Shown here: piece by piece, positions 1 through 64,000 of the stretch
How positions within the stretch are numbered: position 1 is the stretch's first letter
Layout: each line of letters begins with the position of its first letter
NCBI GenBank assembly: GCA_031390755.1
Contig: JANMTS010000060.1
Location: 700 to 64,699, forward strand
Direction: 5' to 3'
Length of the DNA: 64,000 nt
From: Holophagales bacterium
GTDB lineage: Bacteria > Acidobacteriota > Thermoanaerobaculia > Multivoradales > UBA5704
Made by a program: the position numbers and the translations under genes
Notes under the pieces: generated by a model
Seen by the model: the letters and a program-made list of their open reading frames with translations, nothing else
What the model was told of the DNA's origin: nothing
The model's database searches: none

Positions 1-497
1 ATACGGCTGGGGGTCTCCCGGCCGCTCCAGAGAGCCCCGGTGACCAGCACCCGGTCGCCTTGAATCTGGAGATCGGGCCCGCGGAGCGAGATCACCCGGC
101 CGCCGTCCTGTTGCAGCGAGGGGCGCGATACGACCCGGCTGCCGGACGATCCGACCACGGCCTCCGTCGCGGCGGCGGACTCCGCCTCGGCCTCGCGCCG
201 GCCGCGCAGGCTCTTGAGCTCCGCGACCGCCCCTTCGAAGCCGGTCTTGTATTGGTCGCGCTCCTTCGCCACCGCGGCGAGTTGCTCGCTGGGATTGTCT
301 CCGATGGGAGTCGGGGGGCAGGGGGTCGTCCCGGCGGGACGCGCGCCGGCCAGCTCTCCGACTCCGTCGAAAGCCGAAAGCCGAGCCCGCGCCACCGCCA
401 GCTCACGCCTGGCCAGGACTGCGGCGTCGTGCTCGTGCAGCCAAGCCCAGCCCGCACAGCCCAACAGCAGGGCGAGACACGCCGACAGGATCTTCAT
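1..497 (-). CDS. hypothetical lipoprotein, partial (C-terminus runs off window start)
   Basis: Own minus-strand translation from ATG 497-495 gives MKILSACLALLLGCAGWAW... with a lipobox-like LLGC. The frame stays open to position 1. It is absent from the ORF track because no stop lies in the window. Confidence 0.4.
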   Translation of the reverse strand, partial: MKILSACLALLLGCAGWAWLHEHDAAVLARRELAVARARLSAFDGVGELAGARPAGTTPCPPTPIGDNPSEQLAAVAKERDQYKTGFEGAVAELKSLRGRREAEAESAAATEAVVGSSGSRVVSRPSLQQDGGRVISLRGPDLQIQGDRVLVTGALWSGRETPSR

Positions 498-553
498 AGG
501 GGGGCCTTTCCGAGCTCAGGTTTGTTGCGGGTCAGTACGCACGGCCAACCCGT

Positions 554-760
554 TCAGGAGTCCATTGTTTCTAGAAGAGAGATGGCAAGGAGCGGTCTTG
601 ACTTTCGCGCTCGGCAAACTGCAAGCAACTCGGCAGCGGCTTCCGCCGTCTCATCGTCCACCCCTTTGAGCTGTTCGAAGAACCCAGGCGACCAGTCGGA
701 ACCTGATGCCGGTTCTGTCGTTAGCAGCTTCGAGGATTGCTTGTCAGTGACGTTGGCCAT
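554..760 (-). CDS. small hypothetical protein (possible antitoxin-like remnant)
   Basis: Track ORF 554..793, trimmed to MANVTDKQ. It lies in a locally AT-richer patch. The 'DWSPGFFEQLKGVDDE' stretch is only vaguely like C-termini of AbrB/VapB-type antitoxins. Confidence 0.2.
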   Translation of the reverse strand: MANVTDKQSSKLLTTEPASGSDWSPGFFEQLKGVDDETAEAAAELLAVCRARKSRPLLAISLLETMDS

Positions 761-830
761 GCTGTGAGTATATCCATGTGAGTTTCTGATCACCGACTGC
801 GGGAAGACGGCCGGCGGTCCCAGCGGGCGG

Positions 831-3800
831 TCAGGGCTTGACGTCCCTCGTGAGCCATTCCTCCAGGTAGCGCCGCAGCTCCGGCGTGTCGGGGAGCGGG
901 TCGCCGTAGCGCTTCATGGCCCGGAAGGGGAGGGGCTCGACCTGGGAGGCTTCGAAGGTGTTGCGGTCGGCGTCCTTGTCCCAGCCCTGGCTCTCCAGGA
1001 AGAGGGTGCGGGTCCAGCCCTTGCGGACGGGTGGCAGGGACTTCGCGTCGAAGGTCAGGGCGATCTCGTCGCCGGGGGCCAGGATGACGGTGCGGTCGTC
1101 CGCGGCGAGGAGCAGCTCTTTCACGTCCCCATAGCGGGTGTAGCGGCCGGGGAACGGCAGCCAGGGCGACTCGGCGGTGGAGCGCTCGTAGAGATAGCCG
1201 TGCGGGCCGTTCGGCGAGCGGCGGATCAGTTGGGAGAAGCCGCGGTAGCGCAGGTCGGCGGTGGCCGGGTCCAGCCGGGCCGCGATCACGGGCTCGGAGT
1301 CGACAGGACTGGAGGTCCAGGCGATGCGGTCCCAGGCGATCCACTGGTTGGTCACGATCCTCAGGCGGTGCGCTCCGGGCGGGAGCGCCGGGGTGTCGAC
1401 GACCATCGTCTTGGTCTTGCCCGCGGGGAAGCCCATCTCGGCAACCAGGATCTCCCAGCCGCCGTCCGTCTCCACCTCGACTCTCGGGAAGGTGGGCGGC
1501 AGGTCGGAGCGCTGGGCCACGGCGAGGTTGAGGCTGGCGTCGGCCGGAAAGTTCCAGCCGTCCAGGTGAAGGCGGACCGGACGGTTCGGCGCTTCTCCCA
1601 GGTCGAAGGTGAAGGTCCAGGGCTTCGCGGTGACGCCCTGGTAGGGGCTGGGCTCGAAGCCGGAGGCGTAGACCTCGTCGCGGCGGCGGACGCGCTCGGT
1701 GGCGTCCTCGCCCGCTCCATCCCAGGCGGCGGTCACGGGGCGGAGGCCTCGGCTGGCCTTCACCTCTTCGGGAAGAGGCTTGCCGGGGATGACCTTGAGA
1801 TTGCTCGCCACCTCCACGTCGGCCGGGTGGTCGACCACCCAGAGACGGACCTGATCGAAGAAGGCGGCTTCCCAGAGCTCCTCGGTGACCCGGATCTCGT
1901 AGCGGGATTGATCCCCTTCTCCCCCGCCCTCCCGGCGTGGCTCAAGACCGTCGATCCGCACGATCTCGCCCGGATCGGCGCCGGCCCAGACGCCGGGGGC
2001 GACGGGCAGGCCGATCGGGGAATTCCAGAGGAGGTCGGTGACGAAGGCGAAGCCCTTGCCGTCCCAGGCATAGAGGAAGGGGCAGCTTCCCTTGAGGAGC
2101 TGCTCCTCGACGATGCGCAGGTCGCCCTGCGGCTGCATGCGGTTCTGGGGGACGCCGTTGGTCCAGGTGACGCGCAGGAGGTCGGGCCGGGTGCGGCTCC
2201 CGAGGCCGAGGTGGGTGACCTGGCCCTGGACCTCGCGGAACTGGTAGGCGGAGCCGGAGCGCACCTCGACGACCGCGCCCAGGCCTTCGAGGTTGTTCTT
2301 GCTGTTGCCCTGGGTGAGGGCCTTCAGGCGGACGGAAAGCCAGTGGTTCCTGTTGCCGCCGTCATTGTCGAGCCGGTGGAGACCGTTCGGGCCGCCCGCC
2401 AGGAGGTCGAGATCGCCGTCGGCGTCGAGGTCGGCGGCGGCCAGGACGGCTGCGCTGGAAGGCGCGCCTTCGATCTTCAGGGCTTCGAAGACCGGACGCT
2501 CCGGCGTGCCCCGCTGGCCGAGGACGAGCAGGCCGGACGGACCGGCGGCGGCGAGATCAAGCCGGCCGTCGTTGTCCGCATCCAGAGCGAGGACATCGGC
2601 GAGCGCGGGCTTGTCCGGCAGCCCGGAAAGAGGCCAGGGCTCGAAGGTGCCGCCCCGGTTGTGCCAGGCCGCGAGGCCGGCGGAACCCGCGGCGATCAGA
2701 TCCGGAAGGCCGTCGTTGTCCAGGTCGGCGCTCACGACGGCCATCACGGAGACACCGGGCTGGCTCTTCGAGAGGCCCGCGAGGCCGGACACCGCCGTGC
2801 GGTCCCCGAACCGGCCCTGGCGCAGGTTGTCGAGCCACGAAAGGCCCTTGGAGTGGGCCACGAGGAGGTCGAGATCGCCGTCGCGGTCCAGATCGCTGGC
2901 GATCAGCGCGGCCGGCTCGGGGAAGGCTTCGCGGGGAAGAGTCGCCGCGCCCACCGCTTCCAGGGCGCCGGTGAGCACGCCGGTGAGCACGCCAATGAGA
3001 TTACTGCGGAACAGCTCGCCGGCTCCGGCCTTGCCGCCGACGAGGGCGAGATCCAGGTCGCCCTCGATGTCGAAGTCGATCGCCGCGGCGGCGGTGGCTC
3101 CCGCGCCCCCAATCACGCCCAGTCCGGCGGCGGCCGTGGCGTCCTCGAAGATCTCTCCTCCATGAGGCGCTGGCTGAGAGGGTGTTTGGAAAGTGCCTCG
3201 CGTGGAGTCCTCACCCCCTGGCCCCCTCTCCCGGGGGGAGAGGGGGAACCCCCGCCCGTCTTGCTCTCCAGGTTTTTGGGTGGTGGCGCCCCCTCTCCCG
3301 GGGGCGGGGGCAGGGAGATGGGAGAGGGGGTCGAGGGGTGAGGACTCCATGCCGCCGACGTTCCGCCACCAGCGGAGCGTCTCCGGACCGTAGGCGATGA
3401 GGTCGAGCCTGCCGTCGTTGTCCAGATCGGCGGCGAGCAGGCCGGCGACGCCCGAGGCCGGGAGATCGAGCGTGCGGCTGGCGCCTCCCTGCGTCAGCTC
3501 CAGGCGCGGTGCCTTCCCCTCTCCCCCGGAAACGACCCGCGCGATGTCGGCCTTGCCGTCGCCGTCGAAATCGCCCACGGCCAGGGCTCGGCCCACCGTC
3601 CCGGCGCTCGCTGAGCTGTCTCCGATCCGGACACCCACGAAGCGCACGGGCAGGGGATCGCCGAAGCGGGTGACGGGCGGCTCCCCGGCGAAGGTCTCGA
3701 TGGGGAGTCCCTGGATGCCGGGCGACAGCTCGCTCAGGCTCTGCCGGTAGAGCGGAGTGATCCTGAGCACGTTTTCCAGGCGGATGCCCGGGATGCGCGC

Positions 3801-4496
3801 GGCTTCGAGGTTGTTCTCCTCCAGGGCCTTGAGAATCTGGCCGAGGCTCGCGGCGGCCGGGGCCGGCGCCTGCCAGAGGATCTCCTTCACGCGCAGGAAG
3901 GCCTGGGTCGCGGCGGCACGGGCCGAGTCACTGCCTCCACCGCCGCTGATACCGGCCCGGATGGCGCGCTGCCCTTCCTTGAGAAGGACGACGAGGTTCT
4001 CCGGGCGGAGCCGGACGAGGGCGGCCAGCGCTTCCGCGGACGCCGCCCGGGCAGCGTCCGTCTCTCCGACGGCCGCCGCCTGCTGGAAGAGCGCGAACTG
4101 GACCCGCACCTGGGCCGGGTCCGCGGCGGCGGCCTGGCGGTAGGCGGCGAGCGCCTCGTCCGCCTTGCCGCTCCATTGCAGGATGTCGCCGCGCAGCGCC
4201 AGGAGGTCGGCCCGGCCCGGCGCCTTCGCGAGGGCCTGGTCGGCGGCTTCGAGCGCGGCGTCGTTCTTCTGCTGGCGCAGGAGCGAGAGGGCCAGGTTGG
4301 CGTCAGGCATCGGGTCCGCGGGCGCAGTCGTCTTCAACTGACGGATCAGCTCGCGGAAGGTGGCTTCGGCCTGGGCCGGCTGCTCGTTTTCGAGCTGGGC
4401 GATGCCGAGGTTGCGCAGCTCCAGGGCTTTCTCCGAGAGCGTCGAAGCCGCCGACGGAGTGGCCAGAAGCAGGAGCAGGGCCAGGGCGGCGCGCAT
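831..4496 (-). CDS. secreted TPR + FG-GAP/VCBS repeat + ASPIC/UnbV protein (CRTAC1-family-like)
   Basis: Track ORF 831..5381 is over-extended. The start is taken as ATG 4496-4494 (MRAALALLLLLATPSAAS signal peptide), which overlaps the TGA of the upstream gene. TPR-like N-terminus, many DxDxDGxxDL FG-GAP loops, and an 'NRNHWLSVRL...GAVVEVRSG' UnbV/ASPIC-type motif. Confidence 0.85.
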   Translation of the reverse strand: MRAALALLLLLATPSAASTLSEKALELRNLGIAQLENEQPAQAEATFRELIRQLKTTAPADPMPDANLALSLLRQQKNDAALEAADQALAKAPGRADLLALRGDILQWSGKADEALAAYRQAAAADPAQVRVQFALFQQAAAVGETDAARAASAEALAALVRLRPENLVVLLKEGQRAIRAGISGGGGSDSARAAATQAFLRVKEILWQAPAPAAASLGQILKALEENNLEAARIPGIRLENVLRITPLYRQSLSELSPGIQGLPIETFAGEPPVTRFGDPLPVRFVGVRIGDSSASAGTVGRALAVGDFDGDGKADIARVVSGGEGKAPRLELTQGGASRTLDLPASGVAGLLAADLDNDGRLDLIAYGPETLRWWRNVGGMESSPLDPLSHLPAPAPGRGGATTQKPGEQDGRGFPLSPRERGPGGEDSTRGTFQTPSQPAPHGGEIFEDATAAAGLGVIGGAGATAAAAIDFDIEGDLDLALVGGKAGAGELFRSNLIGVLTGVLTGALEAVGAATLPREAFPEPAALIASDLDRDGDLDLLVAHSKGLSWLDNLRQGRFGDRTAVSGLAGLSKSQPGVSVMAVVSADLDNDGLPDLIAAGSAGLAAWHNRGGTFEPWPLSGLPDKPALADVLALDADNDGRLDLAAAGPSGLLVLGQRGTPERPVFEALKIEGAPSSAAVLAAADLDADGDLDLLAGGPNGLHRLDNDGGNRNHWLSVRLKALTQGNSKNNLEGLGAVVEVRSGSAYQFREVQGQVTHLGLGSRTRPDLLRVTWTNGVPQNRMQPQGDLRIVEEQLLKGSCPFLYAWDGKGFAFVTDLLWNSPIGLPVAPGVWAGADPGEIVRIDGLEPRREGGGEGDQSRYEIRVTEELWEAAFFDQVRLWVVDHPADVEVASNLKVIPGKPLPEEVKASRGLRPVTAAWDGAGEDATERVRRRDEVYASGFEPSPYQGVTAKPWTFTFDLGEAPNRPVRLHLDGWNFPADASLNLAVAQRSDLPPTFPRVEVETDGGWEILVAEMGFPAGKTKTMVVDTPALPPGAHRLRIVTNQWIAWDRIAWTSSPVDSEPVIAARLDPATADLRYRGFSQLIRRSPNGPHGYLYERSTAESPWLPFPGRYTRYGDVKELLLAADDRTVILAPGDEIALTFDAKSLPPVRKGWTRTLFLESQGWDKDADRNTFEASQVEPLPFRAMKRYGDPLPDTPELRRYLEEWLTRDVKP
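3204..3348. repeat. 145-bp palindromic MITE/REP-like element inside the FG-GAP CDS
   Basis: Perfect 14-bp termini ggagtcctcacccc (3204-3217) and ggggtgaggactcc (3335-3348), extending to about 29 bp with 4 mismatches. Internal hairpins ccccctctccc/gggagaggggg at 3222-3246 and 3289-3330. Confidence 0.7.
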
Positions 4497-5230
4497 CACC
4501 CTCCCAGGGACTGGAGGCTGGCGCGAGCCGCGGCGTTGTCCGGCCGCAGGGAGAGGATCTGGTTCAGAAGCTGGCGGGCCTCGTCCTTCTTCCCCTGCTG
4601 GATGAGCTGGACGGCGAGGCCGGTCAGGCTGGAGACGAAGCCGTCGGCCTCGGCGCTGTGGCCCAGCTCCACGGCGCAGTAGGCGGCGGCCAGGAGGACG
4701 TCGCCGTCGTCGGGATGCGCCGCAGCCCACGGCTGGAGCAGCTTGTAGGCCTCGGCGAATTTGCCCTGGCGGCCGTAGCGCAGGCCGAGGGCGCGCGCGG
4801 CCATGGAGCCCGGCGCCTTTTCGAGAGCCCGCACGAGAAAGCCTTCGCCCTTGACGTCCTGCTTGAGCGCGAACGCGGCCCGCGCGGCGTTGAACAGCAG
4901 CGCCGGGCCGGCCGCGTCGCTCGCGGCGACCGGATCGAGCAGCAGCTGGGCGTCCTGGAACCGGCCCAGCTCGATGAGCGCGCCGCCGTACAGGCTGAGC
5001 ATCGGCGCCGGAGACGTGGAGTCCATCTTGAGCGGCTCGAGGAGCGACACGACGCCCTGATAGTCGCCGGCCTGATACTTCTGGCGCGCCTGATCGAAGC
5101 GCTGCTGAAGCTTTTCGTCGGCGGCCGGCTCCTGGGCCCGGAGGGGCGCGAGGACAGTGGCCAGGAGACCGGTGGCCAGGAGAAGGGACAGGAAGAGGAC
5201 GCGGGCGGAGGGGGTGCGATGGTGTTTCAT
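4496..5230 (-). CDS. secreted TPR repeat protein
   Basis: Track ORF 4496..5275. Likely start MKHHRTPSARVLFLSLLLATGLLA (ATG 5230-5228) with a signal peptide. TPR-like helices (YQAGDYQGVVSLLEP, RYGRQGKFAEAYKLL). Confidence 0.7.
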   Translation of the reverse strand: MKHHRTPSARVLFLSLLLATGLLATVLAPLRAQEPAADEKLQQRFDQARQKYQAGDYQGVVSLLEPLKMDSTSPAPMLSLYGGALIELGRFQDAQLLLDPVAASDAAGPALLFNAARAAFALKQDVKGEGFLVRALEKAPGSMAARALGLRYGRQGKFAEAYKLLQPWAAAHPDDGDVLLAAAYCAVELGHSAEADGFVSSLTGLAVQLIQQGKKDEARQLLNQILSLRPDNAAARASLQSLGG

Positions 5231-5280
5231 GACGGTCCGAAAATATACCGCATCGGGCTTCCGAGGGGTCGGCATGGGCG

Positions 5281-6330
5281 GTGCGGTATGCTTCGACGGC
5301 TATGCGGCGGCTGGTCTTCCCCTTGATGTGTCTCGCTCTCGCCCTGGGCCTGGGCGTCGGTATCGGCGGCATCGCCGGCATTCCGGCCCGGGCGCAGACG
5401 GCGTCCGATCTCGTGCCCGATCTCGTGCCCGATCTCGTGGAAACCGGGCGCCGGGCGCTGGAGGCCGGCCGCCACGCCGAGGCGATCCGGAGCCTGGAAG
5501 CCGCGGTGAAGCTGGAGCCCGGAGCCGCCGAGATCCACTCGATGCTCGGCCGGGCCTATCTGCTCGATCATCAGGCGAAGCCCGCCCAGGCCAGCCTCGC
5601 GCGGTCGGCGGAGCTTGGATCGCAGGACCCGCGGACCTTCCTCTACATGGGGAGCGCGGCCTGGGAGCTTGGCCGTCCCGGGGAAGCCGAAGCGGCGTTC
5701 CGCAAGGCGCTCGGCTCCGGGTCCGGCGCCTCGACCCTGATCGCGCTGCAGCAGCTCGGCCGGCTCCTGCTCTGGCAGGGTCGCCCGGCCGAAGCGCTCG
5801 ATCCTCTCCAGCGCGCGGCGGTGCTGCTGCCGGACGAGGTCGATCTCCAGCTCCAGCTCGCCCAGGCGCTGGACGCCTCGGACAAGCCGGCGGAGGCCCT
5901 GGCCGCCTACCGCCGCGCCGTGACCCTGGCGCCGGAGCTGGCCCGCGCCCGCTACGGCCTGGCACAGCAGCTCCGCCGCTCGGGCGACCTCCACGACCGG
6001 GAGACTGCGGGACGGGAGATGGAGACGTTCCGCCGCCTGACCGCCGCGGACGGCGAGCGCATCCGCCGCGGGAACCTGGAGCGCGCCCGGCTGGACGAGG
6101 GCTGGGCGCTCCTGCAGGGCGGCCGGGCGAAGGAGGCCGAGGCTCTCTTCGCGCAGCTCGGCGAGAGCCCGGAAGCGCTCTCCGGCGTCGCCTTCTCGCG
6201 CTCCGCGGCGGGCGATCACCGCGGCGCCGTGACCGCCCTGGAAAAGGCCGTGACGCTCGCGCCGGACCGCGACGATCTTCGCCGCGCGCTGGACGAAGAG
6301 CGGCTGGCGGCGGAAGGAGAGAAACCGTGA
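5281..6330 (+). CDS. secreted TPR repeat protein
   Basis: Track ORF of 349 aa with a signal-like MRRLVFPLMCLALALGLG (alternative start 5302). Repeated TPR helices (AIRSLEAAVKLEP, AEAAFRKALG, ALAAYRRAVTLAP). Confidence 0.75.
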   Translation: MRYASTAMRRLVFPLMCLALALGLGVGIGGIAGIPARAQTASDLVPDLVPDLVETGRRALEAGRHAEAIRSLEAAVKLEPGAAEIHSMLGRAYLLDHQAKPAQASLARSAELGSQDPRTFLYMGSAAWELGRPGEAEAAFRKALGSGSGASTLIALQQLGRLLLWQGRPAEALDPLQRAAVLLPDEVDLQLQLAQALDASDKPAEALAAYRRAVTLAPELARARYGLAQQLRRSGDLHDRETAGREMETFRRLTAADGERIRRGNLERARLDEGWALLQGGRAKEAEALFAQLGESPEALSGVAFSRSAAGDHRGAVTALEKAVTLAPDRDDLRRALDEERLAAEGEKP

Positions 6331-7997
6331 AAGGCCTCGGACTTCTCATCTTGGCGATACTCGCCGCGCCCGGAGCCCACGCCGCCGATCCAACCGGTGC
6401 CTGCGGTCCCCTCCGCCTCCGGCACGCCGAAACCGCGGCCGGTCTCGCGTTCCGGCACGATTCGGGCAAATCGGACGCCCGCCACCTCCCCGAGACCATG
6501 GGCTCCGGCGTCGCCTTCCTGGATTACGACGGCGACGGCTGGCAGGATCTCTACGTGGTCCAGTCCGGAGCCTTCCCGCCGGACGGCTCCTCCCGGGGAG
6601 CGGACCGGCTCTTCCGCAACCGGGGCGACGGCACGTTCGAGGACGCGACCGTCCGCGCCAGGATCTCCGACCGCGGCTACGGCCAGGGCGTGACCGCGGC
6701 GGACGCGGACGGCGACGGCGACACGGATCTCTATCTGTCGAATTACGGCGCGGACTCCCTGCTGCTCAACCGCGGTGATGGAACGTTTGAGGACGGGTCG
6801 GCCCGGTCGGGCCTGAACGCGGGCGGATGGAGCTCCGCCGCCGCCTTCGCGGACGCGGACGGCGACGGCGACCTCGATCTCTACGTCGCGCGCTATGTGA
6901 AGTACGACCCGAACAGCGGCGTCTTCTGCGGCGACTTCGCCACCGGCCGGCGGGACTACTGCGACATCAGTTTGTTCGAAGGAGAGAGCGATCTCTTCTA
7001 CCGCAACAAGGGGGATGGAACGTTCGAGGACGCCACCCGGGCGGTGGGTATCGGGACCAGTGCCGGGCCAGAAACGGGCCGCGGCATGGGCGTCCTCTTC
7101 GTCGACCTGGACAACGATCGGCGGCCCGACCTGTACGTGTCCAACGACATGAATCCGAACCTGCTGTTCCACAACAAGGGGGACGGCACGTTCGAGGACG
7201 TCTCGCTCTTCTCCGGCGCGGCCGTGAACGCCGAGGGCAAGGCGCAGGCCGGAATGGGGCTGGCCGCGGCCGACTTCGACGGCGACGGCGATCCCGACCT
7301 CACGGTGACGAACTTCGACGCCGAGCTGAACTCGCTCTACCGCAACCTGAGCGAGCCGGGCAACGTGATGTTCGAGGACGCGTCGAATTCGAGCGGCTTC
7401 GGACCGCCGTCCTACAACCTGCTCGGCTTCGGCCTCGTGGCCGCCGACCTGGATCTCGACGGCGACCTCGACGCGTACATTGCCAACGGCCACGTGTTCG
7501 AGCATCCCAAGTGGGACTCGGTGCTCTACGCGCAGCCCGACCAGATCCTGGCCGGCGACGGCCGCGGGCGCTTCGAGAACAAGAGCTGCGCCCTGCCCGA
7601 GGGTCCACCGCAGGTGGGCCGCGGGCTCGCCGCGGGCGACTACGATTCCGACGGGCGCCCCGACCTCGCGATCCAGAACAGCGGCGGACCGCTGGAGCTG
7701 CTGCGCAACGAGACCGAGAGCGGGGGAACCTGGCTCGGCGTGGTCCTCGAAGGCCGGGCGCCGAACACCGCCGCGGTCGGCGCGAAGGTCACGCTGTCGA
7801 GCGGCGCCGGCCGGCGGCAGGTGCGCTGGGCGACCGCCGGAGACAGCTATCAATCCACCAGCGACCGCCGCCTGCTCTTCGGCCTTCCCGCGGGCGAGGC
7901 GCCGAAGGAGCTGGAGGTGGCGTGGCCGTCCGGCAGGACGCAGCGCCTGGTCTCTCCGCCCACCGGGGCCTACCTGACCCTTTCCGAGCCGAGGTGA
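6327..7997 (+). CDS. FG-GAP repeat + ASPIC/UnbV protein (CRTAC1-family-like)
   Basis: GTG 6327 overlaps the upstream stop (GTGA). VKGLGLLILAILAAPGAHA signal peptide. Repeated 'RN(R/K)GDGTFED' plus 'DxDGDGDxDLY' units, and a C-terminal 'GTWLGVVLEG...GAKVTL' UnbV motif. The first 390 aa of track ORF 5157..7997 are Arg/Pro-rich read-through. Confidence 0.85.
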   Translation: MKGLGLLILAILAAPGAHAADPTGACGPLRLRHAETAAGLAFRHDSGKSDARHLPETMGSGVAFLDYDGDGWQDLYVVQSGAFPPDGSSRGADRLFRNRGDGTFEDATVRARISDRGYGQGVTAADADGDGDTDLYLSNYGADSLLLNRGDGTFEDGSARSGLNAGGWSSAAAFADADGDGDLDLYVARYVKYDPNSGVFCGDFATGRRDYCDISLFEGESDLFYRNKGDGTFEDATRAVGIGTSAGPETGRGMGVLFVDLDNDRRPDLYVSNDMNPNLLFHNKGDGTFEDVSLFSGAAVNAEGKAQAGMGLAAADFDGDGDPDLTVTNFDAELNSLYRNLSEPGNVMFEDASNSSGFGPPSYNLLGFGLVAADLDLDGDLDAYIANGHVFEHPKWDSVLYAQPDQILAGDGRGRFENKSCALPEGPPQVGRGLAAGDYDSDGRPDLAIQNSGGPLELLRNETESGGTWLGVVLEGRAPNTAAVGAKVTLSSGAGRRQVRWATAGDSYQSTSDRRLLFGLPAGEAPKELEVAWPSGRTQRLVSPPTGAYLTLSEPR

Positions 7998-7999
7998 TC

Positions 8000-8509
8000 A
8001 TGAAGAAGAACCTTCTCCTCGTCCTCCTGCTGCTGCTGGCGCCGACCGTCGCCGCTGCCGCTGCCGCCGCCGCCGCCGCTGATACTGCGGAGCCCAAGCC
8101 CGGCCTGACCGTGGAGGCCATCAGGATCGAGCCCGCGGCGCCCGGCCCGGACACGCTCTGCAAGCTGAGCGTCACCCTCAGGAGCACCGGCACGAAGACC
8201 GCCTCGGCCCTCGGCTTCAAGGTCACGGTGGACGGCAAGGAGCTGGCGGTCTACCGGAACGAGCTGGTCTACAAGCCGGTCGAGCCGGGAGCCACGGCCG
8301 AGATCAGGCTCCACAACTTCTGGAGCAGCGAGACCGGCAGGCCCTTTCCCGCCGGGGGAAAGATGAACGTGGAGGTCACGCTGACCGAAGCCCGCTGGAT
8401 GGACGTCAAGACCGAGAACGGCGCCGAGGTCTGGACTCCCATCGGTCCCGTCGAAGGTTTGCCCAAGTCGAAGACAATTGCAGTGATTGTTAAAAAATCG
8501 ACTCAGTGA
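8000..8509 (+). CDS. small secreted hypothetical protein
   Basis: ATG 8000 follows gaggtg. MKKNLLLVLLLLLAPTVAAAAAAAAAA signal peptide. Beta-rich 169-aa body with no family recognised. Confidence 0.6.
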   Translation: MKKNLLLVLLLLLAPTVAAAAAAAAAADTAEPKPGLTVEAIRIEPAAPGPDTLCKLSVTLRSTGTKTASALGFKVTVDGKELAVYRNELVYKPVEPGATAEIRLHNFWSSETGRPFPAGGKMNVEVTLTEARWMDVKTENGAEVWTPIGPVEGLPKSKTIAVIVKKSTQ

Positions 8510-8603
8510 GCTCAGCGAGGAGAAGTCTTGCAGGATTCCCTTCAAGAATGTATGCTTTGGTGTACGAATTCTGGACAGCGACGGCTGGAAGGAGGGTTGT
8601 GTC

Positions 8604-9035
8604 TTGACCGAGTCCCTGGGCAATGCAGCGGGGAGCCGTGTCTCCCCCGAACGGATCGGCCGCCAACTCACGGCCTGCGAGGAGCCGGACATCGTCTACA
8701 TGAAGCTGGTGGGCGACGTGAGCGACGAGGAGGTGCGGGCGATCAACGCCATGCATCTCGACTTCGCAAGGGATCGCGACCGGATCTTCTTCCTGGTCGA
8801 CATGTCGGAGCTGGCCACGCTCTCCAGCTCGGTGCGCAAGTCGGCCATCGAGGCCCTCAACCAGATGCCGCTCCAGGGTCTGTCGATCTACAAGGCGCCG
8901 CTCACGGCGCGGGTGCTGGCGAAGCTGATCATTACCGGCATGCGGCTCTTCGGGAAGAACATCCCGCTCCAGTTCTCGGACTCCGAGGCCGAGGCGCGGG
9001 ATTGGATCGCCCAGCGCCGCGCCCTCTCTTCCTGA
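8604..9035 (+). CDS. STAS/SpoIIAA-like domain protein (start uncertain)
   Basis: C-terminal 130 aa of track ORF 8487..9035 (DIVYMKLVGDVSDEEV...FFLVDMSELATLSSSVRKSAIEAL...) resemble STAS-type domains. TTG 8604 lies 9 nt after GGAGG (8590-8594). Confidence 0.45.
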   Translation: MTESLGNAAGSRVSPERIGRQLTACEEPDIVYMKLVGDVSDEEVRAINAMHLDFARDRDRIFFLVDMSELATLSSSVRKSAIEALNQMPLQGLSIYKAPLTARVLAKLIITGMRLFGKNIPLQFSDSEAEARDWIAQRRALSS

Positions 9036-9042
9036 CCTCCCC

Positions 9043-14100
<5,058 letters not shown>

Positions 14101-14110
14101 TTGCGGACAA

Positions 14111-14131
14111 GGGCGGCCACGAGGGCCGCCC
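14111..14131. terminator. GC hairpin between convergent genes
   Basis: gggcggcc-acgag-ggccgccc (8-bp perfect stem) between the carboxylase stop (14100) and the VIT/vWA stop (14143). No T-run. Confidence 0.35.
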
Positions 14132-14142
14132 CTACACCACCT

Positions 14143-17100
14143 TTACTTCCAGCCGGCTTCGACCTCGCCGACGTCCACCATCGCACCGTCCGTCATCACC
14201 ACGAACGGCCTGGACTCGACCGTGAGATGGCCTTCGCCGTCGTGCCGGACGACCTGCACGAGCCCCAACCCGTAGCCCATCGGACCGCGGCTGTAGTAGT
14301 GGACGCCGATCCGGTACGGCGCCGCGCCCTTGCTCTTCGCCGCGCCCACCGCGAAGCACTCGGGGCCATAGCCGGTGGTCACGTCGGCGAACAGCTCGCC
14401 GCCCGAGGGCAGCGCTTTCTGCGAGTAGTAGGCGTGTCCGCCGAGGCGGTCGTAGATGTGGAGGTCGACGTCGTTGGCGTCGGTCTCCCAGGAGAGGACG
14501 AAGCGCAGCGAGGGCTCGTTGTCGATCCGGGCGCCCCGGGCGCGCACGCGGTCGGCGATCTCCCGGCTCCGCGACGGCTCCGCGCGCATCCAGGCTCCGG
14601 CGAGCAGCCCGAGATCCTCGCGGAGAACCCGGTCCACTCCGGCGAACCGGCCGCCCGGGTACTTCTGCTCGATCCCGGCGTCCAGCGCCTCGAAGGCGGC
14701 TTCCAGCTGGCCGTCCCGGAGCAGGGCCCAGGCCAGCAGGCGGTGGCTCGACGGATGGTCGGGCCGGTCCGCGACCGCCTTGCGGTAGGTGTCGATCGCC
14801 AGCCCCATCCCGGCTTCGCCCAGTCGCTCCAGGCGCTCGCCGGCCAGGCGGCGCATGTCGACGCGGCCCGGGAAGAGGTCGATCAGCGAGCCGTAGGCCC
14901 GCGCCGCGGCAGCCTTCTCGCCCGCGGCCTCCCAGGCTTCACCCAGCGCCAGCAGGGCCGCCACGTCGCCCGGCGCCTCGGCGCTCCAGGACTCGGCCAG
15001 CTCCCTGGCCTTCGCCACACGGCCGGAGGCCAGGAGATCCATCACGCTGGCGAAACGGCCGGTGTAGGGCGAACGCTGCTTCGCCTTTTCCTGGACCTCG
15101 ACCCTCTCCTCCGGGATCTGCGACGGAGCTTCGACCGGCTGCGGTTCCATCGCGGGCCGGGGCGCTGCCGGAGGCGGGGGCGGCGCCGATTCCCTGGCGA
15201 TGACGATTGCCAACTCTTCCCCCTCCGCGTTGCCGGGCACTCCAACCATCACACCGCCGGGCGAGCCGCCGGGCACGCCGCCCGCCACACCACCGACGAC
15301 GCCGGCCTCCACGCCTCCCTCCACACCATCCTCCATCCCCTCCGAGAGACTCTCCGGCTCGTCGCCGCCGGCCTCGTTCGCCGCATCCTCGAGGCTCGGG
15401 GCCTCCTGCTTCTGTTGGGTCCACTCGACGGGGATCGTCCGGGGCGAGCGGTCGAGCACCTCCAGGCCTCCCGCGCCGACGGTCAGGATGTCGGACAGCG
15501 ATTTCTGATCGAGGCCGAAGCGCTGGTAGTCGCTCGCGCTTTCGAGTACCAGCATCGCGGTGAAGGGGCTCAGTACCCGGTGCCGGACGCTCAGCTCGAC
15601 GATCGTCAACGCCAGCGCCTGGCGCATGTCGGCGTCTCCCTCGGGAGCCGTCTCGCGCAGGTGCGTCAGCCGCTCGATCCTCGCCTGGGCCCAGGCGCGT
15701 TCGAGCAGGGGCCGCTCGACCGGCGCCAGGTCGCCGCGCAGCGCCACGGCCCGGCCTCCCAGGCTGAGACGCAGCGGCTTGCCCGCCGGCAGGTCGGCGT
15801 AGACCAGCACCTCGTCGCCGGGCTGGACGCCGTCGAGCGTCTCGGGCCACACCCAGGCCGCGCCGTCGACCTTGACCTTGATTCCCGAATGGCTGGCCAG
15901 CGTCAGCCGGCGGGCGATCTCGGAGAGGGGCGCGTCGCCGTCGATGCGCTGGCCCTCGTGCTTCAGGTTGCCGGTCGTGACCGCGCGGAGGGCAGCTTCG
16001 TCGCGCAGGCCTCCGACGGCCAGCACGTCCAGCCGTTCGACGCCGGCCCTGCCGAGCGCCTGCACCGCGGCCTTGAGCTTGCCGGCCTCGGTCTCCCCGG
16101 CGGTTGCGACGCCGTCGGTGACGAGGAGCACCCGCGGATACGACCCTTTCTTCCCCGCCGGCCCCGCCAGCCGGCCGGCGAGCCAGGTGAGCGCGCCCTC
16201 CAGATCCGACGCCCCGAGCGGCCGGCGGGAGGCGAGGCGACGCGTTTCAGCGTCTCCAAACCCGCCCGCCGTCCCCTCGTAGATCGGAGCGACTTCCTGG
16301 TCGAACGCCGCGATCCCGACCGGCGTCGCGCTGCCGGCTCCGCCGCGCAGCCCCGAGAGCAGCTCGGTCACGCTCCGGACCTGGGCCGCATAGCCCAGGG
16401 CGCGCGATGCGCTGGAATCGACGAGCACGTAGAGCCCGCCGATCTCCTGCGTCACGGAGTCGCCCGGAGCCGCCACGCGGACCACGGCGAGGTTGCCGTG
16501 GCGCAGGCCGGCGCGGTCTCCGACGGGGTCGACGCGGTCCTGGCCAATCTCGAAGTCGCGGTCGGGCGTCCAGTCCTGCCTGTGCAGCTCGACCAGCCGG
16601 CGGTCGCGCACCTCGCCGCCGAGGTTGCTCACCGGCGCCTCGGAGGCCGCGCGCTCGCCGAGCAGCACCCGGATGTCGAGCCGGCCGATCTGCGCGAGGC
16701 CGGCGAGCGGAACGACGTACGGCTCGCCCGCCCGGGCCATCCCGTGCGAGTACGAGACGATCAACTCCTTGCGGCTCCGCGCCGGGATCGGAAAGACGCG
16801 GGCCGAGAACTCGTTGCCCGCCTCCTGCTCCAGCAGCGCCGGGTCCTGCTTACGGTGGAGGAAATCCTCATAGACGCGGCGGGCGCGCTGGCGCTCCACC
16901 ACCTCGCCCTCCTGCCAGGAGTCGCCGATCTTCATGGCGAAGCGGCTGAGCGCCGCGCCGGGAGGCAGGGCGATCCGGAAGCGCCCCTCGATCGTCTCGT
17001 CGCGGGGGTTCTCGAAGGTCATGTGCAACTCGGTGAACGCGAGCGGAGGCTCCAGCACGCCGTTCACCTCCAGGGCGACCAGGGAGAGGCCGCTGCCGTC

Positions 17101-17319
17101 CGAGGCGGTGAGAGCGATGGGAATGCTCCGGTCCGCGGCCTCGGGGGAACGATCCCCGGGATCCCCTGGGACGGGGGAGAATCGGAACGAAGTCGAGACC
17201 GGCCAGGACTCGGCATCCGTGCCGGCCGCAAGGCCGGCGGCGGTGACGGCGGCCGTCAAAAGGATCAAGCCAGCGACAGCAGTATTTCGGGAAATGCGTC
17301 GGGACATAGGTCGGGACAT
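14143..17319 (-). CDS. VIT + von Willebrand factor A + TPR + DUF2135-like C-terminal domain protein
   Basis: 1058-aa track ORF. VIT-like 'FTELHMTFENPRDETIEGRFRIALPPGAALSRFAMKI...ARVFPIPA'. vWA 'YVLVDSSASR...LLVTDGVAT'. TPR helices. C-terminal 'FADVTTGYGPECF'. Confidence 0.85.
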   Translation of the reverse strand: MSRPMSRRISRNTAVAGLILLTAAVTAAGLAAGTDAESWPVSTSFRFSPVPGDPGDRSPEAADRSIPIALTASDGSGLSLVALEVNGVLEPPLAFTELHMTFENPRDETIEGRFRIALPPGAALSRFAMKIGDSWQEGEVVERQRARRVYEDFLHRKQDPALLEQEAGNEFSARVFPIPARSRKELIVSYSHGMARAGEPYVVPLAGLAQIGRLDIRVLLGERAASEAPVSNLGGEVRDRRLVELHRQDWTPDRDFEIGQDRVDPVGDRAGLRHGNLAVVRVAAPGDSVTQEIGGLYVLVDSSASRALGYAAQVRSVTELLSGLRGGAGSATPVGIAAFDQEVAPIYEGTAGGFGDAETRRLASRRPLGASDLEGALTWLAGRLAGPAGKKGSYPRVLLVTDGVATAGETEAGKLKAAVQALGRAGVERLDVLAVGGLRDEAALRAVTTGNLKHEGQRIDGDAPLSEIARRLTLASHSGIKVKVDGAAWVWPETLDGVQPGDEVLVYADLPAGKPLRLSLGGRAVALRGDLAPVERPLLERAWAQARIERLTHLRETAPEGDADMRQALALTIVELSVRHRVLSPFTAMLVLESASDYQRFGLDQKSLSDILTVGAGGLEVLDRSPRTIPVEWTQQKQEAPSLEDAANEAGGDEPESLSEGMEDGVEGGVEAGVVGGVAGGVPGGSPGGVMVGVPGNAEGEELAIVIARESAPPPPPAAPRPAMEPQPVEAPSQIPEERVEVQEKAKQRSPYTGRFASVMDLLASGRVAKARELAESWSAEAPGDVAALLALGEAWEAAGEKAAAARAYGSLIDLFPGRVDMRRLAGERLERLGEAGMGLAIDTYRKAVADRPDHPSSHRLLAWALLRDGQLEAAFEALDAGIEQKYPGGRFAGVDRVLREDLGLLAGAWMRAEPSRSREIADRVRARGARIDNEPSLRFVLSWETDANDVDLHIYDRLGGHAYYSQKALPSGGELFADVTTGYGPECFAVGAAKSKGAAPYRIGVHYYSRGPMGYGLGLVQVVRHDGEGHLTVESRPFVVMTDGAMVDVGEVEAGWK

Positions 17320-17501
17320 GGAGGATCTCCTCCCAAGCGATCCGGGGTCCCGGTCTTGGAACCCCCGTACCTCTTAGACTCCCCAACCCGGCAAAAAGAC
17401 ACCACGCGGCTCAGGGAACTTTTTTCAAGTTGGCCCGAATCCTGCTTCAAGACGGCTATGCGAGATCTCGGAATGAATCCGGGACGAGGAGGGGAGACAA
17501 A

Positions 17502-18200
17502 ATGAACACTTTCAACCGCGCCGTACTTGCCGGAACCACGGCCGGGTTCTTTCTGATCGCCGCCGCCAACGCCCGGCTTCAGACGTCCCCGGTCCCCCAG
17601 GACCCCCAGACGGCGCCCAGGCCCGACCGTCCGCAGGCCACGCCGCCGCCAGACGCGATGCCGATGCCGGCGCCGACTCCGATGCCGATGCCCACGCCGG
17701 AGCCGACGCCTTCGCCCGAGCAGCCGGCCCCGACCGATCCGTCGGCTCCTACGCCTCCGGCGGAGAGCGACGCGGCGTCCGCGGTCACCGCGGCCACCGA
17801 CCAGTGGCTCGCCCTGGTCGACACGGGCAAGTTCGGGGAAAGCTGGACCGCCGCCGGTCAGCTCTTCCAGGCGAACGTCACGCAGGATCAGTGGGCCGCG
17901 AACATGACCACGGGCCGCACGCCCCTGGGTGAAGTCGTGAAGCGCGAGCTCGCCGAGCGCAAGGCGATGGACCAGGTCGCCGGCGCCCCCGCGGGCGAGT
18001 ACGTGGTCGCCGCCTACTTCACCGACTACGCGGCCCGCGCCGGACTGCTGGAGACCGTGACCCTGGTGAAGGAGAACGACACCTGGAAGGTGATCGGCTA
18101 CAACATCGCGCCGAAGCCCGCGGGGCAGGGCGAAGCCCCGGCGACCCCGCCGGCGGATACGCCCCCGGCCGAGACGCCTCCTCCCCCGCCGGGCCGATAA
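17502..18200 (+). CDS. secreted DUF4019-like protein with Pro-rich linker
   Basis: ATG 17502 follows aggagggga. MNTFNRAVLAGTTAGFFLIAAANA signal peptide. 'WLALVDTGKFGESW...QWAANMTTGRTPLGEVV' resembles DUF4019. Confidence 0.55.
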   Translation: MNTFNRAVLAGTTAGFFLIAAANARLQTSPVPQDPQTAPRPDRPQATPPPDAMPMPAPTPMPMPTPEPTPSPEQPAPTDPSAPTPPAESDAASAVTAATDQWLALVDTGKFGESWTAAGQLFQANVTQDQWAANMTTGRTPLGEVVKRELAERKAMDQVAGAPAGEYVVAAYFTDYAARAGLLETVTLVKENDTWKVIGYNIAPKPAGQGEAPATPPADTPPAETPPPPPGR

Positions 18201-18220
18201 GGTCCGTCCCTCGGAAGGAG

Positions 18221-18258
18221 AAGATCAGCTCGGCCTACAGGTCGAGCTGATCTTTTTC
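18221..18258 (+). terminator. rho-independent terminator candidate
   Basis: aagatcagctcg (18221-18232), 10-nt loop, cgagctgatctt (18243-18254), then a T-run. Sits just after the DUF4019-like gene and overlaps the 3' end of the convergent MBL gene. Confidence 0.55.
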
Positions 18259-19206
18259 GTCCAGCACTCCAAAACCCCTGGCCTCAATGGATTTCCTCGC
18301 CTCGCCCTTCGGATCGAGCGCCGGGTTCGAATGGTTCAGATGCGTGAACCACACCTTCACCCTGCCGGCTTTCACGAGCGGCCCCAGCAGGTCCATGGAG
18401 TCCGTGATCAACGGGTGCTTGATCTTGCTCACGTCCCGGTCGGGCAGCTCGTCCGGGGAGTAGAACGTGGCGTCGAGGAGGGCGTAGTCGACCTTCTCTT
18501 CTTCGATGACCTGCGTCAGCGGGCGGGGCCAGGTTTTCCAGGTGTCGGTGTCCGGAACGTAGAGAAGGGTTTTGTTCGGACCGCGGATCAGGAAGGCCAT
18601 GGTGTCGCTGTACTCGTCCCGATGGGGGACGGCGAAGGGCTTCACTTTGATGCCATCCCCAAGATCGAACCACTCCGCCGGTTGAAACACGTCCAGCTTG
18701 ATGTTGTTGAGCCGCACCAGTTGGCTCCACGGACCGTTGGTCTTCAGATACTCGGCCATCCGAGGAGAGACATGGACCGGGAGATCCTTCGTGTTGAGGC
18801 TCTCGAACCCGAAGTGGGCCAGTCCCAGGTAATGACCGATGTGCGCGTGAGTCAGGAGGACGCCGTCGAACGGCGCGCGGTCGGTCTTCCCCGCAGGGAA
18901 CGGCCGGAAGGCGTGGACCTTCTCGATCTGGGCTGGAAGGTCCGGAGTGGCGTCCACCAGGAAGGTGCGGCCGGTCGCCGGAACATGGATCGCGAGGCTC
19001 GCCACGTGCCTCGCCAGCGACGGGTCTTTCCGGGCTGCGGCGCAGAGTGCATGCTCGCAGCCGGTCTGCGGCATGCCGCCGTCCTGGGCCGTCCCCAGAA
19101 CCACAATGCGGGGGCCGGGCGGGCTGGTGGTTTCCGCGGCTGGAACGGCGGCTGAACGGACCGGAAGCAGGAGAAGCAGAGCCGGGAGCAGAAGCCTGGT
19201 TTTCAT
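18235..19206 (-). CDS. MBL-fold metallo-hydrolase, PqqB-like
   Basis: Start MKTRLLLPALLLLLPVRS (ATG 19206-19204). 'VLGTAQDGGMPQTGC', 'LLTHAHIGHYLGL', 'VPHRDEYSDT', 'THLNHSNP'. Confidence 0.75.
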   Translation of the reverse strand: MKTRLLLPALLLLLPVRSAAVPAAETTSPPGPRIVVLGTAQDGGMPQTGCEHALCAAARKDPSLARHVASLAIHVPATGRTFLVDATPDLPAQIEKVHAFRPFPAGKTDRAPFDGVLLTHAHIGHYLGLAHFGFESLNTKDLPVHVSPRMAEYLKTNGPWSQLVRLNNIKLDVFQPAEWFDLGDGIKVKPFAVPHRDEYSDTMAFLIRGPNKTLLYVPDTDTWKTWPRPLTQVIEEEKVDYALLDATFYSPDELPDRDVSKIKHPLITDSMDLLGPLVKAGRVKVWFTHLNHSNPALDPKGEARKSIEARGFGVLDEKDQLDL

Positions 19207-19289
19207 GGTTGAACGACTATACCCTCCCCAAGGCGGACGTTTGACAGTCGGCAAACGCGGTCCTATGCTCCTGAGTGAGGACGGAAACC

Positions 19290-19517
19290 ATGACAATTAC
19301 CATCGACATCGAGCACGAAAAGCGGCCTCTGGGGGAGCTCGTCGAACAGACTCTGGGCGGTGCGGAGATCGTCATCACCCGCAACGACCGCCCTGTCGCG
19401 AGGCTCACGGCCATTCCCGCGCGGATGCCCCGGCGCTTCGGCAGCGCTCGCGGGCTCATCGAGATGGCCGATGACTTCGACGAGCCGCTGCAGGATTTTC
19501 GAGACCTGACCTCTTGA
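19290..19517 (+). CDS. type II antitoxin, Phd/YefM-like
   Basis: MTITIDIEHEKRPLGELVEQTLGGAEIVITRNDRPVARLTAIP...GLIEMADDFDEPLQDF. The GAGG motif lies 9 nt upstream of ATG 19290. Confidence 0.7.
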   Translation: MTITIDIEHEKRPLGELVEQTLGGAEIVITRNDRPVARLTAIPARMPRRFGSARGLIEMADDFDEPLQDFRDLTS

Positions 19518-19690
19518 AATTCCTGCTGGATACCCACAGCCTGCTCTGGTTCCTGTCCGGCAATACCGCCCTCAGCCAGAGGGCCCGCCGCATCATCGAA
19601 AGCCCTGACTACGACATCGTGGTCAGCATGGCGAGCCTCTGGGAGATTGCGATCAAGCACAGCCTGGGCAAGCTGATCTTCCACGGCTGA
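19514..19690 (+). pseudogene. truncated PIN-domain (VapC-like) toxin remnant, 58 codons
   Basis: Own translation from TTG 19514, which overlaps the antitoxin stop (TTGA): LKFLLDTHSLLWFLSGNTALSQRARRIIESPDYDIVVSMASLWEIAIKHSLGKLIFHG*. This is the N-terminal half of a PIN fold (DTH..., SxASLWEIAIK) only. Confidence 0.6.
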
Positions 19691-19802
19691 TTCCGGCGGG
19701 GGTGAGGGAAGCTCCCCCGCGCGGACGTTTCTCTCCATGGTGGCGCAAGCCCCAATCCAATCCAGATTCAGCTTACGCGGCCACCCGGCGAGGATGCGCT
19801 CC

Positions 19803-21026
19803 ATGGAAACGAATCGGATCCTCTTGTTCAGCCAACCGGGAACGTCCCCGCTCGCCGACCAGCTCGCGGCGATCCTCAGCGCGGCGTCGATCGCGGTCCG
19901 CAGGGTCGAGGTCGACGGCGGCGGCGCGCCAGCCGCCAGTCAGGTGGCCGACGCCCTCTCCGGCGGCCAGCCGCACTCCGTCGCCATGATGCCCGAGGAG
20001 ACCCCGGCGGGATTGGGCCACGGGCCGTGTGCCCCGTCCAGGACGACGACCCGCGAGGCCTACGCCCTGCGCCAGCTCATCGGCGAGAGCCCGGCCTTCC
20101 TGGCCGCGGTGCGGAAGATCCCGATGGTCGCGAAGTGGGATGTCGGCGTGCTGATCTGCGGCGAAACGGGGACCGGCAAGGATCTGGCCGGCCGCGCCAT
20201 CCATGCCCTGAGCCCGCGCGCGAGCCAGCCCTTCGTCCCGGTCAACTGCGGCGCGCTGCCGGTCGAGCTGGTGGAGAACGAGCTGTTCGGCCACGAGCGC
20301 TCCGCCTACACCAGCGCGGCGACCTCCTCGACCGGACTGGTGCAGGCGGCCGAAGGCGGCACGCTGTTCCTCGACGAGGTCGATTCCCTCCCTCCGGCCG
20401 CCCAGGTCAAGCTCCTCCGTTTCCTGCAGGAGAAGGAGTACCGCCCTCTGGGCTCGTCCAGGGTGCGGCAGGCGGACGTGCGCATCCTCGCCGCCACGAA
20501 CGTCGACCCGGAGAAGGCCGTCGAGGAAGGGCGACTGCGCAGCGACCTCTACTACCGGCTGAACGTGGTGCGGCTGGACCTGCCGCCGCTGCGCGACCGG
20601 CGCGAGGACGTGCCGCTTCTCGCCCGGCACTTCCTGGCCCGTCTCAACGCCCGCTTCGGGCTTTCGATCTCCGGCTTCACGGCCGAGGCGGTCCAGGCGC
20701 TGAGCCTCCACGAGTGGCCCGGCAACGTGCGGGAGCTGGCCCACGGGGTCGAGCGGGCCGTGGTGCTGTGCGGCGGCTGCCAGCGGCTCGGCCGCGAGCA
20801 TCTGCACCTGTCGCAGGGAGCCTCCCGGGAGCCCGCCGAGCGCTTCCGCGAGGCCAAGGCGCGCACCATCGCCGAGTTCGAGCGCAACTACGTGCGCACG
20901 CTGCTGACGACCCACGGCGGCAACATCACCCACGCCGCCCGCGCCGCCGGCAAGGACCGCAAGTCGTTCTGGGAGCTCATCCGGACCCACCGGATCGATG
21001 TCGCCAGCCTGCGCAGCCAGGCCTGA
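19803..21026 (+). CDS. sigma-54-dependent transcriptional activator (bEBP, Fis-type HTH)
   Basis: Start METNRILLF (ATG 19803). Walker A GETGTGKD, Walker B LFLDEVD, 'ELFGHERSAYTSA' loop, 'WPGNVRELAH', C-terminal HTH 'GGNITHAARAAGKDRKSFWELI'. Confidence 0.9.
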   Translation: METNRILLFSQPGTSPLADQLAAILSAASIAVRRVEVDGGGAPAASQVADALSGGQPHSVAMMPEETPAGLGHGPCAPSRTTTREAYALRQLIGESPAFLAAVRKIPMVAKWDVGVLICGETGTGKDLAGRAIHALSPRASQPFVPVNCGALPVELVENELFGHERSAYTSAATSSTGLVQAAEGGTLFLDEVDSLPPAAQVKLLRFLQEKEYRPLGSSRVRQADVRILAATNVDPEKAVEEGRLRSDLYYRLNVVRLDLPPLRDRREDVPLLARHFLARLNARFGLSISGFTAEAVQALSLHEWPGNVRELAHGVERAVVLCGGCQRLGREHLHLSQGASREPAERFREAKARTIAEFERNYVRTLLTTHGGNITHAARAAGKDRKSFWELIRTHRIDVASLRSQA

Positions 21027-21146
21027 CTCCCGTCCGTCCCCCGTCCCCTCCTCCGTCCGTCCCCCGTCCTTTTCCCGTTCCTCCCTCCAGGGCCTGAGTG
21101 CGCCTGGCCCTGGCCGCGGTACCGCGGTGCCTCTCCCCCGAGCCGT

Positions 21147-21228
21147 GGGGTTTTCCCCCTGGTGCCCCGCCCCAGGCAGGGCCGCGGTTTGCGCGTCCGG
21201 CCCCGCTTCCGGGCAGGGGGAAAACCCC
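21147..21228. promoter_or_regulatory. 15-bp perfect inverted repeat pair, candidate enhancer (UAS) or structured element
   Basis: ggggttttccccctg (21147-21161) and cagggggaaaacccc (21214-21228) with a 52-nt spacer. The arms lie about 45-125 nt upstream of the -24 element. Confidence 0.3.
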
Positions 21229-21271
21229 GCAGCTGTCTAGTCAAACTGTTGAAAACAAAGGGAGACACTTG

Positions 21272-21287
21272 TGGCATCTCGCTTGCT
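21272..21287 (+). promoter_or_regulatory. sigma-54 (-24/-12) promoter
   Basis: TGGCAT-CTCGC-TTGCT. GG at 21273-21274 and GC at 21285-21286 have the canonical 12-nt register. It lies 41 nt upstream of the first operon ATG (21328). Confidence 0.7.
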
Positions 21288-21327
21288 CAAGGAGGGATGC
21301 GAGCCTGAGCCATGAACCACTTCGACG

Positions 21328-22260
21328 ATGACCTTCCCCATGCCTGACCGGCGTTCGCATCACGCGTCGCTGGTCGGCCACGTGGTGGAGGATCTGACCT
21401 TCGAGCCCCTGGACGCGGGACGGCTGGCGGCCGAGATGACGGGCAGCATGACGACTACAGGCCGGCTCGCGCGGATCAAGGACGGCGGCTTCTTCGTCTT
21501 CGCCGACCTGGCAGCGGGGGACTACGGTCTCCGGCTGACCGGCGAGCGGCTCGAAGCCCGGGAGATCCCGGTCACCCTTCCGTTCGCCCCCCTGCGCCTG
21601 GCGTTTCCGGGTGACAACGAGCTGCTGGTGACGGTCGCCGCGGTCGACCCGGCGGAGCGCCGGATCACGTTCGAGCCGGCCCACCTGCCGCGGCGGATCG
21701 AGGCGGGGGCGGCGGTGCTGGCCGCGGGCCTGGAGACGACCCTCACCGCCGAGCTGGCGGCCGGCCCCGCGGTCGCCGCGCGGCTGGAGAGTGTCGGCGG
21801 CGTCGGCGGCATCGGCGGCATCGCGCCGGGAGCGCTGGTGCGCATCGTGCGCGAGCGCTCGATCCGGCTGCGGCCCGATCCCTATGCGGCCCTGCCCCCG
21901 GGGCTGACGCGCCTGGTGGGGCGGGTGACGCGAGCCGTGCCGGCCGGCCATCCGGTGGCCGGAGCCACGGTGCGCCTGCGACGGCTGGGCGAGACCGACG
22001 TGGAGATCCGGGACGTGGCCGGCGCCGCCATCGCCGTCCTTCCCTCCAGCCCGTCCGTCTCCAGGCCGCTGGGGACGGAGCGCGACGTCACCGCCCTCAC
22101 CAACGCCCGGGGCGACTATCACCTCTACTTCTCCGACGCCTTCTTCCCCGCCGCCGTGACGCTCGAGGCCAGCGCCCCGGGTCTGGCGACGGCGGTGCGC
22201 ACGGCCGATGCCGGCCGCGGCGAGCGGAGAAGGGTCGACTTCCAGATGGAGGGCTCCTGA
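21328..22260 (+). CDS. carboxypeptidase-regulatory-like (Ig/prealbumin-fold) domain protein
   Basis: 'GHVVEDLTFEPLDAGRL...TTTGRLARIKDGGFFVFADLAAGDYGLRL' and 'VGRVTRAVPAGHPVAGATVRL...TNARGDYHLYF' look like two CarboxypepD_reg-type beta-sandwiches. Confidence 0.5.
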   Translation: MTFPMPDRRSHHASLVGHVVEDLTFEPLDAGRLAAEMTGSMTTTGRLARIKDGGFFVFADLAAGDYGLRLTGERLEAREIPVTLPFAPLRLAFPGDNELLVTVAAVDPAERRITFEPAHLPRRIEAGAAVLAAGLETTLTAELAAGPAVAARLESVGGVGGIGGIAPGALVRIVRERSIRLRPDPYAALPPGLTRLVGRVTRAVPAGHPVAGATVRLRRLGETDVEIRDVAGAAIAVLPSSPSVSRPLGTERDVTALTNARGDYHLYFSDAFFPAAVTLEASAPGLATAVRTADAGRGERRRVDFQMEGS

Positions 22261-22296
22261 GACGGCATGCCGCCGGGGAGCCAGGAGGACATCGAG

Positions 22297-22527
22297 ATGC
22301 CCAAGGTCAAGAACAGCTCGTGGAGCCCGTGCCTCCTCGCCGTCGGCGAGCGGATCATCCCCATCCCGGCGCGCGGCATCGCCAAGATCACCGACGACGA
22401 GGCGGGGAGCCCCGAGGTGCAGCGGCAGATCGCCGACGGCTCGCTGATCGTCCTGCCGGAGACCGCCGCCGAAACCGCCCGCAGCGGCGGCAAGTCCACC
22501 GGAACCGCGACGACACCGCAGTCCTGA
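22297..22527 (+). CDS. small hypothetical protein (76 aa)
   Basis: AGGAGG (22282-22287) lies 9 nt before ATG 22297. MPKVKNSSWSPCLLAVGERIIPIPARGIAKITDDEAG... No family recognised. Confidence 0.45.
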   Translation: MPKVKNSSWSPCLLAVGERIIPIPARGIAKITDDEAGSPEVQRQIADGSLIVLPETAAETARSGGKSTGTATTPQS

Positions 22528-22545
22528 TGAAAGGAGCCTGAAGCC

Positions 22546-24219
22546 ATGCCTGAATATCTGTCTCCCGGAGTGTACGTCGAGGAGGTCTCCTCGGGGATCA
22601 AGCCCATCGAAGGGGTCGGAACCTCCACCGGCGCCTTCGTCGGCGGCGCCGTGAAAGGGCCGGTCGACAAGGCGGTCCTGGTCACCAACTTCACACAGTT
22701 CGTCGACACGTTCGGCAGCTTTCACCCCAACCACTACCTGGCCTACGCGGTGCGCCACTTCTTCCTCGAAGGGGGCACGCGTTGTTACGTCGTCCGCGCC
22801 TTCCACCCGACCGACATTCCCAAGCCTCTCCCGCCGGACTGGCCCTGGCCCTCGGGTGTCCTACCGGATTTCGCCTGGTCGAAGCTCAAAGAGAACAAAA
22901 CGGACACAACCAACAACAAGGAAGTCCTCCTCGTGGCGGCCAACAGCCCGGGAGCCTGGGGCAATGATCTGTCGATCAAGATCGAGAAGGCCTCGTTCGA
23001 TCCGCGCGACGCCACGGACGCGGAGATGCGCTTCAAGCTGACCGTCCTGGCAAAGCGACCGGGGGCTTCGGCGGAAGCAGTGGAGGTCTTCGACTCTCTT
23101 ACCTTGGCCGACTTCATCGGCAACACCAAGCTGCCCAACCCGAACCACGCCGAGATACGGATCAATGGCACGTCCCGCTACATCCGGGTCTCCGACCTGA
23201 CGGCCACCGACAAGCTCATGAAGCCCTTCTTCGAGCCCGAACCCACCCCGCTCAAAGAAGGCCTCGACGGCGGCGTCAAGGCCGACGGCCCACTCCTGGA
23301 GCTGGGCGACCTCACGGGAGACGAGGCGAAGCGCACCGGTCTTCATGCGTTCGACCCGGTCGACGACATCAACATCGTCGCCATCCCGGACTTGATGCAG
23401 CTCGACGCTGCTGGAGACCAAAGCGCTACGAACGCGCGCGCCGGCACGCTCGCCGGCCTCACCTACTGCCAGAACCGCAAGGACTGCTTCTTCGTCGCCG
23501 ACATGCCCAGGGGCAAGACGCCGCAGGAGGCGCTCGCCTACAAGCAGGCGCAGGCGCCGTTCAGCGGCAGCCCGTTCAACTCGTCCTTCGGCGCGCTCTA
23601 CTACCCGTGGATCTGGGTGGACGACCCGGTCACCGGCGGGCGCAAGCTCTTCCCGCCCTCGGGGGCCGTCGCCGGCTCCTACTCCGGCACCGACGTGCGG
23701 CGCGGCGTCCACAAGGCGCCCGCCGGCACCGAGGACGGCTACCTGAACGCCGCCCTCGACATCGAGCGCACCCTGACCAAGGGCGAGCACGACACGCTCA
23801 ACCCCAACGGCGTCAACGTCATCCGCAAGTTCCCCGAGGCGGGCATCGTCCTCTGGGGCGCCCGCACGCTGTCGGCCGACCCGGAGTGGAAGTACCTCAA
23901 CGTCCGGCGCCTCTTCCTGTTCCTCGAAGAGTCGATCTTCAAGGGCACCCAGTGGGTGGTCTTCGAGCCCAACGACCCCGTGCTGTGGAAGCGCATCGTG
24001 CGCAACATCAGCGCCTTCCTGCGGGTGCAGTGGAGCGAGGGCAAGCTGGTGGGCGCCAAGCCGGAGGAGGCGTTCTTCGTCAAGTGCGACGCGGAGACCA
24101 ATCCTCCGGAGTCGGTCGACCTGGGCCGCGTGATCACGGTCATCGGCGTCGCGCCCTCGAAACCCGCCGAGTTCGTCATTTTCCGCATCTCCCAGTTCCA
24201 GCCCGGGGCGGGCGACTGA
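22546..24219 (+). CDS. contractile tail sheath protein 1
   Basis: Classic N-terminus MPEYLSPGVYVEEVSSGIKPIEGVGTSTGAFVG. C-terminal 'GVNVIRKFPEAGIVLWGARTL...EAFFVKCD'. Confidence 0.95.
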   Translation: MPEYLSPGVYVEEVSSGIKPIEGVGTSTGAFVGGAVKGPVDKAVLVTNFTQFVDTFGSFHPNHYLAYAVRHFFLEGGTRCYVVRAFHPTDIPKPLPPDWPWPSGVLPDFAWSKLKENKTDTTNNKEVLLVAANSPGAWGNDLSIKIEKASFDPRDATDAEMRFKLTVLAKRPGASAEAVEVFDSLTLADFIGNTKLPNPNHAEIRINGTSRYIRVSDLTATDKLMKPFFEPEPTPLKEGLDGGVKADGPLLELGDLTGDEAKRTGLHAFDPVDDINIVAIPDLMQLDAAGDQSATNARAGTLAGLTYCQNRKDCFFVADMPRGKTPQEALAYKQAQAPFSGSPFNSSFGALYYPWIWVDDPVTGGRKLFPPSGAVAGSYSGTDVRRGVHKAPAGTEDGYLNAALDIERTLTKGEHDTLNPNGVNVIRKFPEAGIVLWGARTLSADPEWKYLNVRRLFLFLEESIFKGTQWVVFEPNDPVLWKRIVRNISAFLRVQWSEGKLVGAKPEEAFFVKCDAETNPPESVDLGRVITVIGVAPSKPAEFVIFRISQFQPGAGD

Positions 24220-24243
24220 GGCGAGCACAAGGAGAGACCCGCC

Positions 24244-24681
24244 ATGCCACGGAGAGCGACCGATCCCTATGCCTCGTTCAACTTCCTCCTGGAGATCGAC
24301 GGCATCGCCAAGGCCGGATTTTCGGAGGTCACCGGCCTCAACGCCGAGGCCAACATCATCGAGTACCGGGAGGGCGGCGACAAGGCCAACACCATGCGCA
24401 AGCTGCCGGGCCTCGAGAAGTACGGCAACGTGACGCTCAAGCGCGGCGTCAGCCAGGACCCCGAGCTGTTCACCTGGCACAAGACCGTGATCGACGGCGA
24501 CATCGTGCGCGACGAGGCGATGTCGATCGTGCTGCTCGACGAGAAGCGCCAGGAGGCGGCGCGCTGGAACCTGCTCCAGGCCTGGGCGGTGAAGTGGGTG
24601 GGGCCGGACCTCAAGGCCGGCGCCAACGAGATCGCCATCGAATCCCTCGAGCTCGCCCATGAGGGCGTGGAGCGCCAGTGA
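24244..24681 (+). CDS. tail tube protein 1 (T4 gp19-like)
   Basis: MPRRATDPYASFNFLLEIDGIAKAGFSEVTGL...YGNVTLKRGV...ESLELAHEG. Confidence 0.9.
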   Translation: MPRRATDPYASFNFLLEIDGIAKAGFSEVTGLNAEANIIEYREGGDKANTMRKLPGLEKYGNVTLKRGVSQDPELFTWHKTVIDGDIVRDEAMSIVLLDEKRQEAARWNLLQAWAVKWVGPDLKAGANEIAIESLELAHEGVERQ

Positions 24682-25061
24682 TGTTGCAGACCGAGTTCGA
24701 GGTCACGCTGCCCAAGGGGTACGTCGACAAGGACGGCAACCTGCACCGCACGGGGATCATGCGTCTCGCCAACGCGCGCGACGAGATCGCGCCGCTCCAG
24801 GACCCGCGGGTGCAGCGCAATCCGGCCTACCTGACGGTGATCCTGCTGTCGCGGGTGCTCATCAAGCTGGGCGAGGTGCGCGAGGTCACGCCGGCCACGA
24901 TCGAGGGGCTGTTCTCGGCCGACTTCGCCTATCTCCAGGATTTCTACGGCCGGATCAACGCCAACGGGCACAGCGCCGTGACGATCGAATGCCCGGAGTG
25001 CGAGGCGCGCTTCCAGGTCACGCAGGATCTCCTGGAAGGAGGGCCGGACGCGGGGGGGTAG
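24681..25061 (+). CDS. tail assembly chaperone-like protein (zinc-ribbon C-terminus)
   Basis: ATG 24681 overlaps the tube stop (TGATG). It sits immediately after the sheath-tube pair, as P2 gpE does. 'CPECEARF'. It ends at a G7 tract followed by TAG. Confidence 0.55.
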   Translation: MLQTEFEVTLPKGYVDKDGNLHRTGIMRLANARDEIAPLQDPRVQRNPAYLTVILLSRVLIKLGEVREVTPATIEGLFSADFAYLQDFYGRINANGHSAVTIECPECEARFQVTQDLLEGGPDAGG

Positions 25062-25228
25062 CTTGCTATCCCCTGGACCAGGCGGCCAGGGAGGTAGCGT
25101 ACATCGCCTACTACTTTCATTGGCCGCGCGAGGAGATCCTCGACCTGCCCCACCGTGAGCGGCGGCGATGGGTGGAGGAGATCGCGCGGATCAACCAGGA
25201 GATCAACGAGGCGGCCGAGCGGGCCTGA
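25058..25228 (+). CDS. -1-frame extension ORF lacking its own start codon
   Basis: Own reading of the -1 frame from 25058: VACYPLDQAAREVAYIAYYFHWPREEILDLPHRERRRWVEEIARINQEINEAAERA*. No ATG/GTG/TTG occurs in that frame before GTG 25172. Confidence 0.45.
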   Translation, partial: VACYPLDQAAREVAYIAYYFHWPREEILDLPHRERRRWVEEIARINQEINEAAERA

Positions 25229-25266
25229 CAGGCTTGATCGAGCCGCCGGAGAGGGAGACCCAGGCC

Positions 25267-26949
25267 ATGGAGGCGAGAGCCCCGGGAGCACAGATCCGCG
25301 AGGTCGAGCTGGCGCCGCCGGCCTTCCTCCAGCTCAGCGTGGCCGGGTTCGTCGGCCAGGCCGAGCGCGGACCGATGCACAGCCCTCAGCTGCTGACGAG
25401 CTGGGGGCAGTTCACCGACGTCTTCGGCGGCTTCACGGGGCGTTCGTTCCTGGCCTACGCCGTGTTCGGCTTCTTCGCCAACGGCGGCCGGCGCTGCTGG
25501 GTGGTACGCACGGCGCACTGGCAGTCGCAGACGGCGCGACTCGATCTCCTCGATCCCGCCGGGACCTCCCGGATCGCCGTCCATGCGCTCGATCCCGGCG
25601 GCTGGGGGAACGCGATCGAGGTGGACTGCCGCCCGGTCCCCGACAAACGGATTCCGGGCGGCTTCCGCCTGGCCTTCCGTTACCGTCCCGGAGGCCGGAC
25701 GGTGCGGGAGGAGATCTTCGACGACCTCTCCCCCGATCCGGAGCACAAGCGGTATTTCGTGCGGCTCGTCAACGGCGATCCTCCGGCCGAGAGCTATGTC
25801 GAGAAGGCCCGGCAGGGGTGCTCGACCCTGGTGCGGGTCGAGGCGCTCGGGGCCGGTTCGCCGGCGGTCGTCACAGGGATCGCGGGCGTCAATGGCGCGC
25901 CGCTCGCCAGGGGCGAGGACGGTCCGTGGCGCCTCACCGTGGCCCACTATGTGGGATACGAGGACGGCGTGCTCTTCCGGCCGCAGGGCCTGCCGAAGGG
26001 GACGCTGGGCGGGCTCGCCGCGTTCGAGCGCATCTCCGAGATCGGCACCGTGGCGATCCCCGACCTGATCCTCCCCGAGCTGATCCCGCCGGGCGACGCC
26101 GTTCCCACCCGGGGACCGGTCTTCGCCGGCGCCCCGGCCGGCAGCCTGGAGGGGATGCTCGAAGGGCAGCGCGAGATGCTGCGCCACTGCCGCCGCAGGG
26201 GCGAGCGGTTCGCCCTGCTCGACGCGCCGCGCGGCGCCGAGCCCGGGCGCGGGGTGCGCCCGGTCGAGGACTGGGCGGGCAAGCTTTCCGATCTTCCCGA
26301 GGCGCGCGACGGCGCGCTCTACCACCCCTGGCTCCGCCATCGCGCCGCGGACTTCGGCGGGCGCGACCTGCTGATCCCGCCGTGCGGCCACGTGGCCGGC
26401 ATCTACGCCCGCAGCGAGGAGCGGCGCGGCGTGGGCAAGGCGCCGGCCAACGAGATCCTCCAGGGCGCCGTGAGCCTGGAGCTGTGTCTCGACGACGCCC
26501 GCCAGGCGCTGGTCAATTCCCTGGGCGTGAACTGCCTGCGCGTCTTCCCCGGCCGCGGCCTGCGCGTCTGGGGCGCGCGCACCCTCAGCCGCGACCCGCA
26601 GTGGAGCTACGTCAACGTGCGCCGGGTGGCCCTGGCGATCGTCAAGCAGATCCTGGTCCGCCTGCGCTGGACGGCGTTCGAGCCCAACGGCCCCGGACTG
26701 TGGCGGGCGGTCACCGCGACGCTGACCCTCTTCCTGCTCCAGCTCCTGGAGAGCGGCGCCCTCGCCGGAGCCTCGGCGGCCGAGGCCTTCTTCGTCCAGT
26801 GCGACGAGGAGACGAACCCGCCCGAGCTCACCGGGCAGGGCCAGATGCTGGCGCGGATCGGCTTCGCGCCGGCCCGGCCCGCCGAGTTCGTGGTGGTCAC
26901 CCTCCGCCGGACCGCCGAATCGCTGGTGGTCACGGAGCAGGGGCTCTAG
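25267..26949 (+). CDS. contractile tail sheath protein 2 (paralog)
   Basis: Start MEARAPGAQIREV (ATG 25267, preceded by ggagaggga). 'GVNCLRVFPGRGLRVWGARTL...EAFFVQCD' parallels sheath 1. Confidence 0.9.
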   Translation: MEARAPGAQIREVELAPPAFLQLSVAGFVGQAERGPMHSPQLLTSWGQFTDVFGGFTGRSFLAYAVFGFFANGGRRCWVVRTAHWQSQTARLDLLDPAGTSRIAVHALDPGGWGNAIEVDCRPVPDKRIPGGFRLAFRYRPGGRTVREEIFDDLSPDPEHKRYFVRLVNGDPPAESYVEKARQGCSTLVRVEALGAGSPAVVTGIAGVNGAPLARGEDGPWRLTVAHYVGYEDGVLFRPQGLPKGTLGGLAAFERISEIGTVAIPDLILPELIPPGDAVPTRGPVFAGAPAGSLEGMLEGQREMLRHCRRRGERFALLDAPRGAEPGRGVRPVEDWAGKLSDLPEARDGALYHPWLRHRAADFGGRDLLIPPCGHVAGIYARSEERRGVGKAPANEILQGAVSLELCLDDARQALVNSLGVNCLRVFPGRGLRVWGARTLSRDPQWSYVNVRRVALAIVKQILVRLRWTAFEPNGPGLWRAVTATLTLFLLQLLESGALAGASAAEAFFVQCDEETNPPELTGQGQMLARIGFAPARPAEFVVVTLRRTAESLVVTEQGL

Positions 26950-26958
26950 GAGAGGACG

Positions 26959-27405
26959 ATGGCGCGCCGAAGCACCGATCCGTACGCGGGCTACCGCTTC
27001 CTCCTCCAGCTCGGGGTGCTGCCCGCGGCCGGCTTTGCCGAGTGCACCGGCCTCCAGGCCGAGACCAAGGTCTTGGACTACGTCGAGGGCGGGCGCAACG
27101 GCACGACCCTCAAGTTCCCGGAGGCCACCGGCTACTCCAACGTCGTGCTCAAGCGGGGGGTCGGCCTCTCGAACGAGCTTCTCTACTGGCAGCTCGACGC
27201 CGCGCACGGGCTCTTCGTTCTCAACCCCCGGCTGGTCGTCAACACCGCCATCGTGCTCCAGGACGAGCGCGGCCGGCCCGTCCGCTTCTGGCTGCTGAAG
27301 CGGGCCTTTCCGGTCAAGTGGACAGGACCGGACCTCAAGGCGGGGGCGAACGAGGTCGCCATCGAGTCGCTGGAGCTCGCCCATGAGGGGATCGTGCCGC
27401 TATGA
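26959..27405 (+). CDS. tail tube protein 2 (paralog)
   Basis: MARRSTDPYAGYRFLLQLGVLPAAGFAECTGLQAE...YSNVVLKRGV...ESLELAHEG. Confidence 0.9.
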   Translation: MARRSTDPYAGYRFLLQLGVLPAAGFAECTGLQAETKVLDYVEGGRNGTTLKFPEATGYSNVVLKRGVGLSNELLYWQLDAAHGLFVLNPRLVVNTAIVLQDERGRPVRFWLLKRAFPVKWTGPDLKAGANEVAIESLELAHEGIVPL

Positions 27406-27974
27406 GCGCCTCCTCGGCCCTGGGCGACGTCACCCGCACGCTCGAGGATCTGCTCACCCGCGAGCAGCGGCCCGCCGGGCTGTTCGAGGTCTCCCTGCGC
27501 TCGCCCGCCGACGAGACGGTCGAGCCGTCGATGAAGCCCAAGATCAACGTCTATCTCTTCCGGGTGGAGGAGAACGCCAACGCCAAGAACCGGCCCTGGC
27601 CGGTCACCGGGAGCGAATCGCGGCGCTATCCGCCGCTGGCGCTCGACCTGTTCTACGTGCTCACGCCCTACGCCGACCGGCTGGTGGACGAGCAGACGGT
27701 GCTCGGCGAAGCCATGCGCGTGCTGCACGAGAACACGGTCGTGGAGGGCGACGCCCTGCGCGGCTCCCTGCGCCACTCGGGCGAGGATCTCAAGATCGAC
27801 CTCGGCCGCTGCGACGTCGAGAGCCTCACCCGCATCTGGAACGCGTTCAATCAGCCGTACCGCCTGTCCGTCTGCTACGAGGTCCGGGCCGTGCTCGTGG
27901 ATGCCGTGCGCGAAATCCGCACGGCCCGCGCCGGGGAGACCGCGGAGGAATATGAGAGTCTCGACGATCGTTGA
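27402..27974 (+). CDS. DUF4255 (Afp16/Pvc16-like) tail terminator/cap protein
   Basis: ATGA overlap with tube 2. 'INVYLFRVEENANAKN...PPLALDLFYVLTPY' is the typical DUF4255 signature. Confidence 0.85.
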   Translation: MSASSALGDVTRTLEDLLTREQRPAGLFEVSLRSPADETVEPSMKPKINVYLFRVEENANAKNRPWPVTGSESRRYPPLALDLFYVLTPYADRLVDEQTVLGEAMRVLHENTVVEGDALRGSLRHSGEDLKIDLGRCDVESLTRIWNAFNQPYRLSVCYEVRAVLVDAVREIRTARAGETAEEYESLDDR

Positions 27975-30177
27975 GGCGCCATCCGCGGTTGGCCCCGCGG
28001 TTGGCTCCGCGGTAGGTGATACCGGCGATCTTGACGAGCGCGGGCACCTGCTCGCGGCGCTCGACCGGATCGACGTCCTGCTGCGCCTGGCCGCGACCCG
28101 GCGGCGGCGCGACCCGTCGGCGGCCGAGGCCGACGGCTTCCGCGGCCTCTACATCTCGGAGGAGGAGATCCGGCGGCTGTGCGAGCCGGCCCCGCCCCCG
28201 GCTCCCCGCTCGGGTGAACGCTCGGAGGAAGAAGAGGATCTGCTCGCGGCGCTCGCCCTCGCCGAGGACGATCTGGCGCGGCACACCGCCGCCGCCCTGG
28301 CCGCCGGGGTGCGGCTCCCCCTCGCCGAGCTGGCGGAGCGCTTTGCGCTGTCGCCGTTCGACGTCGACGCGCTGCTGCTGTGCCTGGCGCCGGAGCTCGA
28401 CAGCCGGTGCGAGACGCTGTACGCCTACCTTCAGGACGACGTCACCCGCCGCCGCCCGACCGCCGGCCTGATCCTCTCCCTGCTCGCGCCGTCGCGCGGC
28501 GAGCGGCTGGCGCTCCATGCCCGGCTCGCGGCCGGAGCGCCGCTGCTGCGCCACGGCCTGCTGGTCTGGGTCGCGACCGAGGACGAGGCTCCGTTCCCCT
28601 CCCGCCCGCTGCGTCTCGACGACCGCATCGTCCACGTCCTCCTCGGCCTGGATCTCCCGGACGAGCGGCTCGCCCCGTTCGCGCGCCGGATCGCGCCGCG
28701 GGCTCCGCTCCGCGAGGTGATGCTGCCCGCCGGGCTCGGACCGGAGGTGCTGCGCGCCCGGACCGGCGGCGGCCCCGCCCGGCTGGTGTTCCAGGGGGAG
28801 CCCGGCGCCGGCCGGCGGCTCGCCGCCGAGGCCCTGTGCGCGGAGGCCGGCCTCGGGCTGCTGGAGGTGGACACGCCGGCCCTGCTCGCCCAGGGGTCCG
28901 AGATCCGCGCCCTCGCCGCGCGGCTGCCGCGCGAGGCGGCTCTCCTCGGCTGCGCCGTCTATCTCGACGGCGCCGAGGCGCTCCTGGACGACGTAGCGGC
29001 CCCGGCCGCCCGCGAGGTGCTCGGCGCCCTGGAGGGCTTCCCCGGCGCGCTCGTCCTCGGCACGGCCCGGCCCTGGCCCCCGGGCCGGCTGACCGAGGCC
29101 GGGCTGCTGCGGATCGACTTCCCGGCTCCCGACCCCGGGCAGCGGCGGGCGCTGTGGCGGGCGGCCGTCCGCCGCCACGGTCTCGCCGCCATCCCGGAGG
29201 CCGGCCTCGACGCCCTGGCCGAGCGCTATGCCTTCAACGCCGGGAGCATCGACCGCGCCGCGGCCGAGGCCGCCTGCGCGGGGGCCGGTCCTGAGGTCGG
29301 CGATCTCGACCGGGCCTGCCGCGCCCAGACCGGCGGCGTCCTCGCCGCGCTCGCGCGCCGGATCCCGACGCTCTCCACCTGGGACGACCTGGTGCTGCCG
29401 GCTGGCAGCCTGTCCCAGCTCCGCGAGCTGTGCGCCCACGTCGAGCACCGCCGGCAGGTCTTCGAGGGCTGGGGCTTCGAGCGCAGGATCGCGCGCGGCA
29501 AGGGGATCGCCGCCCTGTTCGCCGGTCCCTCGGGCGCCGGCAAGACCCTGGCCGCCGAGGTCGTGGCCGGGGCGCTGGGGCTGGAGCTGTTCCGGATCGA
29601 TCTCTCCGCGATCGTCTCCAAGTACATCGGGGAGACCGAGAAGAACCTCGCCCGCATCTTCACCGCGGCCGAGGAGGGTCACGCCGTCCTCTTCTTCGAC
29701 GAGGCCGACGCGATCTTCGGCAAGCGCTCTCAAGTCAAGGACGCCCACGACCGCTACGCCAACATTGAGGTCAACTACCTGTTGCAGCGCCTGGAGGATC
29801 ACCCCGGCGTGGTGATCCTGGCCAGCAACTTCCGCAAGAACATCGACGAGGCCTTCACGCGCCGCCTGCGCTTCGTGGTCGAGCTGCCGCTGCCTGACGA
29901 GGCTCTGCGCCGCGATCTCTGGAGGAAGCTCTTTCCCCCGGAGGCGCCGCTCGCGGCCGGCGTCGACTTCGAGTTCCTGGCCCGCCGCTTCAAGATCACC
30001 GGCGGCAGCATCCGCAACATCGTCCTCCATGCCGCCTTCCTGGCCGCGGCGGCCGGCGCCCCCGTGGGCATGGAGCACGTGCTGCGCTCCACCCGGCGCG
30101 AGCTCGCCAAGAGCGGCCATCTCTGCCTGCGCGCGGACTTCGAGCCCTACGCCGACCTGGCCGGAGAGGAGTCATGA
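27952..30177 (+). CDS. AAA+ ATPase (Afp15-like)
   Basis: ATG 27952 follows ggagga. C-terminal AAA module with 'FAGPSGAGKTLAAE', 'VLFFDEADAIFGKR', 'ILASNFRKNIDEAFTRRL'. Confidence 0.9.
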   Translation: MRVSTIVEAPSAVGPAVGSAVGDTGDLDERGHLLAALDRIDVLLRLAATRRRRDPSAAEADGFRGLYISEEEIRRLCEPAPPPAPRSGERSEEEEDLLAALALAEDDLARHTAAALAAGVRLPLAELAERFALSPFDVDALLLCLAPELDSRCETLYAYLQDDVTRRRPTAGLILSLLAPSRGERLALHARLAAGAPLLRHGLLVWVATEDEAPFPSRPLRLDDRIVHVLLGLDLPDERLAPFARRIAPRAPLREVMLPAGLGPEVLRARTGGGPARLVFQGEPGAGRRLAAEALCAEAGLGLLEVDTPALLAQGSEIRALAARLPREAALLGCAVYLDGAEALLDDVAAPAAREVLGALEGFPGALVLGTARPWPPGRLTEAGLLRIDFPAPDPGQRRALWRAAVRRHGLAAIPEAGLDALAERYAFNAGSIDRAAAEAACAGAGPEVGDLDRACRAQTGGVLAALARRIPTLSTWDDLVLPAGSLSQLRELCAHVEHRRQVFEGWGFERRIARGKGIAALFAGPSGAGKTLAAEVVAGALGLELFRIDLSAIVSKYIGETEKNLARIFTAAEEGHAVLFFDEADAIFGKRSQVKDAHDRYANIEVNYLLQRLEDHPGVVILASNFRKNIDEAFTRRLRFVVELPLPDEALRRDLWRKLFPPEAPLAAGVDFEFLARRFKITGGSIRNIVLHAAFLAAAAGAPVGMEHVLRSTRRELAKSGHLCLRADFEPYADLAGEES

Positions 30178-31796
30178 GGGGGGTCAGGAGGAAGACCCGG
30201 CGCCCGGCCGCGCTCGGTTTCGCCCGCGGCATCCTCGCGCGGCACCGGCCGCTGGCCCGGCCGCGCCCGGTCGCGAGGCTGGGCTCGCCGTTCTCGTGGG
30301 TGCATCCGCTGCTGGCGCGGGGAGGGCGGCCGGCGGGCGCCGGTGCCGGCCGGCTTCTCCGGACGGTCGTCCGGCAGGAGCACACGCGGCGTGACACGGT
30401 GCGGACGGTGCAGACGGTGCAGACGGTGCAGACGGTGCGAACGTTGCAGACGCTGCGGGAAACCAGGACGGTCGTGGTGCCTGGGAGGGTGGGCCCTCAC
30501 CCCCCGGCCCCCTCTCCCGGTCCGCCCGAGCCCTCCCGCCCCGGGAGAGGGGGAGACTTGCGGGTTCCGGGTGTCTCAGGGCGCGTCGCCGTGCTGGCGG
30601 CTGCCGGCGGGGTGGGCCGCCGGGCCGCCCGTTTCGGGCACGGAGGCGGCGCTATCGGTACCTGGAAGGTTGGAGACGCCCCGAGGTTCCGGGATCCGGT
30701 TAGGTTTTCGATGACGGACCGGGGCGTCTCTACCCGCACATCAGCCGGCATCGAGACGCGACTCTCAACCGCGTACCGCCACGTAGAGACGGCCCGGTCC
30801 GTCTACACCAACCTCACCGGGTCTCGAAACTCCGGGCCGTCTCTCCTCTCCGTCACCACGATCGTGCCGGGCGCGCACCACAACGGCCCGACCCTGCGTT
30901 TCGAGGGCGTTCCCTGCACCCCAACCGAAATCCAGACCCGCATCCAGCCGCGAATCCCAACCGCCTACCGCCACGTAGAGACGGCCCAGTCCGTCTACAC
31001 CAACCTCACCGGGTCCCGAGGCTCCGGGCCGTCTCTCCTCTCCGTCACCACGATCGTGCCGGGCGCGCACCACAACGGCTCGACCCTGCGTTTCGGAGGC
31101 GTGAACGGCTCGACCCTGCATCCTGCGGTCGTGAAGAGCACGACCCTGCGTTTCGGGCGCACAGGCGGCGGCATCGATTCCTGGAAGGTTGGAGACGCCC
31201 CGGCGTTTCGGAACCCGGTCAGGTTGGTGATGACGGACTGGGGCGTCTCTACCCAAACATCGACAAGCAGCCAGACCGGAATCCAGGCCGGGACCCAGAC
31301 CGCCTTCGCGGCAGCCGGATTCCGGTCCGGAAAGACTGTCGGCATGCCAATCGCCCCGAGCGGGACGGGCGGCAACGCCCAGCCCCGCCGCCATCGGTCC
31401 CCGGGAGGGAGGGGGCGCCCCTCTCCCGGGGCGGGCGGACTCGGGCGGACCGGGAGAGGGGACGGGGGTGAGGACCCCCACCCCTGGGCACCGGTGGCCG
31501 CCCCCGTGCTGGCCCCGGCGCCGCGGCCCGCAAGCCGAGCCACGGCCGCCGCCACGTCCTCGACGGTATCTACAACCCCAACGTCTGCGCCGGCCGCAGC
31601 CACCTCACCGGCAGCTCCCGCCCTCGGCGAGCGGCAGGTGGTCGAGCTGGTCCGCAAGGAGCTGCGCGGCGCCCTCGCACCGGTGCTGGCGGCCCGGTCC
31701 CAACCGGACGGCGGCCGGGACGCCCACCTCGCCGACCGGGTCGTCTCCAACCTCGAACGCCGCCTCCTCGTCGAACGGGAGCGCCGCGGGCTCTGA
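30174..31796 (+). CDS. hypothetical protein at the tape-measure position, carrying an internal repeat block
   Basis: ATGA overlap with the ATPase stop. The frame stays open for 540 codons. It sits directly upstream of the LysM tube initiator and gpD hub. C-terminus 'ADRVVSNLERRLLVERERRGL'. The function is assigned by position only. Confidence 0.4.
   Translation: MRGVRRKTRRPAALGFARGILARHRPLARPRPVARLGSPFSWVHPLLARGGRPAGAGAGRLLRTVVRQEHTRRDTVRTVQTVQTVQTVRTLQTLRETRTVVVPGRVGPHPPAPSPGPPEPSRPGRGGDLRVPGVSGRVAVLAAAGGVGRRAARFGHGGGAIGTWKVGDAPRFRDPVRFSMTDRGVSTRTSAGIETRLSTAYRHVETARSVYTNLTGSRNSGPSLLSVTTIVPGAHHNGPTLRFEGVPCTPTEIQTRIQPRIPTAYRHVETAQSVYTNLTGSRGSGPSLLSVTTIVPGAHHNGSTLRFGGVNGSTLHPAVVKSTTLRFGRTGGGIDSWKVGDAPAFRNPVRLVMTDWGVSTQTSTSSQTGIQAGTQTAFAAAGFRSGKTVGMPIAPSGTGGNAQPRRHRSPGGRGRPSPGAGGLGRTGRGDGGEDPHPWAPVAAPVLAPAPRPASRATAAATSSTVSTTPTSAPAAATSPAAPALGERQVVELVRKELRGALAPVLAARSQPDGGRDAHLADRVVSNLERRLLVERERRGL
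30396..30458 (+). repeat. 7 x 9-bp tandem repeat (acggtgcag-like)
   Basis: The seven units are acggtgcgg, acggtgcag x3, acggtgcga, acgttgcag and acgctgcgg, encoding TVRTVQTVQTVQTVRTLQTLR. Confidence 0.85.
30495..31473. repeat. composite roughly 979-bp repeat block bounded by about 60-bp inverted hairpin repeats
   Basis: Left end 30495-30553 is cctcaccccccggccccctctcccggtccgcccgag...ccgggagaggggg. Its reverse complement recurs at 31413-31473. Internal direct repeats: X (30661-30735 / 31180-31254, offset 519 nt) and Y (30766-30910 / 30957-31102, offset 192 nt). Confidence 0.65.
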
Positions 31797-31814
31797 CCCG
31801 CCGGAGACGACGCC

Positions 31815-32456
31815 ATGGCCCTCGAAAAGCTTCGCATCAAAAACCTCGACAGCACAGGGGATTCCATCGACGTCCTCTTCAATCCCGCGGAGTACACCTT
31901 CGAGGACGCCAACGTGTGGGAGGAACAGAAGCACCCGAAACAGAAGTCCGGCACCCAGTTCGTCGGCCGCAGCCTCAAGAAGCTCTCCCTGGAGCTGTTC
32001 TTCGACACCTACGAGGCGGGCGACGACGTGCGCAGGGCGACGAACAAGATCGCCGCCCTCCTCATCCCCATCCCGCAGCAGACACGGCCGCCCCGATGCG
32101 AGATCGTCTGGGGGCCGTCCAAAGAGCTATCGAAAGACTCGCTCTTCGTCTGGGTTCTGGAGAGCCTGAAACAGCAGTTCACCCTCTTCCGCGCCGACGG
32201 CACGCCGGTCCGGGCGCGCCTCACCGTCTCCTTCAAGGAATACATCGAGCCCTCGAAGGAGGAGAAGAGCGACCCCAAGCGGAATTCGTTCCCGGCCAAG
32301 ACCCACACCGTGCATGCCGGCGAGACCCTCGCCGGCATCGCCGGCACGCTCTGGGGCCGGCCCGCCGACTGGCGCATCCTGGCCAAAGCCAACAACATCG
32401 ACAACCCGCTGCGGCTAGAACCAGGCCGCGTGCTCACCGTTCCGGCGATCCCCTGA
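31815..32456 (+). CDS. tube-initiator-like protein with C-terminal LysM domain (Afp7-like)
   Basis: 'IDVLFNPAEYTFEDAN...LSLELFFDT' followed by LysM 'HTVHAGETLAGIAGTLWGRPADWRILAKANNIDNPLRLEPGRVLTVP'. Confidence 0.85.
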   Translation: MALEKLRIKNLDSTGDSIDVLFNPAEYTFEDANVWEEQKHPKQKSGTQFVGRSLKKLSLELFFDTYEAGDDVRRATNKIAALLIPIPQQTRPPRCEIVWGPSKELSKDSLFVWVLESLKQQFTLFRADGTPVRARLTVSFKEYIEPSKEEKSDPKRNSFPAKTHTVHAGETLAGIAGTLWGRPADWRILAKANNIDNPLRLEPGRVLTVPAIP

Positions 32457-32461
32457 GGGAG

Positions 32462-33532
32462 ATGCTCATGGCCGATCCCTCTCTCTCCAGCGTCCACGAT
32501 GCGCCCACCTTCAAGGTGCGCCTCGCCGGCCAGGATCTGCCGACCGCGGCAGCCCTCGACGTGCTCAGCGTGGAGGTCTCCACCCATGTCGAGGGCTCCG
32601 ACATGTTCGCCGTGACCTTCAGCAACTGGGACCAGAACCGCCAGGAGGTCACCTGGACGGAGCGCGACCTGCTGCGCGAAGGCGCGGAGCTGGAGATCCT
32701 GGCCGGCTACGCCCACTCTCTCCAGAGCCTGATGAAGGGCGAGGTGACGGCCCTGGAGCCCGAGTTCCCGTACGACCGGACGCCCACCCTGACGCTGCGC
32801 GGCTACGACCGCCTTCACCGTCTGCGCCGCGGGCGCAAGACCCGCTCGTTCGTGAAGATGAAGGACAGCGAGGTCGCCGGGCGCATCGGCCGCGACCTGG
32901 GGCTCAAGGTCGAGGCCGACGACTCCCAGGTGGTCCACGAGTACCTGCTCCAGAACAACCAGAGCGACGTCGACTTCCTGGTCGAACGGGCGCGCCGCAT
33001 CCGCTTCGAGGTCAAGGTCGAGGACAGGACGCTGCTGTTCCGCAAGACGCCCGACGACCGCACCCAGGTGTTGACCCTCAAGTACGGGCTTACGCTGCGC
33101 AGCTTCTGCCCGCGCCTCAACACCCTGGCGCAGGTCAGCGAGGTGACGGTCCAGGGCTGGAGCCCGAAGCAGCGCGAGGCCATCGCCGGCAAGGCCGGCA
33201 CCGGCGACGCCAAGGCCTCGGGCGGCACCCTGGGGGCCACGCTCGCCGAGCGCGCGTTCTTCGCCGCCAAGGCCGCGGTCGTGGACACGCCGGTCGCTTC
33301 GGCCCAGGAGGCGACGCAGATCGCCCGCGCGCGTTTGAACGAGCTGGCCATGGAGGCGCTGACCGGCGAAGGGCTGGCCGTGGGCGAGCCCGCCCTGCAA
33401 GCCGGCAAGGTGGTGGAGCTGGCCGGCCTCGGCAAGCGTTTCAGCGGCCTGTACTACGTCACCTCGGCCGTCCACCGGATCGACCACGAGGGCTACAGCA
33501 CCGCCTTCACCGTGGCGAGGAACGCGGCATGA
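32462..33532 (+). CDS. late control gene D-like baseplate hub protein
   Basis: Start MLMADPSL (ATG 32462). 'FKVRLAGQDL...VLSVEVSTHVEGSDMFAVTF', 'NQSDVDFLVERARRIRFEV', 'GLYYVTSAVHRIDHEGYSTAFTV'. Confidence 0.85.
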   Translation: MLMADPSLSSVHDAPTFKVRLAGQDLPTAAALDVLSVEVSTHVEGSDMFAVTFSNWDQNRQEVTWTERDLLREGAELEILAGYAHSLQSLMKGEVTALEPEFPYDRTPTLTLRGYDRLHRLRRGRKTRSFVKMKDSEVAGRIGRDLGLKVEADDSQVVHEYLLQNNQSDVDFLVERARRIRFEVKVEDRTLLFRKTPDDRTQVLTLKYGLTLRSFCPRLNTLAQVSEVTVQGWSPKQREAIAGKAGTGDAKASGGTLGATLAERAFFAAKAAVVDTPVASAQEATQIARARLNELAMEALTGEGLAVGEPALQAGKVVELAGLGKRFSGLYYVTSAVHRIDHEGYSTAFTVARNAA

Positions 33533-34188
33533 CGCTCTTCGACCTGCTCACCGACCAGACGGGCCTGGAGGCGCGGCGCGGGCGCGTCCACGGCGCGGTC
33601 GTGGGCATCGTCACCAACAACAAGGACCCGGAGACGCTCGGCCGGGTGAAGGTCAAGTTCCCCTGGCTCACCGACGCCGACGAGAGCCACTGGGCGCGGG
33701 TGGCGACGTTCATGGCCGGCAAGGAGCGCGGCGGCTGGTTCCTGCCCGAGGTGGACGACGAGGTGGTGGTGCTCTTCGAGCACGGCGACGTCCGCTTCCC
33801 CTTCGTCGTCGGCGCGCTCTGGAACGGCGTCGACGCCGCGGCCTACACCAACGCCGACGGCAAGAACAACGTGCGCGCCATCACCTCGCGCAGCGGCCAC
33901 GAGCTGATCTTCGACGACGACTCGAAGAAGGGGCGCCTGGAGATCCACACCAAGGCCGGGCACCGCATCCTGCTCGACGACTCCACCGGCTCCGAGACGA
34001 TCCTGATCGAGGACAAGTCGGGCAACAACAGGATCGAGATGGACGCGGTCAAGGGCTCGATCGCCGTCGAGGCGCAGCTCAAGCTCAGCCTCAAGGCGAA
34101 GACGGTCGAGATCGAGGCGGACATCGCGCTCAAGCTCAAGTCCGGCGCCACCCTGGAGATCCAGGGCACGCTGGTGAAGATCAACTGA
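33529..34188 (+). CDS. gpV/gp5-type spike protein (VgrG-like OB fold + beta-helix)
   Basis: 'GIVTNNKDPETLGRVKVKFPWL...HWARVATFMAGKERGGWFLPEVDDEVVVLFEHGDVRFPFVVGALWNG', then a beta-helical repeat tail. Confidence 0.85.
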   Translation: MTLFDLLTDQTGLEARRGRVHGAVVGIVTNNKDPETLGRVKVKFPWLTDADESHWARVATFMAGKERGGWFLPEVDDEVVVLFEHGDVRFPFVVGALWNGVDAAAYTNADGKNNVRAITSRSGHELIFDDDSKKGRLEIHTKAGHRILLDDSTGSETILIEDKSGNNRIEMDAVKGSIAVEAQLKLSLKAKTVEIEADIALKLKSGATLEIQGTLVKIN

Positions 34189-34194
34189 AAGGAG

Positions 34195-34479
34195 ATGCCC
34201 TTGCCCCCCGCAGCGCGCGTCGGAGATCCCAGCGGCCATCCCGGAGTCGTCACCGGCCCGGGCATCCCCACGGTGCTCATCGCCGGGATGCCGGCGGCCA
34301 CGCTCGGCGACCTCCACACCTGCTCGTTTCCGCCGCCGGCCGTGCATCCGCCCACCCCGATCGCCAAGGGGAGCGCCACGGTGCTCATCGGCGGCAAGCC
34401 GGCGGCGCGGGTGGGCGACATGGCCGGCTGCGGCGCGCCGATCGTGGCCGGCGCCTTCACCGTGCTGATCGGAGGCTAG
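34195..34479 (+). CDS. PAAR domain spike-tip protein
   Basis: 'PAARVGD...GMPAATLGDLHTC...GKPAARVGDMAGCG'. The start may be TTG 34201, given the GGAG at 34191-34194. Confidence 0.9.
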   Translation: MPLPPAARVGDPSGHPGVVTGPGIPTVLIAGMPAATLGDLHTCSFPPPAVHPPTPIAKGSATVLIGGKPAARVGDMAGCGAPIVAGAFTVLIGG

Positions 34480-34488
34480 GGAGACATC

Positions 34489-34881
34489 ATGAGCAAGGAT
34501 TTCCTCGGCAGGGGTTGGACGTTCCCGGTCCAGGTGGACGCCAACGGCGCGATCGCGCTGTCCGTGCAGGAAGAGGACGTGCGCGAGGCGATCCGCGTGA
34601 TCCTCCTCACCAGCCGCGGCGAGCGGCCGATGCGGCCCGACTTCGGCGCCGGTCTCCACGACTATGTGTTCGAGACGCTGAGCGCCACCAACGTCGGCGC
34701 GATCCAGGCGGAGGTCCGGCGCGCCCTGGTCGACTGGGAGCCGCGCATCGAGCTGCTGTCGGTGGACGCCCGGCCCGACTCCGGCGACGTCGGCCGCTTC
34801 CTGCTCGACGTGGACTACAGGGTGCGCTCCACGAACACGCGCTTCAACCTGGTGTTCCCCTTCTATCTGGGAGGCCGGTGA
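34489..34881 (+). CDS. GPW/gp25-family baseplate wedge protein
   Basis: 'FLGRGWTFPV...EDVREAIRVILLTSRGERPMRPDFGAGLHDYVFE'. Confidence 0.9.
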   Translation: MSKDFLGRGWTFPVQVDANGAIALSVQEEDVREAIRVILLTSRGERPMRPDFGAGLHDYVFETLSATNVGAIQAEVRRALVDWEPRIELLSVDARPDSGDVGRFLLDVDYRVRSTNTRFNLVFPFYLGGR

Positions 34882-37805
34882 TGGCGGGCCCGGCGCTTCC
34901 GAAGCTCGACGGCCGCGACCTGGAGGAGCTGCTGCGCGAGGCGCACGCCCTGCGCCCCGTCTACACGCCGGAGTGGAAGGCCGCGGCCGGCGACCCCGGC
35001 ACCGCGATGCTCGAGATCGTGGCCGGGCTCCTGGCCGGGACGATCGAGCGCCTCGACCAGACGCCCGCCCGGCATTTTCTCGCGTTCCTCGACCTGCTCG
35101 GGGTGCAGCTCACCCCGGCCCAGCCGGCGCGGGCGCCGCTGACCTTCGTGCTCAGCGACGGAGCGACCGAGCCGGTGGTGGTCCCCGCCCGTTCCCAGTC
35201 CGCGGCCAAGCCGCCCGAAGGCGGCGACCCGGTGGTCTTCGAGACCGAAAGCGCGTTCGTCGCCACTCCGGCGCAGCTCACGGGGGCTCTGAGCGTGGTA
35301 CCGGGTTCAGGCCTGGACTCCGACCTGATCGTCGACCACCGTCCCGCCCTCGAAGCCGGCGCCGCCTTCGCCCTGTTCACGGGCACCAACCTCCAGGAGC
35401 ATGCTCTCTACCTGGGTCACGATGCCCTGTTCGATGTGACGGGGCCGGTGAAGATCAAGCTCAAGATCGGGCCGTTCCTGGCCCCGGAGTCGGTCGTCTG
35501 GGAGTACTTCGCCGAGACGGAGGCGAAGTGGACGCCCCTGAGCGCCAGCGCGTCGGGGAATCTCCTCGTCCTCACCAAGCGCGAGTCCGGCGCCATCGCC
35601 AGGCTGGCGATCGGCGGCATCGAGCAGCGCTGGATCCGCTGCCGGGCGGTGGAGGCCGGGAACCTGGCCGGGATCGTCATCAACTCGATCGAGGCCAGCG
35701 TCGAGCCGGGTACGCCGGACGAGCCGGGCCTCGCGCCCGACCTCGCCTTCGCCAACGACGTCGAGCTGGCCCTGCAGAGCTTTCATCCCTTCGGCCGCAG
35801 GCCCCGCCTCTTCGACACCTTCTACATCGCCAGCCGCGAGGGCTTCTCGAAGAAGGGCGCGAAGATCTCCCTCGAATTCAAGTGGGAGGCGCCCCTCCCC
35901 GTTTCCTCGCTGGACCTCGTTCTCTCGTGGGAGTACTGGGACAGCCGAGGCTGGCGGGCGATCCTGATCCCAACCCCGAAGACCGAAGCCACCACCGACG
36001 GCCGCACAAGCTTCGCTATCAGCTTCGACTGCCCTGCCGATCTCGCAGCCGTCGAGGTGGCCGGGCAGGAGAATCTCTGGATCCGCGCCCGCATCGTCAG
36101 CGGCGACTATGGCAAGGAGACCTTCAAGCTCGATGCGAAGACAGCCCAGGTTACTCCCGAAAACAATTTCCTGCCCCCGAAGGTCAAGTCCCTGTTGATC
36201 AAGTACGGGATGGAAGCTCTCGTTCCCCAGTACGTCCTGACGCAGAACAACCTCGACCTCCGGGTGTGGGATCTTCAGGATCCTCAAACCCTCCTGCTCC
36301 CCTTCGCCCCCCTGGAGAGCGGACCGCCAGCCCTCCATCTGGGCTTCGACCGGCCCCTGGAGAAGGGTCCGCTGAGCTTCTTCTTCGCCGTCGAGGACCA
36401 CGGGGCCGCCGCGGACGCCCGGCCGCGCGTCGAGTGGCAGTACCTGCGGCGGCGGTCCGGCGAGGCTGCCGCGCAGTGGGCGGCCCTGGAGGTTCTCGAC
36501 GACACCCAGGGGCTGACCCGCAGCGGCACCGTCCAGTTCATCCCGCCGCCGGACCTGGCCCGGGACCGCCGCTTCGGCCTGGACGCCTGGTGGCTCCGCG
36601 CCGCCGCGGCTCCGGCGGCGAAGCTGCGCGGCCTCTACCTCAACACCGCCTGGGCCGTCCAGGGGGAGACGATCGAAGGGGAGCCCCTCGGCTCCGGCAC
36701 CGGCCTCCCCGGCCAGCGGTTCGCCACGGCCAGGGCGCCGGTGAGCGGCGAGGAGGTGTGGGTCGACGAGCTTGGAACGCTCTCCGACGGCGAGCGCAAG
36801 GCCCTGGCCGCGCGGCCGGACGTCCGGGTGCGGCAGCGGACCGACGAGACCGGGCGGCCCCTCGCCTTCGAGATCCTCTGGCGGCCGGTCGCGGATCTCG
36901 CCCTGGCCGGCCCGGGCGACCGGGTCTATGCCGTCGACCGCGCCGCGGGCCTCTTCGAGATGGGCGGCGGCGACCAGGGCCGCGTCGTCCCCCTGGGGCG
37001 GGACAACGTGCGCGCCAGCTACCGGGCCGGGGGCGGCGCGCCGGGCAACGTGCCCGCCGGATCGATCACCGCCCTGCGCACCACCCTGCCGACGGTGGAC
37101 TCGACGGCGAATCCGGTGCCGGCGGCGGGCGGCGCCGACACCGAGCCGCTGGCGCGGGCCCTGGAGCGCGGCCCCCTGGCGCTGCGCCACCGCGGCCGGG
37201 CCGTCACCCGCTCGGACTTCGAGGTGCTCGCCCGCGAAGCCTCCCCCGCGGTGGCGCGGGCGCGCTGCCTGGGCCATTTCGACGAAACGGGCAAGGAGAC
37301 GCCGGGCCGGGTGACCGTCGTGATCGTGCCCGAAAGCCTCGAAGCCCGCCCCTTCCCCACGCCGGCCCTGCGCCAGCGGGTGGAGCGCTTCCTGGCCGGG
37401 AACGCGGCCAACACCGCCGGGGTGCGGGTCGTCGGTCCGGACTATGTCGAGGTCCGCGTCACGGCCGAGCTCGTCCCCCTCGAACCCGGTCTGGCGCCCC
37501 AGGTGGAAGCCGAGGCCTTCCGGCGCCTGGCGGAGCTCCTCCACCCGCTGACCGGCGGCCATGAGGGTCTCGGCTGGGAGTTCGGCCGCCGCCCGGCCCT
37601 GTCGGACTTCTTCCCCCTGTTCGAAGCCCTGCCGGGCGTCGACCACGTCGCGAGCCTCGCCGCGGCCCTGCAGTCGGTGGATTCGGCCGGCAAGCCGTTC
37701 GGCGAGGTCACCGAGATCACCCTGGACCGGCCGGGCGACTCGACCCTGGCCGGCCACGTCCTCGTCTACGGCGGCGACCACCGGCTGCTGAGCCGGATGC
37801 CCTGA
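34881..37805 (+). CDS. large baseplate protein (gp6/J-like, Afp11-like)
   Basis: ATG 34881 overlaps the gp25 stop. 'LPKLDGRDLEELLREAHALRPVYTPEWK...GTAMLEIVAGL' and a C-terminal 'GHEGLGWEFGRRPALSDFFPLFEALPGVDHV' J-type motif. Confidence 0.8.
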   Translation: MAGPALPKLDGRDLEELLREAHALRPVYTPEWKAAAGDPGTAMLEIVAGLLAGTIERLDQTPARHFLAFLDLLGVQLTPAQPARAPLTFVLSDGATEPVVVPARSQSAAKPPEGGDPVVFETESAFVATPAQLTGALSVVPGSGLDSDLIVDHRPALEAGAAFALFTGTNLQEHALYLGHDALFDVTGPVKIKLKIGPFLAPESVVWEYFAETEAKWTPLSASASGNLLVLTKRESGAIARLAIGGIEQRWIRCRAVEAGNLAGIVINSIEASVEPGTPDEPGLAPDLAFANDVELALQSFHPFGRRPRLFDTFYIASREGFSKKGAKISLEFKWEAPLPVSSLDLVLSWEYWDSRGWRAILIPTPKTEATTDGRTSFAISFDCPADLAAVEVAGQENLWIRARIVSGDYGKETFKLDAKTAQVTPENNFLPPKVKSLLIKYGMEALVPQYVLTQNNLDLRVWDLQDPQTLLLPFAPLESGPPALHLGFDRPLEKGPLSFFFAVEDHGAAADARPRVEWQYLRRRSGEAAAQWAALEVLDDTQGLTRSGTVQFIPPPDLARDRRFGLDAWWLRAAAAPAAKLRGLYLNTAWAVQGETIEGEPLGSGTGLPGQRFATARAPVSGEEVWVDELGTLSDGERKALAARPDVRVRQRTDETGRPLAFEILWRPVADLALAGPGDRVYAVDRAAGLFEMGGGDQGRVVPLGRDNVRASYRAGGGAPGNVPAGSITALRTTLPTVDSTANPVPAAGGADTEPLARALERGPLALRHRGRAVTRSDFEVLAREASPAVARARCLGHFDETGKETPGRVTVVIVPESLEARPFPTPALRQRVERFLAGNAANTAGVRVVGPDYVEVRVTAELVPLEPGLAPQVEAEAFRRLAELLHPLTGGHEGLGWEFGRRPALSDFFPLFEALPGVDHVASLAAALQSVDSAGKPFGEVTEITLDRPGDSTLAGHVLVYGGDHRLLSRMP

Positions 37806-37819
37806 AGGAGAGCGAAGCC

Positions 37820-39547
37820 ATGGCCCTGCCTCTGCCCGTGCTGGACGACCGGACCTTCGAGGAGATGGTGGCCGAGGCCTTGCGCCTGGCGCCGCAGCGG
37901 GCGCCGGCCTGGACCGACCACAATCTCAGCGATCCGGGCGTCACCCTGGTCGAGCTGTTCGCCTGGCTCACCGAGATGCAGCGCTATCGCCTCGACCGGC
38001 TGCGCGAGGAGAGTCTGGTCAAGCTCCTGGGCCTGGTCGGCATGCAGCCGCGGCCCGCCACCCCGGCGCGAGCCGCGGTCGCGGTGTCGGCCCCGCAGAC
38101 GACGTTCCTGCCGCTCGGCACCCCCCTCCGGCTCGGCGGCGTCTCCTTCAGCACGGAGGAGGACATCACCGTGGTGCCGGCGAGACTCGCGAGGATCCTC
38201 ACCTCCTCGCGCGCCGGCCAGGTGGACGAGACCGCCGCCAACGACGGCGAAGGTCTCTCCTTCTTCGCCTTCGGTCCCGATGCCGAGGCGGGGAGCCGCC
38301 TCTATCTCGGCTTCAGCGAGCCTCTTCCCGCCGAGGTGGGCTTCAGCCTCGACCTCGTCCTCTACGAGGGCTACCCTGCCGCGCGCGGCGAGCATGGCGA
38401 GGAGCCGCCGAGGATCACGCCTTCCGCCCGCATCGAGTGGGAGGCGCTCTCCGGCGGCGGCTGGCTCCCGCTGGAGATCCTCGGCGACGAGACCGTGATG
38501 CTGTCGCTGCCCGGGCGCCTGCGCTTCCGCCTCGCCTCGCCGCTGGATGCCGCCGAGCTGCCGCCGATCCCCGGCGAGCTCTCCTGGCTGCGGGCCACGG
38601 TGGTGGAGCCCGGCTACGAGCTGCCGCCGCGCCTGGCCGCCGTGCGCTGGCAGACGGTGCCGGCGGTCGAAGCGACCGACGAGAACGCCGCGGCCGACGA
38701 GGACGCCGAGGACGACCCGGGCAGCCTCGGTCTGCGGACCGGCGCCGGCAACGTGGACCGCGGCGCCGCCGTCGCTCTCGCGGGGCCGCTCCCGGGCGGC
38801 GAGGGCCTGGTCTTCTCGCTGCCCGCGGCGGCCACCGGGGGCACGGACCGCGAGACCGTGGACGCGGCCCGCCTGCGCCTGCGCCGGGACAAGCTCACCC
38901 TCTGGCGCGCGGTCAACGATGCCGACTTCGAGGCCCTGGCGAAGGCCACGCCGGGGCTGCGCGTCGCCCGCACCTGGTCCCTGTCCGGGCAGTCCCTGTC
39001 CGGGCTCACACCGGCGACTCCAACCGCATCGGCGACGGTCACCGTGATCGTCGTGCCGTTCAGCGAGGCCGCCAAGCCCGTGCCCAGCTCCGGCTTCCTC
39101 CGCACCGTCCGCTGCCATCTCGACCGCCATCGCCTGCTCACCACGCAGGTCCGCGTCGTGGGGCCGGACTACGTGGAGGTCGGCGTCGAGGCCGGTCTCG
39201 TCCTCCAGGCCGGAGCCGGCCGGGACGCCGTGCTCGCCCGGGCCGCCGCGGCCCTCGGCGTCTTTCTCCATCCCCTGCAAGGAGGCCCTGCCGGGGAGGG
39301 ATGGCCCTTCGGCCGGCCGGTCTATCTGTCGGAGGTCTACGCGGCCCTGGAGGCCGTGGCCGGAGTGGACGCCGTCGAGCGGGTGGCCGTCTCCGCCGGA
39401 GCTGGGAGCGGCGTCTCCCGCGACGAGCGGGGGAATCTGCTCATCCCGTCCACCAGTCTGGTCTTCTCCGGCGCGCACCGGCTCACCGTCGTGGAGCGGG
39501 AAGGCGCTCTCTGCCGGGTGAAGCCGGCCCCGGGAGCCCGGTCATGA
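37820..39547 (+). CDS. baseplate J-like protein 2 (Afp12-like)
   Basis: '[21 protein letters not shown]...[20 protein letters not shown]' and a C-terminal '[28 protein letters not shown]'. Confidence 0.75.
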
Positions 39548-41712
39548 CGTGCGGCCAGGACAGCCCGTCCGTCCTCCGGCTGCGCGACGCCGCCGACTGG
39601 GAGCGCGGTTTCGCGTTCCGCCTCCGGATCTCCGCCGCCGGGCTCGACCTGGAGCCGAAGAAGGAGCACGCGCTCTCCCCGCTCGTCCAGGAGATGCCGG
39701 ACGCCACCTTCCTCGGCCACGTCGCCCTGGCCCGCGGGCGGTGCCAGGAGGTCTTCGTGCTGGAGTCGCCGACCGGCTCCCTGCTCCGGTTCGACGGCGG
39801 CCGCTTCGAGCACCTCGCCACCCCGGGCGCGGCGCTCCAGGCGCCCACGCTCCTCGCCTGGTTCCCCGGGCGCCTGTTCGTGGCCGGCGGCCCGAGCCCG
39901 CAACGCATGGTGGCCCTGGACGAAGCCACGTCGAGGGCCTTGTGGGCGGTGACCGACCAGCGCGACGGCCGCGGCCAGCCGCTTCCGCCCGGCGCTTCGC
40001 CGTTCCTCCCCGCCGCCCTGGCGGGCGACCGGACGCGGCAGCGGCTCTACGCCCTGATCCCCCTCCAGGCGAGCCAGGCCGCGAAAGCCCCCGACATCCA
40101 GCTCGCAATCGCCGTCTTCGGCCCGGGCGGCCGGCTTCTGCGCCTCCTGACCCCTCCCGGTCTCCGCCTCGACGAGGCCGCCCTGGCCAAGACCGATCTC
40201 GCCGTGGCCCCGGACGGCACGCTCTACATCCTGGACTCCCTGGGCCGGCGGGTCTTCGCCTTCGATCCCGAGAAGGACCGTCTGCGCAGCTTTCCGGTCA
40301 ACGAGCGCCCGAAGCCGGACACGATGACCGGCGTCGGCACCGGCACCGGCACCGGCACCGAAACCGAGACCTTCCGCATCCAGCCCGCCGGCCTGGCCGT
40401 CGGCGACGATGGCGTCCTCTACCTGGGAGACCTGCGGCGCGTGCCTCCGGCCGGCCAGGACGACGACCGGCTCATCCACCGTTTCGACGCCGACGGCAAG
40501 TATCTCGGACCGGTGGCCGGCTACCGCGGACCGGTGTCGGCGCTCGCCGTGGGGCCGGGCTCGCGCATCGTGCTCTTCGACCCCGGCACCCGGCACGCCG
40601 GCCAGGAGCCGGCCCTGTCCGAGCGGCGCCTGCGCGTGCTCCTCCAGCGCGACTCCCTGGACGGCGCGCGCGGCGTCTACTACTCGCCGCCGCTCGACAG
40701 CCGGGAGACCGGCATGCTCTGGCACAAGCTCACCCTTCCCGGCGCCCGGATCCCCGGCCACAGCCAGGTCCAGATCTCGTGGCGGGCGATCACGGACCCG
40801 GAGGAGGACGGCGGCGAGGACGAGCGGAAGATCTACGAAGACCTCCTGGAAGCCGGGGACAAGGTGGGCCTCGACCGGCTCCGCTGGTCCCCGCCGCTCG
40901 TGAACGTCCGCGACGCCCTCGTCCGGGAGGCGCCCGCGCGCTATCTCCGCGTGCGGGTGCTGCTGATGGGTGCGGGCCAGGATGCCCCTCAGGTGCCGGG
41001 CCTCGAAGCCTGGTTCCCGCGCACGTCCCTGCTGCGCCACCTGCCCGCGGTCTACCAGGAGATCCGCAGCGGCCACAATTTCCTGGAGCGCTTCCTGGCC
41101 CTGTTCGAGACCCTGTTCACCAGCATCGACCGGCAGATCGACGACCTGCCGGACCTGTTCGATCCGGACACCACCCCCTCCGGCTTCCTGCCCTGGCTCT
41201 CCTCGTGGCTCGCGCTCACCCCGGACGAAGCCTGGCCGGAGGAGCGCCGCCGCGCCCTGCTGCGCGACGCGCACGAGCTCTACCGGCTGCGGGGCACCCG
41301 CGAGGGTCTGGCGCGCCTGATCGAGACCCTCACCGGCGCCCGGCCGCTGATCGTCGAGCCGTTCCAGCTCGCGTGCGCCGAAGCCCCCGAGATGAAGACG
41401 CTGCTGGCGAGGCTCCATTGCCCGGACCCGTTCTGCTTCTCCGTCCTGCTCCGGCCCTTCCAGGTGAGCAGCGACGACGAGCTGCGCGCCATCCGCCGCC
41501 TCGTGGAAGACGAGTCCCCAGCCCACACCTCGCCCTGCGTACGGCGCCTCGAGCCCCTGGCGCAGCTCGACCGGCACACCTACCTGGACGTCAACACCTA
41601 TCTCAAGCTCCCCGCGGCGCGGCTCGACACCGGAACCGTCCTGGGGCGCGACTCGCTCCTGGGCGGCGCCGAGCCTCCGGACGAGCTGGCAACCGACGAA
41701 GGAGAACCGTGA
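39544..41712 (+). CDS. NHL-like beta-propeller fused to phage tail protein I-type domain
   Basis: ATG 39544 (ATGA overlap). NHL-like '[18 protein letters not shown]' and 'DGVLYLGDL'. C-terminal 'LPAVYQE...[46 protein letters not shown]...[12 protein letters not shown]', as in P2 gpI-type tail proteins. Confidence 0.7.
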
Positions 41713-43388
41713 TGGCCAACCCGACCCCGACCGCGGAGAGCAATCTGCTCCGCCTGGAAAAGAACAACTATTTCCCAGGCAAGCTGCTGACCAGCCGCGA
41801 CTGCCAGGATGAGCAGGACTTCCACAACGAGAAGCGCCGCCTGCTCAGCCGGCTCACCCTCGGCCGCGGCGTGGTCCGCGGCCTCAAGACCAGCCTCGAC
41901 GCCGCGGCCGGCCCCCTGGGCATCCGCGTCACCCGCGGCATGGCCATCGACGCCTGGGGCCGGGAGATCGTCGTCGACGCCGACCAGAGCCGCAGCCTGA
42001 ACGTGCTGCTGCCTGAGCTCGCGGCAGGGACGTACACCCTGCGCCTGGCCTACGACCAGATGCTCCGCGAGCCCGTGCCCTCGCCCGATTCGACCTGCGA
42101 CGAGACCTGCCAGAACAACCGGATCCGCGAGATGTTTGTGCTCAAGCTCGGCACCGGCATCGTCGAGCCGCGGCCGGACACCTGGAGCACCACGGTCACC
42201 CTCGTCGAAACGCCGACCTGGAAGCTCGTCCGCAAGACGCCGCGATGGATCAGGACGGGGGAGACGGCCGACGTCTGGCTGGGCCTCCTCGGCCAGAACG
42301 GCCTTGCCGTGCCGGCCGGCACCACCGTCGACGTGACCGAAAAGCTCACCGGCCTGACGCCGGCCCAGGCCACCTTCAAGCTGACCCAGGACGACCGGAT
42401 CAAGACCTATTCCGTGAAGGCCGGCACTCCCGGCACCACGGCCACCATCACCGCCGCGGTCACCCCGGGGTTTCCCACCGTGGAGCTGACCAGCAGCCTG
42501 CGGATCATCGCCGGATCGGTCGCGGACCGCCTCGTCAAGGCGTTCTTCGAAGAGCAGGGGGAGTACCAGGATCCGCCCGCCAACCCGGATGTTCCCCTGG
42601 CCACCGTCGTCGTCGAAGGCTCCGGCGACAGCCGCCGGATCGCGAGCGTCACTCTCTTCCCGGGCCAGCAGTTCGTCTACGGCAACGACATCCTTTTCGA
42701 CGTCCTGACCCTCCTGGAGCAGCGGACCGGAGCCACCGGCCCCAAGGGCGATCCGGGAGCCCAGGGGAACCCTGGACCCAAGGGAGATCCGGGACCGCAG
42801 GGACCGAAGGGCGATCCGGGAGGCTCCGGCCCGGGGAACCAGGGACCTCCGGGACCGGTGGGGCCTCCGGGGCCTCGCGGCCCGGCCGGCGCTCAGGGGC
42901 CTGCGGGACCGGCGGGACCCGGGCGTGTCAACTTCGGCATCGAGGAGATCACCCTGACCGGCCAGCTCACGACCTACAAGGTCGCCTCCTCGGGATTCCT
43001 GCGCCCGAACTTCTGCGTCATGGTGGCGCCCAAGGTCCAGCCCAACCTGGCGACGCTCCCCCCCGACACCGTGCCCCTGTTCGTCTTCGGCGAGACCTTC
43101 CCCACCGACCCCAAGCCCCTCTTTGTCCGGGCGTTCATCCCCGTCGACTCCTCGGGAGCGTTCTACATCCAGATCTATTCGGAGACCGTGCAGCCGAAGA
43201 AGGTCCGCGTCTCCTGGATCGCCGTCGAAGGCCAGTTCGTCGGCCCCGGCCCCCTGCCGCCGGAGCTGGCCAACCTCGGCCCCGCCGCCGCGCCCACCGC
43301 ACCGGCTGCACCGGCCGCGAAGCCCAGGACCGCCAAGAAGACCGCCAAGGCCGGGACGCCCCGCAAGCCGCGGAGCCGGAAGGCCTGA
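41712..43388 (+). CDS. tail fibre-like protein with collagen-like G-X-Y tract
   Basis: ATG 41712 overlaps the upstream TGA. About 65 residues of G-X-Y ([28 protein letters not shown]...) are encoded at 42729-42923. Lys/Arg-rich C-terminal tail. Confidence 0.65.
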
Positions 43389-43403
43389 CCTTCTGGAGGG
43401 ACG

Positions 43404-46400
43404 ATGGCGCGGCATGCTCCAGCGAAGTCCGGTCCGACGAAGCCCGGACCTTCCCAGCCGGGACCCCGCCCGGCTCCGGGCAAGCGCGCCCAGCATCCGG
43501 TCCTCGCCCTCCAGCAGGCCGCCGGCAACCGCGCCGTCGGCCGCCTGATCGAGGCCCGCAAGGAGGAGCGCAAATCCCGGCTCGATCCCCTGGAGCCTGA
43601 AGTCTCTCCCGAAGCCACGCCCAGGATCGCGGCCCGCGAGGCCGAAGCGGAAGCCCCGGCGAAGCAGGCCGCTCCGGTGAAGGAGCCGGCCGGGGCCGCT
43701 GTGGAACCTCCCGCTCCGGCAGCCACGCTGGCAGCCGCGCCGGCAAACGCTCCGGTGGTTGCTCCGGTGGCGGCGGCACCGGAGCCGGCCGCGGTCGAGG
43801 CGGCGCCGGCCGTGTCTGCGGAATCGGGAGGATCGGCCGCACCGGCAGTCCCGGAGGCTTCGGCAGAGCCGGCGCTGGTAGCGCCCGAAATTGCTCCCAA
43901 AACTGCGCCCGAGGCGGCATCCGCAGCCCCGCCACCTACTGGCGAGGGAGCCCCCCCTGCCCCAGCGCCGGAAGCCGGGGCCGCCGCACCGGCTCCGGAG
44001 CCTGCCGGTGAGCAGGCTCCGACCTCTCCGGAGCAGGATCCGGCTTTTCAGGCTGTCGTGGCCCGCATCGAAGGCGTCGCTCGCCAGAAGAAAAGCCACG
44101 TCCCCGCCCGCGCCGCCGCCGCGAAAGCCCAGGCCGCCGCCGTCGATCCGCCCAACGCCGCTTCCGCCCATGCGGCCGGCGCCCAGGTCGGCAAGATGGA
44201 CGCCCAGCAGCCGCGCCCCTTCGACCGGGCCGCCTTCAAGGCCGCCCTGCTCGCGAAGGTCGCGTCCGTCACGCCTCAGACCCTCGAAGCGGCCGACGAA
44301 TTCAAGTCGAGCGGCAAGGCCGGCGACATCAAGACCGCGGTCACCGCCCGGGTGGCCGCAGGCAAGGACCAGGCCCAGGGTGCCATCCAGAAGGCCGCCA
44401 CCGAGACCCCCTCCCCGGGCGGCTTCCATCCCCGGCCCGCCTCCGCCCTGGCTCCCCCCGATCCCGGCCCGCCGCCCCCGGACCTCGCCGCCGGCCAGGC
44501 GGCTCCCAAGCCCAAATCCGAAGCCGAGATCGAAGCCCCTCTCGCCGCCTCCAGCCAGCGGCTCGACGAGCCGATGACCGCCGCGGGCGTCACCGAGGCC
44601 CAGCTCGAACGCTCCAACGAGCCTGCCTTCCAGGACGCCCTCCAGGCGAAGCGCGAGGCCCAGGACAACGCCAGTCAGGCTCCGGCCGCCTACCGGGCCG
44701 CTGAAAAGGGCACCCTCGCCGTGGCCGCCGGACAGGCGCGGACCTCGGCCCGGGACCGGACGGCGGCCATGCACGGAGCCCGCGGCACGCTCCTCGCCCA
44801 GGTCGCCGGCCGGCAGCTCGGAGCCAAGGCCGCCGACGAGCAGCGCCGCGCCGAGGTCGCGCGCCGCATCGAGGGGATGTACCAGACCACCAGAGGCGAG
44901 GTGGAGGCCCGTCTCTCTCTTCTCGACCGGCAGGTGCAGGCGATCTTCGACCGCGGAGCCGGCGCCGCCCGCCGCGCCTTCGAAGACCACGTCGCGCACC
45001 GCATGGCGGCCTACAAGGAGAAACGCTACAAAGGGGTCAAGGGCTTGCTGCGCTGGGGAAAGGACAAGCTCTTCGGCATGCCCTCCGAGGTCAACGCCTT
45101 CTACGTCGAGGGACGCGACCTCTATGTCCGGACGATGGACGGAACCCTCGACGAGATCGCGACCACCGTCGAGTCCGGTCTCCTCCAGGCCAAGGCGCTC
45201 ATCGCCGTCGGCCGGCAGCAGACCGAGACCTACGTCGCGGGGCTCCCCGGCGACCTCCAGCAGGTCGGCCGGGAAGCGGCCGACGGCATCCAGGCCCGGT
45301 TCGCGGCGCTGGAGCAGAGCGTCGCCGACAAGCAGGGCCAGCTCGTCGAGGATCTCGCCCGCAAGTACGCCGAAAACCTGCAGCAGGTCGACGCCCGCGT
45401 CACGGAGATGAAGGAGGCCGACCGCGGCCTCGCGGACAAGGCCGGCGAGGCTCTCGGCGGCGTCCTGCGCACTCTCGCCGAGCTCAAGGAGATGCTGTTC
45501 TCGGTCCTGGCGCGGGCGGCCGGTGTCATCGGCACCATCCTCCAGGATCCCATCGGCTTCCTGGGCCACCTGGTGGACGGCGTCCGGCTCGGCCTCTCGG
45601 GCTTCGTCTCCAACCTCGGCGAGCACCTCAAGAAAGGCGTCCTCGAATGGCTCTTCGGCGCCCTGGGAGAAGCCGGCCTCCAGATTCCCGAGAGCTTCGA
45701 CCTCAAGGGCATCCTGGGCCTCATCCTCCAGGTGCTCGGCCTCACCTACGTCAAGATTCGGGCACGCGCGGTGGCCATCGTCGGCGAGCCCGTCGTGAGC
45801 GCCCTGGAGAAGACCGCCGAGGTCTTCAAGATCCTCGTCACCGAGGGGCCGGCAGGCCTGTGGCGCTTCATCCAGGACAAGCTCGCCGAGATCAAGGAGA
45901 CCGTGCTGGAAGGCCTCAAGTCCTTCCTCATGGAAAGCGTCATCAAGGCCGGCATCACCTGGCTCCTGAGCCTGCTCAATCCGGTCGCGGCGTTCATCAA
46001 GGCCTGCAAGGCGATCTACGACATCGTGATGTTCTTCGTCACGCGCGCCGCGCAGGTCATGGCCCTGGTCTCCTCGATCCTCGACTCGATCGCAGCCATC
46101 GCCTCCGGCGCCATCGCCGAGGCTGCGGCGGCGGTGGAGAAAGCGCTAGCCAAGACCATCCCGGTCGTCATCGGCTTCCTCGCGAGCCTGCTCGGCCTGG
46201 GAGGAATCTCCGACAAGATCCGCGAGGTCATCCAGGCCATCCAGGCTCCCATCAACAAGGCCGTCGACGCGGTCATCCACCAGGCGGTCAAGACCGCCAC
46301 GGCCGTGGGCGGCCTCTTCAGCGGCGGAAAGAAGAAGGAGGAAAAGCCTGTCCCGGAGACCGGGGATCTGGAGCACGACGCGAAGGTGGCAGCGGGGTTG

Positions 46401-46964
46401 GCGGCGATCGACGTAGAGGAAGCACATTACCCCGAGACCGGTATCACTCAGGATCAAGCTGAAAGGGTCGCCGCAAAGGTGCAAGCCGGGCACCCCGTCT
46501 TTAAGTCGCTCGCAGTGGTAGATAGTGGCGAGAGCTGGGATTACGATTACGTCGCTAGTCCCGGGCGGCGCAAACGCGGCGCAAGAAAAAGTAAACAGCC
46601 TGGTAGAACGACAGCTCTCTCAGGTAGACCAGCAGAAGAGGCGGTATCGAACGCCACGGGTGTTCCATTGAATGTTGGCACTGGCAGAGATACAATCCCC
46701 GGAAGTGGGCCAGGCAGGGTAAGGTTTCCAGACCTCAAGATTTTTGGCCTCGAAGGTTCAATTATTCAGCGCGGTTCCATTATCGAGGTCAAAGATGTAA
46801 AAAGACTCCAGGGTCGTCGGCAAATCAGAGATCTGATCGCTTACGCACGTTCCAAAAGCCTTGTGATTGAAATTTACAGCGACGCCTCCATACCCTCCAG
46901 AGGAGTGATTGCCGACGCCGTTGCGACTGGCTTGGTAGTGCTCAAAGGGATACCCAAGCGATGA
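43404..46964 (+). CDS. putative eCIS payload/polymorphic-toxin-like protein (disordered N-terminus, long helical core, C-terminal PD-(D/E)xK-like module)
   Basis: N-terminal 'VLALQQAAGNRAVGRLI' motif. About 200 aa of Ala/Pro-rich low complexity. Hydrophobic helical core (GFLGHLVDGVRLGLSGF...LQVLGLTYVKIRA...). C-terminal 'RFPDLKIFGLEGSIIQRGSIIEVKDVK'. Confidence 0.6.
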   Translation: MARHAPAKSGPTKPGPSQPGPRPAPGKRAQHPVLALQQAAGNRAVGRLIEARKEERKSRLDPLEPEVSPEATPRIAAREAEAEAPAKQAAPVKEPAGAAVEPPAPAATLAAAPANAPVVAPVAAAPEPAAVEAAPAVSAESGGSAAPAVPEASAEPALVAPEIAPKTAPEAASAAPPPTGEGAPPAPAPEAGAAAPAPEPAGEQAPTSPEQDPAFQAVVARIEGVARQKKSHVPARAAAAKAQAAAVDPPNAASAHAAGAQVGKMDAQQPRPFDRAAFKAALLAKVASVTPQTLEAADEFKSSGKAGDIKTAVTARVAAGKDQAQGAIQKAATETPSPGGFHPRPASALAPPDPGPPPPDLAAGQAAPKPKSEAEIEAPLAASSQRLDEPMTAAGVTEAQLERSNEPAFQDALQAKREAQDNASQAPAAYRAAEKGTLAVAAGQARTSARDRTAAMHGARGTLLAQVAGRQLGAKAADEQRRAEVARRIEGMYQTTRGEVEARLSLLDRQVQAIFDRGAGAARRAFEDHVAHRMAAYKEKRYKGVKGLLRWGKDKLFGMPSEVNAFYVEGRDLYVRTMDGTLDEIATTVESGLLQAKALIAVGRQQTETYVAGLPGDLQQVGREAADGIQARFAALEQSVADKQGQLVEDLARKYAENLQQVDARVTEMKEADRGLADKAGEALGGVLRTLAELKEMLFSVLARAAGVIGTILQDPIGFLGHLVDGVRLGLSGFVSNLGEHLKKGVLEWLFGALGEAGLQIPESFDLKGILGLILQVLGLTYVKIRARAVAIVGEPVVSALEKTAEVFKILVTEGPAGLWRFIQDKLAEIKETVLEGLKSFLMESVIKAGITWLLSLLNPVAAFIKACKAIYDIVMFFVTRAAQVMALVSSILDSIAAIASGAIAEAAAAVEKALAKTIPVVIGFLASLLGLGGISDKIREVIQAIQAPINKAVDAVIHQAVKTATAVGGLFSGGKKKEEKPVPETGDLEHDAKVAAGLAAIDVEEAHYPETGITQDQAERVAAKVQAGHPVFKSLAVVDSGESWDYDYVASPGRRKRGARKSKQPGRTTALSGRPAEEAVSNATGVPLNVGTGRDTIPGSGPGRVRFPDLKIFGLEGSIIQRGSIIEVKDVKRLQGRRQIRDLIAYARSKSLVIEIYSDASIPSRGVIADAVATGLVVLKGIPKR

Positions 46965-47785
46965 ACAGAAAGTCCGTGGTCTCCATCGATTTGGAAGTTT
47001 GCCTCGGGAGGTGCCTGTTGGACGAGGAGCTAATCGGCAAGGTACAAGAGATTCTTCTCCGGTATGCTGTGGGATGGGTTCCCGTGATGCGCCTCTGGCC
47101 TCCAGAGCACGGCGACAAGAACCTTGATCTTGGCGCCGACAGATCTCTTTTCGATCTGACAAAAAGAGAGATCGAGGAAGCAGCGGCTAATACGGGATCA
47201 AGACTGACCGGGCTCGTAGAGTTTCGTGGAGCAACACAAGGCCTGGCAGTGATTATGAGTGTCGACGAGAAGACCTTCTTTCGAGTGGGTGACAATTGGC
47301 TCTGGGGCAACCGTATTGCTCTTCAGATTCGGAAGCAAAAGATTGGAAGCATCAATTCGGTTAAGTGGGCGGGATCGGTGTTCGAGGAACTCTGCGCGGC
47401 AGTATCGCCTTGGTATGGGCGAGCAAGTTCTACTCAAGAGTACGAGGCGAAGAACATCGACCGCAGCGACGGCGTTCGTGCCGTTGGGGTCAACGTTGCT
47501 CGTGCTCTTCCGGGCCTCTATTGGCTTAATTTCTTCGGGAAACCTTATGTTGATCACATCGGTCGAGAACAAATCTTAAGCGCACCGGCGGAAACAGTTC
47601 GAGCAATCGACGATGGCATCTTGCTTCGCCTCATGGAGTATCCAGGGACGTGGGATTCAGCCGAGTATCGGCTCGGCGAGGAAAAAGTTCTGGAGCATTT
47701 GAGTCCGCGATACTTCTTCTCGAAAACAAATCCAGCCCGCATTCATAGTGCACCGTCTTTTGATCTTGTTGGGTATTGTGGGTGA
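46961..47785 (+). CDS. putative cognate immunity protein (DUF3396/Imm52-like by recollection)
   Basis: ATGA overlap with the toxin stop. Same low-GC patch. 274 aa. 'LPGLYWLNFFGKPYVDHIGREQIL...IDDGILLRL' resembles the C-terminal motif of type VI immunity family proteins as I remember it. Confidence 0.45.
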   Translation: MNRKSVVSIDLEVCLGRCLLDEELIGKVQEILLRYAVGWVPVMRLWPPEHGDKNLDLGADRSLFDLTKREIEEAAANTGSRLTGLVEFRGATQGLAVIMSVDEKTFFRVGDNWLWGNRIALQIRKQKIGSINSVKWAGSVFEELCAAVSPWYGRASSTQEYEAKNIDRSDGVRAVGVNVARALPGLYWLNFFGKPYVDHIGREQILSAPAETVRAIDDGILLRLMEYPGTWDSAEYRLGEEKVLEHLSPRYFFSKTNPARIHSAPSFDLVGYCG

Positions 47786-47993
47786 GGAGGGGGGCGCGCG
47801 TATGTTCAGCCTTTTACACGTCGTTCCTTCACGCTGGCGCCGTGTTTGGCGACAATTAGAATGCGAGAGGGGTCAGGCCCGACGCGCGCAATCTCGTTCC
47901 GGGTGATCCACCACAGGAACTGAAGAGCCTCGTTGATCGCCGCTTCCTTCCGAGTGGTTCAGTTCCTCGCAGGCGAGGACAGAGGCCGGCCCC

Positions 47994-49565
47994 TCACAGC
48001 TTCACCACTTCGATCCGCCGACCCCGGTGCTCGATTTCCCTGCGCGAGCAGCGCTCAGGCAAGGGCGGAGCCTGCGACCGGCCATCGAAGAGCACGAGCG
48101 CTCCCTGATCGAGTCCAAGCCGATCGAGGTAGGCGCTCAATTGTTCCAGGCCTTCCGACAGAGGATCGGGCCTGCCATCCCTCCAGACCTTGAGCTCCAG
48201 AGCCCAACGCTCAGCTCCCCCTGAATGCGGCCAGCGCACGCACAGATCGATGCGTCCGCTCCCCACCGCATATTCGCGGTCGATGAACCCCCCACCGTTG
48301 ACCACCCGCTGCAGGTAGGCCATGAAGACGAGTTGGGCAGCGGCTTCCGCGTAGGGCTGACGCTCCAGAAAGAACTCGGCGTGCTGGCACCAGAACGTGC
48401 GGAACTCGTCGAGCAGCACATCCCGCAGGAGCCTGCCGTCCGCGCCGACAAAAGCGACCTGCGGCAGCGGAAGCGAGCGCTGCACCACCGCCGTCAGTGC
48501 CCGGGGGATGATCTCCCGGTAGATCGGATTGGCGATCTCCAGACCGGCGGAACGCGCGACCAGGCCGAGATCCTCGACAAACTGCACGTCGTCGTCGAGC
48601 ACATCCGGCGACAGAAGCTCGCCGGCCAGGATGGGCTCGATGATGCGCCGGACCCGCGGCTCCCGCAGGCGATCCACCAGGGAATCGAGGTGGGTGTCGC
48701 GCCGCGCGATCAGCAGCTCCTTGGCCTTTTCCACATGCGCCGCCTCGATCGGCAGCGTCAGGTCGGTCACCAGGGTCTCGACCGCCTGGCGGGCCAGGGC
48801 GTTGACCAGCCAGGGTTGCCCGCGGGTGAGATCCCAGGCCAGGGCCTTCGCTTCCTCGGTGAAGGCCTGCCCCGTCTCCGCGGTGTGCTGGTCGTAGAGC
48901 TCTTGAATCTCCCCCGCGGTGAAGTTCCGCAGAGTCAGAGACTCGACCTTGATGTTGAACGGGGAAGACGTTCCCAGGCTGTCCGTATCCGGGCGCAGGC
49001 TGGCACGGTAGTCCCGGACGTCCCGCAGGCCGATCAGCGCGACCGACTGGGGAAAGCGCCGGGGACGGTGCGTGTAGCCGGCCCGGAGCTGCCGCAGCAC
49101 TGACAGGAGCGTCTCGTCGTACAAAGCGTCGATTTCGTCCAGGAAGAGAACCACGGGACGCGAGGAGCGCTCGCTCCAGGCGGCGAGGTAGGCGTCCAAC
49201 AAGCTCTCCGCCTCGATTCCCGCGAGCTCCCCCACGGGCACGGGCCGCATCTCGGCCGGCAGCACCTGCGCCGCGCGCTCGATGTCGCGAAGCACGGCCC
49301 TCACTCCCCGGTCGATGTCACCACCGGCAGGCTGCCCCTTTTCGCAGGTGGCGTGGAGCGCCACATACCGGCCCTCGGCCGTCAGATGGTGCGCGAGCGC
49401 CTCGCAGCACGTGGTCTTGCCCGTCTGGCGCGGAGCGTGGAGCACGAAGTAGAAATGCCGGTCGATCAGATCCCGGACGCCAGGGAGTCGACGCTCGGGC
49501 GGCAGCATGTAGTGCCGGGATGGATCGCAGGGACCAGCGGTGTTGAAGAAGCGCATCGGCGTCAT
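47994..49565 (-). CDS. AAA-ATPase-like + PD-(D/E)xK nuclease-like domain protein
   Basis: Start MTPMRFFNTAGPC (alternative M at 49556). 'HAPRQTGKTT' P-loop, 'VLFLDEIDAL'. C-terminal 'GSGRIDLCVRW...RWALELKVW' nuclease-like motif. Confidence 0.75.
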   Translation of the reverse strand: MTPMRFFNTAGPCDPSRHYMLPPERRLPGVRDLIDRHFYFVLHAPRQTGKTTCCEALAHHLTAEGRYVALHATCEKGQPAGGDIDRGVRAVLRDIERAAQVLPAEMRPVPVGELAGIEAESLLDAYLAAWSERSSRPVVLFLDEIDALYDETLLSVLRQLRAGYTHRPRRFPQSVALIGLRDVRDYRASLRPDTDSLGTSSPFNIKVESLTLRNFTAGEIQELYDQHTAETGQAFTEEAKALAWDLTRGQPWLVNALARQAVETLVTDLTLPIEAAHVEKAKELLIARRDTHLDSLVDRLREPRVRRIIEPILAGELLSPDVLDDDVQFVEDLGLVARSAGLEIANPIYREIIPRALTAVVQRSLPLPQVAFVGADGRLLRDVLLDEFRTFWCQHAEFFLERQPYAEAAAQLVFMAYLQRVVNGGGFIDREYAVGSGRIDLCVRWPHSGGAERWALELKVWRDGRPDPLSEGLEQLSAYLDRLGLDQGALVLFDGRSQAPPLPERCSRREIEHRGRRIEVVKL

Positions 49566-49620
49566 TGTATCCGTGTGCGCCTCAGCCCAGGCCCGCAACG
49601 CCGCAATCCACACCCGGCAG

Positions 49621-49888
49621 TACGTTGAAGCGCCCCTCTCGCACATTGAGCACTACTTGCTCTACGTTGAAGTCTTCCCGGTATCTTCAACATAGAAGTC
49701 TCTGTGAATTGAGGATAGGAGGACGGCGGTTCCGCCCTACCTGGGCGCTATTGAAGCGCCCAAACCGGATATTGAGTATACGTCGCTGTACATTGAGGAT
49801 GGAGAGAGCGCTTCAACATACAGGACGCTGTACATTGAGGATGCGTAGCTGTACATTGAAGCGCCAAAGGGCGCTTCAATGTACAGCT
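49621..49888. repeat. AT-rich spacer with at least 11 copies of a (T)AYRTTGARG motif and a perfect 19-bp inverted repeat
   Basis: Motif copies near 49621, 49642, 49663, 49683(inv), 49704, 49747, 49768, 49786, 49808(inv), 49827 and 49847. The palindrome is agctgtacattgaagcgcc-aaag-ggcgcttcaatgtacagct at 49847-49888. Confidence 0.75.
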
Positions 49889-49964
49889 CGGTGGCGGTGA
49901 TCCAGGAGATGTAGGGAATGACCTCCCAGCGCCGGGGTGTCATTCACCGCGCTTGCGCGGCGGT

Positions 49965-50933
49965 TCAAGCGATCGCGGAGCCGGCTGCCCGGAGCCAGGT
50001 GATGACCTGCGCGTCCACGCCGACGCCCTCGGCGAGCCCGCAGCTCACACCGGCCGGGAAGCCGACGTGGCCGCCGCGGACCCAGGCGACCCGCAGGAGC
50101 GGCGAGGCGCCGGCCAGGGCCGGGCGGACCGACCGCGAGGGGACCATCGGGTCTCCTTCCGAGTTGAGCAGGAGCGCGGGAATGCGGAGGTTCGGGAGCA
50201 CCGGGCCGGCGCTCGCCCGGGCGTAGTAGTCGGGCGCGTCCCGGAAGCCGTAGCGGGGCGCCACGACCCGCTCGTCCCAGTCGCGGATGCGGCGCAGCTC
50301 GGCGAGGCGCTCCACCGGGAACGGCACCGGCCGGCCCACGGCGGCGGCCCGCGCGGCCACGGCGCGGTAGAGATCCGCCAGGCTTCTCAGGAGATACCAG
50401 CGGTAGAGGCCGACGCCGGGGCTGTCGATCTCCGCCTCCGACAGGGCGAGGTCGATCGGTGAGCAGACCGCGGCCACGGCCTTCACCCGGGGATCGAGAG
50501 GCTCGGCGCCGAGGCGCAGCGTCACGTTGCCCCCGAGCGAGTAGCCAACCACGTAGATCGTGCGGAAGCGGGCCAGGTCCGGGCTCGCGAGCGCGGCGTG
50601 GAGATCCTCGGTCTGGCCGGCGTGGTAGTAGTCCTCGCCCAGGCGGTCCGCGCCGCGCAGGCTCATCCGCAGGCAGGAGAGACCGGCCGCGTCCGCGGCG
50701 TCCGCGCCGCGCACCATGTAGTGGCTGCTGACGGAGCCGCCCAGGCCGTGGACCAGGAGCAGCAGCTCGTCTCCGGGATGCTCGCGCATACGGCCGGTGA
50801 GGCGGACCGGGCCGACGGCGGGGTCGTCCACCATCGTCTCCCACGAACGCGATTCCGGGGCGAGCCGGGGCCGGAAGGCGTGGGCCAGCCGGGGGCTCAG
50901 CGTCCAGAGATGCGGAAGGATGTCGGGCCGCAC
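49965..50933 (-). CDS. alpha/beta hydrolase (YheT-like)
   Basis: 'LLLLVHGLGGS', nucleophile elbow 'GYSLGGN', and a C-terminal 'GGHVGF'. Confidence 0.8.
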   Translation of the reverse strand: MRPDILPHLWTLSPRLAHAFRPRLAPESRSWETMVDDPAVGPVRLTGRMREHPGDELLLLVHGLGGSVSSHYMVRGADAADAAGLSCLRMSLRGADRLGEDYYHAGQTEDLHAALASPDLARFRTIYVVGYSLGGNVTLRLGAEPLDPRVKAVAAVCSPIDLALSEAEIDSPGVGLYRWYLLRSLADLYRAVAARAAAVGRPVPFPVERLAELRRIRDWDERVVAPRYGFRDAPDYYARASAGPVLPNLRIPALLLNSEGDPMVPSRSVRPALAGASPLLRVAWVRGGHVGFPAGVSCGLAEGVGVDAQVITWLRAAGSAIA

Positions 50934-50940
50934 GGTGGGG

Positions 50941-51408
50941 TCAGGGCAACCGGGTCGACTGCCAGGCGACCATCTGCCACCCGGTCTCGTTCTTGAGCCA
51001 GACCGAGGTGAAGCGCAGAGCCAGCGCGTTTTCCTTGCCGCCTTGCGCGAGGAGCTTCACGTCGGCGCGGCCGGTGACCACCGCGGCCCGGTCTCCCAGC
51101 GCCCGGACCTGCATGCCGGACGGCACCACCGACACGTAGTCCAGGCGGCCGGAGGAGATCGTCTCGAGGAAGTGCTCGCGGCTCTCCACCTCGCCCGAGC
51201 TGTGGGTGTAGGTCAGGTCCGGAGCGAGCAGAAGAGCGAGCGCCTTCGCATCCCCCTGGACCATGGCCTCGATCCGCCGAGAGTCGGCGTCGCGCACCGC
51301 CGACTCGACCGTCTCCGCGGGCTCCGCGCCCAGGACGGTCGACGGCACCCAGAGCACGGCCGCCGCGAAAAGCAGGATCGTCGAGCCGAGCTGGAGCGCG
51401 CGCGTCAT
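50941..51408 (-). CDS. NTF2-like/DUF4440 (SnoaL-like) protein with signal peptide
   Basis: Start MTRALQLGSTILLFAAAVLW (ATG 51408-51406, ATGA overlap with the upstream stop). 'LLAPDLTYTHSSGEVESREHFLETISSGRLDY...WLKNETGWQMVAWQST'. Confidence 0.7.
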   Translation of the reverse strand: MTRALQLGSTILLFAAAVLWVPSTVLGAEPAETVESAVRDADSRRIEAMVQGDAKALALLLAPDLTYTHSSGEVESREHFLETISSGRLDYVSVVPSGMQVRALGDRAAVVTGRADVKLLAQGGKENALALRFTSVWLKNETGWQMVAWQSTRLP

Positions 51409-52094
51409 GACAGGCTCTCCCGCTGCACGGCCCAGAAGCTGGAGTACAGCCGGCGGTGATGAGCCTCGGCGTCGCGGTAGATCTGGCCGATCGAGCCCAC
51501 GTCCTTGTTCGCCACCACCATGTTCACGTTGTAGAAGAACGCGGCGTTGCCGTCGAGCGTGCGCAGGCCGTCGGCGAGCAGGATGAAGAAGCTGCGGCGG
51601 CGGTCGGCCGGGCCGATGTTGGTGATCGGCGCCATCTCTTCGAGCGGCGGCCGGGTGACGGTGCCCGGGCAGAGGAAGACCACCGGCGGATACTCCTGCA
51701 GAAAGAAGTCGCGGCAGGCCTCGACCGTCGCCAGGTGGACGGGCGAGAAGCCCAGGGCCTCGGCGGCCTGGCGCGCCGCGGGGCTGTCGGTGCCGACGAT
51801 CAGCGCCTTGGCCGCGAGGTCGTCCTCCAGGATCGCCTCGGACTCGTCGGGCGGCGGCACCGCGGCCTGCGGGCCGAGCGGCGTGGCCGGCGCCGCCTGG
51901 GGCGGGGCGGCCGGCGGGACCGGCGAGGCGGGGACGGGGCTCGGAGCCGGAGCGGTGGCCGGCGTCGCGGTCCGCCGGTCCACGGTCAGGGTGGACTTGC
52001 AGGCCGGACAGGGAAACGTGACCTCCCGCATGGGGAGCTTCGTCTCGTCCACCAGGATCGGCCGGTGACAGGTGTTGCAGTGAATCCGGATCAT
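51405..52094 (-). CDS. zinc-ribbon protein with Pro-rich linker and alpha/beta C-terminal domain
   Basis: 'MIRIHCNTCHRPILVDETKLPMREVTFPCPACKSTLTV' is a CxxC...CxxC ribbon. ATG 52094-52092 shares one nt with the pilT stop. Confidence 0.6.
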   Translation of the reverse strand: MIRIHCNTCHRPILVDETKLPMREVTFPCPACKSTLTVDRRTATPATAPAPSPVPASPVPPAAPPQAAPATPLGPQAAVPPPDESEAILEDDLAAKALIVGTDSPAARQAAEALGFSPVHLATVEACRDFFLQEYPPVVFLCPGTVTRPPLEEMAPITNIGPADRRRSFFILLADGLRTLDGNAAFFYNVNMVVANKDVGSIGQIYRDAEAHHRRLYSSFWAVQRESLS

Positions 52095-53287
52095 CAATCC
52101 TCCAACAACGAGAGCAGGGATTCGCCGTCGCCGCCGGACGCTCCGCTCGGGGGAGAGTCCGCGGTCCCGTCCCCGAGCCGGAGCGCCAGGTTCGTGGGGT
52201 TGGTGGCATAGGCCATGGCCGTGTCCTTGGTGATCAGCTTCCGTTCCCAGAGCTTCTCGAGCTCGTCGTCGAACGTCTGCATGCCGTCGATGCCGCCGTC
52301 GTGCATGGCGTCGAGGAGCGAGCGGCCGTCGGCCTCTCCCTTGAAGATGTAGTCGCGCGTGCGGTTCGTCGACTTGAGGATCTCCAGCACGGCGATGCGG
52401 CCGGCGCCGGCCCGCGGCACCAGGCGCTGCGAGATCACGTAGCGGAACGACTGCGCGAAGCGGGTGCGGACCTGGGCCTCCTGGTCCTTGGGGAAGACGC
52501 CGATGATGCGGTCGATGGTCTTCGCCGCGTCGATCGTGTGCAGGGTCGAGAGCACGAGGTGGCCGGTCTCGGCCGCCTCCATGGCGGTCTCCATGGTCTC
52601 CAGGTCGCGCATCTCGCCGATCAGGATCACCTTGGGCGCCTGGCGCAGGGCGGCGCGCAGGGCGAGGGCGAAGGACTTGGTGTCCGAGCCGACCTCGCGC
52701 TGGTTCACGGTCGACTTGACGTGCCGGTGCATGTACTCGACCGGGTCCTCGATCGTGATGATGTGGTACGCCTGCTCCTGGTTGATCTGGTTGATGATCG
52801 CCGCGAGCGTCGTGGACTTGCCCGAGCCGGTGGGGCCGGTGACCAGGACGATGCCGTTCTTGAGCTTGCCGACGTTGAGCAGCTCGGCCGGCATGCCGAG
52901 CTTCTCCAGCGTCGGGATGCCTTCGGGGATGACCCGGAGCACGATGGCGTAGGTGCCGCGCTGGGAGAAGACGTTGACCCGGAAGCGGGTCTTGCCCGGG
53001 ATCGAATAGGAGAGGTCGACCGAGCCGTTCTGCAGCAGCGTCCGGGTGAGATCGCGGTCGCCGCGCAGCATCTGGAGCGAGATGATCTCGGTCTGGAAGG
53101 GGGTCAGCCGGGGGAAGCCGGTGAAATTGACGCCGACGAGCTGCCCGTCGATCTCGACCTGGGGCGGCCGGCCGACCGAGAAGTTGAGGTCGGACACCCG
53201 GTCCGAAACCTTGAGCATGGCTTCGAGGATCGCGTCCAGATTGAAGTTCTTCATTCGAGCCTCTCGGGCCTCCTCGTCATCCGCCAC
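52094..53287 (-). CDS. pilT: type IV pilus retraction ATPase PilT
   Basis: 'GIVLVTGPTGSGKSTTLAA', 'HIITIEDPVEY', 'VILIGEMRDLET', 'GHLVLSTLHT'. The start could be MKNFNL (53254). Confidence 0.9.
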   Translation of the reverse strand: MADDEEAREARMKNFNLDAILEAMLKVSDRVSDLNFSVGRPPQVEIDGQLVGVNFTGFPRLTPFQTEIISLQMLRGDRDLTRTLLQNGSVDLSYSIPGKTRFRVNVFSQRGTYAIVLRVIPEGIPTLEKLGMPAELLNVGKLKNGIVLVTGPTGSGKSTTLAAIINQINQEQAYHIITIEDPVEYMHRHVKSTVNQREVGSDTKSFALALRAALRQAPKVILIGEMRDLETMETAMEAAETGHLVLSTLHTIDAAKTIDRIIGVFPKDQEAQVRTRFAQSFRYVISQRLVPRAGAGRIAVLEILKSTNRTRDYIFKGEADGRSLLDAMHDGGIDGMQTFDDELEKLWERKLITKDTAMAYATNPTNLALRLGDGTADSPPSGASGGDGESLLSLLED

Positions 53288-53383
53288 TTCATCAGTGGAT
53301 AGCGGCCTGTGTTGTGGCGCCTATTGTTGCTCAGTTTCGCGGTCCAGGGAAACGAGGCGCGGGGCGAGCTCCGGGCCGGCCGG

Positions 53384-55402
53384 TCAGATCACCCGCTCGT
53401 TGCCGCCGTCCACCGGCACCTGGGCGCCGGTCGTCTTCGCGAACAGCGGGCCGCACATCTCGGCCGCCAGCTCGGCCACGTCGCGGCTCGTGACCTCCAC
53501 GCCCAGGACGTTGTTCTTCCGGTAGGCGTCGACGTCCATCCCATAGGCTCCGGCGCGGGAGGCGAGGCGCTCCTCGCTCCAGATCCCGGTGTCGAAGACC
53601 GCGTTCGGATGGATCACGTTGATCCGGATGCCGTCCCTCCCCCACTCCAGCGCCGCCACCCGGGCGAGCTGGTTGAGCGCGGCTTTCGACGCGGAGTAGG
53701 CGGCCACGCCGGGGCCGGGTGCGGGTACGTTCTTCGAGCCCACCACCACCACCCGGCCGCCTTGCGGCGCCAGCGCCAGGAGCGGGTGGCACTCGCGCAG
53801 GAGCATCACGTTCGAGTCCACGTTGATCGACATCACCCGCCGCCACTCGTCGAGCGGCAGGTCGGCGATCCGCCGGCTCTCGGGGAAGATGCCGGCGTTG
53901 AGGATCAGCATGTCGACGCCGCCGAAGGCTTCCACCCCGGCGGCCACGGCGCGGCGCACGGCGTCCTCCTTCGTGACGTCGCAGACCACGCCCCGGAAGT
54001 CCGGACGGCCCGACAGCCCGGGCAGCGCCGCGATGGCGGGGTTCAGGTCGAGCCCGACCACGGCCGCGCCGCGCGCCAGGAGCGACTCCACGCAGGCCCG
54101 GCCGATGCCGGAGGCGGCGCCGGTGACGAGCGCCACCTCGCCGGTGAGGGCCGGCGGCTTGCCGCCCTTCTTGAGCTTGGCCTGCTCGAGATCCCAGTAC
54201 TCCATGTCGAACAGGTCGTTCGGCGGCAGCGCCCGGTAGCCTCCGAGCACGGCGGCGCGCTCGAGGATGTCCATGGTGTGCTCGTAGATCTCGATCGAGA
54301 TCGCGGCATCCTTCGCGGTGCGCCCCGCGGCGGCGAGACCGAGGACGGGATCGACGACCACGCGCGGCGCCGGATCCAGGATCGTTTTCTGATCTTTCGC
54401 CTTCGGCCCCTGGCGATCAGCACTTTCCCTCTGGAAGTACGCGCGGTAGGCCTCGACGAAGGCGCCGACGCCGCGGACATCCCGGCCGAGCATCGGGATC
54501 GACTTGGTGCGGATGACGTGGTCCGGCGTGGCCGGGCCCTGTTGCGAGAGCGTGGCGACATCCGCGCGGCGGGCGAAGGCGAGCGTGCGCGGCGTGGTGC
54601 GCGAGGCGAGCACCATGGGCGCTCCGGCGGCCGTGGAGATCGCGCGGCGCAGGCGCGCGGTTTCCAGCATGTCGGGCAGCATGTCAGGAGCCGGACCGGC
54701 GGCCTCGGGCCACGGCCCCAGGCTCCACGCGCCCTGCCGCTCCAGGTACTGCTCGGCGAGCCCGACGAGGTCGATCATGCGCTCGTAGGATTCGCGGGCC
54801 GTCTCCCCGAACGTGAAGATGCCGTGCTGGAGCAGCACCATGCCGAGCGTCTCCGGCCCGGCTTCGGCGGCGAAGCGCTCGGCGCAGAGGCGGGCGAGGT
54901 CGAAGCCCGGCATCACGTAGGGGATCACCACCACCGAGCCGCCGTAGATCTCGCGCACGCGGTCCTCGCCGCCCGGCGTGTTGGTGACGGTCACCACGGC
55001 GTCGGCGTGCGTGTGGTCCACGAACCGGTGCGGCAGGGCGGCGTGCAGGATGGTTTCGACCGAGGGCACCGGCGCGGACGAGCGCGTCATGTGGGTGACC
55101 AGCTCGTTGACCATCTGCGGATCGGACAGCTCGGCCAGCGAGGCCAGCCGCACCGCCGGGGCCAGGCGCACGGGCGAGAACCCGGCCTCCTCGATCGTCT
55201 CCAGATCCCAGCCGCTCCCCTTGACGTAGAGGATGTCCTCCTCGCCGCCGAACAGGTCGCGCTCGCGGATCTTGACCGAGGTGTTGCCGCCGCCGTGCAG
55301 CACCAGAGACCTGTCGCGCCCGAGCAGCCGGGAGGTGTACACCCTCAGGCGCAGATCCCCCTGGTAGCCCGCGGCCTCATCGTCGTTCCACAGGCTTTTC
55401 AT
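53384..55402 (-). CDS. bifunctional class II aldolase / short-chain dehydrogenase (rhamnulose-1-phosphate aldolase-SDR type)
   Basis: Start MKSLWNDDEAAGY (ATG 55402-55400). 'VLHGGGNTSVK'. C-terminal SDR 'ALVTGAASGIGRA...YSASKAAL'. Confidence 0.85.
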   Translation of the reverse strand: MKSLWNDDEAAGYQGDLRLRVYTSRLLGRDRSLVLHGGGNTSVKIRERDLFGGEEDILYVKGSGWDLETIEEAGFSPVRLAPAVRLASLAELSDPQMVNELVTHMTRSSAPVPSVETILHAALPHRFVDHTHADAVVTVTNTPGGEDRVREIYGGSVVVIPYVMPGFDLARLCAERFAAEAGPETLGMVLLQHGIFTFGETARESYERMIDLVGLAEQYLERQGAWSLGPWPEAAGPAPDMLPDMLETARLRRAISTAAGAPMVLASRTTPRTLAFARRADVATLSQQGPATPDHVIRTKSIPMLGRDVRGVGAFVEAYRAYFQRESADRQGPKAKDQKTILDPAPRVVVDPVLGLAAAGRTAKDAAISIEIYEHTMDILERAAVLGGYRALPPNDLFDMEYWDLEQAKLKKGGKPPALTGEVALVTGAASGIGRACVESLLARGAAVVGLDLNPAIAALPGLSGRPDFRGVVCDVTKEDAVRRAVAAGVEAFGGVDMLILNAGIFPESRRIADLPLDEWRRVMSINVDSNVMLLRECHPLLALAPQGGRVVVVGSKNVPAPGPGVAAYSASKAALNQLARVAALEWGRDGIRINVIHPNAVFDTGIWSEERLASRAGAYGMDVDAYRKNNVLGVEVTSRDVAELAAEMCGPLFAKTTGAQVPVDGGNERVI

Positions 55403-55428
55403 GGCCGGAGGCCTTTCATGGACGAAAC

Positions 55429-56379
55429 CTAGAGCTTGAGCTTCTCCAGCAGCTTCTTGATCGCCACGGCGCTCTGCATGACGTAGAAGTGGAGCGACGG
55501 CACGCCCTTGGCGAGCAGCTCCTCGCTCTGATGGAACGCCCACTCGACGCCGACGTCGAGCGCGTGCTCGGGCTTCGCCGAGAGGATGCCGTCGGCCAGC
55601 TCGTCGGGGATCTCCACGAAGAAGTTCTTCGGGATCGAATTGAGCTGCTTCTGGGAGGTCAGGATCTTCAGGCCGGGGATGACCGGCGCCGTGACGCCTT
55701 CTTCCCGGCAGACATCCAGGTAGCGGAAGTAGTGCTTGTTGTCGAAGAACATCTGGGTCACGACGTAGTCGGCGCCGGCCTCGATCTTGTCCTTGACGTG
55801 GCGCGCGTCCAGCCGGAGGTTCGGCGCTTCGAAGTGCTTCTCCGGATAGCCGCCGACGCCGACGCAGAAATCCGTCCGCTCGGCGTCCAGCAGATCCTGC
55901 TCCAGGTACTTGCCGTGGTTCATGGCCGCGATCTGCCCGACCAGGTCGCAGGCGTACAGGTTGGCGCTGCGGCCGTACTGGAGGGGCTTCTGGAAGCCGC
56001 TGTCGTCGCCCCGGACGGCCAGGACGTTGTCGATGCCGAGATACTTCAGCTCGATCAGGAAGTCCTCGGTCTCCTCGCGGGTGAAGCCGCGGCAGAGGAT
56101 GTGGGGGACGGCGTCGATCTGGTACTTGTTCTGGATCAGTGCGCAGACGCCGAGCGTGCCGGGCCGCTTGCGCTTGACCCGCCGCTGGATGCCGGACGGG
56201 GTCTCGTCGTACATCACCTCGGCCGCGTGGCTCGTGATGTCGATGAACGGGGGGCGGTGCTTGACCAGCTCGTCGATCAGGCCGAGCAGGCCTTTGATAT
56301 CCCCGCCGCGCATGGGAGGGATGATCTCGAAGCTGATGAGGGGCCGGTCGGCGCGGGCCAGATGCTCGATGACTTTCAT
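55429..56379 (-). CDS. metF: 5,10-methylenetetrahydrofolate reductase
   Basis: 'ISFEIIPPMRG...PFIDITSH...HILCRGFTREE...LAVRGD' over 316 aa. Confidence 0.9.
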   Translation of the reverse strand: MKVIEHLARADRPLISFEIIPPMRGGDIKGLLGLIDELVKHRPPFIDITSHAAEVMYDETPSGIQRRVKRKRPGTLGVCALIQNKYQIDAVPHILCRGFTREETEDFLIELKYLGIDNVLAVRGDDSGFQKPLQYGRSANLYACDLVGQIAAMNHGKYLEQDLLDAERTDFCVGVGGYPEKHFEAPNLRLDARHVKDKIEAGADYVVTQMFFDNKHYFRYLDVCREEGVTAPVIPGLKILTSQKQLNSIPKNFFVEIPDELADGILSAKPEHALDVGVEWAFHQSEELLAKGVPSLHFYVMQSAVAIKKLLEKLKL

Positions 56380-56447
56380 GATTCGTCTTTAAGAAGCGGG
56401 ATGCAGCCTATCCGCCCGCCGAAGCACGGTCAAGGTTTGATGAGGGA

Positions 56448-56561
56448 GCTCCCTCCCCTCGCCACGCGAGGGGAGGGTTGGGGAGGGGAGAATGGGATCA
56501 ATCGGCTCCCTCCCCTCGCCGCGCGAGGGGAGGGTCGGGGAGGGGAGAATGGGATCAAACG
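56448..56561. repeat. 2 x 57-bp tandem hairpin repeat in a divergent intergenic region
   Basis: Units at 56448-56504 and 56505-56561. Each unit contains ccctcccctcgc-N3-gcgaggggaggg (12-bp stem) followed by ggggaggggagaatgggatcaa. Confidence 0.8.
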
Positions 56562-56577
56562 GGATAGAGTCCGCCGC

Positions 56578-57978
56578 ATGAGTGCCTGGCGCGGCGAACG
56601 AAACCCCCGGAGGGCGCTGCACCTGTTCGGGGACGCGTCGATGGGCCTGCTCGCGTTCGCCGCCGCCGTCGTGGTCCGCATCCACCTGCCCCTGCCCTTC
56701 ACGAAGAGCCTGCTGCCGGAGGATCGCCTCCTGGCGCTCTTCGAGGAGTGGATTCCGGTGCTGGCGACCCAGCTCGGCGCCCTCTACTTCTTCGGCTTCT
56801 ACGACCTGCCGCGGCCGCGCAACCTCTCCGAGACGGCCCGCCGGCTCGCCGCGGCCGTGGGCGTCCAGGGGCTCGGCCTGATGGGGTACTACTTCCTGGC
56901 CAACCGGGCCTTCCCGCGCTCCGTCCTTCTCCTTCATCTCATCCTGGGCTTCTTCCTGCTGCTCGCCTGGAGGCTGCTCATCGACCGTGCCGGCGGCGCC
57001 GGGGAACGGCGGGTCGCCATCGTCGGCTGCGGCGACGCGGCGCTGGAGATCGCCGAGGCCCTTCATCTCCATCCCTGGCACGGCCTGCGCGTGGCCGGAT
57101 TCGTGCCGCGCCCCGGCGAGGAGCCGCCGCCGTCCGGAGCCGACCCGCGCCTCGGGCCCTGCCTGGGAACCGCCGACGACCTGCCGGAGCTGCTCGCCAG
57201 CGGCGTGGTGGAGGACATCATCCTCGCCGGCAGCGACGACTCCTGGCAGAGCCGGCTCCTCGACCGGCTGGCCGGCAGCCGCCCGGCCCACACCAACGTC
57301 CTTCTCCTGCCGGGTCCGTTCGAGAGCCTGATCGGCCGCATGCGCTACCGCTGGGTCCACGACCTCCCCCTGGTCGAGGTGGTGCGGGATTCGGAATGGC
57401 GGATCAGCTGGCCGCTGAAGCGAATGCTCGACATCGTCGGCGGGTTGATCCTGCTGATCCTGTCGTTGCCGGTGCTCGCCGCCTGCGCGGTCGCGGTCGC
57501 CGCCACGTCGCCGGGGCCGATCCTCTACCGCCAGATCCGGGTGGGCCACGGCCAGCGGCTGTTCACCCTCCTCAAGCTCCGCACCATGCAGGTGGACGCC
57601 GAAGCCGAGTCCGGGGAGGTGCTCGCCCAGCCGGGCGACCCGCGGCTGACGCGCATCGGCGCGTTCCTCCGCCGTTTCCGGCTGGACGAGATCCCCCAGC
57701 TCCTGAACGTCCTCGAAGGCAGCATGAGCCTGGTCGGCCCCCGGCCCGAGCGTCCAGGATTCGTCCAGAGATATCTTCAGGAAGTGCCGGGCTACGCGGA
57801 GCGCTTTTCGGTCGCGCCCGGCCTGACCGGGCTCGCCCAGGTGAACGGCGACTACCACTCCACCCCGCAGAACAAGCTGCGCTACGAGCTGGCGTACATG
57901 GCCAACCGCTCGCTCTGGCTGGATCTCTCCATCCTGCTGCGGACGGTCAAGATCGTGCTGACCTCGCGCGGGGTGTGA
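56578..57978 (+). CDS. polyprenyl glycosyl-phosphotransferase (exopolysaccharide sugar transferase, WbaP/EpsB-like)
   Basis: Start MSAWRGERN (ATG 56578). TM helices. 'KRMLDIVGGLILLILSLPV', 'LLKLRTM', 'DEIPQLLNVLEGSMSLVGPRPE'. Confidence 0.85.
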   Translation: MSAWRGERNPRRALHLFGDASMGLLAFAAAVVVRIHLPLPFTKSLLPEDRLLALFEEWIPVLATQLGALYFFGFYDLPRPRNLSETARRLAAAVGVQGLGLMGYYFLANRAFPRSVLLLHLILGFFLLLAWRLLIDRAGGAGERRVAIVGCGDAALEIAEALHLHPWHGLRVAGFVPRPGEEPPPSGADPRLGPCLGTADDLPELLASGVVEDIILAGSDDSWQSRLLDRLAGSRPAHTNVLLLPGPFESLIGRMRYRWVHDLPLVEVVRDSEWRISWPLKRMLDIVGGLILLILSLPVLAACAVAVAATSPGPILYRQIRVGHGQRLFTLLKLRTMQVDAEAESGEVLAQPGDPRLTRIGAFLRRFRLDEIPQLLNVLEGSMSLVGPRPERPGFVQRYLQEVPGYAERFSVAPGLTGLAQVNGDYHSTPQNKLRYELAYMANRSLWLDLSILLRTVKIVLTSRGV

Positions 57979-58019
57979 AGTAGCGGAGTGTGAAGTATCT
58001 GAACAGGCTGCTCAGAAAC

Positions 58020-58049
58020 TTGACACGCAGAGCAATCCCGGGCAATACT
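58020..58049 (+). promoter_or_regulatory. sigma-70-like promoter candidate
   Basis: TTGACA (58020-58025), 18-nt spacer, AATACT (58044-58049). It lies 41 nt upstream of ATG 58090 in an AT-richer spacer. Confidence 0.3.
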
Positions 58050-58089
58050 AGAGAATGTCACTCTTTCATCTCGGGTTTGAGGGTTATGT

Positions 58090-61000
58090 ATGAGCCCATA
58101 TAGTTTCAGTGTCGCCCGACGCCTGCGCTTCGCCGTTCTCACGACTGCCACCCTCCTGATTCCTTCAGGCTTTGCATCGGCTGCCACCACGGGTTCCACG
58201 TCTCTCTACACGCCTCAGGGGAATACCGCCGGCACGGGCAATGGTGACTACGTCACCGACACGGGCGGGATGAACACCTTCTACCGGTACTGGATCGAGG
58301 TTCCCGCAGGCCTCAGCCGGCTTGATGTTGACCTCTTCGACGCCGATATCGGTCTCGGCGGTGCCACGGAGGACACGGCGGGACGCGACCGGGACCGCGG
58401 CGGGGCCTACAACACGACGGCCACGTACAGCATCATCGATCCCGGCGGCACCGCGCGGACCACCCGGTTCAATACCGGCAGCCTGACCCTGCCCGCCGGC
58501 TCGGACAATACCTGGTTGACCTTCTACAGCGGCACCGGCAGAACGGTGGCCGATAACTTCAACACCGCCGCCTTCACCAACAACACGGGCACCAACAACT
58601 GGGCTGCCGCCTGGATCGAGAATGACAGCCTGGGCGCCGGGGCAGCGGCAGGCTCGGTCCAGGTCATCACCAACCAGCTTCGCATTCAGGATGCCGGCGC
58701 CACCGGTCTGCCCAGCCTCGAGAGACAGGCCAATCTATCTACCGGCGGCCTGGACATGGGAATGGCGTTCCTCAACTTCGACCTGACCACCTCGGGCAAC
58801 CTGGAAGACAACGACCGGCTCACGGTTCAGGTGTCTCCCGATGGCGGCGCGAACTGGACCAGCCTGAATACGTACCTCAACGACTCCACGGTCAGCGCCA
58901 GCTTCGACATCTCGAGCTTCATTGCGACCAACACACGGATTCGATTCATCGTCGGGCTGGATGGCAACCTGACCGGCACGGAATACTTCTTTGTCGACAA
59001 CGTGGTGATCTCGGACGGCCCCGTGACGGCCGGCCACTGGGAGCTGCGGGTGGCCATGAACGCCGGGGACGACATCAACGGTCTCGGCATCCGCGTTCAC
59101 GACGGCACCTCCGGCGCCGGCGGCACGGAGCTGAACACCTACTTCGATACGTTCAACCAGTTCGGCATCAATCCGCCGGCCTCGGGCACCAACTCCCGCA
59201 GCTACAGCGTCTACCCCTACATCACGGCGACCTGCACCTCGGCCGCGAACGAATTCGACTACGACAGCAACCGGGGAAACACAGGCTCGCTGTCCTTCAC
59301 GAGCCGCCTGGGCACCTTCACCCAGAACTACGACAGCACGGTGCTCTCGGCCGACGATGTCTGGAGCCGCGACACGTTCTCCGGCTGGACGTCGGACACC
59401 GACGCGGTCGACTACGGGATCTGGAGCGGGACGGTCGGCATCTCGTCCTACCTGGTGGGCGGAACGCCGAACGGCAACTACACGACGTTCTACATGAGCA
59501 ACACGCTGGCCGCGGCGAACCCGCCGGCGACCAACCCGATGGCGAACACCTACCGGGTCTACCTGCCGACCGACGCCAACGCCGCCCCGGTGAAGCCCTA
59601 CCTGGAGCAGCAGGTGCGCTGGTCGACGCTCGGGCCGAACCCGCCGCAGGTGGGGCAGATCAGCGGCTACACGGTAACGGTGCGGCTGGTGAATCCCACC
59701 CCGTACTCGGTCACGTTCTCCGCCACAAACCTGGTGACAGCCAACGTTCCCGGCGCCGGCGTCACCTATGGCGGCGTCGCCCAGGTCAGCCAGGGCACGA
59801 TCACCGCCCAGCCGGTCATCGGCGGCACCGGCAACATCACCTGGAACCCCGGCACGGTGACCGCCGGCTCCACGGAGCTTCTGGCGTATCAGGTCCGGGT
59901 GACGCCGACCTCGGCGGGCCAGCGGCTTCCCGTGACCGCGACTCCCGCTTCCGGCAACGGCACCCGCGCCCAGTTCGTGGACGAAACCGGCAACACCACG
60001 CAGACGCGCTCCACGTTCCTCGCCGGCCCGCTCTGCGAGCTGGCGGTGACCCAGGGGCTGCTCACCCAGGCCGTGGTCTCCTCCTTCAAGACGCGGGCGA
60101 ACGAGGACGGCGGCGTGCTCGTCGAGTGGACGACCGCTTCCGAGGCCGGCACCGCCGGGTTCTACCTGTCGCGCTGGGACGCGGCCACGAAGAGCTTCGT
60201 CCGCGTCAGCGAGAGCTTGCTACCCGGCCTGATCCACGCCGACCAGGGCGGCACCTACCGCTTCGTGGATGACGGGGCCTCGCCGAGATCCTCTCAGACC
60301 TACCTCCTGGAGGAGGTCGAGGTCGGCGGCGGCCGCAAGAGCTTCGGACCCTTCACCGGGCTCCCCTCCTGGGAGCGCCCGGAAGGCGCCCGGGCCGCCG
60401 TGGAGACGTTCGAGCGCGAGCCGCACGAGGCGATCCGGCGCACGGGCGCCCCGGCCGTCCCGGACTCCGACGGCGGCGCGATGCGCCAGGCCGTGGCGCC
60501 CGGCATCCGCGGCCCTGCGGACAGCCTCCACATCGCCATCCGCGAGACCGGCCTGTACTACCTTTCGTCCACGGTTCTGTCCTCGAAGTTCGGCGTCACC
60601 GCGGCCGAGATGGAGCGGCTGCTGCCCAAGGGCAAGCTCCTCCTGACTCGCGACGGCATGCCCGTGGCCTGGTATCCCGACTTCGTTCCCCCGGGCAACA
60701 AGACGGCCAAGGGGCTCTACTTCTACGGCGAGGCCGCGGACAGCCTCTACACGCGCGACGCGGTCTACCGCCTCCGGCAGTCGAACGGCTCCGGCGGGCT
60801 GACCATGCTGACGGCTGCCGGCAAGCCCGCCACGGCCGTGCCGGCGGGCGCTTCATTCCCCGCGGCGCTGCCGTCCGAGGTGAACGCCTTCCCGGCCACC
60901 GCCATCTCGCCGGACCCCGAGTCCGACTACTGGTACTGGGACTTCCTGGTGGCCGGCGACGCGACCTACGGTCACAAAACCTACAGCGCCGACGCCCCCG

Positions 61001-62658
61001 GTCTCGCCAGCAGCGGCGGCGCCGGCTCGATCACCCTCAATCTCCAGGGCGCGTCCGACACCGCCACCGCGGGCGAGCATCACGCCGCCGTGGCCGTGAA
61101 CGGCACGGCCGTAGGCGAGATGGAGTGGCAGACCATCGCCCCGCGGCAGGGCACGTTCCCGATCCCCGCCGGAGTGCTCCTGCCGACGGGCAACCAGGTG
61201 CAGGTCACGGCCACGATCGGCAACGGCGCCCCGTACAGCATCCTCTACGTGGACGGCTTCGAGCTCGGCTACCCCCGCGATTTCGCGGCGGCGGCGGACG
61301 GGCTGACCTTCACGGACGGCGGAAGCTCCACGGTGACGGTCACCGGCTTCTCCAGCCCGGCCGTCCGGCTCCTGGACGTCACGGACCCGATGCGGCCCCT
61401 CTGGGTGACCGGCGCGGCCGTCGAGGCCGATCCGGGCGCTCCCGGAACCTGGCGGCTCAGCTTCATCCCGACTCCGGAGGCCCGCTATCTGGCGGCCGGC
61501 CCGGGTGCGCTCAAGGTGCCCCCGGCCATCCGGCGGTGGAGCGAGATCGATCTACACCATTCCTCCCTCGCGGCCGATGTGCTGATCGTCGCCCCCTCGG
61601 GCTTCGAGATTCCGGCCGAGCGCCTCGCGGAGCAACGCCGGAGCCAGGGCCTCACCGCCCAGGTCGTGACCCTCACCCAGGCGGCGGACAGCTTCGGGGA
61701 CGGCGTCGCGACGCCGCAGGCCCTCCAGGCGTTCCTCTCCCACGCCTACACGGGCTGGTTCAGGGCGCCGCGCTACGTGGTGCTGGTGGGAGAGGGCAGC
61801 CTCGACTACCGGAACCTGCAGGGGTACGGCGATTCCGTGATGCCGCCGATCATGATCCAGGGCGAGGGCGGGCTGTTCCCCTCCGACAACCGTTTCGCCG
61901 ATATCGACGGCGACAGCGTGCCCGACATGGCGATCGGCCGCATTCCGGTGGTCACCCCGTCGGAGCTGAACGCCTACGTCGACAAGATCGTGGCCTATGA
62001 AGCCTCGGGCACTCCGGCCTGGGCGGCGAACGCCCTGATGCTGGCCGACTACACGGACGGCGGCGCCGACTTCGCGGCGGACAGCGACCAGCTGGCCTCG
62101 CGGCTGCCGCCGGGCTCGGTGGCGAAGCCGGTCTACCTCTCGACGACGCCGCTGGCGCAGGCCCGCACCGAGCTGCTCCAGGGAATCGAGGACGGCGCGG
62201 CCTGGTTGAACTTCCTCGGGCACGGCGGTCTCGACCGCCTGTCCTCGGACGGCCTGCTCGCCAGCGCCGATGTCGCCGGCCTGACCAACGGTCCGCGGCT
62301 GCCGGTGGTCACGGCGATGACCTGCACGATCAACCGTTTCGCCGTCCCGGGCGTACCTTCTCTGGGAGAGCTTCTGGCAAAGCGTGCGAACGGCGGGGCC
62401 GCCGCGGTCTGGGGGCCTTCGGGTCTCTCCTACCATGGAGAAGCCCGGCAGCTTGCGGAGATCTTCTACCGGTTGGGATCGGCACCCGCCGATCAGCGGC
62501 TGGGCGATATCGTGGTTCGTTCGCTGGACGAGTTCGGCGGACTTGGAGGGGACAGTCGGATGCTGGATATCTATAACTTGCTCGGGGATCCGTCGCTTCT
62601 CGTGCGCAGGGGACCTGCTCCGGTGGCCGAGGGCGGGGGCGGTGTCGACGTTGAGTAG
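58090..62658 (+). CDS. secreted giant peptidase C25 (gingipain-family) protein
   Basis: Signal peptide MSPYSFSVARRLRFAVLTTATLLIPSGFASA. C-terminal C25 core: 'YVVLVGEGSLD', 'FADIDGDSVPDMAIGRIPV', 'WLNFLGHGG' (His), 'VVTAMTCTINRF' (Cys). Confidence 0.8.
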   Translation: MSPYSFSVARRLRFAVLTTATLLIPSGFASAATTGSTSLYTPQGNTAGTGNGDYVTDTGGMNTFYRYWIEVPAGLSRLDVDLFDADIGLGGATEDTAGRDRDRGGAYNTTATYSIIDPGGTARTTRFNTGSLTLPAGSDNTWLTFYSGTGRTVADNFNTAAFTNNTGTNNWAAAWIENDSLGAGAAAGSVQVITNQLRIQDAGATGLPSLERQANLSTGGLDMGMAFLNFDLTTSGNLEDNDRLTVQVSPDGGANWTSLNTYLNDSTVSASFDISSFIATNTRIRFIVGLDGNLTGTEYFFVDNVVISDGPVTAGHWELRVAMNAGDDINGLGIRVHDGTSGAGGTELNTYFDTFNQFGINPPASGTNSRSYSVYPYITATCTSAANEFDYDSNRGNTGSLSFTSRLGTFTQNYDSTVLSADDVWSRDTFSGWTSDTDAVDYGIWSGTVGISSYLVGGTPNGNYTTFYMSNTLAAANPPATNPMANTYRVYLPTDANAAPVKPYLEQQVRWSTLGPNPPQVGQISGYTVTVRLVNPTPYSVTFSATNLVTANVPGAGVTYGGVAQVSQGTITAQPVIGGTGNITWNPGTVTAGSTELLAYQVRVTPTSAGQRLPVTATPASGNGTRAQFVDETGNTTQTRSTFLAGPLCELAVTQGLLTQAVVSSFKTRANEDGGVLVEWTTASEAGTAGFYLSRWDAATKSFVRVSESLLPGLIHADQGGTYRFVDDGASPRSSQTYLLEEVEVGGGRKSFGPFTGLPSWERPEGARAAVETFEREPHEAIRRTGAPAVPDSDGGAMRQAVAPGIRGPADSLHIAIRETGLYYLSSTVLSSKFGVTAAEMERLLPKGKLLLTRDGMPVAWYPDFVPPGNKTAKGLYFYGEAADSLYTRDAVYRLRQSNGSGGLTMLTAAGKPATAVPAGASFPAALPSEVNAFPATAISPDPESDYWYWDFLVAGDATYGHKTYSADAPGLASSGGAGSITLNLQGASDTATAGEHHAAVAVNGTAVGEMEWQTIAPRQGTFPIPAGVLLPTGNQVQVTATIGNGAPYSILYVDGFELGYPRDFAAAADGLTFTDGGSSTVTVTGFSSPAVRLLDVTDPMRPLWVTGAAVEADPGAPGTWRLSFIPTPEARYLAAGPGALKVPPAIRRWSEIDLHHSSLAADVLIVAPSGFEIPAERLAEQRRSQGLTAQVVTLTQAADSFGDGVATPQALQAFLSHAYTGWFRAPRYVVLVGEGSLDYRNLQGYGDSVMPPIMIQGEGGLFPSDNRFADIDGDSVPDMAIGRIPVVTPSELNAYVDKIVAYEASGTPAWAANALMLADYTDGGADFAADSDQLASRLPPGSVAKPVYLSTTPLAQARTELLQGIEDGAAWLNFLGHGGLDRLSSDGLLASADVAGLTNGPRLPVVTAMTCTINRFAVPGVPSLGELLAKRANGGAAAVWGPSGLSYHGEARQLAEIFYRLGSAPADQRLGDIVVRSLDEFGGLGGDSRMLDIYNLLGDPSLLVRRGPAPVAEGGGGVDVE

Positions 62659-62674
62659 CCAGGAGGGGCGCGTC

Positions 62675-62866
62675 ATGGAACCCCGAGAGTCCGGGGACAA
62701 CGATTCATCCGGCGCCGGAAGTCTTGCCGGCGCCGTCAAGCGGTCCTATGCACCGCCTCGGATCCTGTACCGGGAGCCGCTGGAGGCCATGGCCGCGGTG
62801 TGCGCGCCGACGCCTCCCGCCAAAGGCAGCGTGGCCTTCTGCTCCCAGGGTCCGATTTCGTCCTGA
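62675..62866 (+). CDS. candidate RiPP precursor peptide (63 aa)
   Basis: AGGAGG (62660-62665) lies 9 nt before ATG 62675. MEPRESGDNDSSGAGSLAGAVKRSYAPPRILYREPLEAMAAVCAPTPPAKGSVAFCSQGPISS. It ends 6 nt from the stop of the convergent radical SAM gene. Confidence 0.4.
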   Translation: MEPRESGDNDSSGAGSLAGAVKRSYAPPRILYREPLEAMAAVCAPTPPAKGSVAFCSQGPISS

Positions 62867-62872
62867 AGGGAT

Positions 62873-63994
62873 CTACTGGATGATGGGGAGGAGGTTTCTC
62901 CTCCCCACCGTTCCGGCTGTTTCGACGGTTCCGGCCGTCTCGCCCGCCCCCACCGCCTCGTCCGTCACTTCCATCCGCAGCACCGCTTCCGGGTACACCG
63001 CAAGCGGGTTCCCCGTCCGGGTCACGGCCGAGCCCGGGCAAAAGTTGAGGAAGCTCCCGGACGGACCGTAGGCGGCCACCACCGTCTTCGCCTCGGCCGT
63101 CAGCCCCCGCACCTCGCGCAGGCCGGTGGAGCCGGCCCAGATCTCGCGGATCGAGCTGGTATGAAGATTCCCCACCGCCCGCCGCCACTGCACGCAGGGG
63201 TAGACGTTGCCGAACGGGTCCACGGCCACCCCCGCCGAGCCGGCGCCGCAATGCTTGTCGGTCGACGCCGGCAGCGTACCGTCGTCCGCGCCCCGAGCAA
63301 CGGCAACCTGGCCTCCTCCGGCCGCGCGGGCGCGGGCCAGCTGAAGGTCGAAGAGCCGGCGCACGCCCTCGCGGCTGGGCGCCACGACCAGCGGGCTGCG
63401 GTCGCCGTCGTCCCGCGGCGAGACCTCGGGGTCGACCTGGATGGGCAGCCCCAGGGAGGCCGCCAGGTCCAGCATCCCCTCGGCCTCGTTCTCGTTGTAG
63501 GCGGTGAGCGTGCTGTTGATCTTGACCCGGAAGCCGAGGTCGAGCATCTCCCGGAGGTTCTCCATCAGGCGCTCGAAGCTGCCGGGCACCTGCGTCTGGC
63601 GGTCGTGCGTGGCCGCCGTGGCGCCGTGCAGGCTCACCTCGACGAGGAACGGATCGACCTCGTCGCGGATGCGCCGCGCCATCTCGCCGCGGAAGGCATG
63701 GCCGTTCGACTTGATGCGGACCACGAAGCCCAGCTCCTTCGCGCGGGCGCCGAGGGCCAGGAAGTCGGGATGCGCCAGCGGCTCGCCGCCGGACAGGGTG
63801 AGGTTCATCACCTGGAGGTCGCGGAGATCCTCGAAGAACCGGAAGTACTGGTCGCGCGTCAGCGGCTCGCCGCGCAGGCCGAGATCGTTGTAGCAGAAGA
63901 AGCAGTCGAGGTTGCAGCGGTACGTCAGCTCGACCAGCACGGAGAACAGGAGGTTCTGCCGCCAGGCGGTGGCGACGATCCGGGAGAGGCTCAC
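62873..63994 (-). CDS. radical SAM/SPASM-domain peptide-modifying enzyme
   Basis: 'LTYRCNLDCFFCY' CxxxCxxC cluster, 'LTLSGGEPL', and a C-terminal Cys-rich 'HCGAGSAGVAVDPFGNVYPCV...FCPG' SPASM-like region. Confidence 0.85.
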   Translation of the reverse strand: MSLSRIVATAWRQNLLFSVLVELTYRCNLDCFFCYNDLGLRGEPLTRDQYFRFFEDLRDLQVMNLTLSGGEPLAHPDFLALGARAKELGFVVRIKSNGHAFRGEMARRIRDEVDPFLVEVSLHGATAATHDRQTQVPGSFERLMENLREMLDLGFRVKINSTLTAYNENEAEGMLDLAASLGLPIQVDPEVSPRDDGDRSPLVVAPSREGVRRLFDLQLARARAAGGGQVAVARGADDGTLPASTDKHCGAGSAGVAVDPFGNVYPCVQWRRAVGNLHTSSIREIWAGSTGLREVRGLTAEAKTVVAAYGPSGSFLNFCPGSAVTRTGNPLAVYPEAVLRMEVTDEAVGAGETAGTVETAGTVGRRNLLPIIQ

Positions 63995-64000
63995 GGCCGG

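Follow-up and report, generated by a model that had tools for sequence, protein, structure and literature searches.

Is the gene that closes the contractile injection system (CIS) operon of this 64,000-nt stretch of DNA (the window) a toxin delivered by that CIS, and is the gene overlapping its end the antidote? The 1186-aa open reading frame has exactly the boundaries, strand and ATG start given in the initial annotation (Table 1). A GGAGG Shine-Dalgarno sequence lies 5 nt 5′ of the ATG, which follows the stop codon of a collagen-like fibre gene by 15 nt on the same strand, making this the final gene of a complete CIS operon. The eCIS context proposed for it was borne out, with sheath, tube, ATPase, baseplate, spike and fibre genes all upstream on the toxin strand; the operon comprises two sheath and two tube genes, DUF6760, a Pvc16_N cap, an AAA+ ATPase (27901-30177), a 540-aa gene, a LysM tube initiator, a VgrG-related gene, spike OB, gp25, Baseplate_J, Tail_P2_I/NHL and the fibre. 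On the sequence evidence, the product of the gene is probably a polymorphic toxin that serves the adjacent CIS as an effector and is paired with a cognate immunity protein.

Table 1. Positions of the toxin gene, its parts and its surroundings in the window
Feature	Residues or length	Position (nt)	Strand	Basis
CIS structural operon		22546..43388	+	Pfam, NCBIfam
Whole gene, probable CIS-associated polymorphic toxin	1186 aa	43404..46964	+	ORF, Shine-Dalgarno and ATG, homologue family
N-terminal amphipathic helix, candidate recognition or loading element	32-59	43497..43580	+	AF2, motif
LQQAAGNRAV motif within the N-terminal helix	36-45	43509-43538	+	Six-frame translation
Disordered Ala/Pro/Glu-rich spacer	60-204	43581..44015	+	Composition, pLDDT, alignment
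Conserved all-helical core	205-975 (771 aa)	44016..46328	+	Alignment, AF2, hydropathy
Small folded alpha/beta linker or pre-toxin domain	976-1050	46329..46553	+	pLDDT, conservation, breakpoints
Basic linker and predicted Tox-REase-7 (PD-(D/E)xK) nuclease tail	1051-1186	46554..46964	+	Pfam, homologues, AF2
Predicted catalytic residues of the tail	E1078, D1110	46635-46637, 46731-46733	+	Invariant columns
Predicted catalytic residues of the tail	E1128, K1130, Q1140	46785-46787, 46791-46793, 46821-46823	+	Invariant columns
Predicted cognate immunity protein	274 aa	46961..47785	+	ATGA overlap, homologues
ATPase gene (AAA_16 + PDDEXK_9) within the variable segment	550 aa	47994..49646	-	Pfam
Segment absent from syntenic loci L001 and L010		46550..49988		blastn synteny, GC profile

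The protein has five parts (N-terminal helix, disordered stretch, helical core, linker domain and tail), and comparison with its homologues indicates that head, core, linker domain and tail are independently evolving modules. The polymorphic-toxin architecture claimed for it held up: the core is common to 34 homologues whose tails are unrelated, the 76 tails derived from genomes fall into 32 clusters, and two syntenic relatives carry other tail and immunity cassettes. The helical region itself is real, and at about 770 aa is longer than the roughly 600 aa first estimated. Of the hydrophobic helices thought able to enter membranes, two transmembrane-like stretches were found (~861-905 and 914-939), of borderline hydropathy (KD 1.6-1.9), and no others reach such values. 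AlphaFold2 (AF2) models residues 407-714 as very long helices and residues 716-968 as a hydrophobic helix bundle. Alignment occupancy across the core is 1.0 and identity 0.4-0.7 among the 34 homologues, 33 of which have a core of 763-785 aa, across phyla; no Pfam or NCBIfam model matches it. Core relatives occur in at least 529 species-level genomes, archaea included, and CIS genes usually adjoin them: they were present in all six loci inspected (L001, L002/3, L007, L008, L009, L095), and CIS homologues lie within 8 kb of the core in 46 of 80 genome loci. The tails on these cores include AHH (in one case followed by Imm11), Ntox15, Endonuclea_NS_2, WHH/Colicin-DNase (in one case followed by SUKH/SMI1_KNR4) and an APOBEC-like deaminase. 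By these distributions, the core acts as a carrier for many unrelated toxin tails, is widespread and is linked to CIS.

Very long helices and a near-constant core length would also suit a tape measure, and the protein might be, or double as, that structural ruler, occupying the tube while the particle assembles and ending in a toxin, a role proposed for Streptomyces davawensis Tme (PMC11126660). A weak PHROG match (tape measure phrog_1272 against residues 678-968, E 0.0011) points the same way, as do the named top BFVD Foldseek matches, nearly all of them tape-measure or minor-tail proteins, and the canonical tape-measure slot of the operon holds as its sole unassigned gene the 540-aa one (30174-31796), which is repeat-rich, not obviously helical and without a homologue in any of the fetched loci. 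However, none of the tape-measure signals reaches significance (in BFVD, E ≥ 0.04 with TM-scores < 0.11), and the tape-measure relationship described for Tme and Sle1 (PMC11126660, PMC13277306) was not reproduced for the core family: its profile found no PDB tape-measure chain, a tblastn search of 50,697 phage genomes with the core gave no match, and hhalign with the phage Chi tape measure returned a probability of 6.8%. Core relatives number one in 2.9 million viral contigs, against at least 529 in genomes. The gene is terminal, past the fibre gene rather than between tube and baseplate genes, and a Pilimelia homologue lies outside the structural operon, where the tape-measure position is filled by that operon's own 821-aa gene. 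Because of gene position and the negative homology tests, we consider a tape-measure role unlikely and the core the carrier of an effector.

Between core and tail, the linker domain (C-terminal end ...HPVFKSLAVVDSGESWDYDYV) is modelled by AF2 with a pLDDT of 91-96 and is semi-conserved among homologues. The basic linker RRKRGARKSKQ (residues 1056-1066) and the FPD-x17-EVK motif (D1110, E1128-V-K1130) noticed earlier are both present, and the latter is not a chance occurrence, because its residues are invariant columns in an alignment of 32 homologous tails. The subfamily invariants (G1074xxxE1078, D1110, E1128xK1130, Q1140) agree with the published Tox-REase-7 signature (GxxxE, IxD, ExK, Q). 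The window's own tail scores 23.1-23.6 bits against PF15649, under the Pfam gathering threshold of 25, and 30 of its 32 tail relatives match that model. Among 120 tail homologues, 54 of 56 full matches have no more than 6 residues between the domain and the C-terminus, and scaffolds bearing this tail type include Rhs/PAAR, Tc-toxin and PT-HINT. The AF2 model of the 115-aa tail (pLDDT 92.4) has the order alpha-beta-beta-beta-alpha-beta, and the elements that bear the catalytic residues are those expected. The suggested PD-(D/E)xK C-terminus is accordingly related to Tox-REase-7, with every signature residue present and a matching topology. Foldseek, put forward as a check on this fold, failed to find a significant restriction-endonuclease-fold match in the PDB (best E 0.16; nuclease-fold matches to MspJI, Card1 and EndoMS, E 0.28-0.71); the fold is therefore assigned from the sequence family and the topology. 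By that evidence, the tail is predicted to be a Tox-REase-7 PD-(D/E)xK nuclease domain with its catalytic set intact.

The start of the 274-aa gene overlaps the toxin stop codon (ATGA), and the two are translationally coupled. Its proposed immunity function agrees with the placement of its 37 homologues: in all three cases with an upstream toxin, the homologue lies directly 3′ of an Rhs-type toxin with the same tail (tail and immunity identities to the window pair are 63% and 49% in L004, 45% and 37% in L091, and 41% and 40% in L006). One homologue occupies a polyimmunity-like array after Tox-REase-5 and Imm52 and another stands as an orphan, placements typical of immunity genes. That the protein is instead an accessory factor (loading chaperone or adaptor) or the product of an unrelated gene seems quite improbable. 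Pfam offers no immunity family model for it, its similarity to TsiV is weak (E 0.035, 13.9 against a threshold of 25 bits; weak TsiV matches recur in 6 of 32 relatives), and many eCIS toxins have no immunity gene (Geller 2021, PMC8213781; Zhang 2012, PMC3482391); yet the gene co-varies with the tail and not with the carrier, has homologues in none of 80 other core-family loci and is low in GC, like the tail. As a cognate immunity protein, it would resemble TsiV (DUF3396, PF11876), an immunity protein about 270 aa long that neutralises the PD-(D/E)xK-superfamily T6SS effector TseV, although the TseV toxin domain is VRR-NUC rather than Tox-REase-7; nor does its family belong to the immunities listed for Tox-REase-7 toxins (ImmHEAT, Imm23, Imm54).

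The recent history of the pair can be read from L001 and L010, close relatives that keep the window's flanks and carry different tail and immunity cassettes. In blastn comparisons, collinearity with L001 extends to nt 46549 of the window and that with L010 to nt 46309; these junctions lie at the two ends of the linker domain. Collinearity with both resumes at about nt 49985. The tail and immunity part (46550-47950) has a GC content of 51-55%, against about 72% in the flanks. Judged by synteny and composition, the tail and the 274-aa gene are a mobile pair, found on Rhs toxins too, which recently replaced other cassettes in the window lineage by recombination at the linker-domain borders. The 550-aa ATPase gene, for which none of the fetched loci holds a homologue, is probably an independent insertion outside the toxin module.

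At the other end of the protein, the expected N-terminal motif proved to be LQQAAGNRAV, which turns up just once when the whole window is translated in all six frames and is present in about 22 of 35 metagenomic and 26 of 71 genomic core-family members; its helix has a pLDDT of 72-81. The motif can indeed precede DUF4157: 9 of the 71 family members show this arrangement, as does a Pilimelia DUF4157 protein. The HExxH zincin core was correctly stated to be absent here, and no DUF4157-like ORF was found anywhere in the window (positive control of the search, 5e-34). The absence of this usual eCIS effector marker counts against the effector reading. The Ala/Pro/Glu low complexity was also confirmed (A 30%, P 20%, E 11% over residues 1-204), with about 140 disordered residues (60-199) at pLDDT < 40 and low occupancy and identity of the spacer among homologues. 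Core-family heads are interchangeable, and in AlgoCIS cargo loading needs the disordered N-terminal region and an AAA+ ATPase, DUF4157 being dispensable (bioRxiv 10.64898/2026.05.27.728243). Non-CIS delivery, as a stand-alone toxin-antitoxin or otherwise secreted toxin adjoining the operon by chance, would fit the missing DUF4157 and a mobile cassette found elsewhere on non-CIS scaffolds, but is very improbable given that CIS linkage across distant phyla is consistent and involves the core itself, not the tail alone, that the gene so closely follows the fibre gene, that related heads bear DUF4157/HExxH in about half of members, and that the Pilimelia homologue is positioned like Sle1/Sle2.

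As a CIS effector, the window toxin resembles PVC-type toxins (Zhang et al. 2012, PMC3482391) and EATs (Geller 2021, PMC8213781; Danov 2024, PMC11297309) in lying at the operon's 3′ end and in having a disordered N-terminus and a long region separating the head from a variable C-terminal toxin domain. EATs were described with 'very long linkers, occasionally more than 1000 aa' (PMC8213781), whereas here the 'linker' is a conserved family of constant length. The window toxin's relatives carry DUF4157 (PVC-metallopeptidase), which the window lacks in cis and nearby; the window has a clear predicted immunity gene, and its toxin domain, Tox-REase-7, does not appear among those with PVC delivery in Zhang's table (PMC3482391). 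AlgoCIS Cgo1/Cgo2, as described (PMC8894135), likewise combine a disordered N-terminal loading region, optional DUF4157 and a variable C-terminal effector; they carry DUF4157, unlike the window toxin, and the window encodes a homologue of the AAA+ ATPase on which their loading depends. Also similar in description are Tme (PMC11126660) and Sle1/Sle2 (PMC13277306), large helical proteins in which long coiled-coil-like helices accompany a hydrophobic helical hairpin and a C-terminal functional domain that varies; Tme and Sle1 are CIS-loaded. The variable domain is an EndA-like nuclease in Tme and, in Micromonospora eburnea, a deaminase that comes with immunity. The Pilimelia core-family member (P0030) is divergent from the sheath gene and adjoins a 240-aa DUF4157 gene, as described for Sle1/Sle2, and another member (P0033) also has a deaminase tail. 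These systems are from actinomycetes, whereas the window toxin comes from a Holophagales-like acidobacterium, is terminal in its operon and has no DUF4157 partner. Rhs, CdiA and T6SS toxins with Tox-REase-7 (PF15649) share the nuclease domain, the homologous downstream gene and classic C-terminal displacement at a conserved pre-toxin junction (the window tail is 63% identical to that of a 3524-aa Rhs toxin), but display it on an Rhs shell, a CdiA filament or PAAR scaffolds rather than on a CIS helical core.

We propose that the 274-aa protein would protect the producer cell and its immune kin by binding and neutralising the nuclease. During assembly, the N-terminal helix and disordered region would be recognised, probably with the help of the Pvc15-like AAA+ ATPase, and the toxin, mostly helical, would be threaded in a partly unfolded state into the tube lumen. 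Sheath contraction would then expel the toxin, the hydrophobic core helices would interact with the membrane of the target and ease the passage of the C-terminal nuclease into the cytoplasm, and the nuclease would degrade the nucleic acid, DNA most likely, of a target bacterium without the immunity gene. The CIS itself may be released or, like that of Streptomyces, may act within the cell. Membrane insertion by the core, loading via the disordered N-terminus and the bacterial nature of the target are what we infer may happen. A weapon of this type, in which a modular toxin joins a conserved carrier to an exchangeable tip and is accompanied by an antidote gene, is already known, and the window gene is a well-supported additional example of it.

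The gene that ends this Holophagales bacterium's operon for an extracellular contractile injection system (eCIS) encodes a predicted CIS-associated polymorphic toxin. The initial annotation had proposed as much after noticing a disordered N terminus, a hydrophobic helical center and a nuclease-like C terminus; that observation was confirmed, and its interpretation is supported by what follows. The predicted reading frame was borne out as well, with an ATG start, a length of 1186 aa, a GGAGG Shine-Dalgarno sequence 5 nt 5′ of the start and only 15 nt between the start and the stop codon of the preceding gene. The toxin gene terminates a complete eCIS operon on the same strand, and a gene for a 274-aa protein begins within its stop codon (cgATGAac; ATGA coupling). 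At the level of sequence, the toxin has a modular architecture, a core that is linked to CIS genes and an intact Tox-REase-7 catalytic set. By DNA synteny, an uncultured MAG of the Holophagales (Acidobacteriota) comes closest among named genomes, at 76-88% nucleotide identity. The location of a sigma-54 enhancer-binding activator gene and a CarboxypepD_reg-domain gene directly 5′ of the first sheath gene suggests that this CIS is under sigma-54-dependent control.

Features of the toxin locus (nucleotide positions in the window) and modules of the toxin (residue numbers)
Feature	Position	Strand	Details
Sigma-54 activator; CarboxypepD_reg-domain protein	19737-21026; 21328-22260	+	directly 5′ of first sheath gene; activator counted with CIS operon
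Two sheath genes and two gp19-type tube genes		+	CIS operon, upstream of toxin
DUF6760; Pvc16_N cap		+	CIS operon, upstream of toxin
WHD/AAA+ Pvc15-like ATPase	27901-30177	+	CIS operon
540-aa ORF	30174-31796	+	between ATPase and LysM tube initiator; repeat-rich
LysM tube initiator		+	CIS operon, upstream of toxin
VgrG-related protein; spike OB domain		+	CIS operon, upstream of toxin
gp25; Baseplate_J; Tail_P2_I with NHL		+	CIS operon, upstream of toxin
Collagen-like fibre	41712-43388	+	CIS operon
Toxin	43404-46964	+	1186 aa
Toxin, head	residues 1-59		ends in predicted helix 32-59 (pLDDT 72-81) bearing LQQAAGNRAV
Toxin, disordered spacer	residues 60-204		pLDDT <40
Toxin, conserved core	residues 205-975 (44016-46328)		alignment occupancy 1.0, identity 0.4-0.7
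Toxin, linker	residues 976-1050		semi-conserved; predicted small alpha/beta domain, pLDDT 91-96
Toxin, tail	residues 1051-1186		no equivalent among the 34 homologues
Predicted immunity gene	46961-47785	+	274 aa
AAA_16/PDDEXK_9 gene	47994-49646	-	550 aa; C-terminal nuclease-like PDDEXK_9

Searching for homologues yielded 34 relatives, 1050-1780 aa in length; aligning these and following the conservation profile along the query delimited five modules. When the whole window is translated in six frames, the LQQAAGNRAV motif of the head turns up a single time. Residues 1-204 are rich in A (30%), P (20%) and E (11%), and AlphaFold2 (AF2) assigned pLDDT values below 40 to residues 1-31 and 60-199, in keeping with a disordered N-terminal region. 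The core is modeled as a series of very long helices (407-542, 562-613, 616-673 and 676-714), with pLDDT above 90 across residues 480-670, and a bundle of shorter hydrophobic helices (716-968; 41% ILVFMW), while transmembrane-like hydropathy within the core is confined to residues 861-905 and 914-939. Pfam and NCBIfam hold no model for the core, with which only spurious apolipoprotein-type matches were obtained, and an NCBIfam scan of the toxin, the immunity gene and the unassigned CIS genes found none for the first two. The toxin has neither a match to PF13699 (DUF4157) nor an HExxH sequence, and the 64-kb window holds no DUF4157-like ORF.

The core defines a widespread family. When 185,579 species-representative genomes were scanned, at least 529 relatives came to light, in phyla that include Acidobacteriota, Cyanobacteria, Chloroflexota, Actinomycetota, Bacteroidota, Myxococcota, Verrucomicrobiota and Pseudomonadota, and in archaea (Nitrososphaera and Methanosarcinales). 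CIS genes were present at all six homologue loci that were inspected with gene calls, and a simple tblastn search, which gives a lower bound, placed CIS homologues no more than 8 kb away in 46 of 80 fetched genome loci, 28 of these having sheath, tube or baseplate matches and 18 the Pvc15-like ATPase only. The core is common to 34 homologues with unrelated tails, among them AHH, Ntox15, Endonuclea_NS_2, WHH/Colicin-DNase and APOBEC-like deaminase domains, some of which are followed by immunity genes of the Imm11 or SUKH/SMI1_KNR4 families; 76 complete tails from genomes fall into 32 clusters. The heads vary too. With HExxH taken as a proxy for DUF4157 in the genomic set, 71 complete members comprise 26 with the LQxxxGN motif, 37 with HExxH, nine with both and 17 with neither. 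On this count DUF4157 is present in about 37 of the 71; in another set of relatives it is present in 7 of 35. The head in the window has the LQxxxGN motif without DUF4157. Together with the downstream co-varying gene and the cassette displacement described below, a common core with unrelated tails gives this family the sequence hallmarks of polymorphic toxins (Zhang 2012, PMC3482391).

Core length hardly varies between Actinomycetota, Cyanobacteria and archaea: whatever the phylum, 33 of 34 homologues have a core of 763-785 aa, and the remaining one is truncated. The heads and tails of the same proteins (P0002-P0035) differ several-fold. In a Nitrososphaera MAG (L017) and a Methanosarcinales MAG (L034), cores 44-52% identical to the bacterial query lie beside an ATPase or Tail_P2_I homologue, which suggests either inter-domain spread of a CIS effector family or binning contamination. 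In a Longimicrobium-like locus (L002/L003, 10001-22037), two large eCIS_core (DUF4157) effectors of 1430 aa and 2161 aa stand in tandem directly behind the AAA+ ATPase, and a small gene (184-190 aa) comes after each; the arrangement resembles an effector-immunity array closing a CIS locus. At the locus of homologue P0003 (L007, 14166-14631), a toxin with an unannotated tail is followed by genes of 66 aa and 86 aa, the latter with a weak ParE-like match, and by no typical immunity gene.

Comparison of syntenic loci indicates how the tails are replaced. The locus of P0002 (L001), a toxin 78% identical to that of the window, is collinear with window positions 33989-46549 and 49989-55404, and its toxin ends in an AHH nuclease followed by Imm11; in the Holophagales locus L010, collinearity extends over 38784-46309 and 49981-55336, and the 3′ end is different again. 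The three loci compared are non-collinear only at 46309/46549-49988, with breakpoints near residues 968 and 1049 at either border of the linker domain, and GC content drops from about 0.75 to 0.51-0.55 over the tail and immunity gene. Between 46500 and 50000, no leftovers of displaced cassettes were found besides the shared linker. At the level of sequence, tail and predicted immunity gene form a mobile pair that was recently exchanged, the C-terminal cassette having been displaced among close relatives. Three near-identical loci with three different tail and immunity cassettes represent a clean natural case of payload swapping, and its defined junctions, at both ends of a small folded linker domain, should be directly useful for engineering programmable CIS cargo. 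The AAA_16/PDDEXK_9 gene also lies within the variable segment, which both syntenic relatives lack. It was rejected as part of the toxin module because no homologue turned up in the fetched loci; it has the look of a gene inserted independently and may be defence-related.

The exchanged tail of the window toxin is predicted to be a Tox-REase-7 nuclease domain with an intact catalytic set. Its own score against PF15649 (23.1-23.6 bits) lies below the gathering cutoff of 25, and a word-indexed search with the tail alone gave a single match. HMMER, run exhaustively against 1.84 billion representatives, retrieved 120 homologues (69 with E ≤ 1e-10), and the domain stops no more than 6 residues short of the protein C terminus in 54 of the 56 full-length matches. 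Among 32 aligned tail homologues, 30 match PF15649 at E ≤ 0.01 (best 1.1e-11; relatives 40-61% identical), and P0036, which is 57% identical to the window tail, has a precomputed PF15649 match. Columns E1078, V1081, N1090, D1110, E1128, K1130, Q1140 and P1164 of this alignment are invariant and G1074 is nearly so. They confirm the FPD-x17-EVK motif that the initial annotation had picked out, and the tail matches the complete Tox-REase-7 signature of GxxxE, IxD, ExK and Q (Zhang 2012, PMC3482391) with G1074xxxE1078, F-P-D1110, E1128-V-K1130 and Q1140. An AF2 model built with the alignment (pLDDT 92.4, pTM 0.84) has the order helix(E)-strand-strand(D)-strand(ExK)-helix(Q)-strand, which is the alpha-beta-beta-beta-alpha-beta order of the restriction-endonuclease fold, with E carried by helix 1, D preceding strand 2, ExK lying in strand 3 and Q in the helix after it. 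In the structural comparison that had been proposed as a check on this fold, Foldseek returned no significant match in the PDB (best E 0.16), and its whole-domain alignments were only to PD-(D/E)xK nucleases (MspJI, Card1 and EndoMS, E 0.28-0.71). Because of this, the fold assignment rests on family membership and topology and not on a structural match. A PDB sequence search with the tail had as its sole match a designed repeat protein, which we attribute to chance, and an apparent similarity to the tails of L011 and L021 was rejected, the alignment being confined to the linker domain.

Tails of the window type are found elsewhere on PAAR+Rhs, SpvB/TcdB Tc-toxin-like and PT-HINT/PT-TG scaffolds. 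The CIS core was not found in the Tox-REase-7 representatives, where the single partial match (P0192) covers only the linker part of the query, and in 11 papers that mention Tox-REase-7 it is not linked to eCIS.

The 274-aa gene is, judging by the company its homologues keep, a predicted cognate immunity gene. None of its 37 homologues has a Pfam annotation. One of them (P0038, 49% identical; L004) is encoded directly 3′ of a 3524-aa Rhs toxin with a tail 63% identical to that of the window (E 6e-55), a second (P0040, 40%; L006) follows a 915-aa Rhs protein that has a Tox-REase-7 match and a tail of 41% identity, and a third (P0043, 37%; L091) follows a 1603-aa protein with a tail 45% identical to the window's. 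A further homologue (P0059; L092/L093) belongs to a small-gene array downstream of Tox-REase-5 and Imm52, and another (P0073; L090) is an orphan in Micromonospora. From these contexts, and since the 80 other core-family loci contain no homologue of it, the gene tracks the tail and not the carrier. The protein scores 13.9 bits against TsiV (PF11876; cutoff 25, E 0.035), an immunity family for VRR-NUC effectors, and 6 of 32 relatives show weak matches (best E 0.001). It is best treated as a putative new or very divergent immunity family, and it belongs to none of those listed for Tox-REase-7, namely ImmHEAT, Imm23 and Imm54 (Zhang 2012, PMC3482391).

Long helices invite the alternative that the protein has a structural role, as the tape measure of the particle, and a weak PHROG 1272 match at residues 678-968 (E 0.0011) points in that direction. 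The top Foldseek matches of the full-length model in BFVD are also tape measures, but at E ≥ 0.04 they are not significant, and TM-scores carry no meaning where helices are so extended. Against such a role, the family profile found no tape measure among PDB chains, tblastn with the core found no match in 50,697 phage genomes, hhalign against the Chi tape measure, the one used in the Sle1 paper, gave a probability of 6.8%, and 2.9 million viral contigs contained one relative only, beside a Pvc15-like ATPase. Furthermore, the toxin gene is terminal, after the fibre gene, and does not lie between the tube/assembly and baseplate hub genes as an Afp14/Pvc14-like gene would; this canonical slot is taken by the 540-aa ORF. 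We consider a tape-measure function quite improbable. The 540-aa ORF itself has no family match and no homologue in any fetched locus. It is rich in G, R, A, T and P and contains internal direct repeats (two copies of 166 nt at 92% identity and two of 135 nt at 79%), which are flanked by two 44-nt palindromic elements (CCCCTCTCCCGG...CCGGGAGAGGGG; 30509-30552 and 31418-31461), and GC3 backs its frame less strongly than those of the neighbouring genes.

An effector role, as favored here, places the protein among known CIS cargo. Polymorphic toxins that depend on PVC delivery and have the PVC-metallopeptidase (DUF4157) at their head have been defined, many of them without immunity genes (Zhang 2012, PMC3482391), and DUF4157 has been used as an eCIS 'core' marker, separated from the toxin domains by very long linkers (Geller 2021, PMC8213781). 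Nagakubo et al. have reported Tme (BN159_7576), which joins an EndA-like nuclease to DUF4157 and to a tape-measure-like region that has transmembrane helices (PMC11126660), and Sle1/Sle2-type effectors of Actinobacteria with variable C termini, one being a deaminase with an immunity gene (PMC13277306). The window toxin shares with Tme and Sle1-type proteins the long coiled-coil-like helices, the hydrophobic helical hairpin (861-905, 914-939) and the variable C-terminal domain, and the length (1044 aa) and architecture of Sle1 (SLIV_17115) are compatible with the window family. The Pilimelia member (P0030, L008) is oriented divergently from the sheath gene and adjoins a 240-aa DUF4157 protein bearing the motif variant MQCLAGNAGV, which is the published Sle1/Sle2 arrangement; in the window, a small Sle2-like DUF4157 partner beside the sheath gene is absent. 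From the Pilimelia arrangement, we think that the window family probably includes, or is closely allied to, Sle1-type effectors. Loading of AlgoCIS cargo requires a disordered N-terminal region and an AAA+ ATPase and can dispense with DUF4157 (bioRxiv 10.64898/2026.05.27.728243), which fits a toxin that lacks it; by analogy, the disordered N-terminal region of the window toxin may act as a loading signal.

We propose that the toxin would be steered into the tube lumen by its N-terminal helix and its disordered region together with the AAA+ ATPase, that the hydrophobic core helices would help the nuclease across the target membrane after contraction, and that the nuclease would then attack nucleic acid in a cell without the immunity gene, probably a bacterium, the 274-aa protein neutralising it in the producer. 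Surveys of eCIS have not found a conserved sequence-specific recognition signal. A broader reading, which we offer tentatively and consider doubtful, is that the 771-aa core is a universal DUF4157-independent CIS carrier and translocation module, the LQxxxGN helix such a recognition signal and the linker a natural payload splice point; the core would ride in the tube lumen, its hydrophobic helices would enter the target membrane and any C-terminal toxin would be carried across.

With the toxin read as a CIS-delivered nuclease, its novelty is modest: Tox-REase-7 on a CIS carrier is a new toxin domain associated with CIS delivery, it is paired with a previously unannotated putative immunity family, and the conserved motif stands in a head free of DUF4157. 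What eCIS surveys have called a 'long linker' corresponds to a conserved, unannotated family of constant length, found in many phyla including archaea and with defined swap junctions. The clear predicted immunity gene at this locus speaks for the use of at least this CIS against bacteria, or for a need of self-protection, and is thereby relevant to the lack of such genes beside many eCIS toxins.

What the first reader, a model, noticed from the sequence alone, without database searches (positions are those of the whole stretch)
46480..47900. Sharp low-GC cassette spanning exactly the toxin C-terminus, the immunity gene and the downstream spacer
G+C drops abruptly near 46.5 kb. I counted 42% in 46741-46800 and 52% in 47161-47220, against 60% at 45001-45060 (itself at the low end for the upstream coding lines) and roughly 80% by eye at 44401-44460. 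It recovers in the next gene at about 48.0 kb.

The boundary falls inside the 1186-aa ORF, just before the basic linker and the PD-(D/E)xK-like module. The low-GC stretch includes the 274-aa overlapping (ATGA) downstream gene.

This is the signature of C-terminal toxin/immunity cassette replacement seen in polymorphic toxin systems (Rhs, CDI, T6SS effectors), here applied to an eCIS payload. The 274-aa protein resembles, from memory, DUF3396/Imm52-type immunity proteins (WLNFFG...IDDGILLRL). I cannot verify that here.
Basis: partly seen in the sequence, partly recalled or inferred. Interest (0 to 1): 0.7.

Follow-up and report, generated by a model that had tools for sequence, protein, structure and literature searches.

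The report
Swapped toxin-immunity cassette on injection-system effector
The last gene of a phage-tail-like injection system encodes a large effector whose nuclease tip and partner antidote gene were swapped in from foreign, lower-GC DNA, a well-documented example of a known way bacteria diversify their weapons.

Summary
The window is 70.1% G+C. The best-fitting low-GC block is 46405-47875 at 53.5%, the lowest stretch in the window (about 4.5 SD below the mean). Third-codon-position GC falls from about 0.9 to 0.47 in the toxin tip and 0.55 in the 274-aa gene.

The 1186-aa ORF is the last gene of a contractile injection system (CIS) operon. Its body has orthologues in at least 121 genomes from many phyla, and their C-termini fall into 45 unrelated groups (deaminases, HNH, AHH, EndA-like and others).

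The closest relative (L083) has the same operon and the same downstream flank but carries AHH plus Imm11. Nucleotide homology breaks at about 46550 and resumes at 49989.

The window's last 128 aa form a Tox-REase-7-like PD-(D/E)xK domain. It is 65% identical to the tip of an Rhs protein in another organism. The 274-aa protein follows such tips in 7 of 9 contexts examined, and its model has the Imm52/TsiV (DUF3396) immunity fold.

Two corrections. The acquired block starts about 70 codons upstream of the toxin, in a conserved pre-toxin adaptor. The replaced segment runs on to 49988 and includes an extra AAA/PD-(D/E)xK gene.

This is a new member of a known kind.

The parts
43404..46964 (+). 1186-aa CIS effector and last gene of the operon. 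It has a disordered Ala/Pro-rich N-terminus, a helical and hydrophobic tape-measure-like body, a pre-toxin adaptor, a basic linker and a nuclease tip.
   Evidence: ORF and translation. Orthologues occur in at least 121 genomes. Some orthologues carry an N-terminal eCIS_core/DUF4157 domain. It follows Baseplate_J and CIS13-like genes.
43503..43538 (+). N-terminal motif LALQQAAGNRAV (aa 34-45) inside the disordered region. It is a candidate loading signal; that role is inferred.
   Evidence: The motif is present in 11 of 35 homologues. The loading role is inferred from AlgoCIS cargo work, in which the disordered N-terminal domain is needed for loading.
44001..46328 (+). Conserved body, aa about 200-975. 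It is helical, with hydrophobic segments at aa 861-906 and 914-940.
   Evidence: It is 45-85% identical across phyla. There is a weak PHROG 1272 tape-measure hit at aa 678-968, E 1.1e-3. GC3 is 0.87.
46329..46565 (+). Pre-toxin adaptor subdomain, aa 976-1054, ending in WDYDYVASPG. It is conserved in a subset of orthologues but is already low in GC3 and saturated at synonymous sites. It is the likely crossover arm.
   Evidence: It is shared with 15 loci at 38-64% identity. GC3 is 0.68. Third-position identity to L083 drops to 0.38-0.51 from codon 981. L004 breaks at 46309 and has a different adaptor.
46566..46613 (+). Basic linker (RRKRGARKSKQPGR) at the junction between the conserved and variable parts.
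   Evidence: Translation. Equivalent Lys/Arg-rich linkers follow ASPG in L003, L011, L025, L068 and L079. The DNA alignment diverges right after the ASPG codons.
46578..46961 (+). C-terminal toxin domain (aa 1059-1186), Tox-REase-7-like PD-(D/E)xK nuclease. Catalytic candidates are E1078, D1110, E1128, K1130 and Q1140.
   Evidence: Pfam Tox-REase-7, E 1.5e-4, 22.4 bits, below the 25-bit cut-off. There are 121 relatives, mostly at the C-termini of their proteins. 36 of 63 relatives match Tox-REase-7. The invariant columns are, and the residue numbering. It is 65% identical to the Rhs tip in L001. GC3 is 0.47.
46961..47785 (+). 274-aa cognate immunity protein with an Imm52/TsiV (DUF3396)-like fold. 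It is translationally coupled to the toxin gene by an ATGA overlap.
   Evidence: The family has 38 proteins and no Pfam domain. A toxin-tip homologue lies immediately upstream in 7 of 9 contexts. The model has pLDDT 91.8. Foldseek gives probability 1.0 to 4rho, 7drg, 9oz0 and 6jdp. GC3 is 0.55.
47994..49646 (-). 550-aa AAA_16/AAA_22 plus PDDEXK_9 protein. It lies inside the segment that is absent from the closest relatives. It is probably a separate insertion and its function is not established.
   Evidence: Pfam. No PADLOC hit. Absent from all fetched loci. GC3 is 0.83. It lies between the homology break points.
49647..49964 (.). Low-GC (54%) spacer holding an array of hairpin repeats built on TGTACATTGAAG/CTTCAATGTACA. 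It is the right edge of the replaced segment.
   Evidence: Repeat families D1, D2, D5, D10 and I1-I5. The motif gives 4 matches against 0.09 expected. Sequence.
49965..50933 (-). Conserved right flank, an alpha/beta-hydrolase gene. Homology to relatives resumes at 49989.
   Evidence: blastn to L083 and L004 resumes at 49989 and 49981. The L083 homologue is annotated Abhydrolase_1.
22546..43388 (+). Upstream CIS operon: two sheath genes, tube proteins, AAA ATPase, tube/LysM, VgrG-related, base_V, PAAR, gp25-like, two Baseplate_J genes and a CIS13-like fibre.

Best explanation
**What it is.** The 1186-aa protein is a cargo effector of a contractile injection system, and it is built like a polymorphic toxin. 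It has a disordered N-terminus with a conserved motif, a conserved helical and hydrophobic tape-measure-like body, and a short pre-toxin adaptor ending in WDYDYVASPG. A basic linker and an exchangeable C-terminal toxin complete it.

**The toxin and its partner.** In this genome the toxin is a Tox-REase-7-like PD-(D/E)xK nuclease. The overlapping 274-aa gene encodes its cognate immunity protein, a distant member of the Imm52/TsiV fold class. That protein protects the producer by binding the nuclease.

**How it got there.** The adaptor, toxin and immunity block was brought in by recombination from a foreign, lower-GC source. The left crossover was at the end of the conserved body, at about 46310-46400. 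It replaced whatever cassette was there before. Close relatives carry AHH plus Imm11 or other pairs at the same site.

**Shown here:**
- the compositional break;
- the synteny break points;
- the hyper-variability of the tips and partner genes;
- the sharing of this tip with Rhs and other scaffolds;
- the linkage between tip and immunity gene;
- the immunity fold;
- the conserved catalytic motifs.

**Inferred:**
- loading into the tube lumen by the operon's AAA ATPase;
- ejection on contraction;
- membrane insertion by the hydrophobic segment;
- DNA cleavage in the target;
- neutralisation of the nuclease by direct binding.
For: **Composition.**
- The low-GC block has 53.5% G+C against 70.1% for the window, about 4.5 SD below the mean.
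- GC3 is 0.47 and 0.55 in the tip and immunity gene, against about 0.9 in host genes.

**Synteny.**
- Window and L083 are collinear over 33989-46549 and 49989-55404 at 76-89% nucleotide identity, with unrelated content between.
- L004 shows the same pattern.
- L083 carries AHH plus Imm11 at this site.

**Polymorphism.**
- There are 45 tip clusters among 80 orthologues and 56 partner-gene clusters among 68.
- The Pfam toxin domains found include SNAD4/APOBEC-like deaminases, Endonuclea_NS_2, HNH, PPPDE, RNase A, Ntox21 and GH-E.
- The tip has lower GC3 than the body in 71 of 78 loci.

**The tip as a travelling module.**
- There are 121 relatives, mostly at the C-termini of proteins of 62-2574 aa.
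- They sit on RHS, PT-HINT, PAAR, PT-TG and TcdB/SpvB scaffolds, and 36 of 63 match Tox-REase-7.
- The tip is 65% identical to the Rhs tip in L001.
- E, PD, ExK and Q are conserved.

**Immunity.**
- A toxin-tip homologue lies directly upstream in 7 of 9 contexts.
- The fold matches PA0821 and TsiT. These are immunity proteins for PD-(D/E)xK effectors.

**Crossover position.**
- Third-position identity to L083 falls from 0.7-0.95 to 0.38-0.51 from codon 981, while amino-acid identity stays at 0.6-0.68.
- Adaptor identity is flat across relatives, at 63%, 64% and 60%. This does not follow the body tree.

**CIS context.**
Against: - Nothing here shows toxicity, DNase activity, neutralisation by the 274-aa protein or loading into particles.
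- The Pfam Tox-REase-7 score is below the curated cut-off (22.4 against 25 bits).
- The fold search of the toxin model against PDB was inconclusive. The best restriction-endonuclease-fold hits were MspJI and Card1 at E 0.16-0.29.
- No donor was found. No tape-measure-like effector carrying this same tip turned up among the 121 representatives. The nearest cassette (L001) has only a 343-nt alignable stretch at 64% nucleotide identity, inside the immunity gene.
- Lower GC3 in the tips is seen even in low-GC cyanobacteria. Part of the signal is therefore a general AT bias of these modules rather than a record of one donor's composition.
- The replaced segment also contains an unrelated gene, so more than one event may have shaped it.
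Confidence: 0.85

Rival explanations
1. The protein is the structural tape measure of the particle, or a self-directed developmental effector like Tme of Streptomyces davawensis. It would act on the producer population, through eDNA release or regulated death, rather than as a weapon against other cells. The immunity gene would only prevent premature self-damage.
For: - There is a weak tape-measure hit (PHROG 1272, E 1.1e-3) and there are hydrophobic helices.
- Tme has the same general layout and a nuclease tip with a developmental role.
- No other gene in the operon was positively identified as a tape measure.
Against: - The gene lies at the 3' end, after the fibre-like gene, not upstream of the tube-initiator and spike genes as tme does.
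- An unannotated 540-aa ORF (30174-31796) occupies the usual tape-measure position.
- The extreme diversity of tips with matched partner genes is typical of inter-strain conflict.
- Tme was not reported to have an immunity partner.
Confidence: 0.2
2. The toxin and immunity pair works mainly as an addiction or defence module that happens to be fused to the effector gene. It would stabilise the locus or abort phage infection, and would not be a delivered payload.
For: - The two genes form a tight pair with an ATGA overlap.
- The 274-aa protein gives weak PADLOC hits to the candidate defence family PDC-M20B, E 4.7e-4.
- The neighbouring AAA/PD-(D/E)xK gene looks like a defence gene.
- Orphan immunity homologues exist.
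Against: - The toxin is not a free-standing gene. It is fused in frame to a 1050-aa body conserved in CIS loci.
- Its relatives mostly sit at the C-termini of proteins that, where a domain is recognised, carry secretion scaffolds (RHS, PAAR, PT-HINT), which is the polymorphic-toxin pattern.
- The PADLOC hits are weak and partial.
Confidence: 0.08
3. The low GC does not record horizontal acquisition. It reflects a local mutational or selective bias, for example low expression, relaxed codon adaptation or regulatory AT-richness, on a vertically inherited C-terminus.
For: Tips have lower GC3 than bodies in 71 of 78 loci. These include low-GC hosts, in which a lower-GC donor is unlikely every time.
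Against: - The closest relatives have unrelated sequences at the same site, with sharp homology break points.
- The same tip and immunity pair occurs on an Rhs protein in another organism.
- Synonymous sites become saturated exactly where GC3 drops.
Confidence: 0.05

Closest known systems
Polymorphic toxin systems delivered by PVC/eCIS (Zhang, de Souza, Anantharaman, Iyer & Aravind 2012, PMC3482391; Geller et al. 2021, PMC8213781)
   Same: [quoted passage not shown]
- The genes lie at the 3' end of phage-tail-like operons.
[quoted passage not shown]
- Some pairs have immunity genes.
   Different: - The window protein has no PVC-metallopeptidase/DUF4157 domain: no Pfam hit and no HExxH. Some orthologues do have one.
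- The 2012 table lists Tox-REase-7 for T2SS, T5SS, T6SS and T7SS but not for PVC, with ImmHEAT, Imm23 and Imm54 as partners. Here it sits on a CIS effector with an Imm52/TsiV-fold partner.
- Both papers stress that most eCIS toxins lack immunity genes. This one has a clear immunity gene.
Tape-measure-related CIS effectors Tme (S. davawensis; Nagakubo et al. 2024, PMC11126660) and Sle1-type effectors (Nagakubo et al. 2026, PMC13277306)
   Same: - They are large, largely helical or disordered proteins with coiled-coil and transmembrane segments.
- They show remote tape-measure similarity and carry a variable C-terminal functional domain, a nuclease in Tme.
- One Sle1-type protein (M. eburnea RS14790/RS14785) forms an effector-immunity pair.
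- The authors point out that the C-terminus can be exchanged.
   Different: - tme lies immediately upstream of the baseplate genes and has DUF4157. Sle1 lies upstream of the sheath gene and pairs with Sle2.
- The window gene is last in the operon, after a CIS13-like gene, and has no DUF4157.
- Neither paper, in the sections read, describes in-situ allele replacement between close relatives or a conserved pre-toxin adaptor.
Rhs, CdiA and T6SS C-terminal toxin/immunity cassette exchange
   Same: - Homology breaks sharply at a conserved pre-toxin motif and is followed by an unrelated toxin and an immediately adjacent immunity gene.
- The cassette has a lower G+C than the host.
- The very same toxin and immunity pair is found on an Rhs protein.
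   Different: - The delivery scaffold is a CIS tube-lumen-type effector, not an Rhs shell, a CdiA filament or a PAAR/VgrG fusion.
- The junction motif is WDYDYVASPG plus a basic linker rather than PxxxxDPxGL or VENN.
- No orphan cassettes lie downstream in this window.
TseT-TsiT (Tox-REase-5/Imm52) and TseV-TsiV (VRR-Nuc/DUF3396) T6SS pairs
   Same: - A PD-(D/E)xK nuclease effector is neutralised by an immunity protein of about 240-360 aa of the same fold class. Foldseek gives probability 1.0 and TM-scores of 0.39-0.60. Hespanhol et al. 2022 describe the TseV-TsiV pairs.
- In L088 a homologue of the window immunity gene lies in the same gene array as a Tox-REase-5/Imm52 pair.
   Different: - The toxin belongs to the REase-7 subfamily, not REase-5 or VRR-Nuc.
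- The immunity protein fails both Pfam models: TsiV scores 13.9 bits against a cut-off of 25, and Imm52 gives no hit.
- A profile search of PDB sequences finds nothing.
- Delivery is by a CIS, not a T6SS.

Membership tests
Polymorphic toxin system | Homologues share a conserved N-terminal or central part but carry unrelated C-terminal toxin domains | tested here: met
   80 orthologues give 45 tip clusters. The tips carry diverse Pfam toxin domains. The closest relative has AHH instead.
Polymorphic toxin system | The same toxin domain occurs at the C-terminus of different trafficking scaffolds | tested here: met
   There are 121 relatives, mostly C-terminal. They sit on RHS, PT-HINT, PAAR, PT-TG and TcdB/SpvB scaffolds. 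The tip is 65% identical to an Rhs tip.
Polymorphic toxin system | A cognate immunity gene lies immediately downstream and co-varies with the toxin | tested here: met
   The genes overlap by ATGA. A toxin-tip homologue lies directly upstream of immunity homologues in 7 of 9 contexts. Partner genes differ wherever the tips differ.
Polymorphic toxin system | Displaced or orphan toxin-tip and immunity modules lie downstream | tested here: not met
   tblastn of the adaptor, tip and immunity sequences against the window finds only the genes themselves. This feature is common but not obligatory. An array with a degenerate copy exists in L088.
Polymorphic toxin system | Toxicity of the tip and specific neutralisation by the partner protein | not testable with these tools
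   Needs expression and rescue assays.
Tox-REase-7 (PF15649) | Score at or above the Pfam gathering threshold (25 bits) | tested here: not met
   The full protein scores 18.5 bits and the tip alone 22.4 bits, E 1.5e-4. However, 36 of 63 relatives of the tip match the family, the best at 4.5e-10.
Tox-REase-7 (PF15649) | Signature motifs GxxxE, hxD, ExK and Q (Zhang et al. 2012) | tested here: met
   G1074-E1078, P1109-D1110, E1128-x-K1130 and Q1140 are present. E, ExK and Q are invariant among 26 relatives and PD is nearly invariant, at 90% or more.
Tox-REase-7 (PF15649) | Restriction-endonuclease (PD-(D/E)xK) fold | tested here: inconclusive
   The model has pLDDT 90.8 and an alpha-beta-beta-beta-alpha-beta order of elements. 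No PDB match has E below 0.1. MspJI and Card1 appear at E 0.16-0.29 with TM-score about 0.4.
Imm52 (PF15579) / TsiV-DUF3396 (PF11876) | Score at or above the Pfam gathering threshold | tested here: not met
   TsiV scores 13.9 bits (E 0.035) against a cut-off of 25, and Imm52 gives no hit. 8 of 32 family members touch TsiV, the best at 1e-3. A profile search of PDB sequences finds nothing.
Imm52 (PF15579) / TsiV-DUF3396 (PF11876) | Same three-dimensional fold as solved members | tested here: met
   The model has pLDDT 91.8. The top six Foldseek hits have probability 1.0: 4rho, 7drg (PA0821), 9oz0 and 6jdp (TsiT/PA3908, Imm52). E-values run from 7e-8 to 1.7e-4 and TM-scores from 0.39 to 0.60.
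Imm52 (PF15579) / TsiV-DUF3396 (PF11876) | Encoded next to a PD-(D/E)xK nuclease effector | tested here: met
.
DUF4157/Tme-like CIS effector | N-terminal DUF4157 (eCIS_core, HExxH) domain | tested here: not met
   The window protein has no Pfam hit and no HExxH. Seven of its 35 listed homologues do have PF13699.
DUF4157/Tme-like CIS effector | Remote homology to phage tape-measure proteins, with coiled-coil and transmembrane segments | tested here: inconclusive
   PHROG 1272 gives E 1.1e-3 and 17.7 bits at aa 678-968. Hydrophobic segments lie at aa 861-940.
DUF4157/Tme-like CIS effector | Gene located immediately upstream of the tube-initiator and spike genes (as for tme) | tested here: not met
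   The gene is the last in the operon, after the CIS13-like gene.
DUF4157/Tme-like CIS effector | Physically loaded into and ejected from CIS particles | not testable with these tools
   Needs particle purification and mass spectrometry.
Contractile injection system locus (eCIS-type gene set) | Sheath, tube, AAA ATPase, VgrG/PAAR spike, gp25-like and Baseplate_J genes in one operon | tested here: met
   Whether the particles are released or act inside the cell was not tested.

The most novel reading that the evidence does not exclude
The conserved helical body and its adaptor of about 80 aa (ending in WDYDYVASPG and followed by a basic linker) may form a distinct, pan-phylum polymorphic-toxin delivery platform for contractile injection systems. 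In this reading the adaptor is an undescribed pre-toxin module. It would serve as the homologous-recombination arm for cassette exchange and as the processing or translocation signal that frees the toxin in the target. It would be the functional counterpart of the VENN and PxxxxDPxGL junctions of CdiA and Rhs. No Pfam family covered it in the scans run here. It is shared by only about a fifth of the orthologues, which suggests that several interchangeable adaptor types exist.
Probability: 0.35. Interest if true: 0.55.

Novelty: new member of a known kind. Interest (0 to 1): 0.4.

Why it matters
- **A natural allele series.** The same operon and the same flanks carry different toxin and immunity pairs in close relatives. 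This fixes to within a few codons where a CIS effector can be cut and re-tipped. That is the information needed to engineer programmable CIS cargo.
- **A new delivery route for this toxin family.** The case adds CIS delivery to the known routes for Tox-REase-7-type nucleases.
- **An unannotated immunity family.** It defines a small family of 38 proteins with the Imm52/TsiV fold that current Pfam models miss.
- **Evidence of an antibacterial role.** A clear immunity gene next to a CIS effector supports an antibacterial or kin-discriminating role for this CIS lineage in Acidobacteriota-like bacteria. Earlier surveys remarked that most eCIS toxins lack such a gene.

None of this overturns current understanding.

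Tried and rejected
1. **Word-index homology search with the 128-aa tip.** It found nothing. The index seems to miss short domains at the ends of long proteins. The exhaustive HMMER search replaced it.
2. **Profile search of PDB sequences with the immunity alignment.** It gave only a designed helical bundle at E 4.7. The relationship became visible only by fold comparison.
3. **Fold search of the toxin model.** No significant PDB match.
4. **First attempt to fold the toxin with alignment A6.** It was repeated as A7.
5. **A donor CIS effector carrying the same tip.** None of the 121 representatives contains the body or the adaptor.
6. **Orphan cassettes in the window.** None found.
7. **CIS baseplate or fibre genes upstream of the orthologues in the fetched loci.** Few were visible, because only about 4 kb of upstream sequence was held. 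Context was taken instead from L083 and L084.
8. **BLASTP of the window protein against L003.** It gave only a short N-terminal match, probably because of composition-based adjustment. Translation showed full-length homology.
9. **Defence-system scan of the AAA/PDDEXK_9 gene.** No hit.
10. **Rfam scan of 46000-50200.** Nothing meaningful.
11. **Promoter and terminator scan.** The counts did not exceed shuffled expectation.
12. **An amino-acid-composition explanation for the GC drop.** Considered and rejected, because the shift is in GC3.

Full report
**1. The observation**

The window has 70.1% G+C. A two-boundary likelihood fit between 44000 and 49500 places a low-GC block at 46405-47875 with 53.5% G+C. 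The sequence upstream has 70.0% and the sequence downstream 67.3%. Among all 1400-bp windows this block is the minimum: 0.534 against a mean of 0.701 and an SD of 0.037. The 200-bp profile shows the same shape.

The drop is not an amino-acid effect. GC3 (G+C at third codon positions) by gene or segment is as follows:

| Gene or segment | GC3 |
|---|---|
| Neighbouring host genes | 0.90-0.93 |
| Body of the 1186-aa ORF | 0.87 |
| aa 981-1054 of that ORF | 0.68 |
| Last 132 aa of that ORF | 0.47 |
| 274-aa gene | 0.55 |
| Minus-strand gene 47994-49646 | 0.83 |
| Hydrolase gene beyond it | 0.93 |

**2. Context**

The genes from 22546 to 43388 on the plus strand form a contractile injection system operon. 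Its components are:
- two sheath genes and two tube-family genes;
- an AAA ATPase with a winged-helix domain;
- a tube/LysM protein;
- a VgrG-related protein, a base_V spike and a PAAR protein;
- a gp25-like protein and two Baseplate_J proteins;
- a 1279-aa CIS13-like protein with a collagen-like stretch.

The 1186-aa ORF (43404-46964) is the last gene of the operon.

The nearest relatives by nucleotide identity and synteny are Acidobacteriota metagenome-assembled genomes (Holophagales, Thermoanaerobaculia) and one metagenome contig.

**3. The body is conserved and the tip is not**

A scan of one genome per species found 121 relatives of aa 501-1000. They come from Acidobacteriota, Cyanobacteriota, Actinomycetota, Chloroflexota, Pseudomonadota, Nitrospirota and other phyla, at 43-85% identity.

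In each locus the ORF runs on for 47-873 aa beyond the conserved part. These extensions fall into 45 sequence clusters among 80 loci. The window's extension is a singleton.

The extensions carry many different Pfam toxin domains:
- SNAD4/APOBEC-like deaminases;
- Endonuclea_NS_2;
- HNH;
- PPPDE;
- CdiA-type RNase A;
- Ntox21;
- GH-E;
- GmrSD_C.

A plus-strand ORF starts next to the stop codon in 66 of 78 loci. With the window and L083 added, these 68 downstream ORFs fall into 56 clusters.

The tips have lower GC3 than the bodies in 71 of 78 loci, with a mean difference of 0.17. The window's difference of 0.40 is among the largest.

**4. In-situ replacement**

The closest orthologue is P0161 (78% identity), on contig L083. 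It lies in the same operon and is followed by the same hydrolase and downstream genes. Its tip is AHH and the next gene is Imm11.

| Comparison | Collinear up to | Homology resumes at | Nucleotide identity | Length of unrelated stretch in the relative |
|---|---|---|---|---|
| Window vs L083 | 46549 | 49989 | 76-89% | 1141 bp |
| Window vs L004 (Holophagales MAG) | 46309 | 49981 | 76-88% | 1252 bp |

The corresponding unrelated stretch in the window is about 3.4 kb.

In the DNA alignment the sequences diverge directly after the codons for WDYDYVASPG (aa 1045-1054). On the right they rejoin inside the last codons of the hydrolase gene. L003 and L010 share the adaptor up to the same motif and then carry unrelated tips.

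**5. Where the acquired block starts**

Homology to L083 at the protein and nucleotide level runs to codon 1049. Third-position identity, however, falls from 0.7-0.95 to 0.51 at codons 981-1020 and to 0.38 at codons 1001-1060. Amino-acid identity stays at 0.60-0.68 over the same stretch, and GC3 drops there in both genomes.

The adaptor (aa 976-1058) is 63% identical to L083, 64% to L003 and 60% to a cyanobacterial orthologue. The body, by contrast, is about 85%, 78% and 55% identical to these three. L004 has a different adaptor altogether.

The simplest reading is that the adaptor travels with the toxin and immunity genes, and that the left crossover lies at the end of the hydrophobic body, at about 46310-46400. 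This agrees with the compositional change point at 46405.

**6. The toxin**

The last 128 aa have 121 relatives among 1.84 billion representative proteins. Most of them sit at the extreme C-terminus of proteins of 62-2574 aa.

Of 63 relatives scanned, 36 match Pfam Tox-REase-7. Their N-terminal parts carry RHS repeats, PT-HINT, PAAR, PT-TG and TcdB/SpvB domains. The window tip itself scores 22.4 bits, just under the 25-bit cut-off.

The signature given by Zhang et al. (GxxxE, hxD, ExK, Q) is present as G1074-E1078, P1109-D1110, E1128-K1130 and Q1140. E, ExK and Q are invariant in the alignment and PD is nearly invariant.

An AlphaFold model is confident (pLDDT 90.8) and has the expected order of helices and strands. 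It has no significant PDB neighbour. Two restriction-endonuclease-fold proteins appear only at E 0.16-0.29.

**7. The immunity protein**

The 274-aa protein belongs to a family of only 38 clusters, with no Pfam annotation. Its best relative (49% identity) lies 5 nt downstream of a 3524-aa Rhs protein. The last 127 aa of that Rhs protein are 65% identical to the window tip.

A homologue of the tip lies immediately upstream of the immunity homologue in 7 of 9 contexts examined, counting the window itself. These include two further Rhs proteins, a 301-aa protein, a contig-truncated protein of at least 1603 aa and a degenerate copy in an immunity array. The other two contexts are orphans.

Pfam gives only a sub-threshold TsiV (DUF3396) hit, and Imm52 is not hit. 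The model has pLDDT 91.8. Its six best PDB neighbours, all at probability 1.0, are BPSL2088, PA0821 and TsiT/PA3908 (the Imm52 family). TsiT appears both alone and in complex with its effector.

PA0821 and the DUF3396 proteins are immunity proteins of VRR-Nuc PD-(D/E)xK effectors. Imm52 is the listed partner of Tox-REase-5.

**8. What the body is**

The N-terminal 200 aa are Ala/Pro-rich. They carry the motif LALQQAAGNRAV, which recurs in 11 of 35 homologues. Seven of the 35 listed homologues carry DUF4157/eCIS_core there.

Residues 678-968 give a weak match to a tape-measure PHROG family, and residues 861-940 are strongly hydrophobic.

This layout matches three published descriptions:
- eCIS toxins with very long linkers;
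- the tape-measure-related effectors Tme and Sle1;
- the general cargo plan of a disordered loading region, an optional DUF4157 and a variable C-terminal domain.

The gene position differs from that of tme. Homology to Tme or Sle1 could not be tested directly.

**9. Mechanism proposed**

The following steps are inferred from those papers and from the anatomy found here:
1. The AAA ATPase loads the effector into the tube through its N-terminus.
2. Contraction ejects it.
3. The hydrophobic segment engages the target membrane.
4. The nuclease tip, possibly released at the basic linker, cleaves DNA.
5. The producer and its kin are protected by the co-translated immunity protein.

Diversity arises when the adaptor, tip and immunity block is replaced by recombination.

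**10. Known or new**

Polymorphic toxins on PVC/eCIS effectors were described in 2012. Immunity pairs at eCIS loci were described in 2021. Exchangeable tips on tape-measure-related effectors were described in 2024-2026.

The following points are new but modest:
- this particular toxin family on a CIS scaffold;
- an unannotated branch of the Imm52/TsiV fold as its partner;
- the allele series that fixes the break points;
- the adaptor as the likely crossover arm.

I rate it a new member of a known kind, with interest 0.4.

**11. Limits**

- There are no functional data.
- No donor was identified.
- Whether the particles are released from the cell is unknown.
- The extra gene and the hairpin array inside the replaced segment are unexplained.

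Noticed in passing
window 49600-49900: The low-GC spacer at the right edge of the replaced segment holds an array of hairpins built on TGTACATTGAAG/CTTCAATGTACA. It includes a perfect 19-nt inverted repeat at 49847-49865/49870-49888. The motif gives 4 matches against 0.09 expected by chance. The array lies just upstream of the start of the minus-strand AAA/PDDEXK_9 gene. It could be an operator array, a small mobile element or a recombination site. Rfam gives nothing.
   Followed up: partly
window 47994-49646 (minus strand): A 550-aa AAA_16/AAA_22 plus PDDEXK_9 protein lies inside the segment that L083 and L004 lack. Its GC3 is 0.83, much closer to the host than the toxin cassette. It has no PADLOC hit and no homologue in any fetched locus. 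It is probably a separate insertion.
   Followed up: partly
window 39549-43388: The 1279-aa CIS13-like fibre gene has a collagen-like stretch and a GC3 of only 0.68, against about 0.92 in the adjacent baseplate genes. The target-recognition gene may therefore also be compositionally foreign or mosaic.
   Followed up: no
window 30174-31796: A 540-aa ORF with no family hit lies between the AAA ATPase and the tube/LysM gene, where a tape measure is usually found. It contains a large internal duplication: two copies of ...TAYRHVETA.SVYTNLTGSR.SGPSLLSVTTIVPGAHHNG.TLRF... and two of ...WKVGDAP.FR.PVR..MTD.GVST.TS....
   Followed up: no
window 19737-21026 and 22546-26949: A sigma-54-dependent activator gene lies just upstream of the CIS operon and may be its regulator. 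The operon has two sheath-family genes (22546-24219 and 25168-26949).
   Followed up: no
L084 10001-22037 (Longimicrobium sp. MAG): Two eCIS_core (DUF4157) effectors of 1430 and 2161 aa lie in tandem after the AAA ATPase. Each is followed by a small gene of 184-190 aa with no Pfam hit. This looks like two effector-immunity pairs in one locus.
   Followed up: no
L088 298-7581 (metagenome contig): A Tox-REase-5/Imm52 pair is followed by a run of small genes. The run includes a degenerate copy of the window-type toxin tip and a homologue of the window's immunity gene. This looks like an orphan-cassette array that mixes two PD-(D/E)xK toxin subfamilies with two branches of the same immunity fold.
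   Followed up: partly
78 orthologous loci (L003-L082): Toxin tips and their partner genes have lower GC3 than the effector body even in cyanobacteria with 35-50% G+C, for example 0.51 falling to 0.18. The AT bias of these cassettes is therefore systematic and does not simply reflect one donor's composition.
   Followed up: partly
window 50941-52209 (minus strand): The DUF4440/SnoaL-like gene in the conserved right flank has a GC3 of 0.69, also well below the host norm.
   Followed up: no
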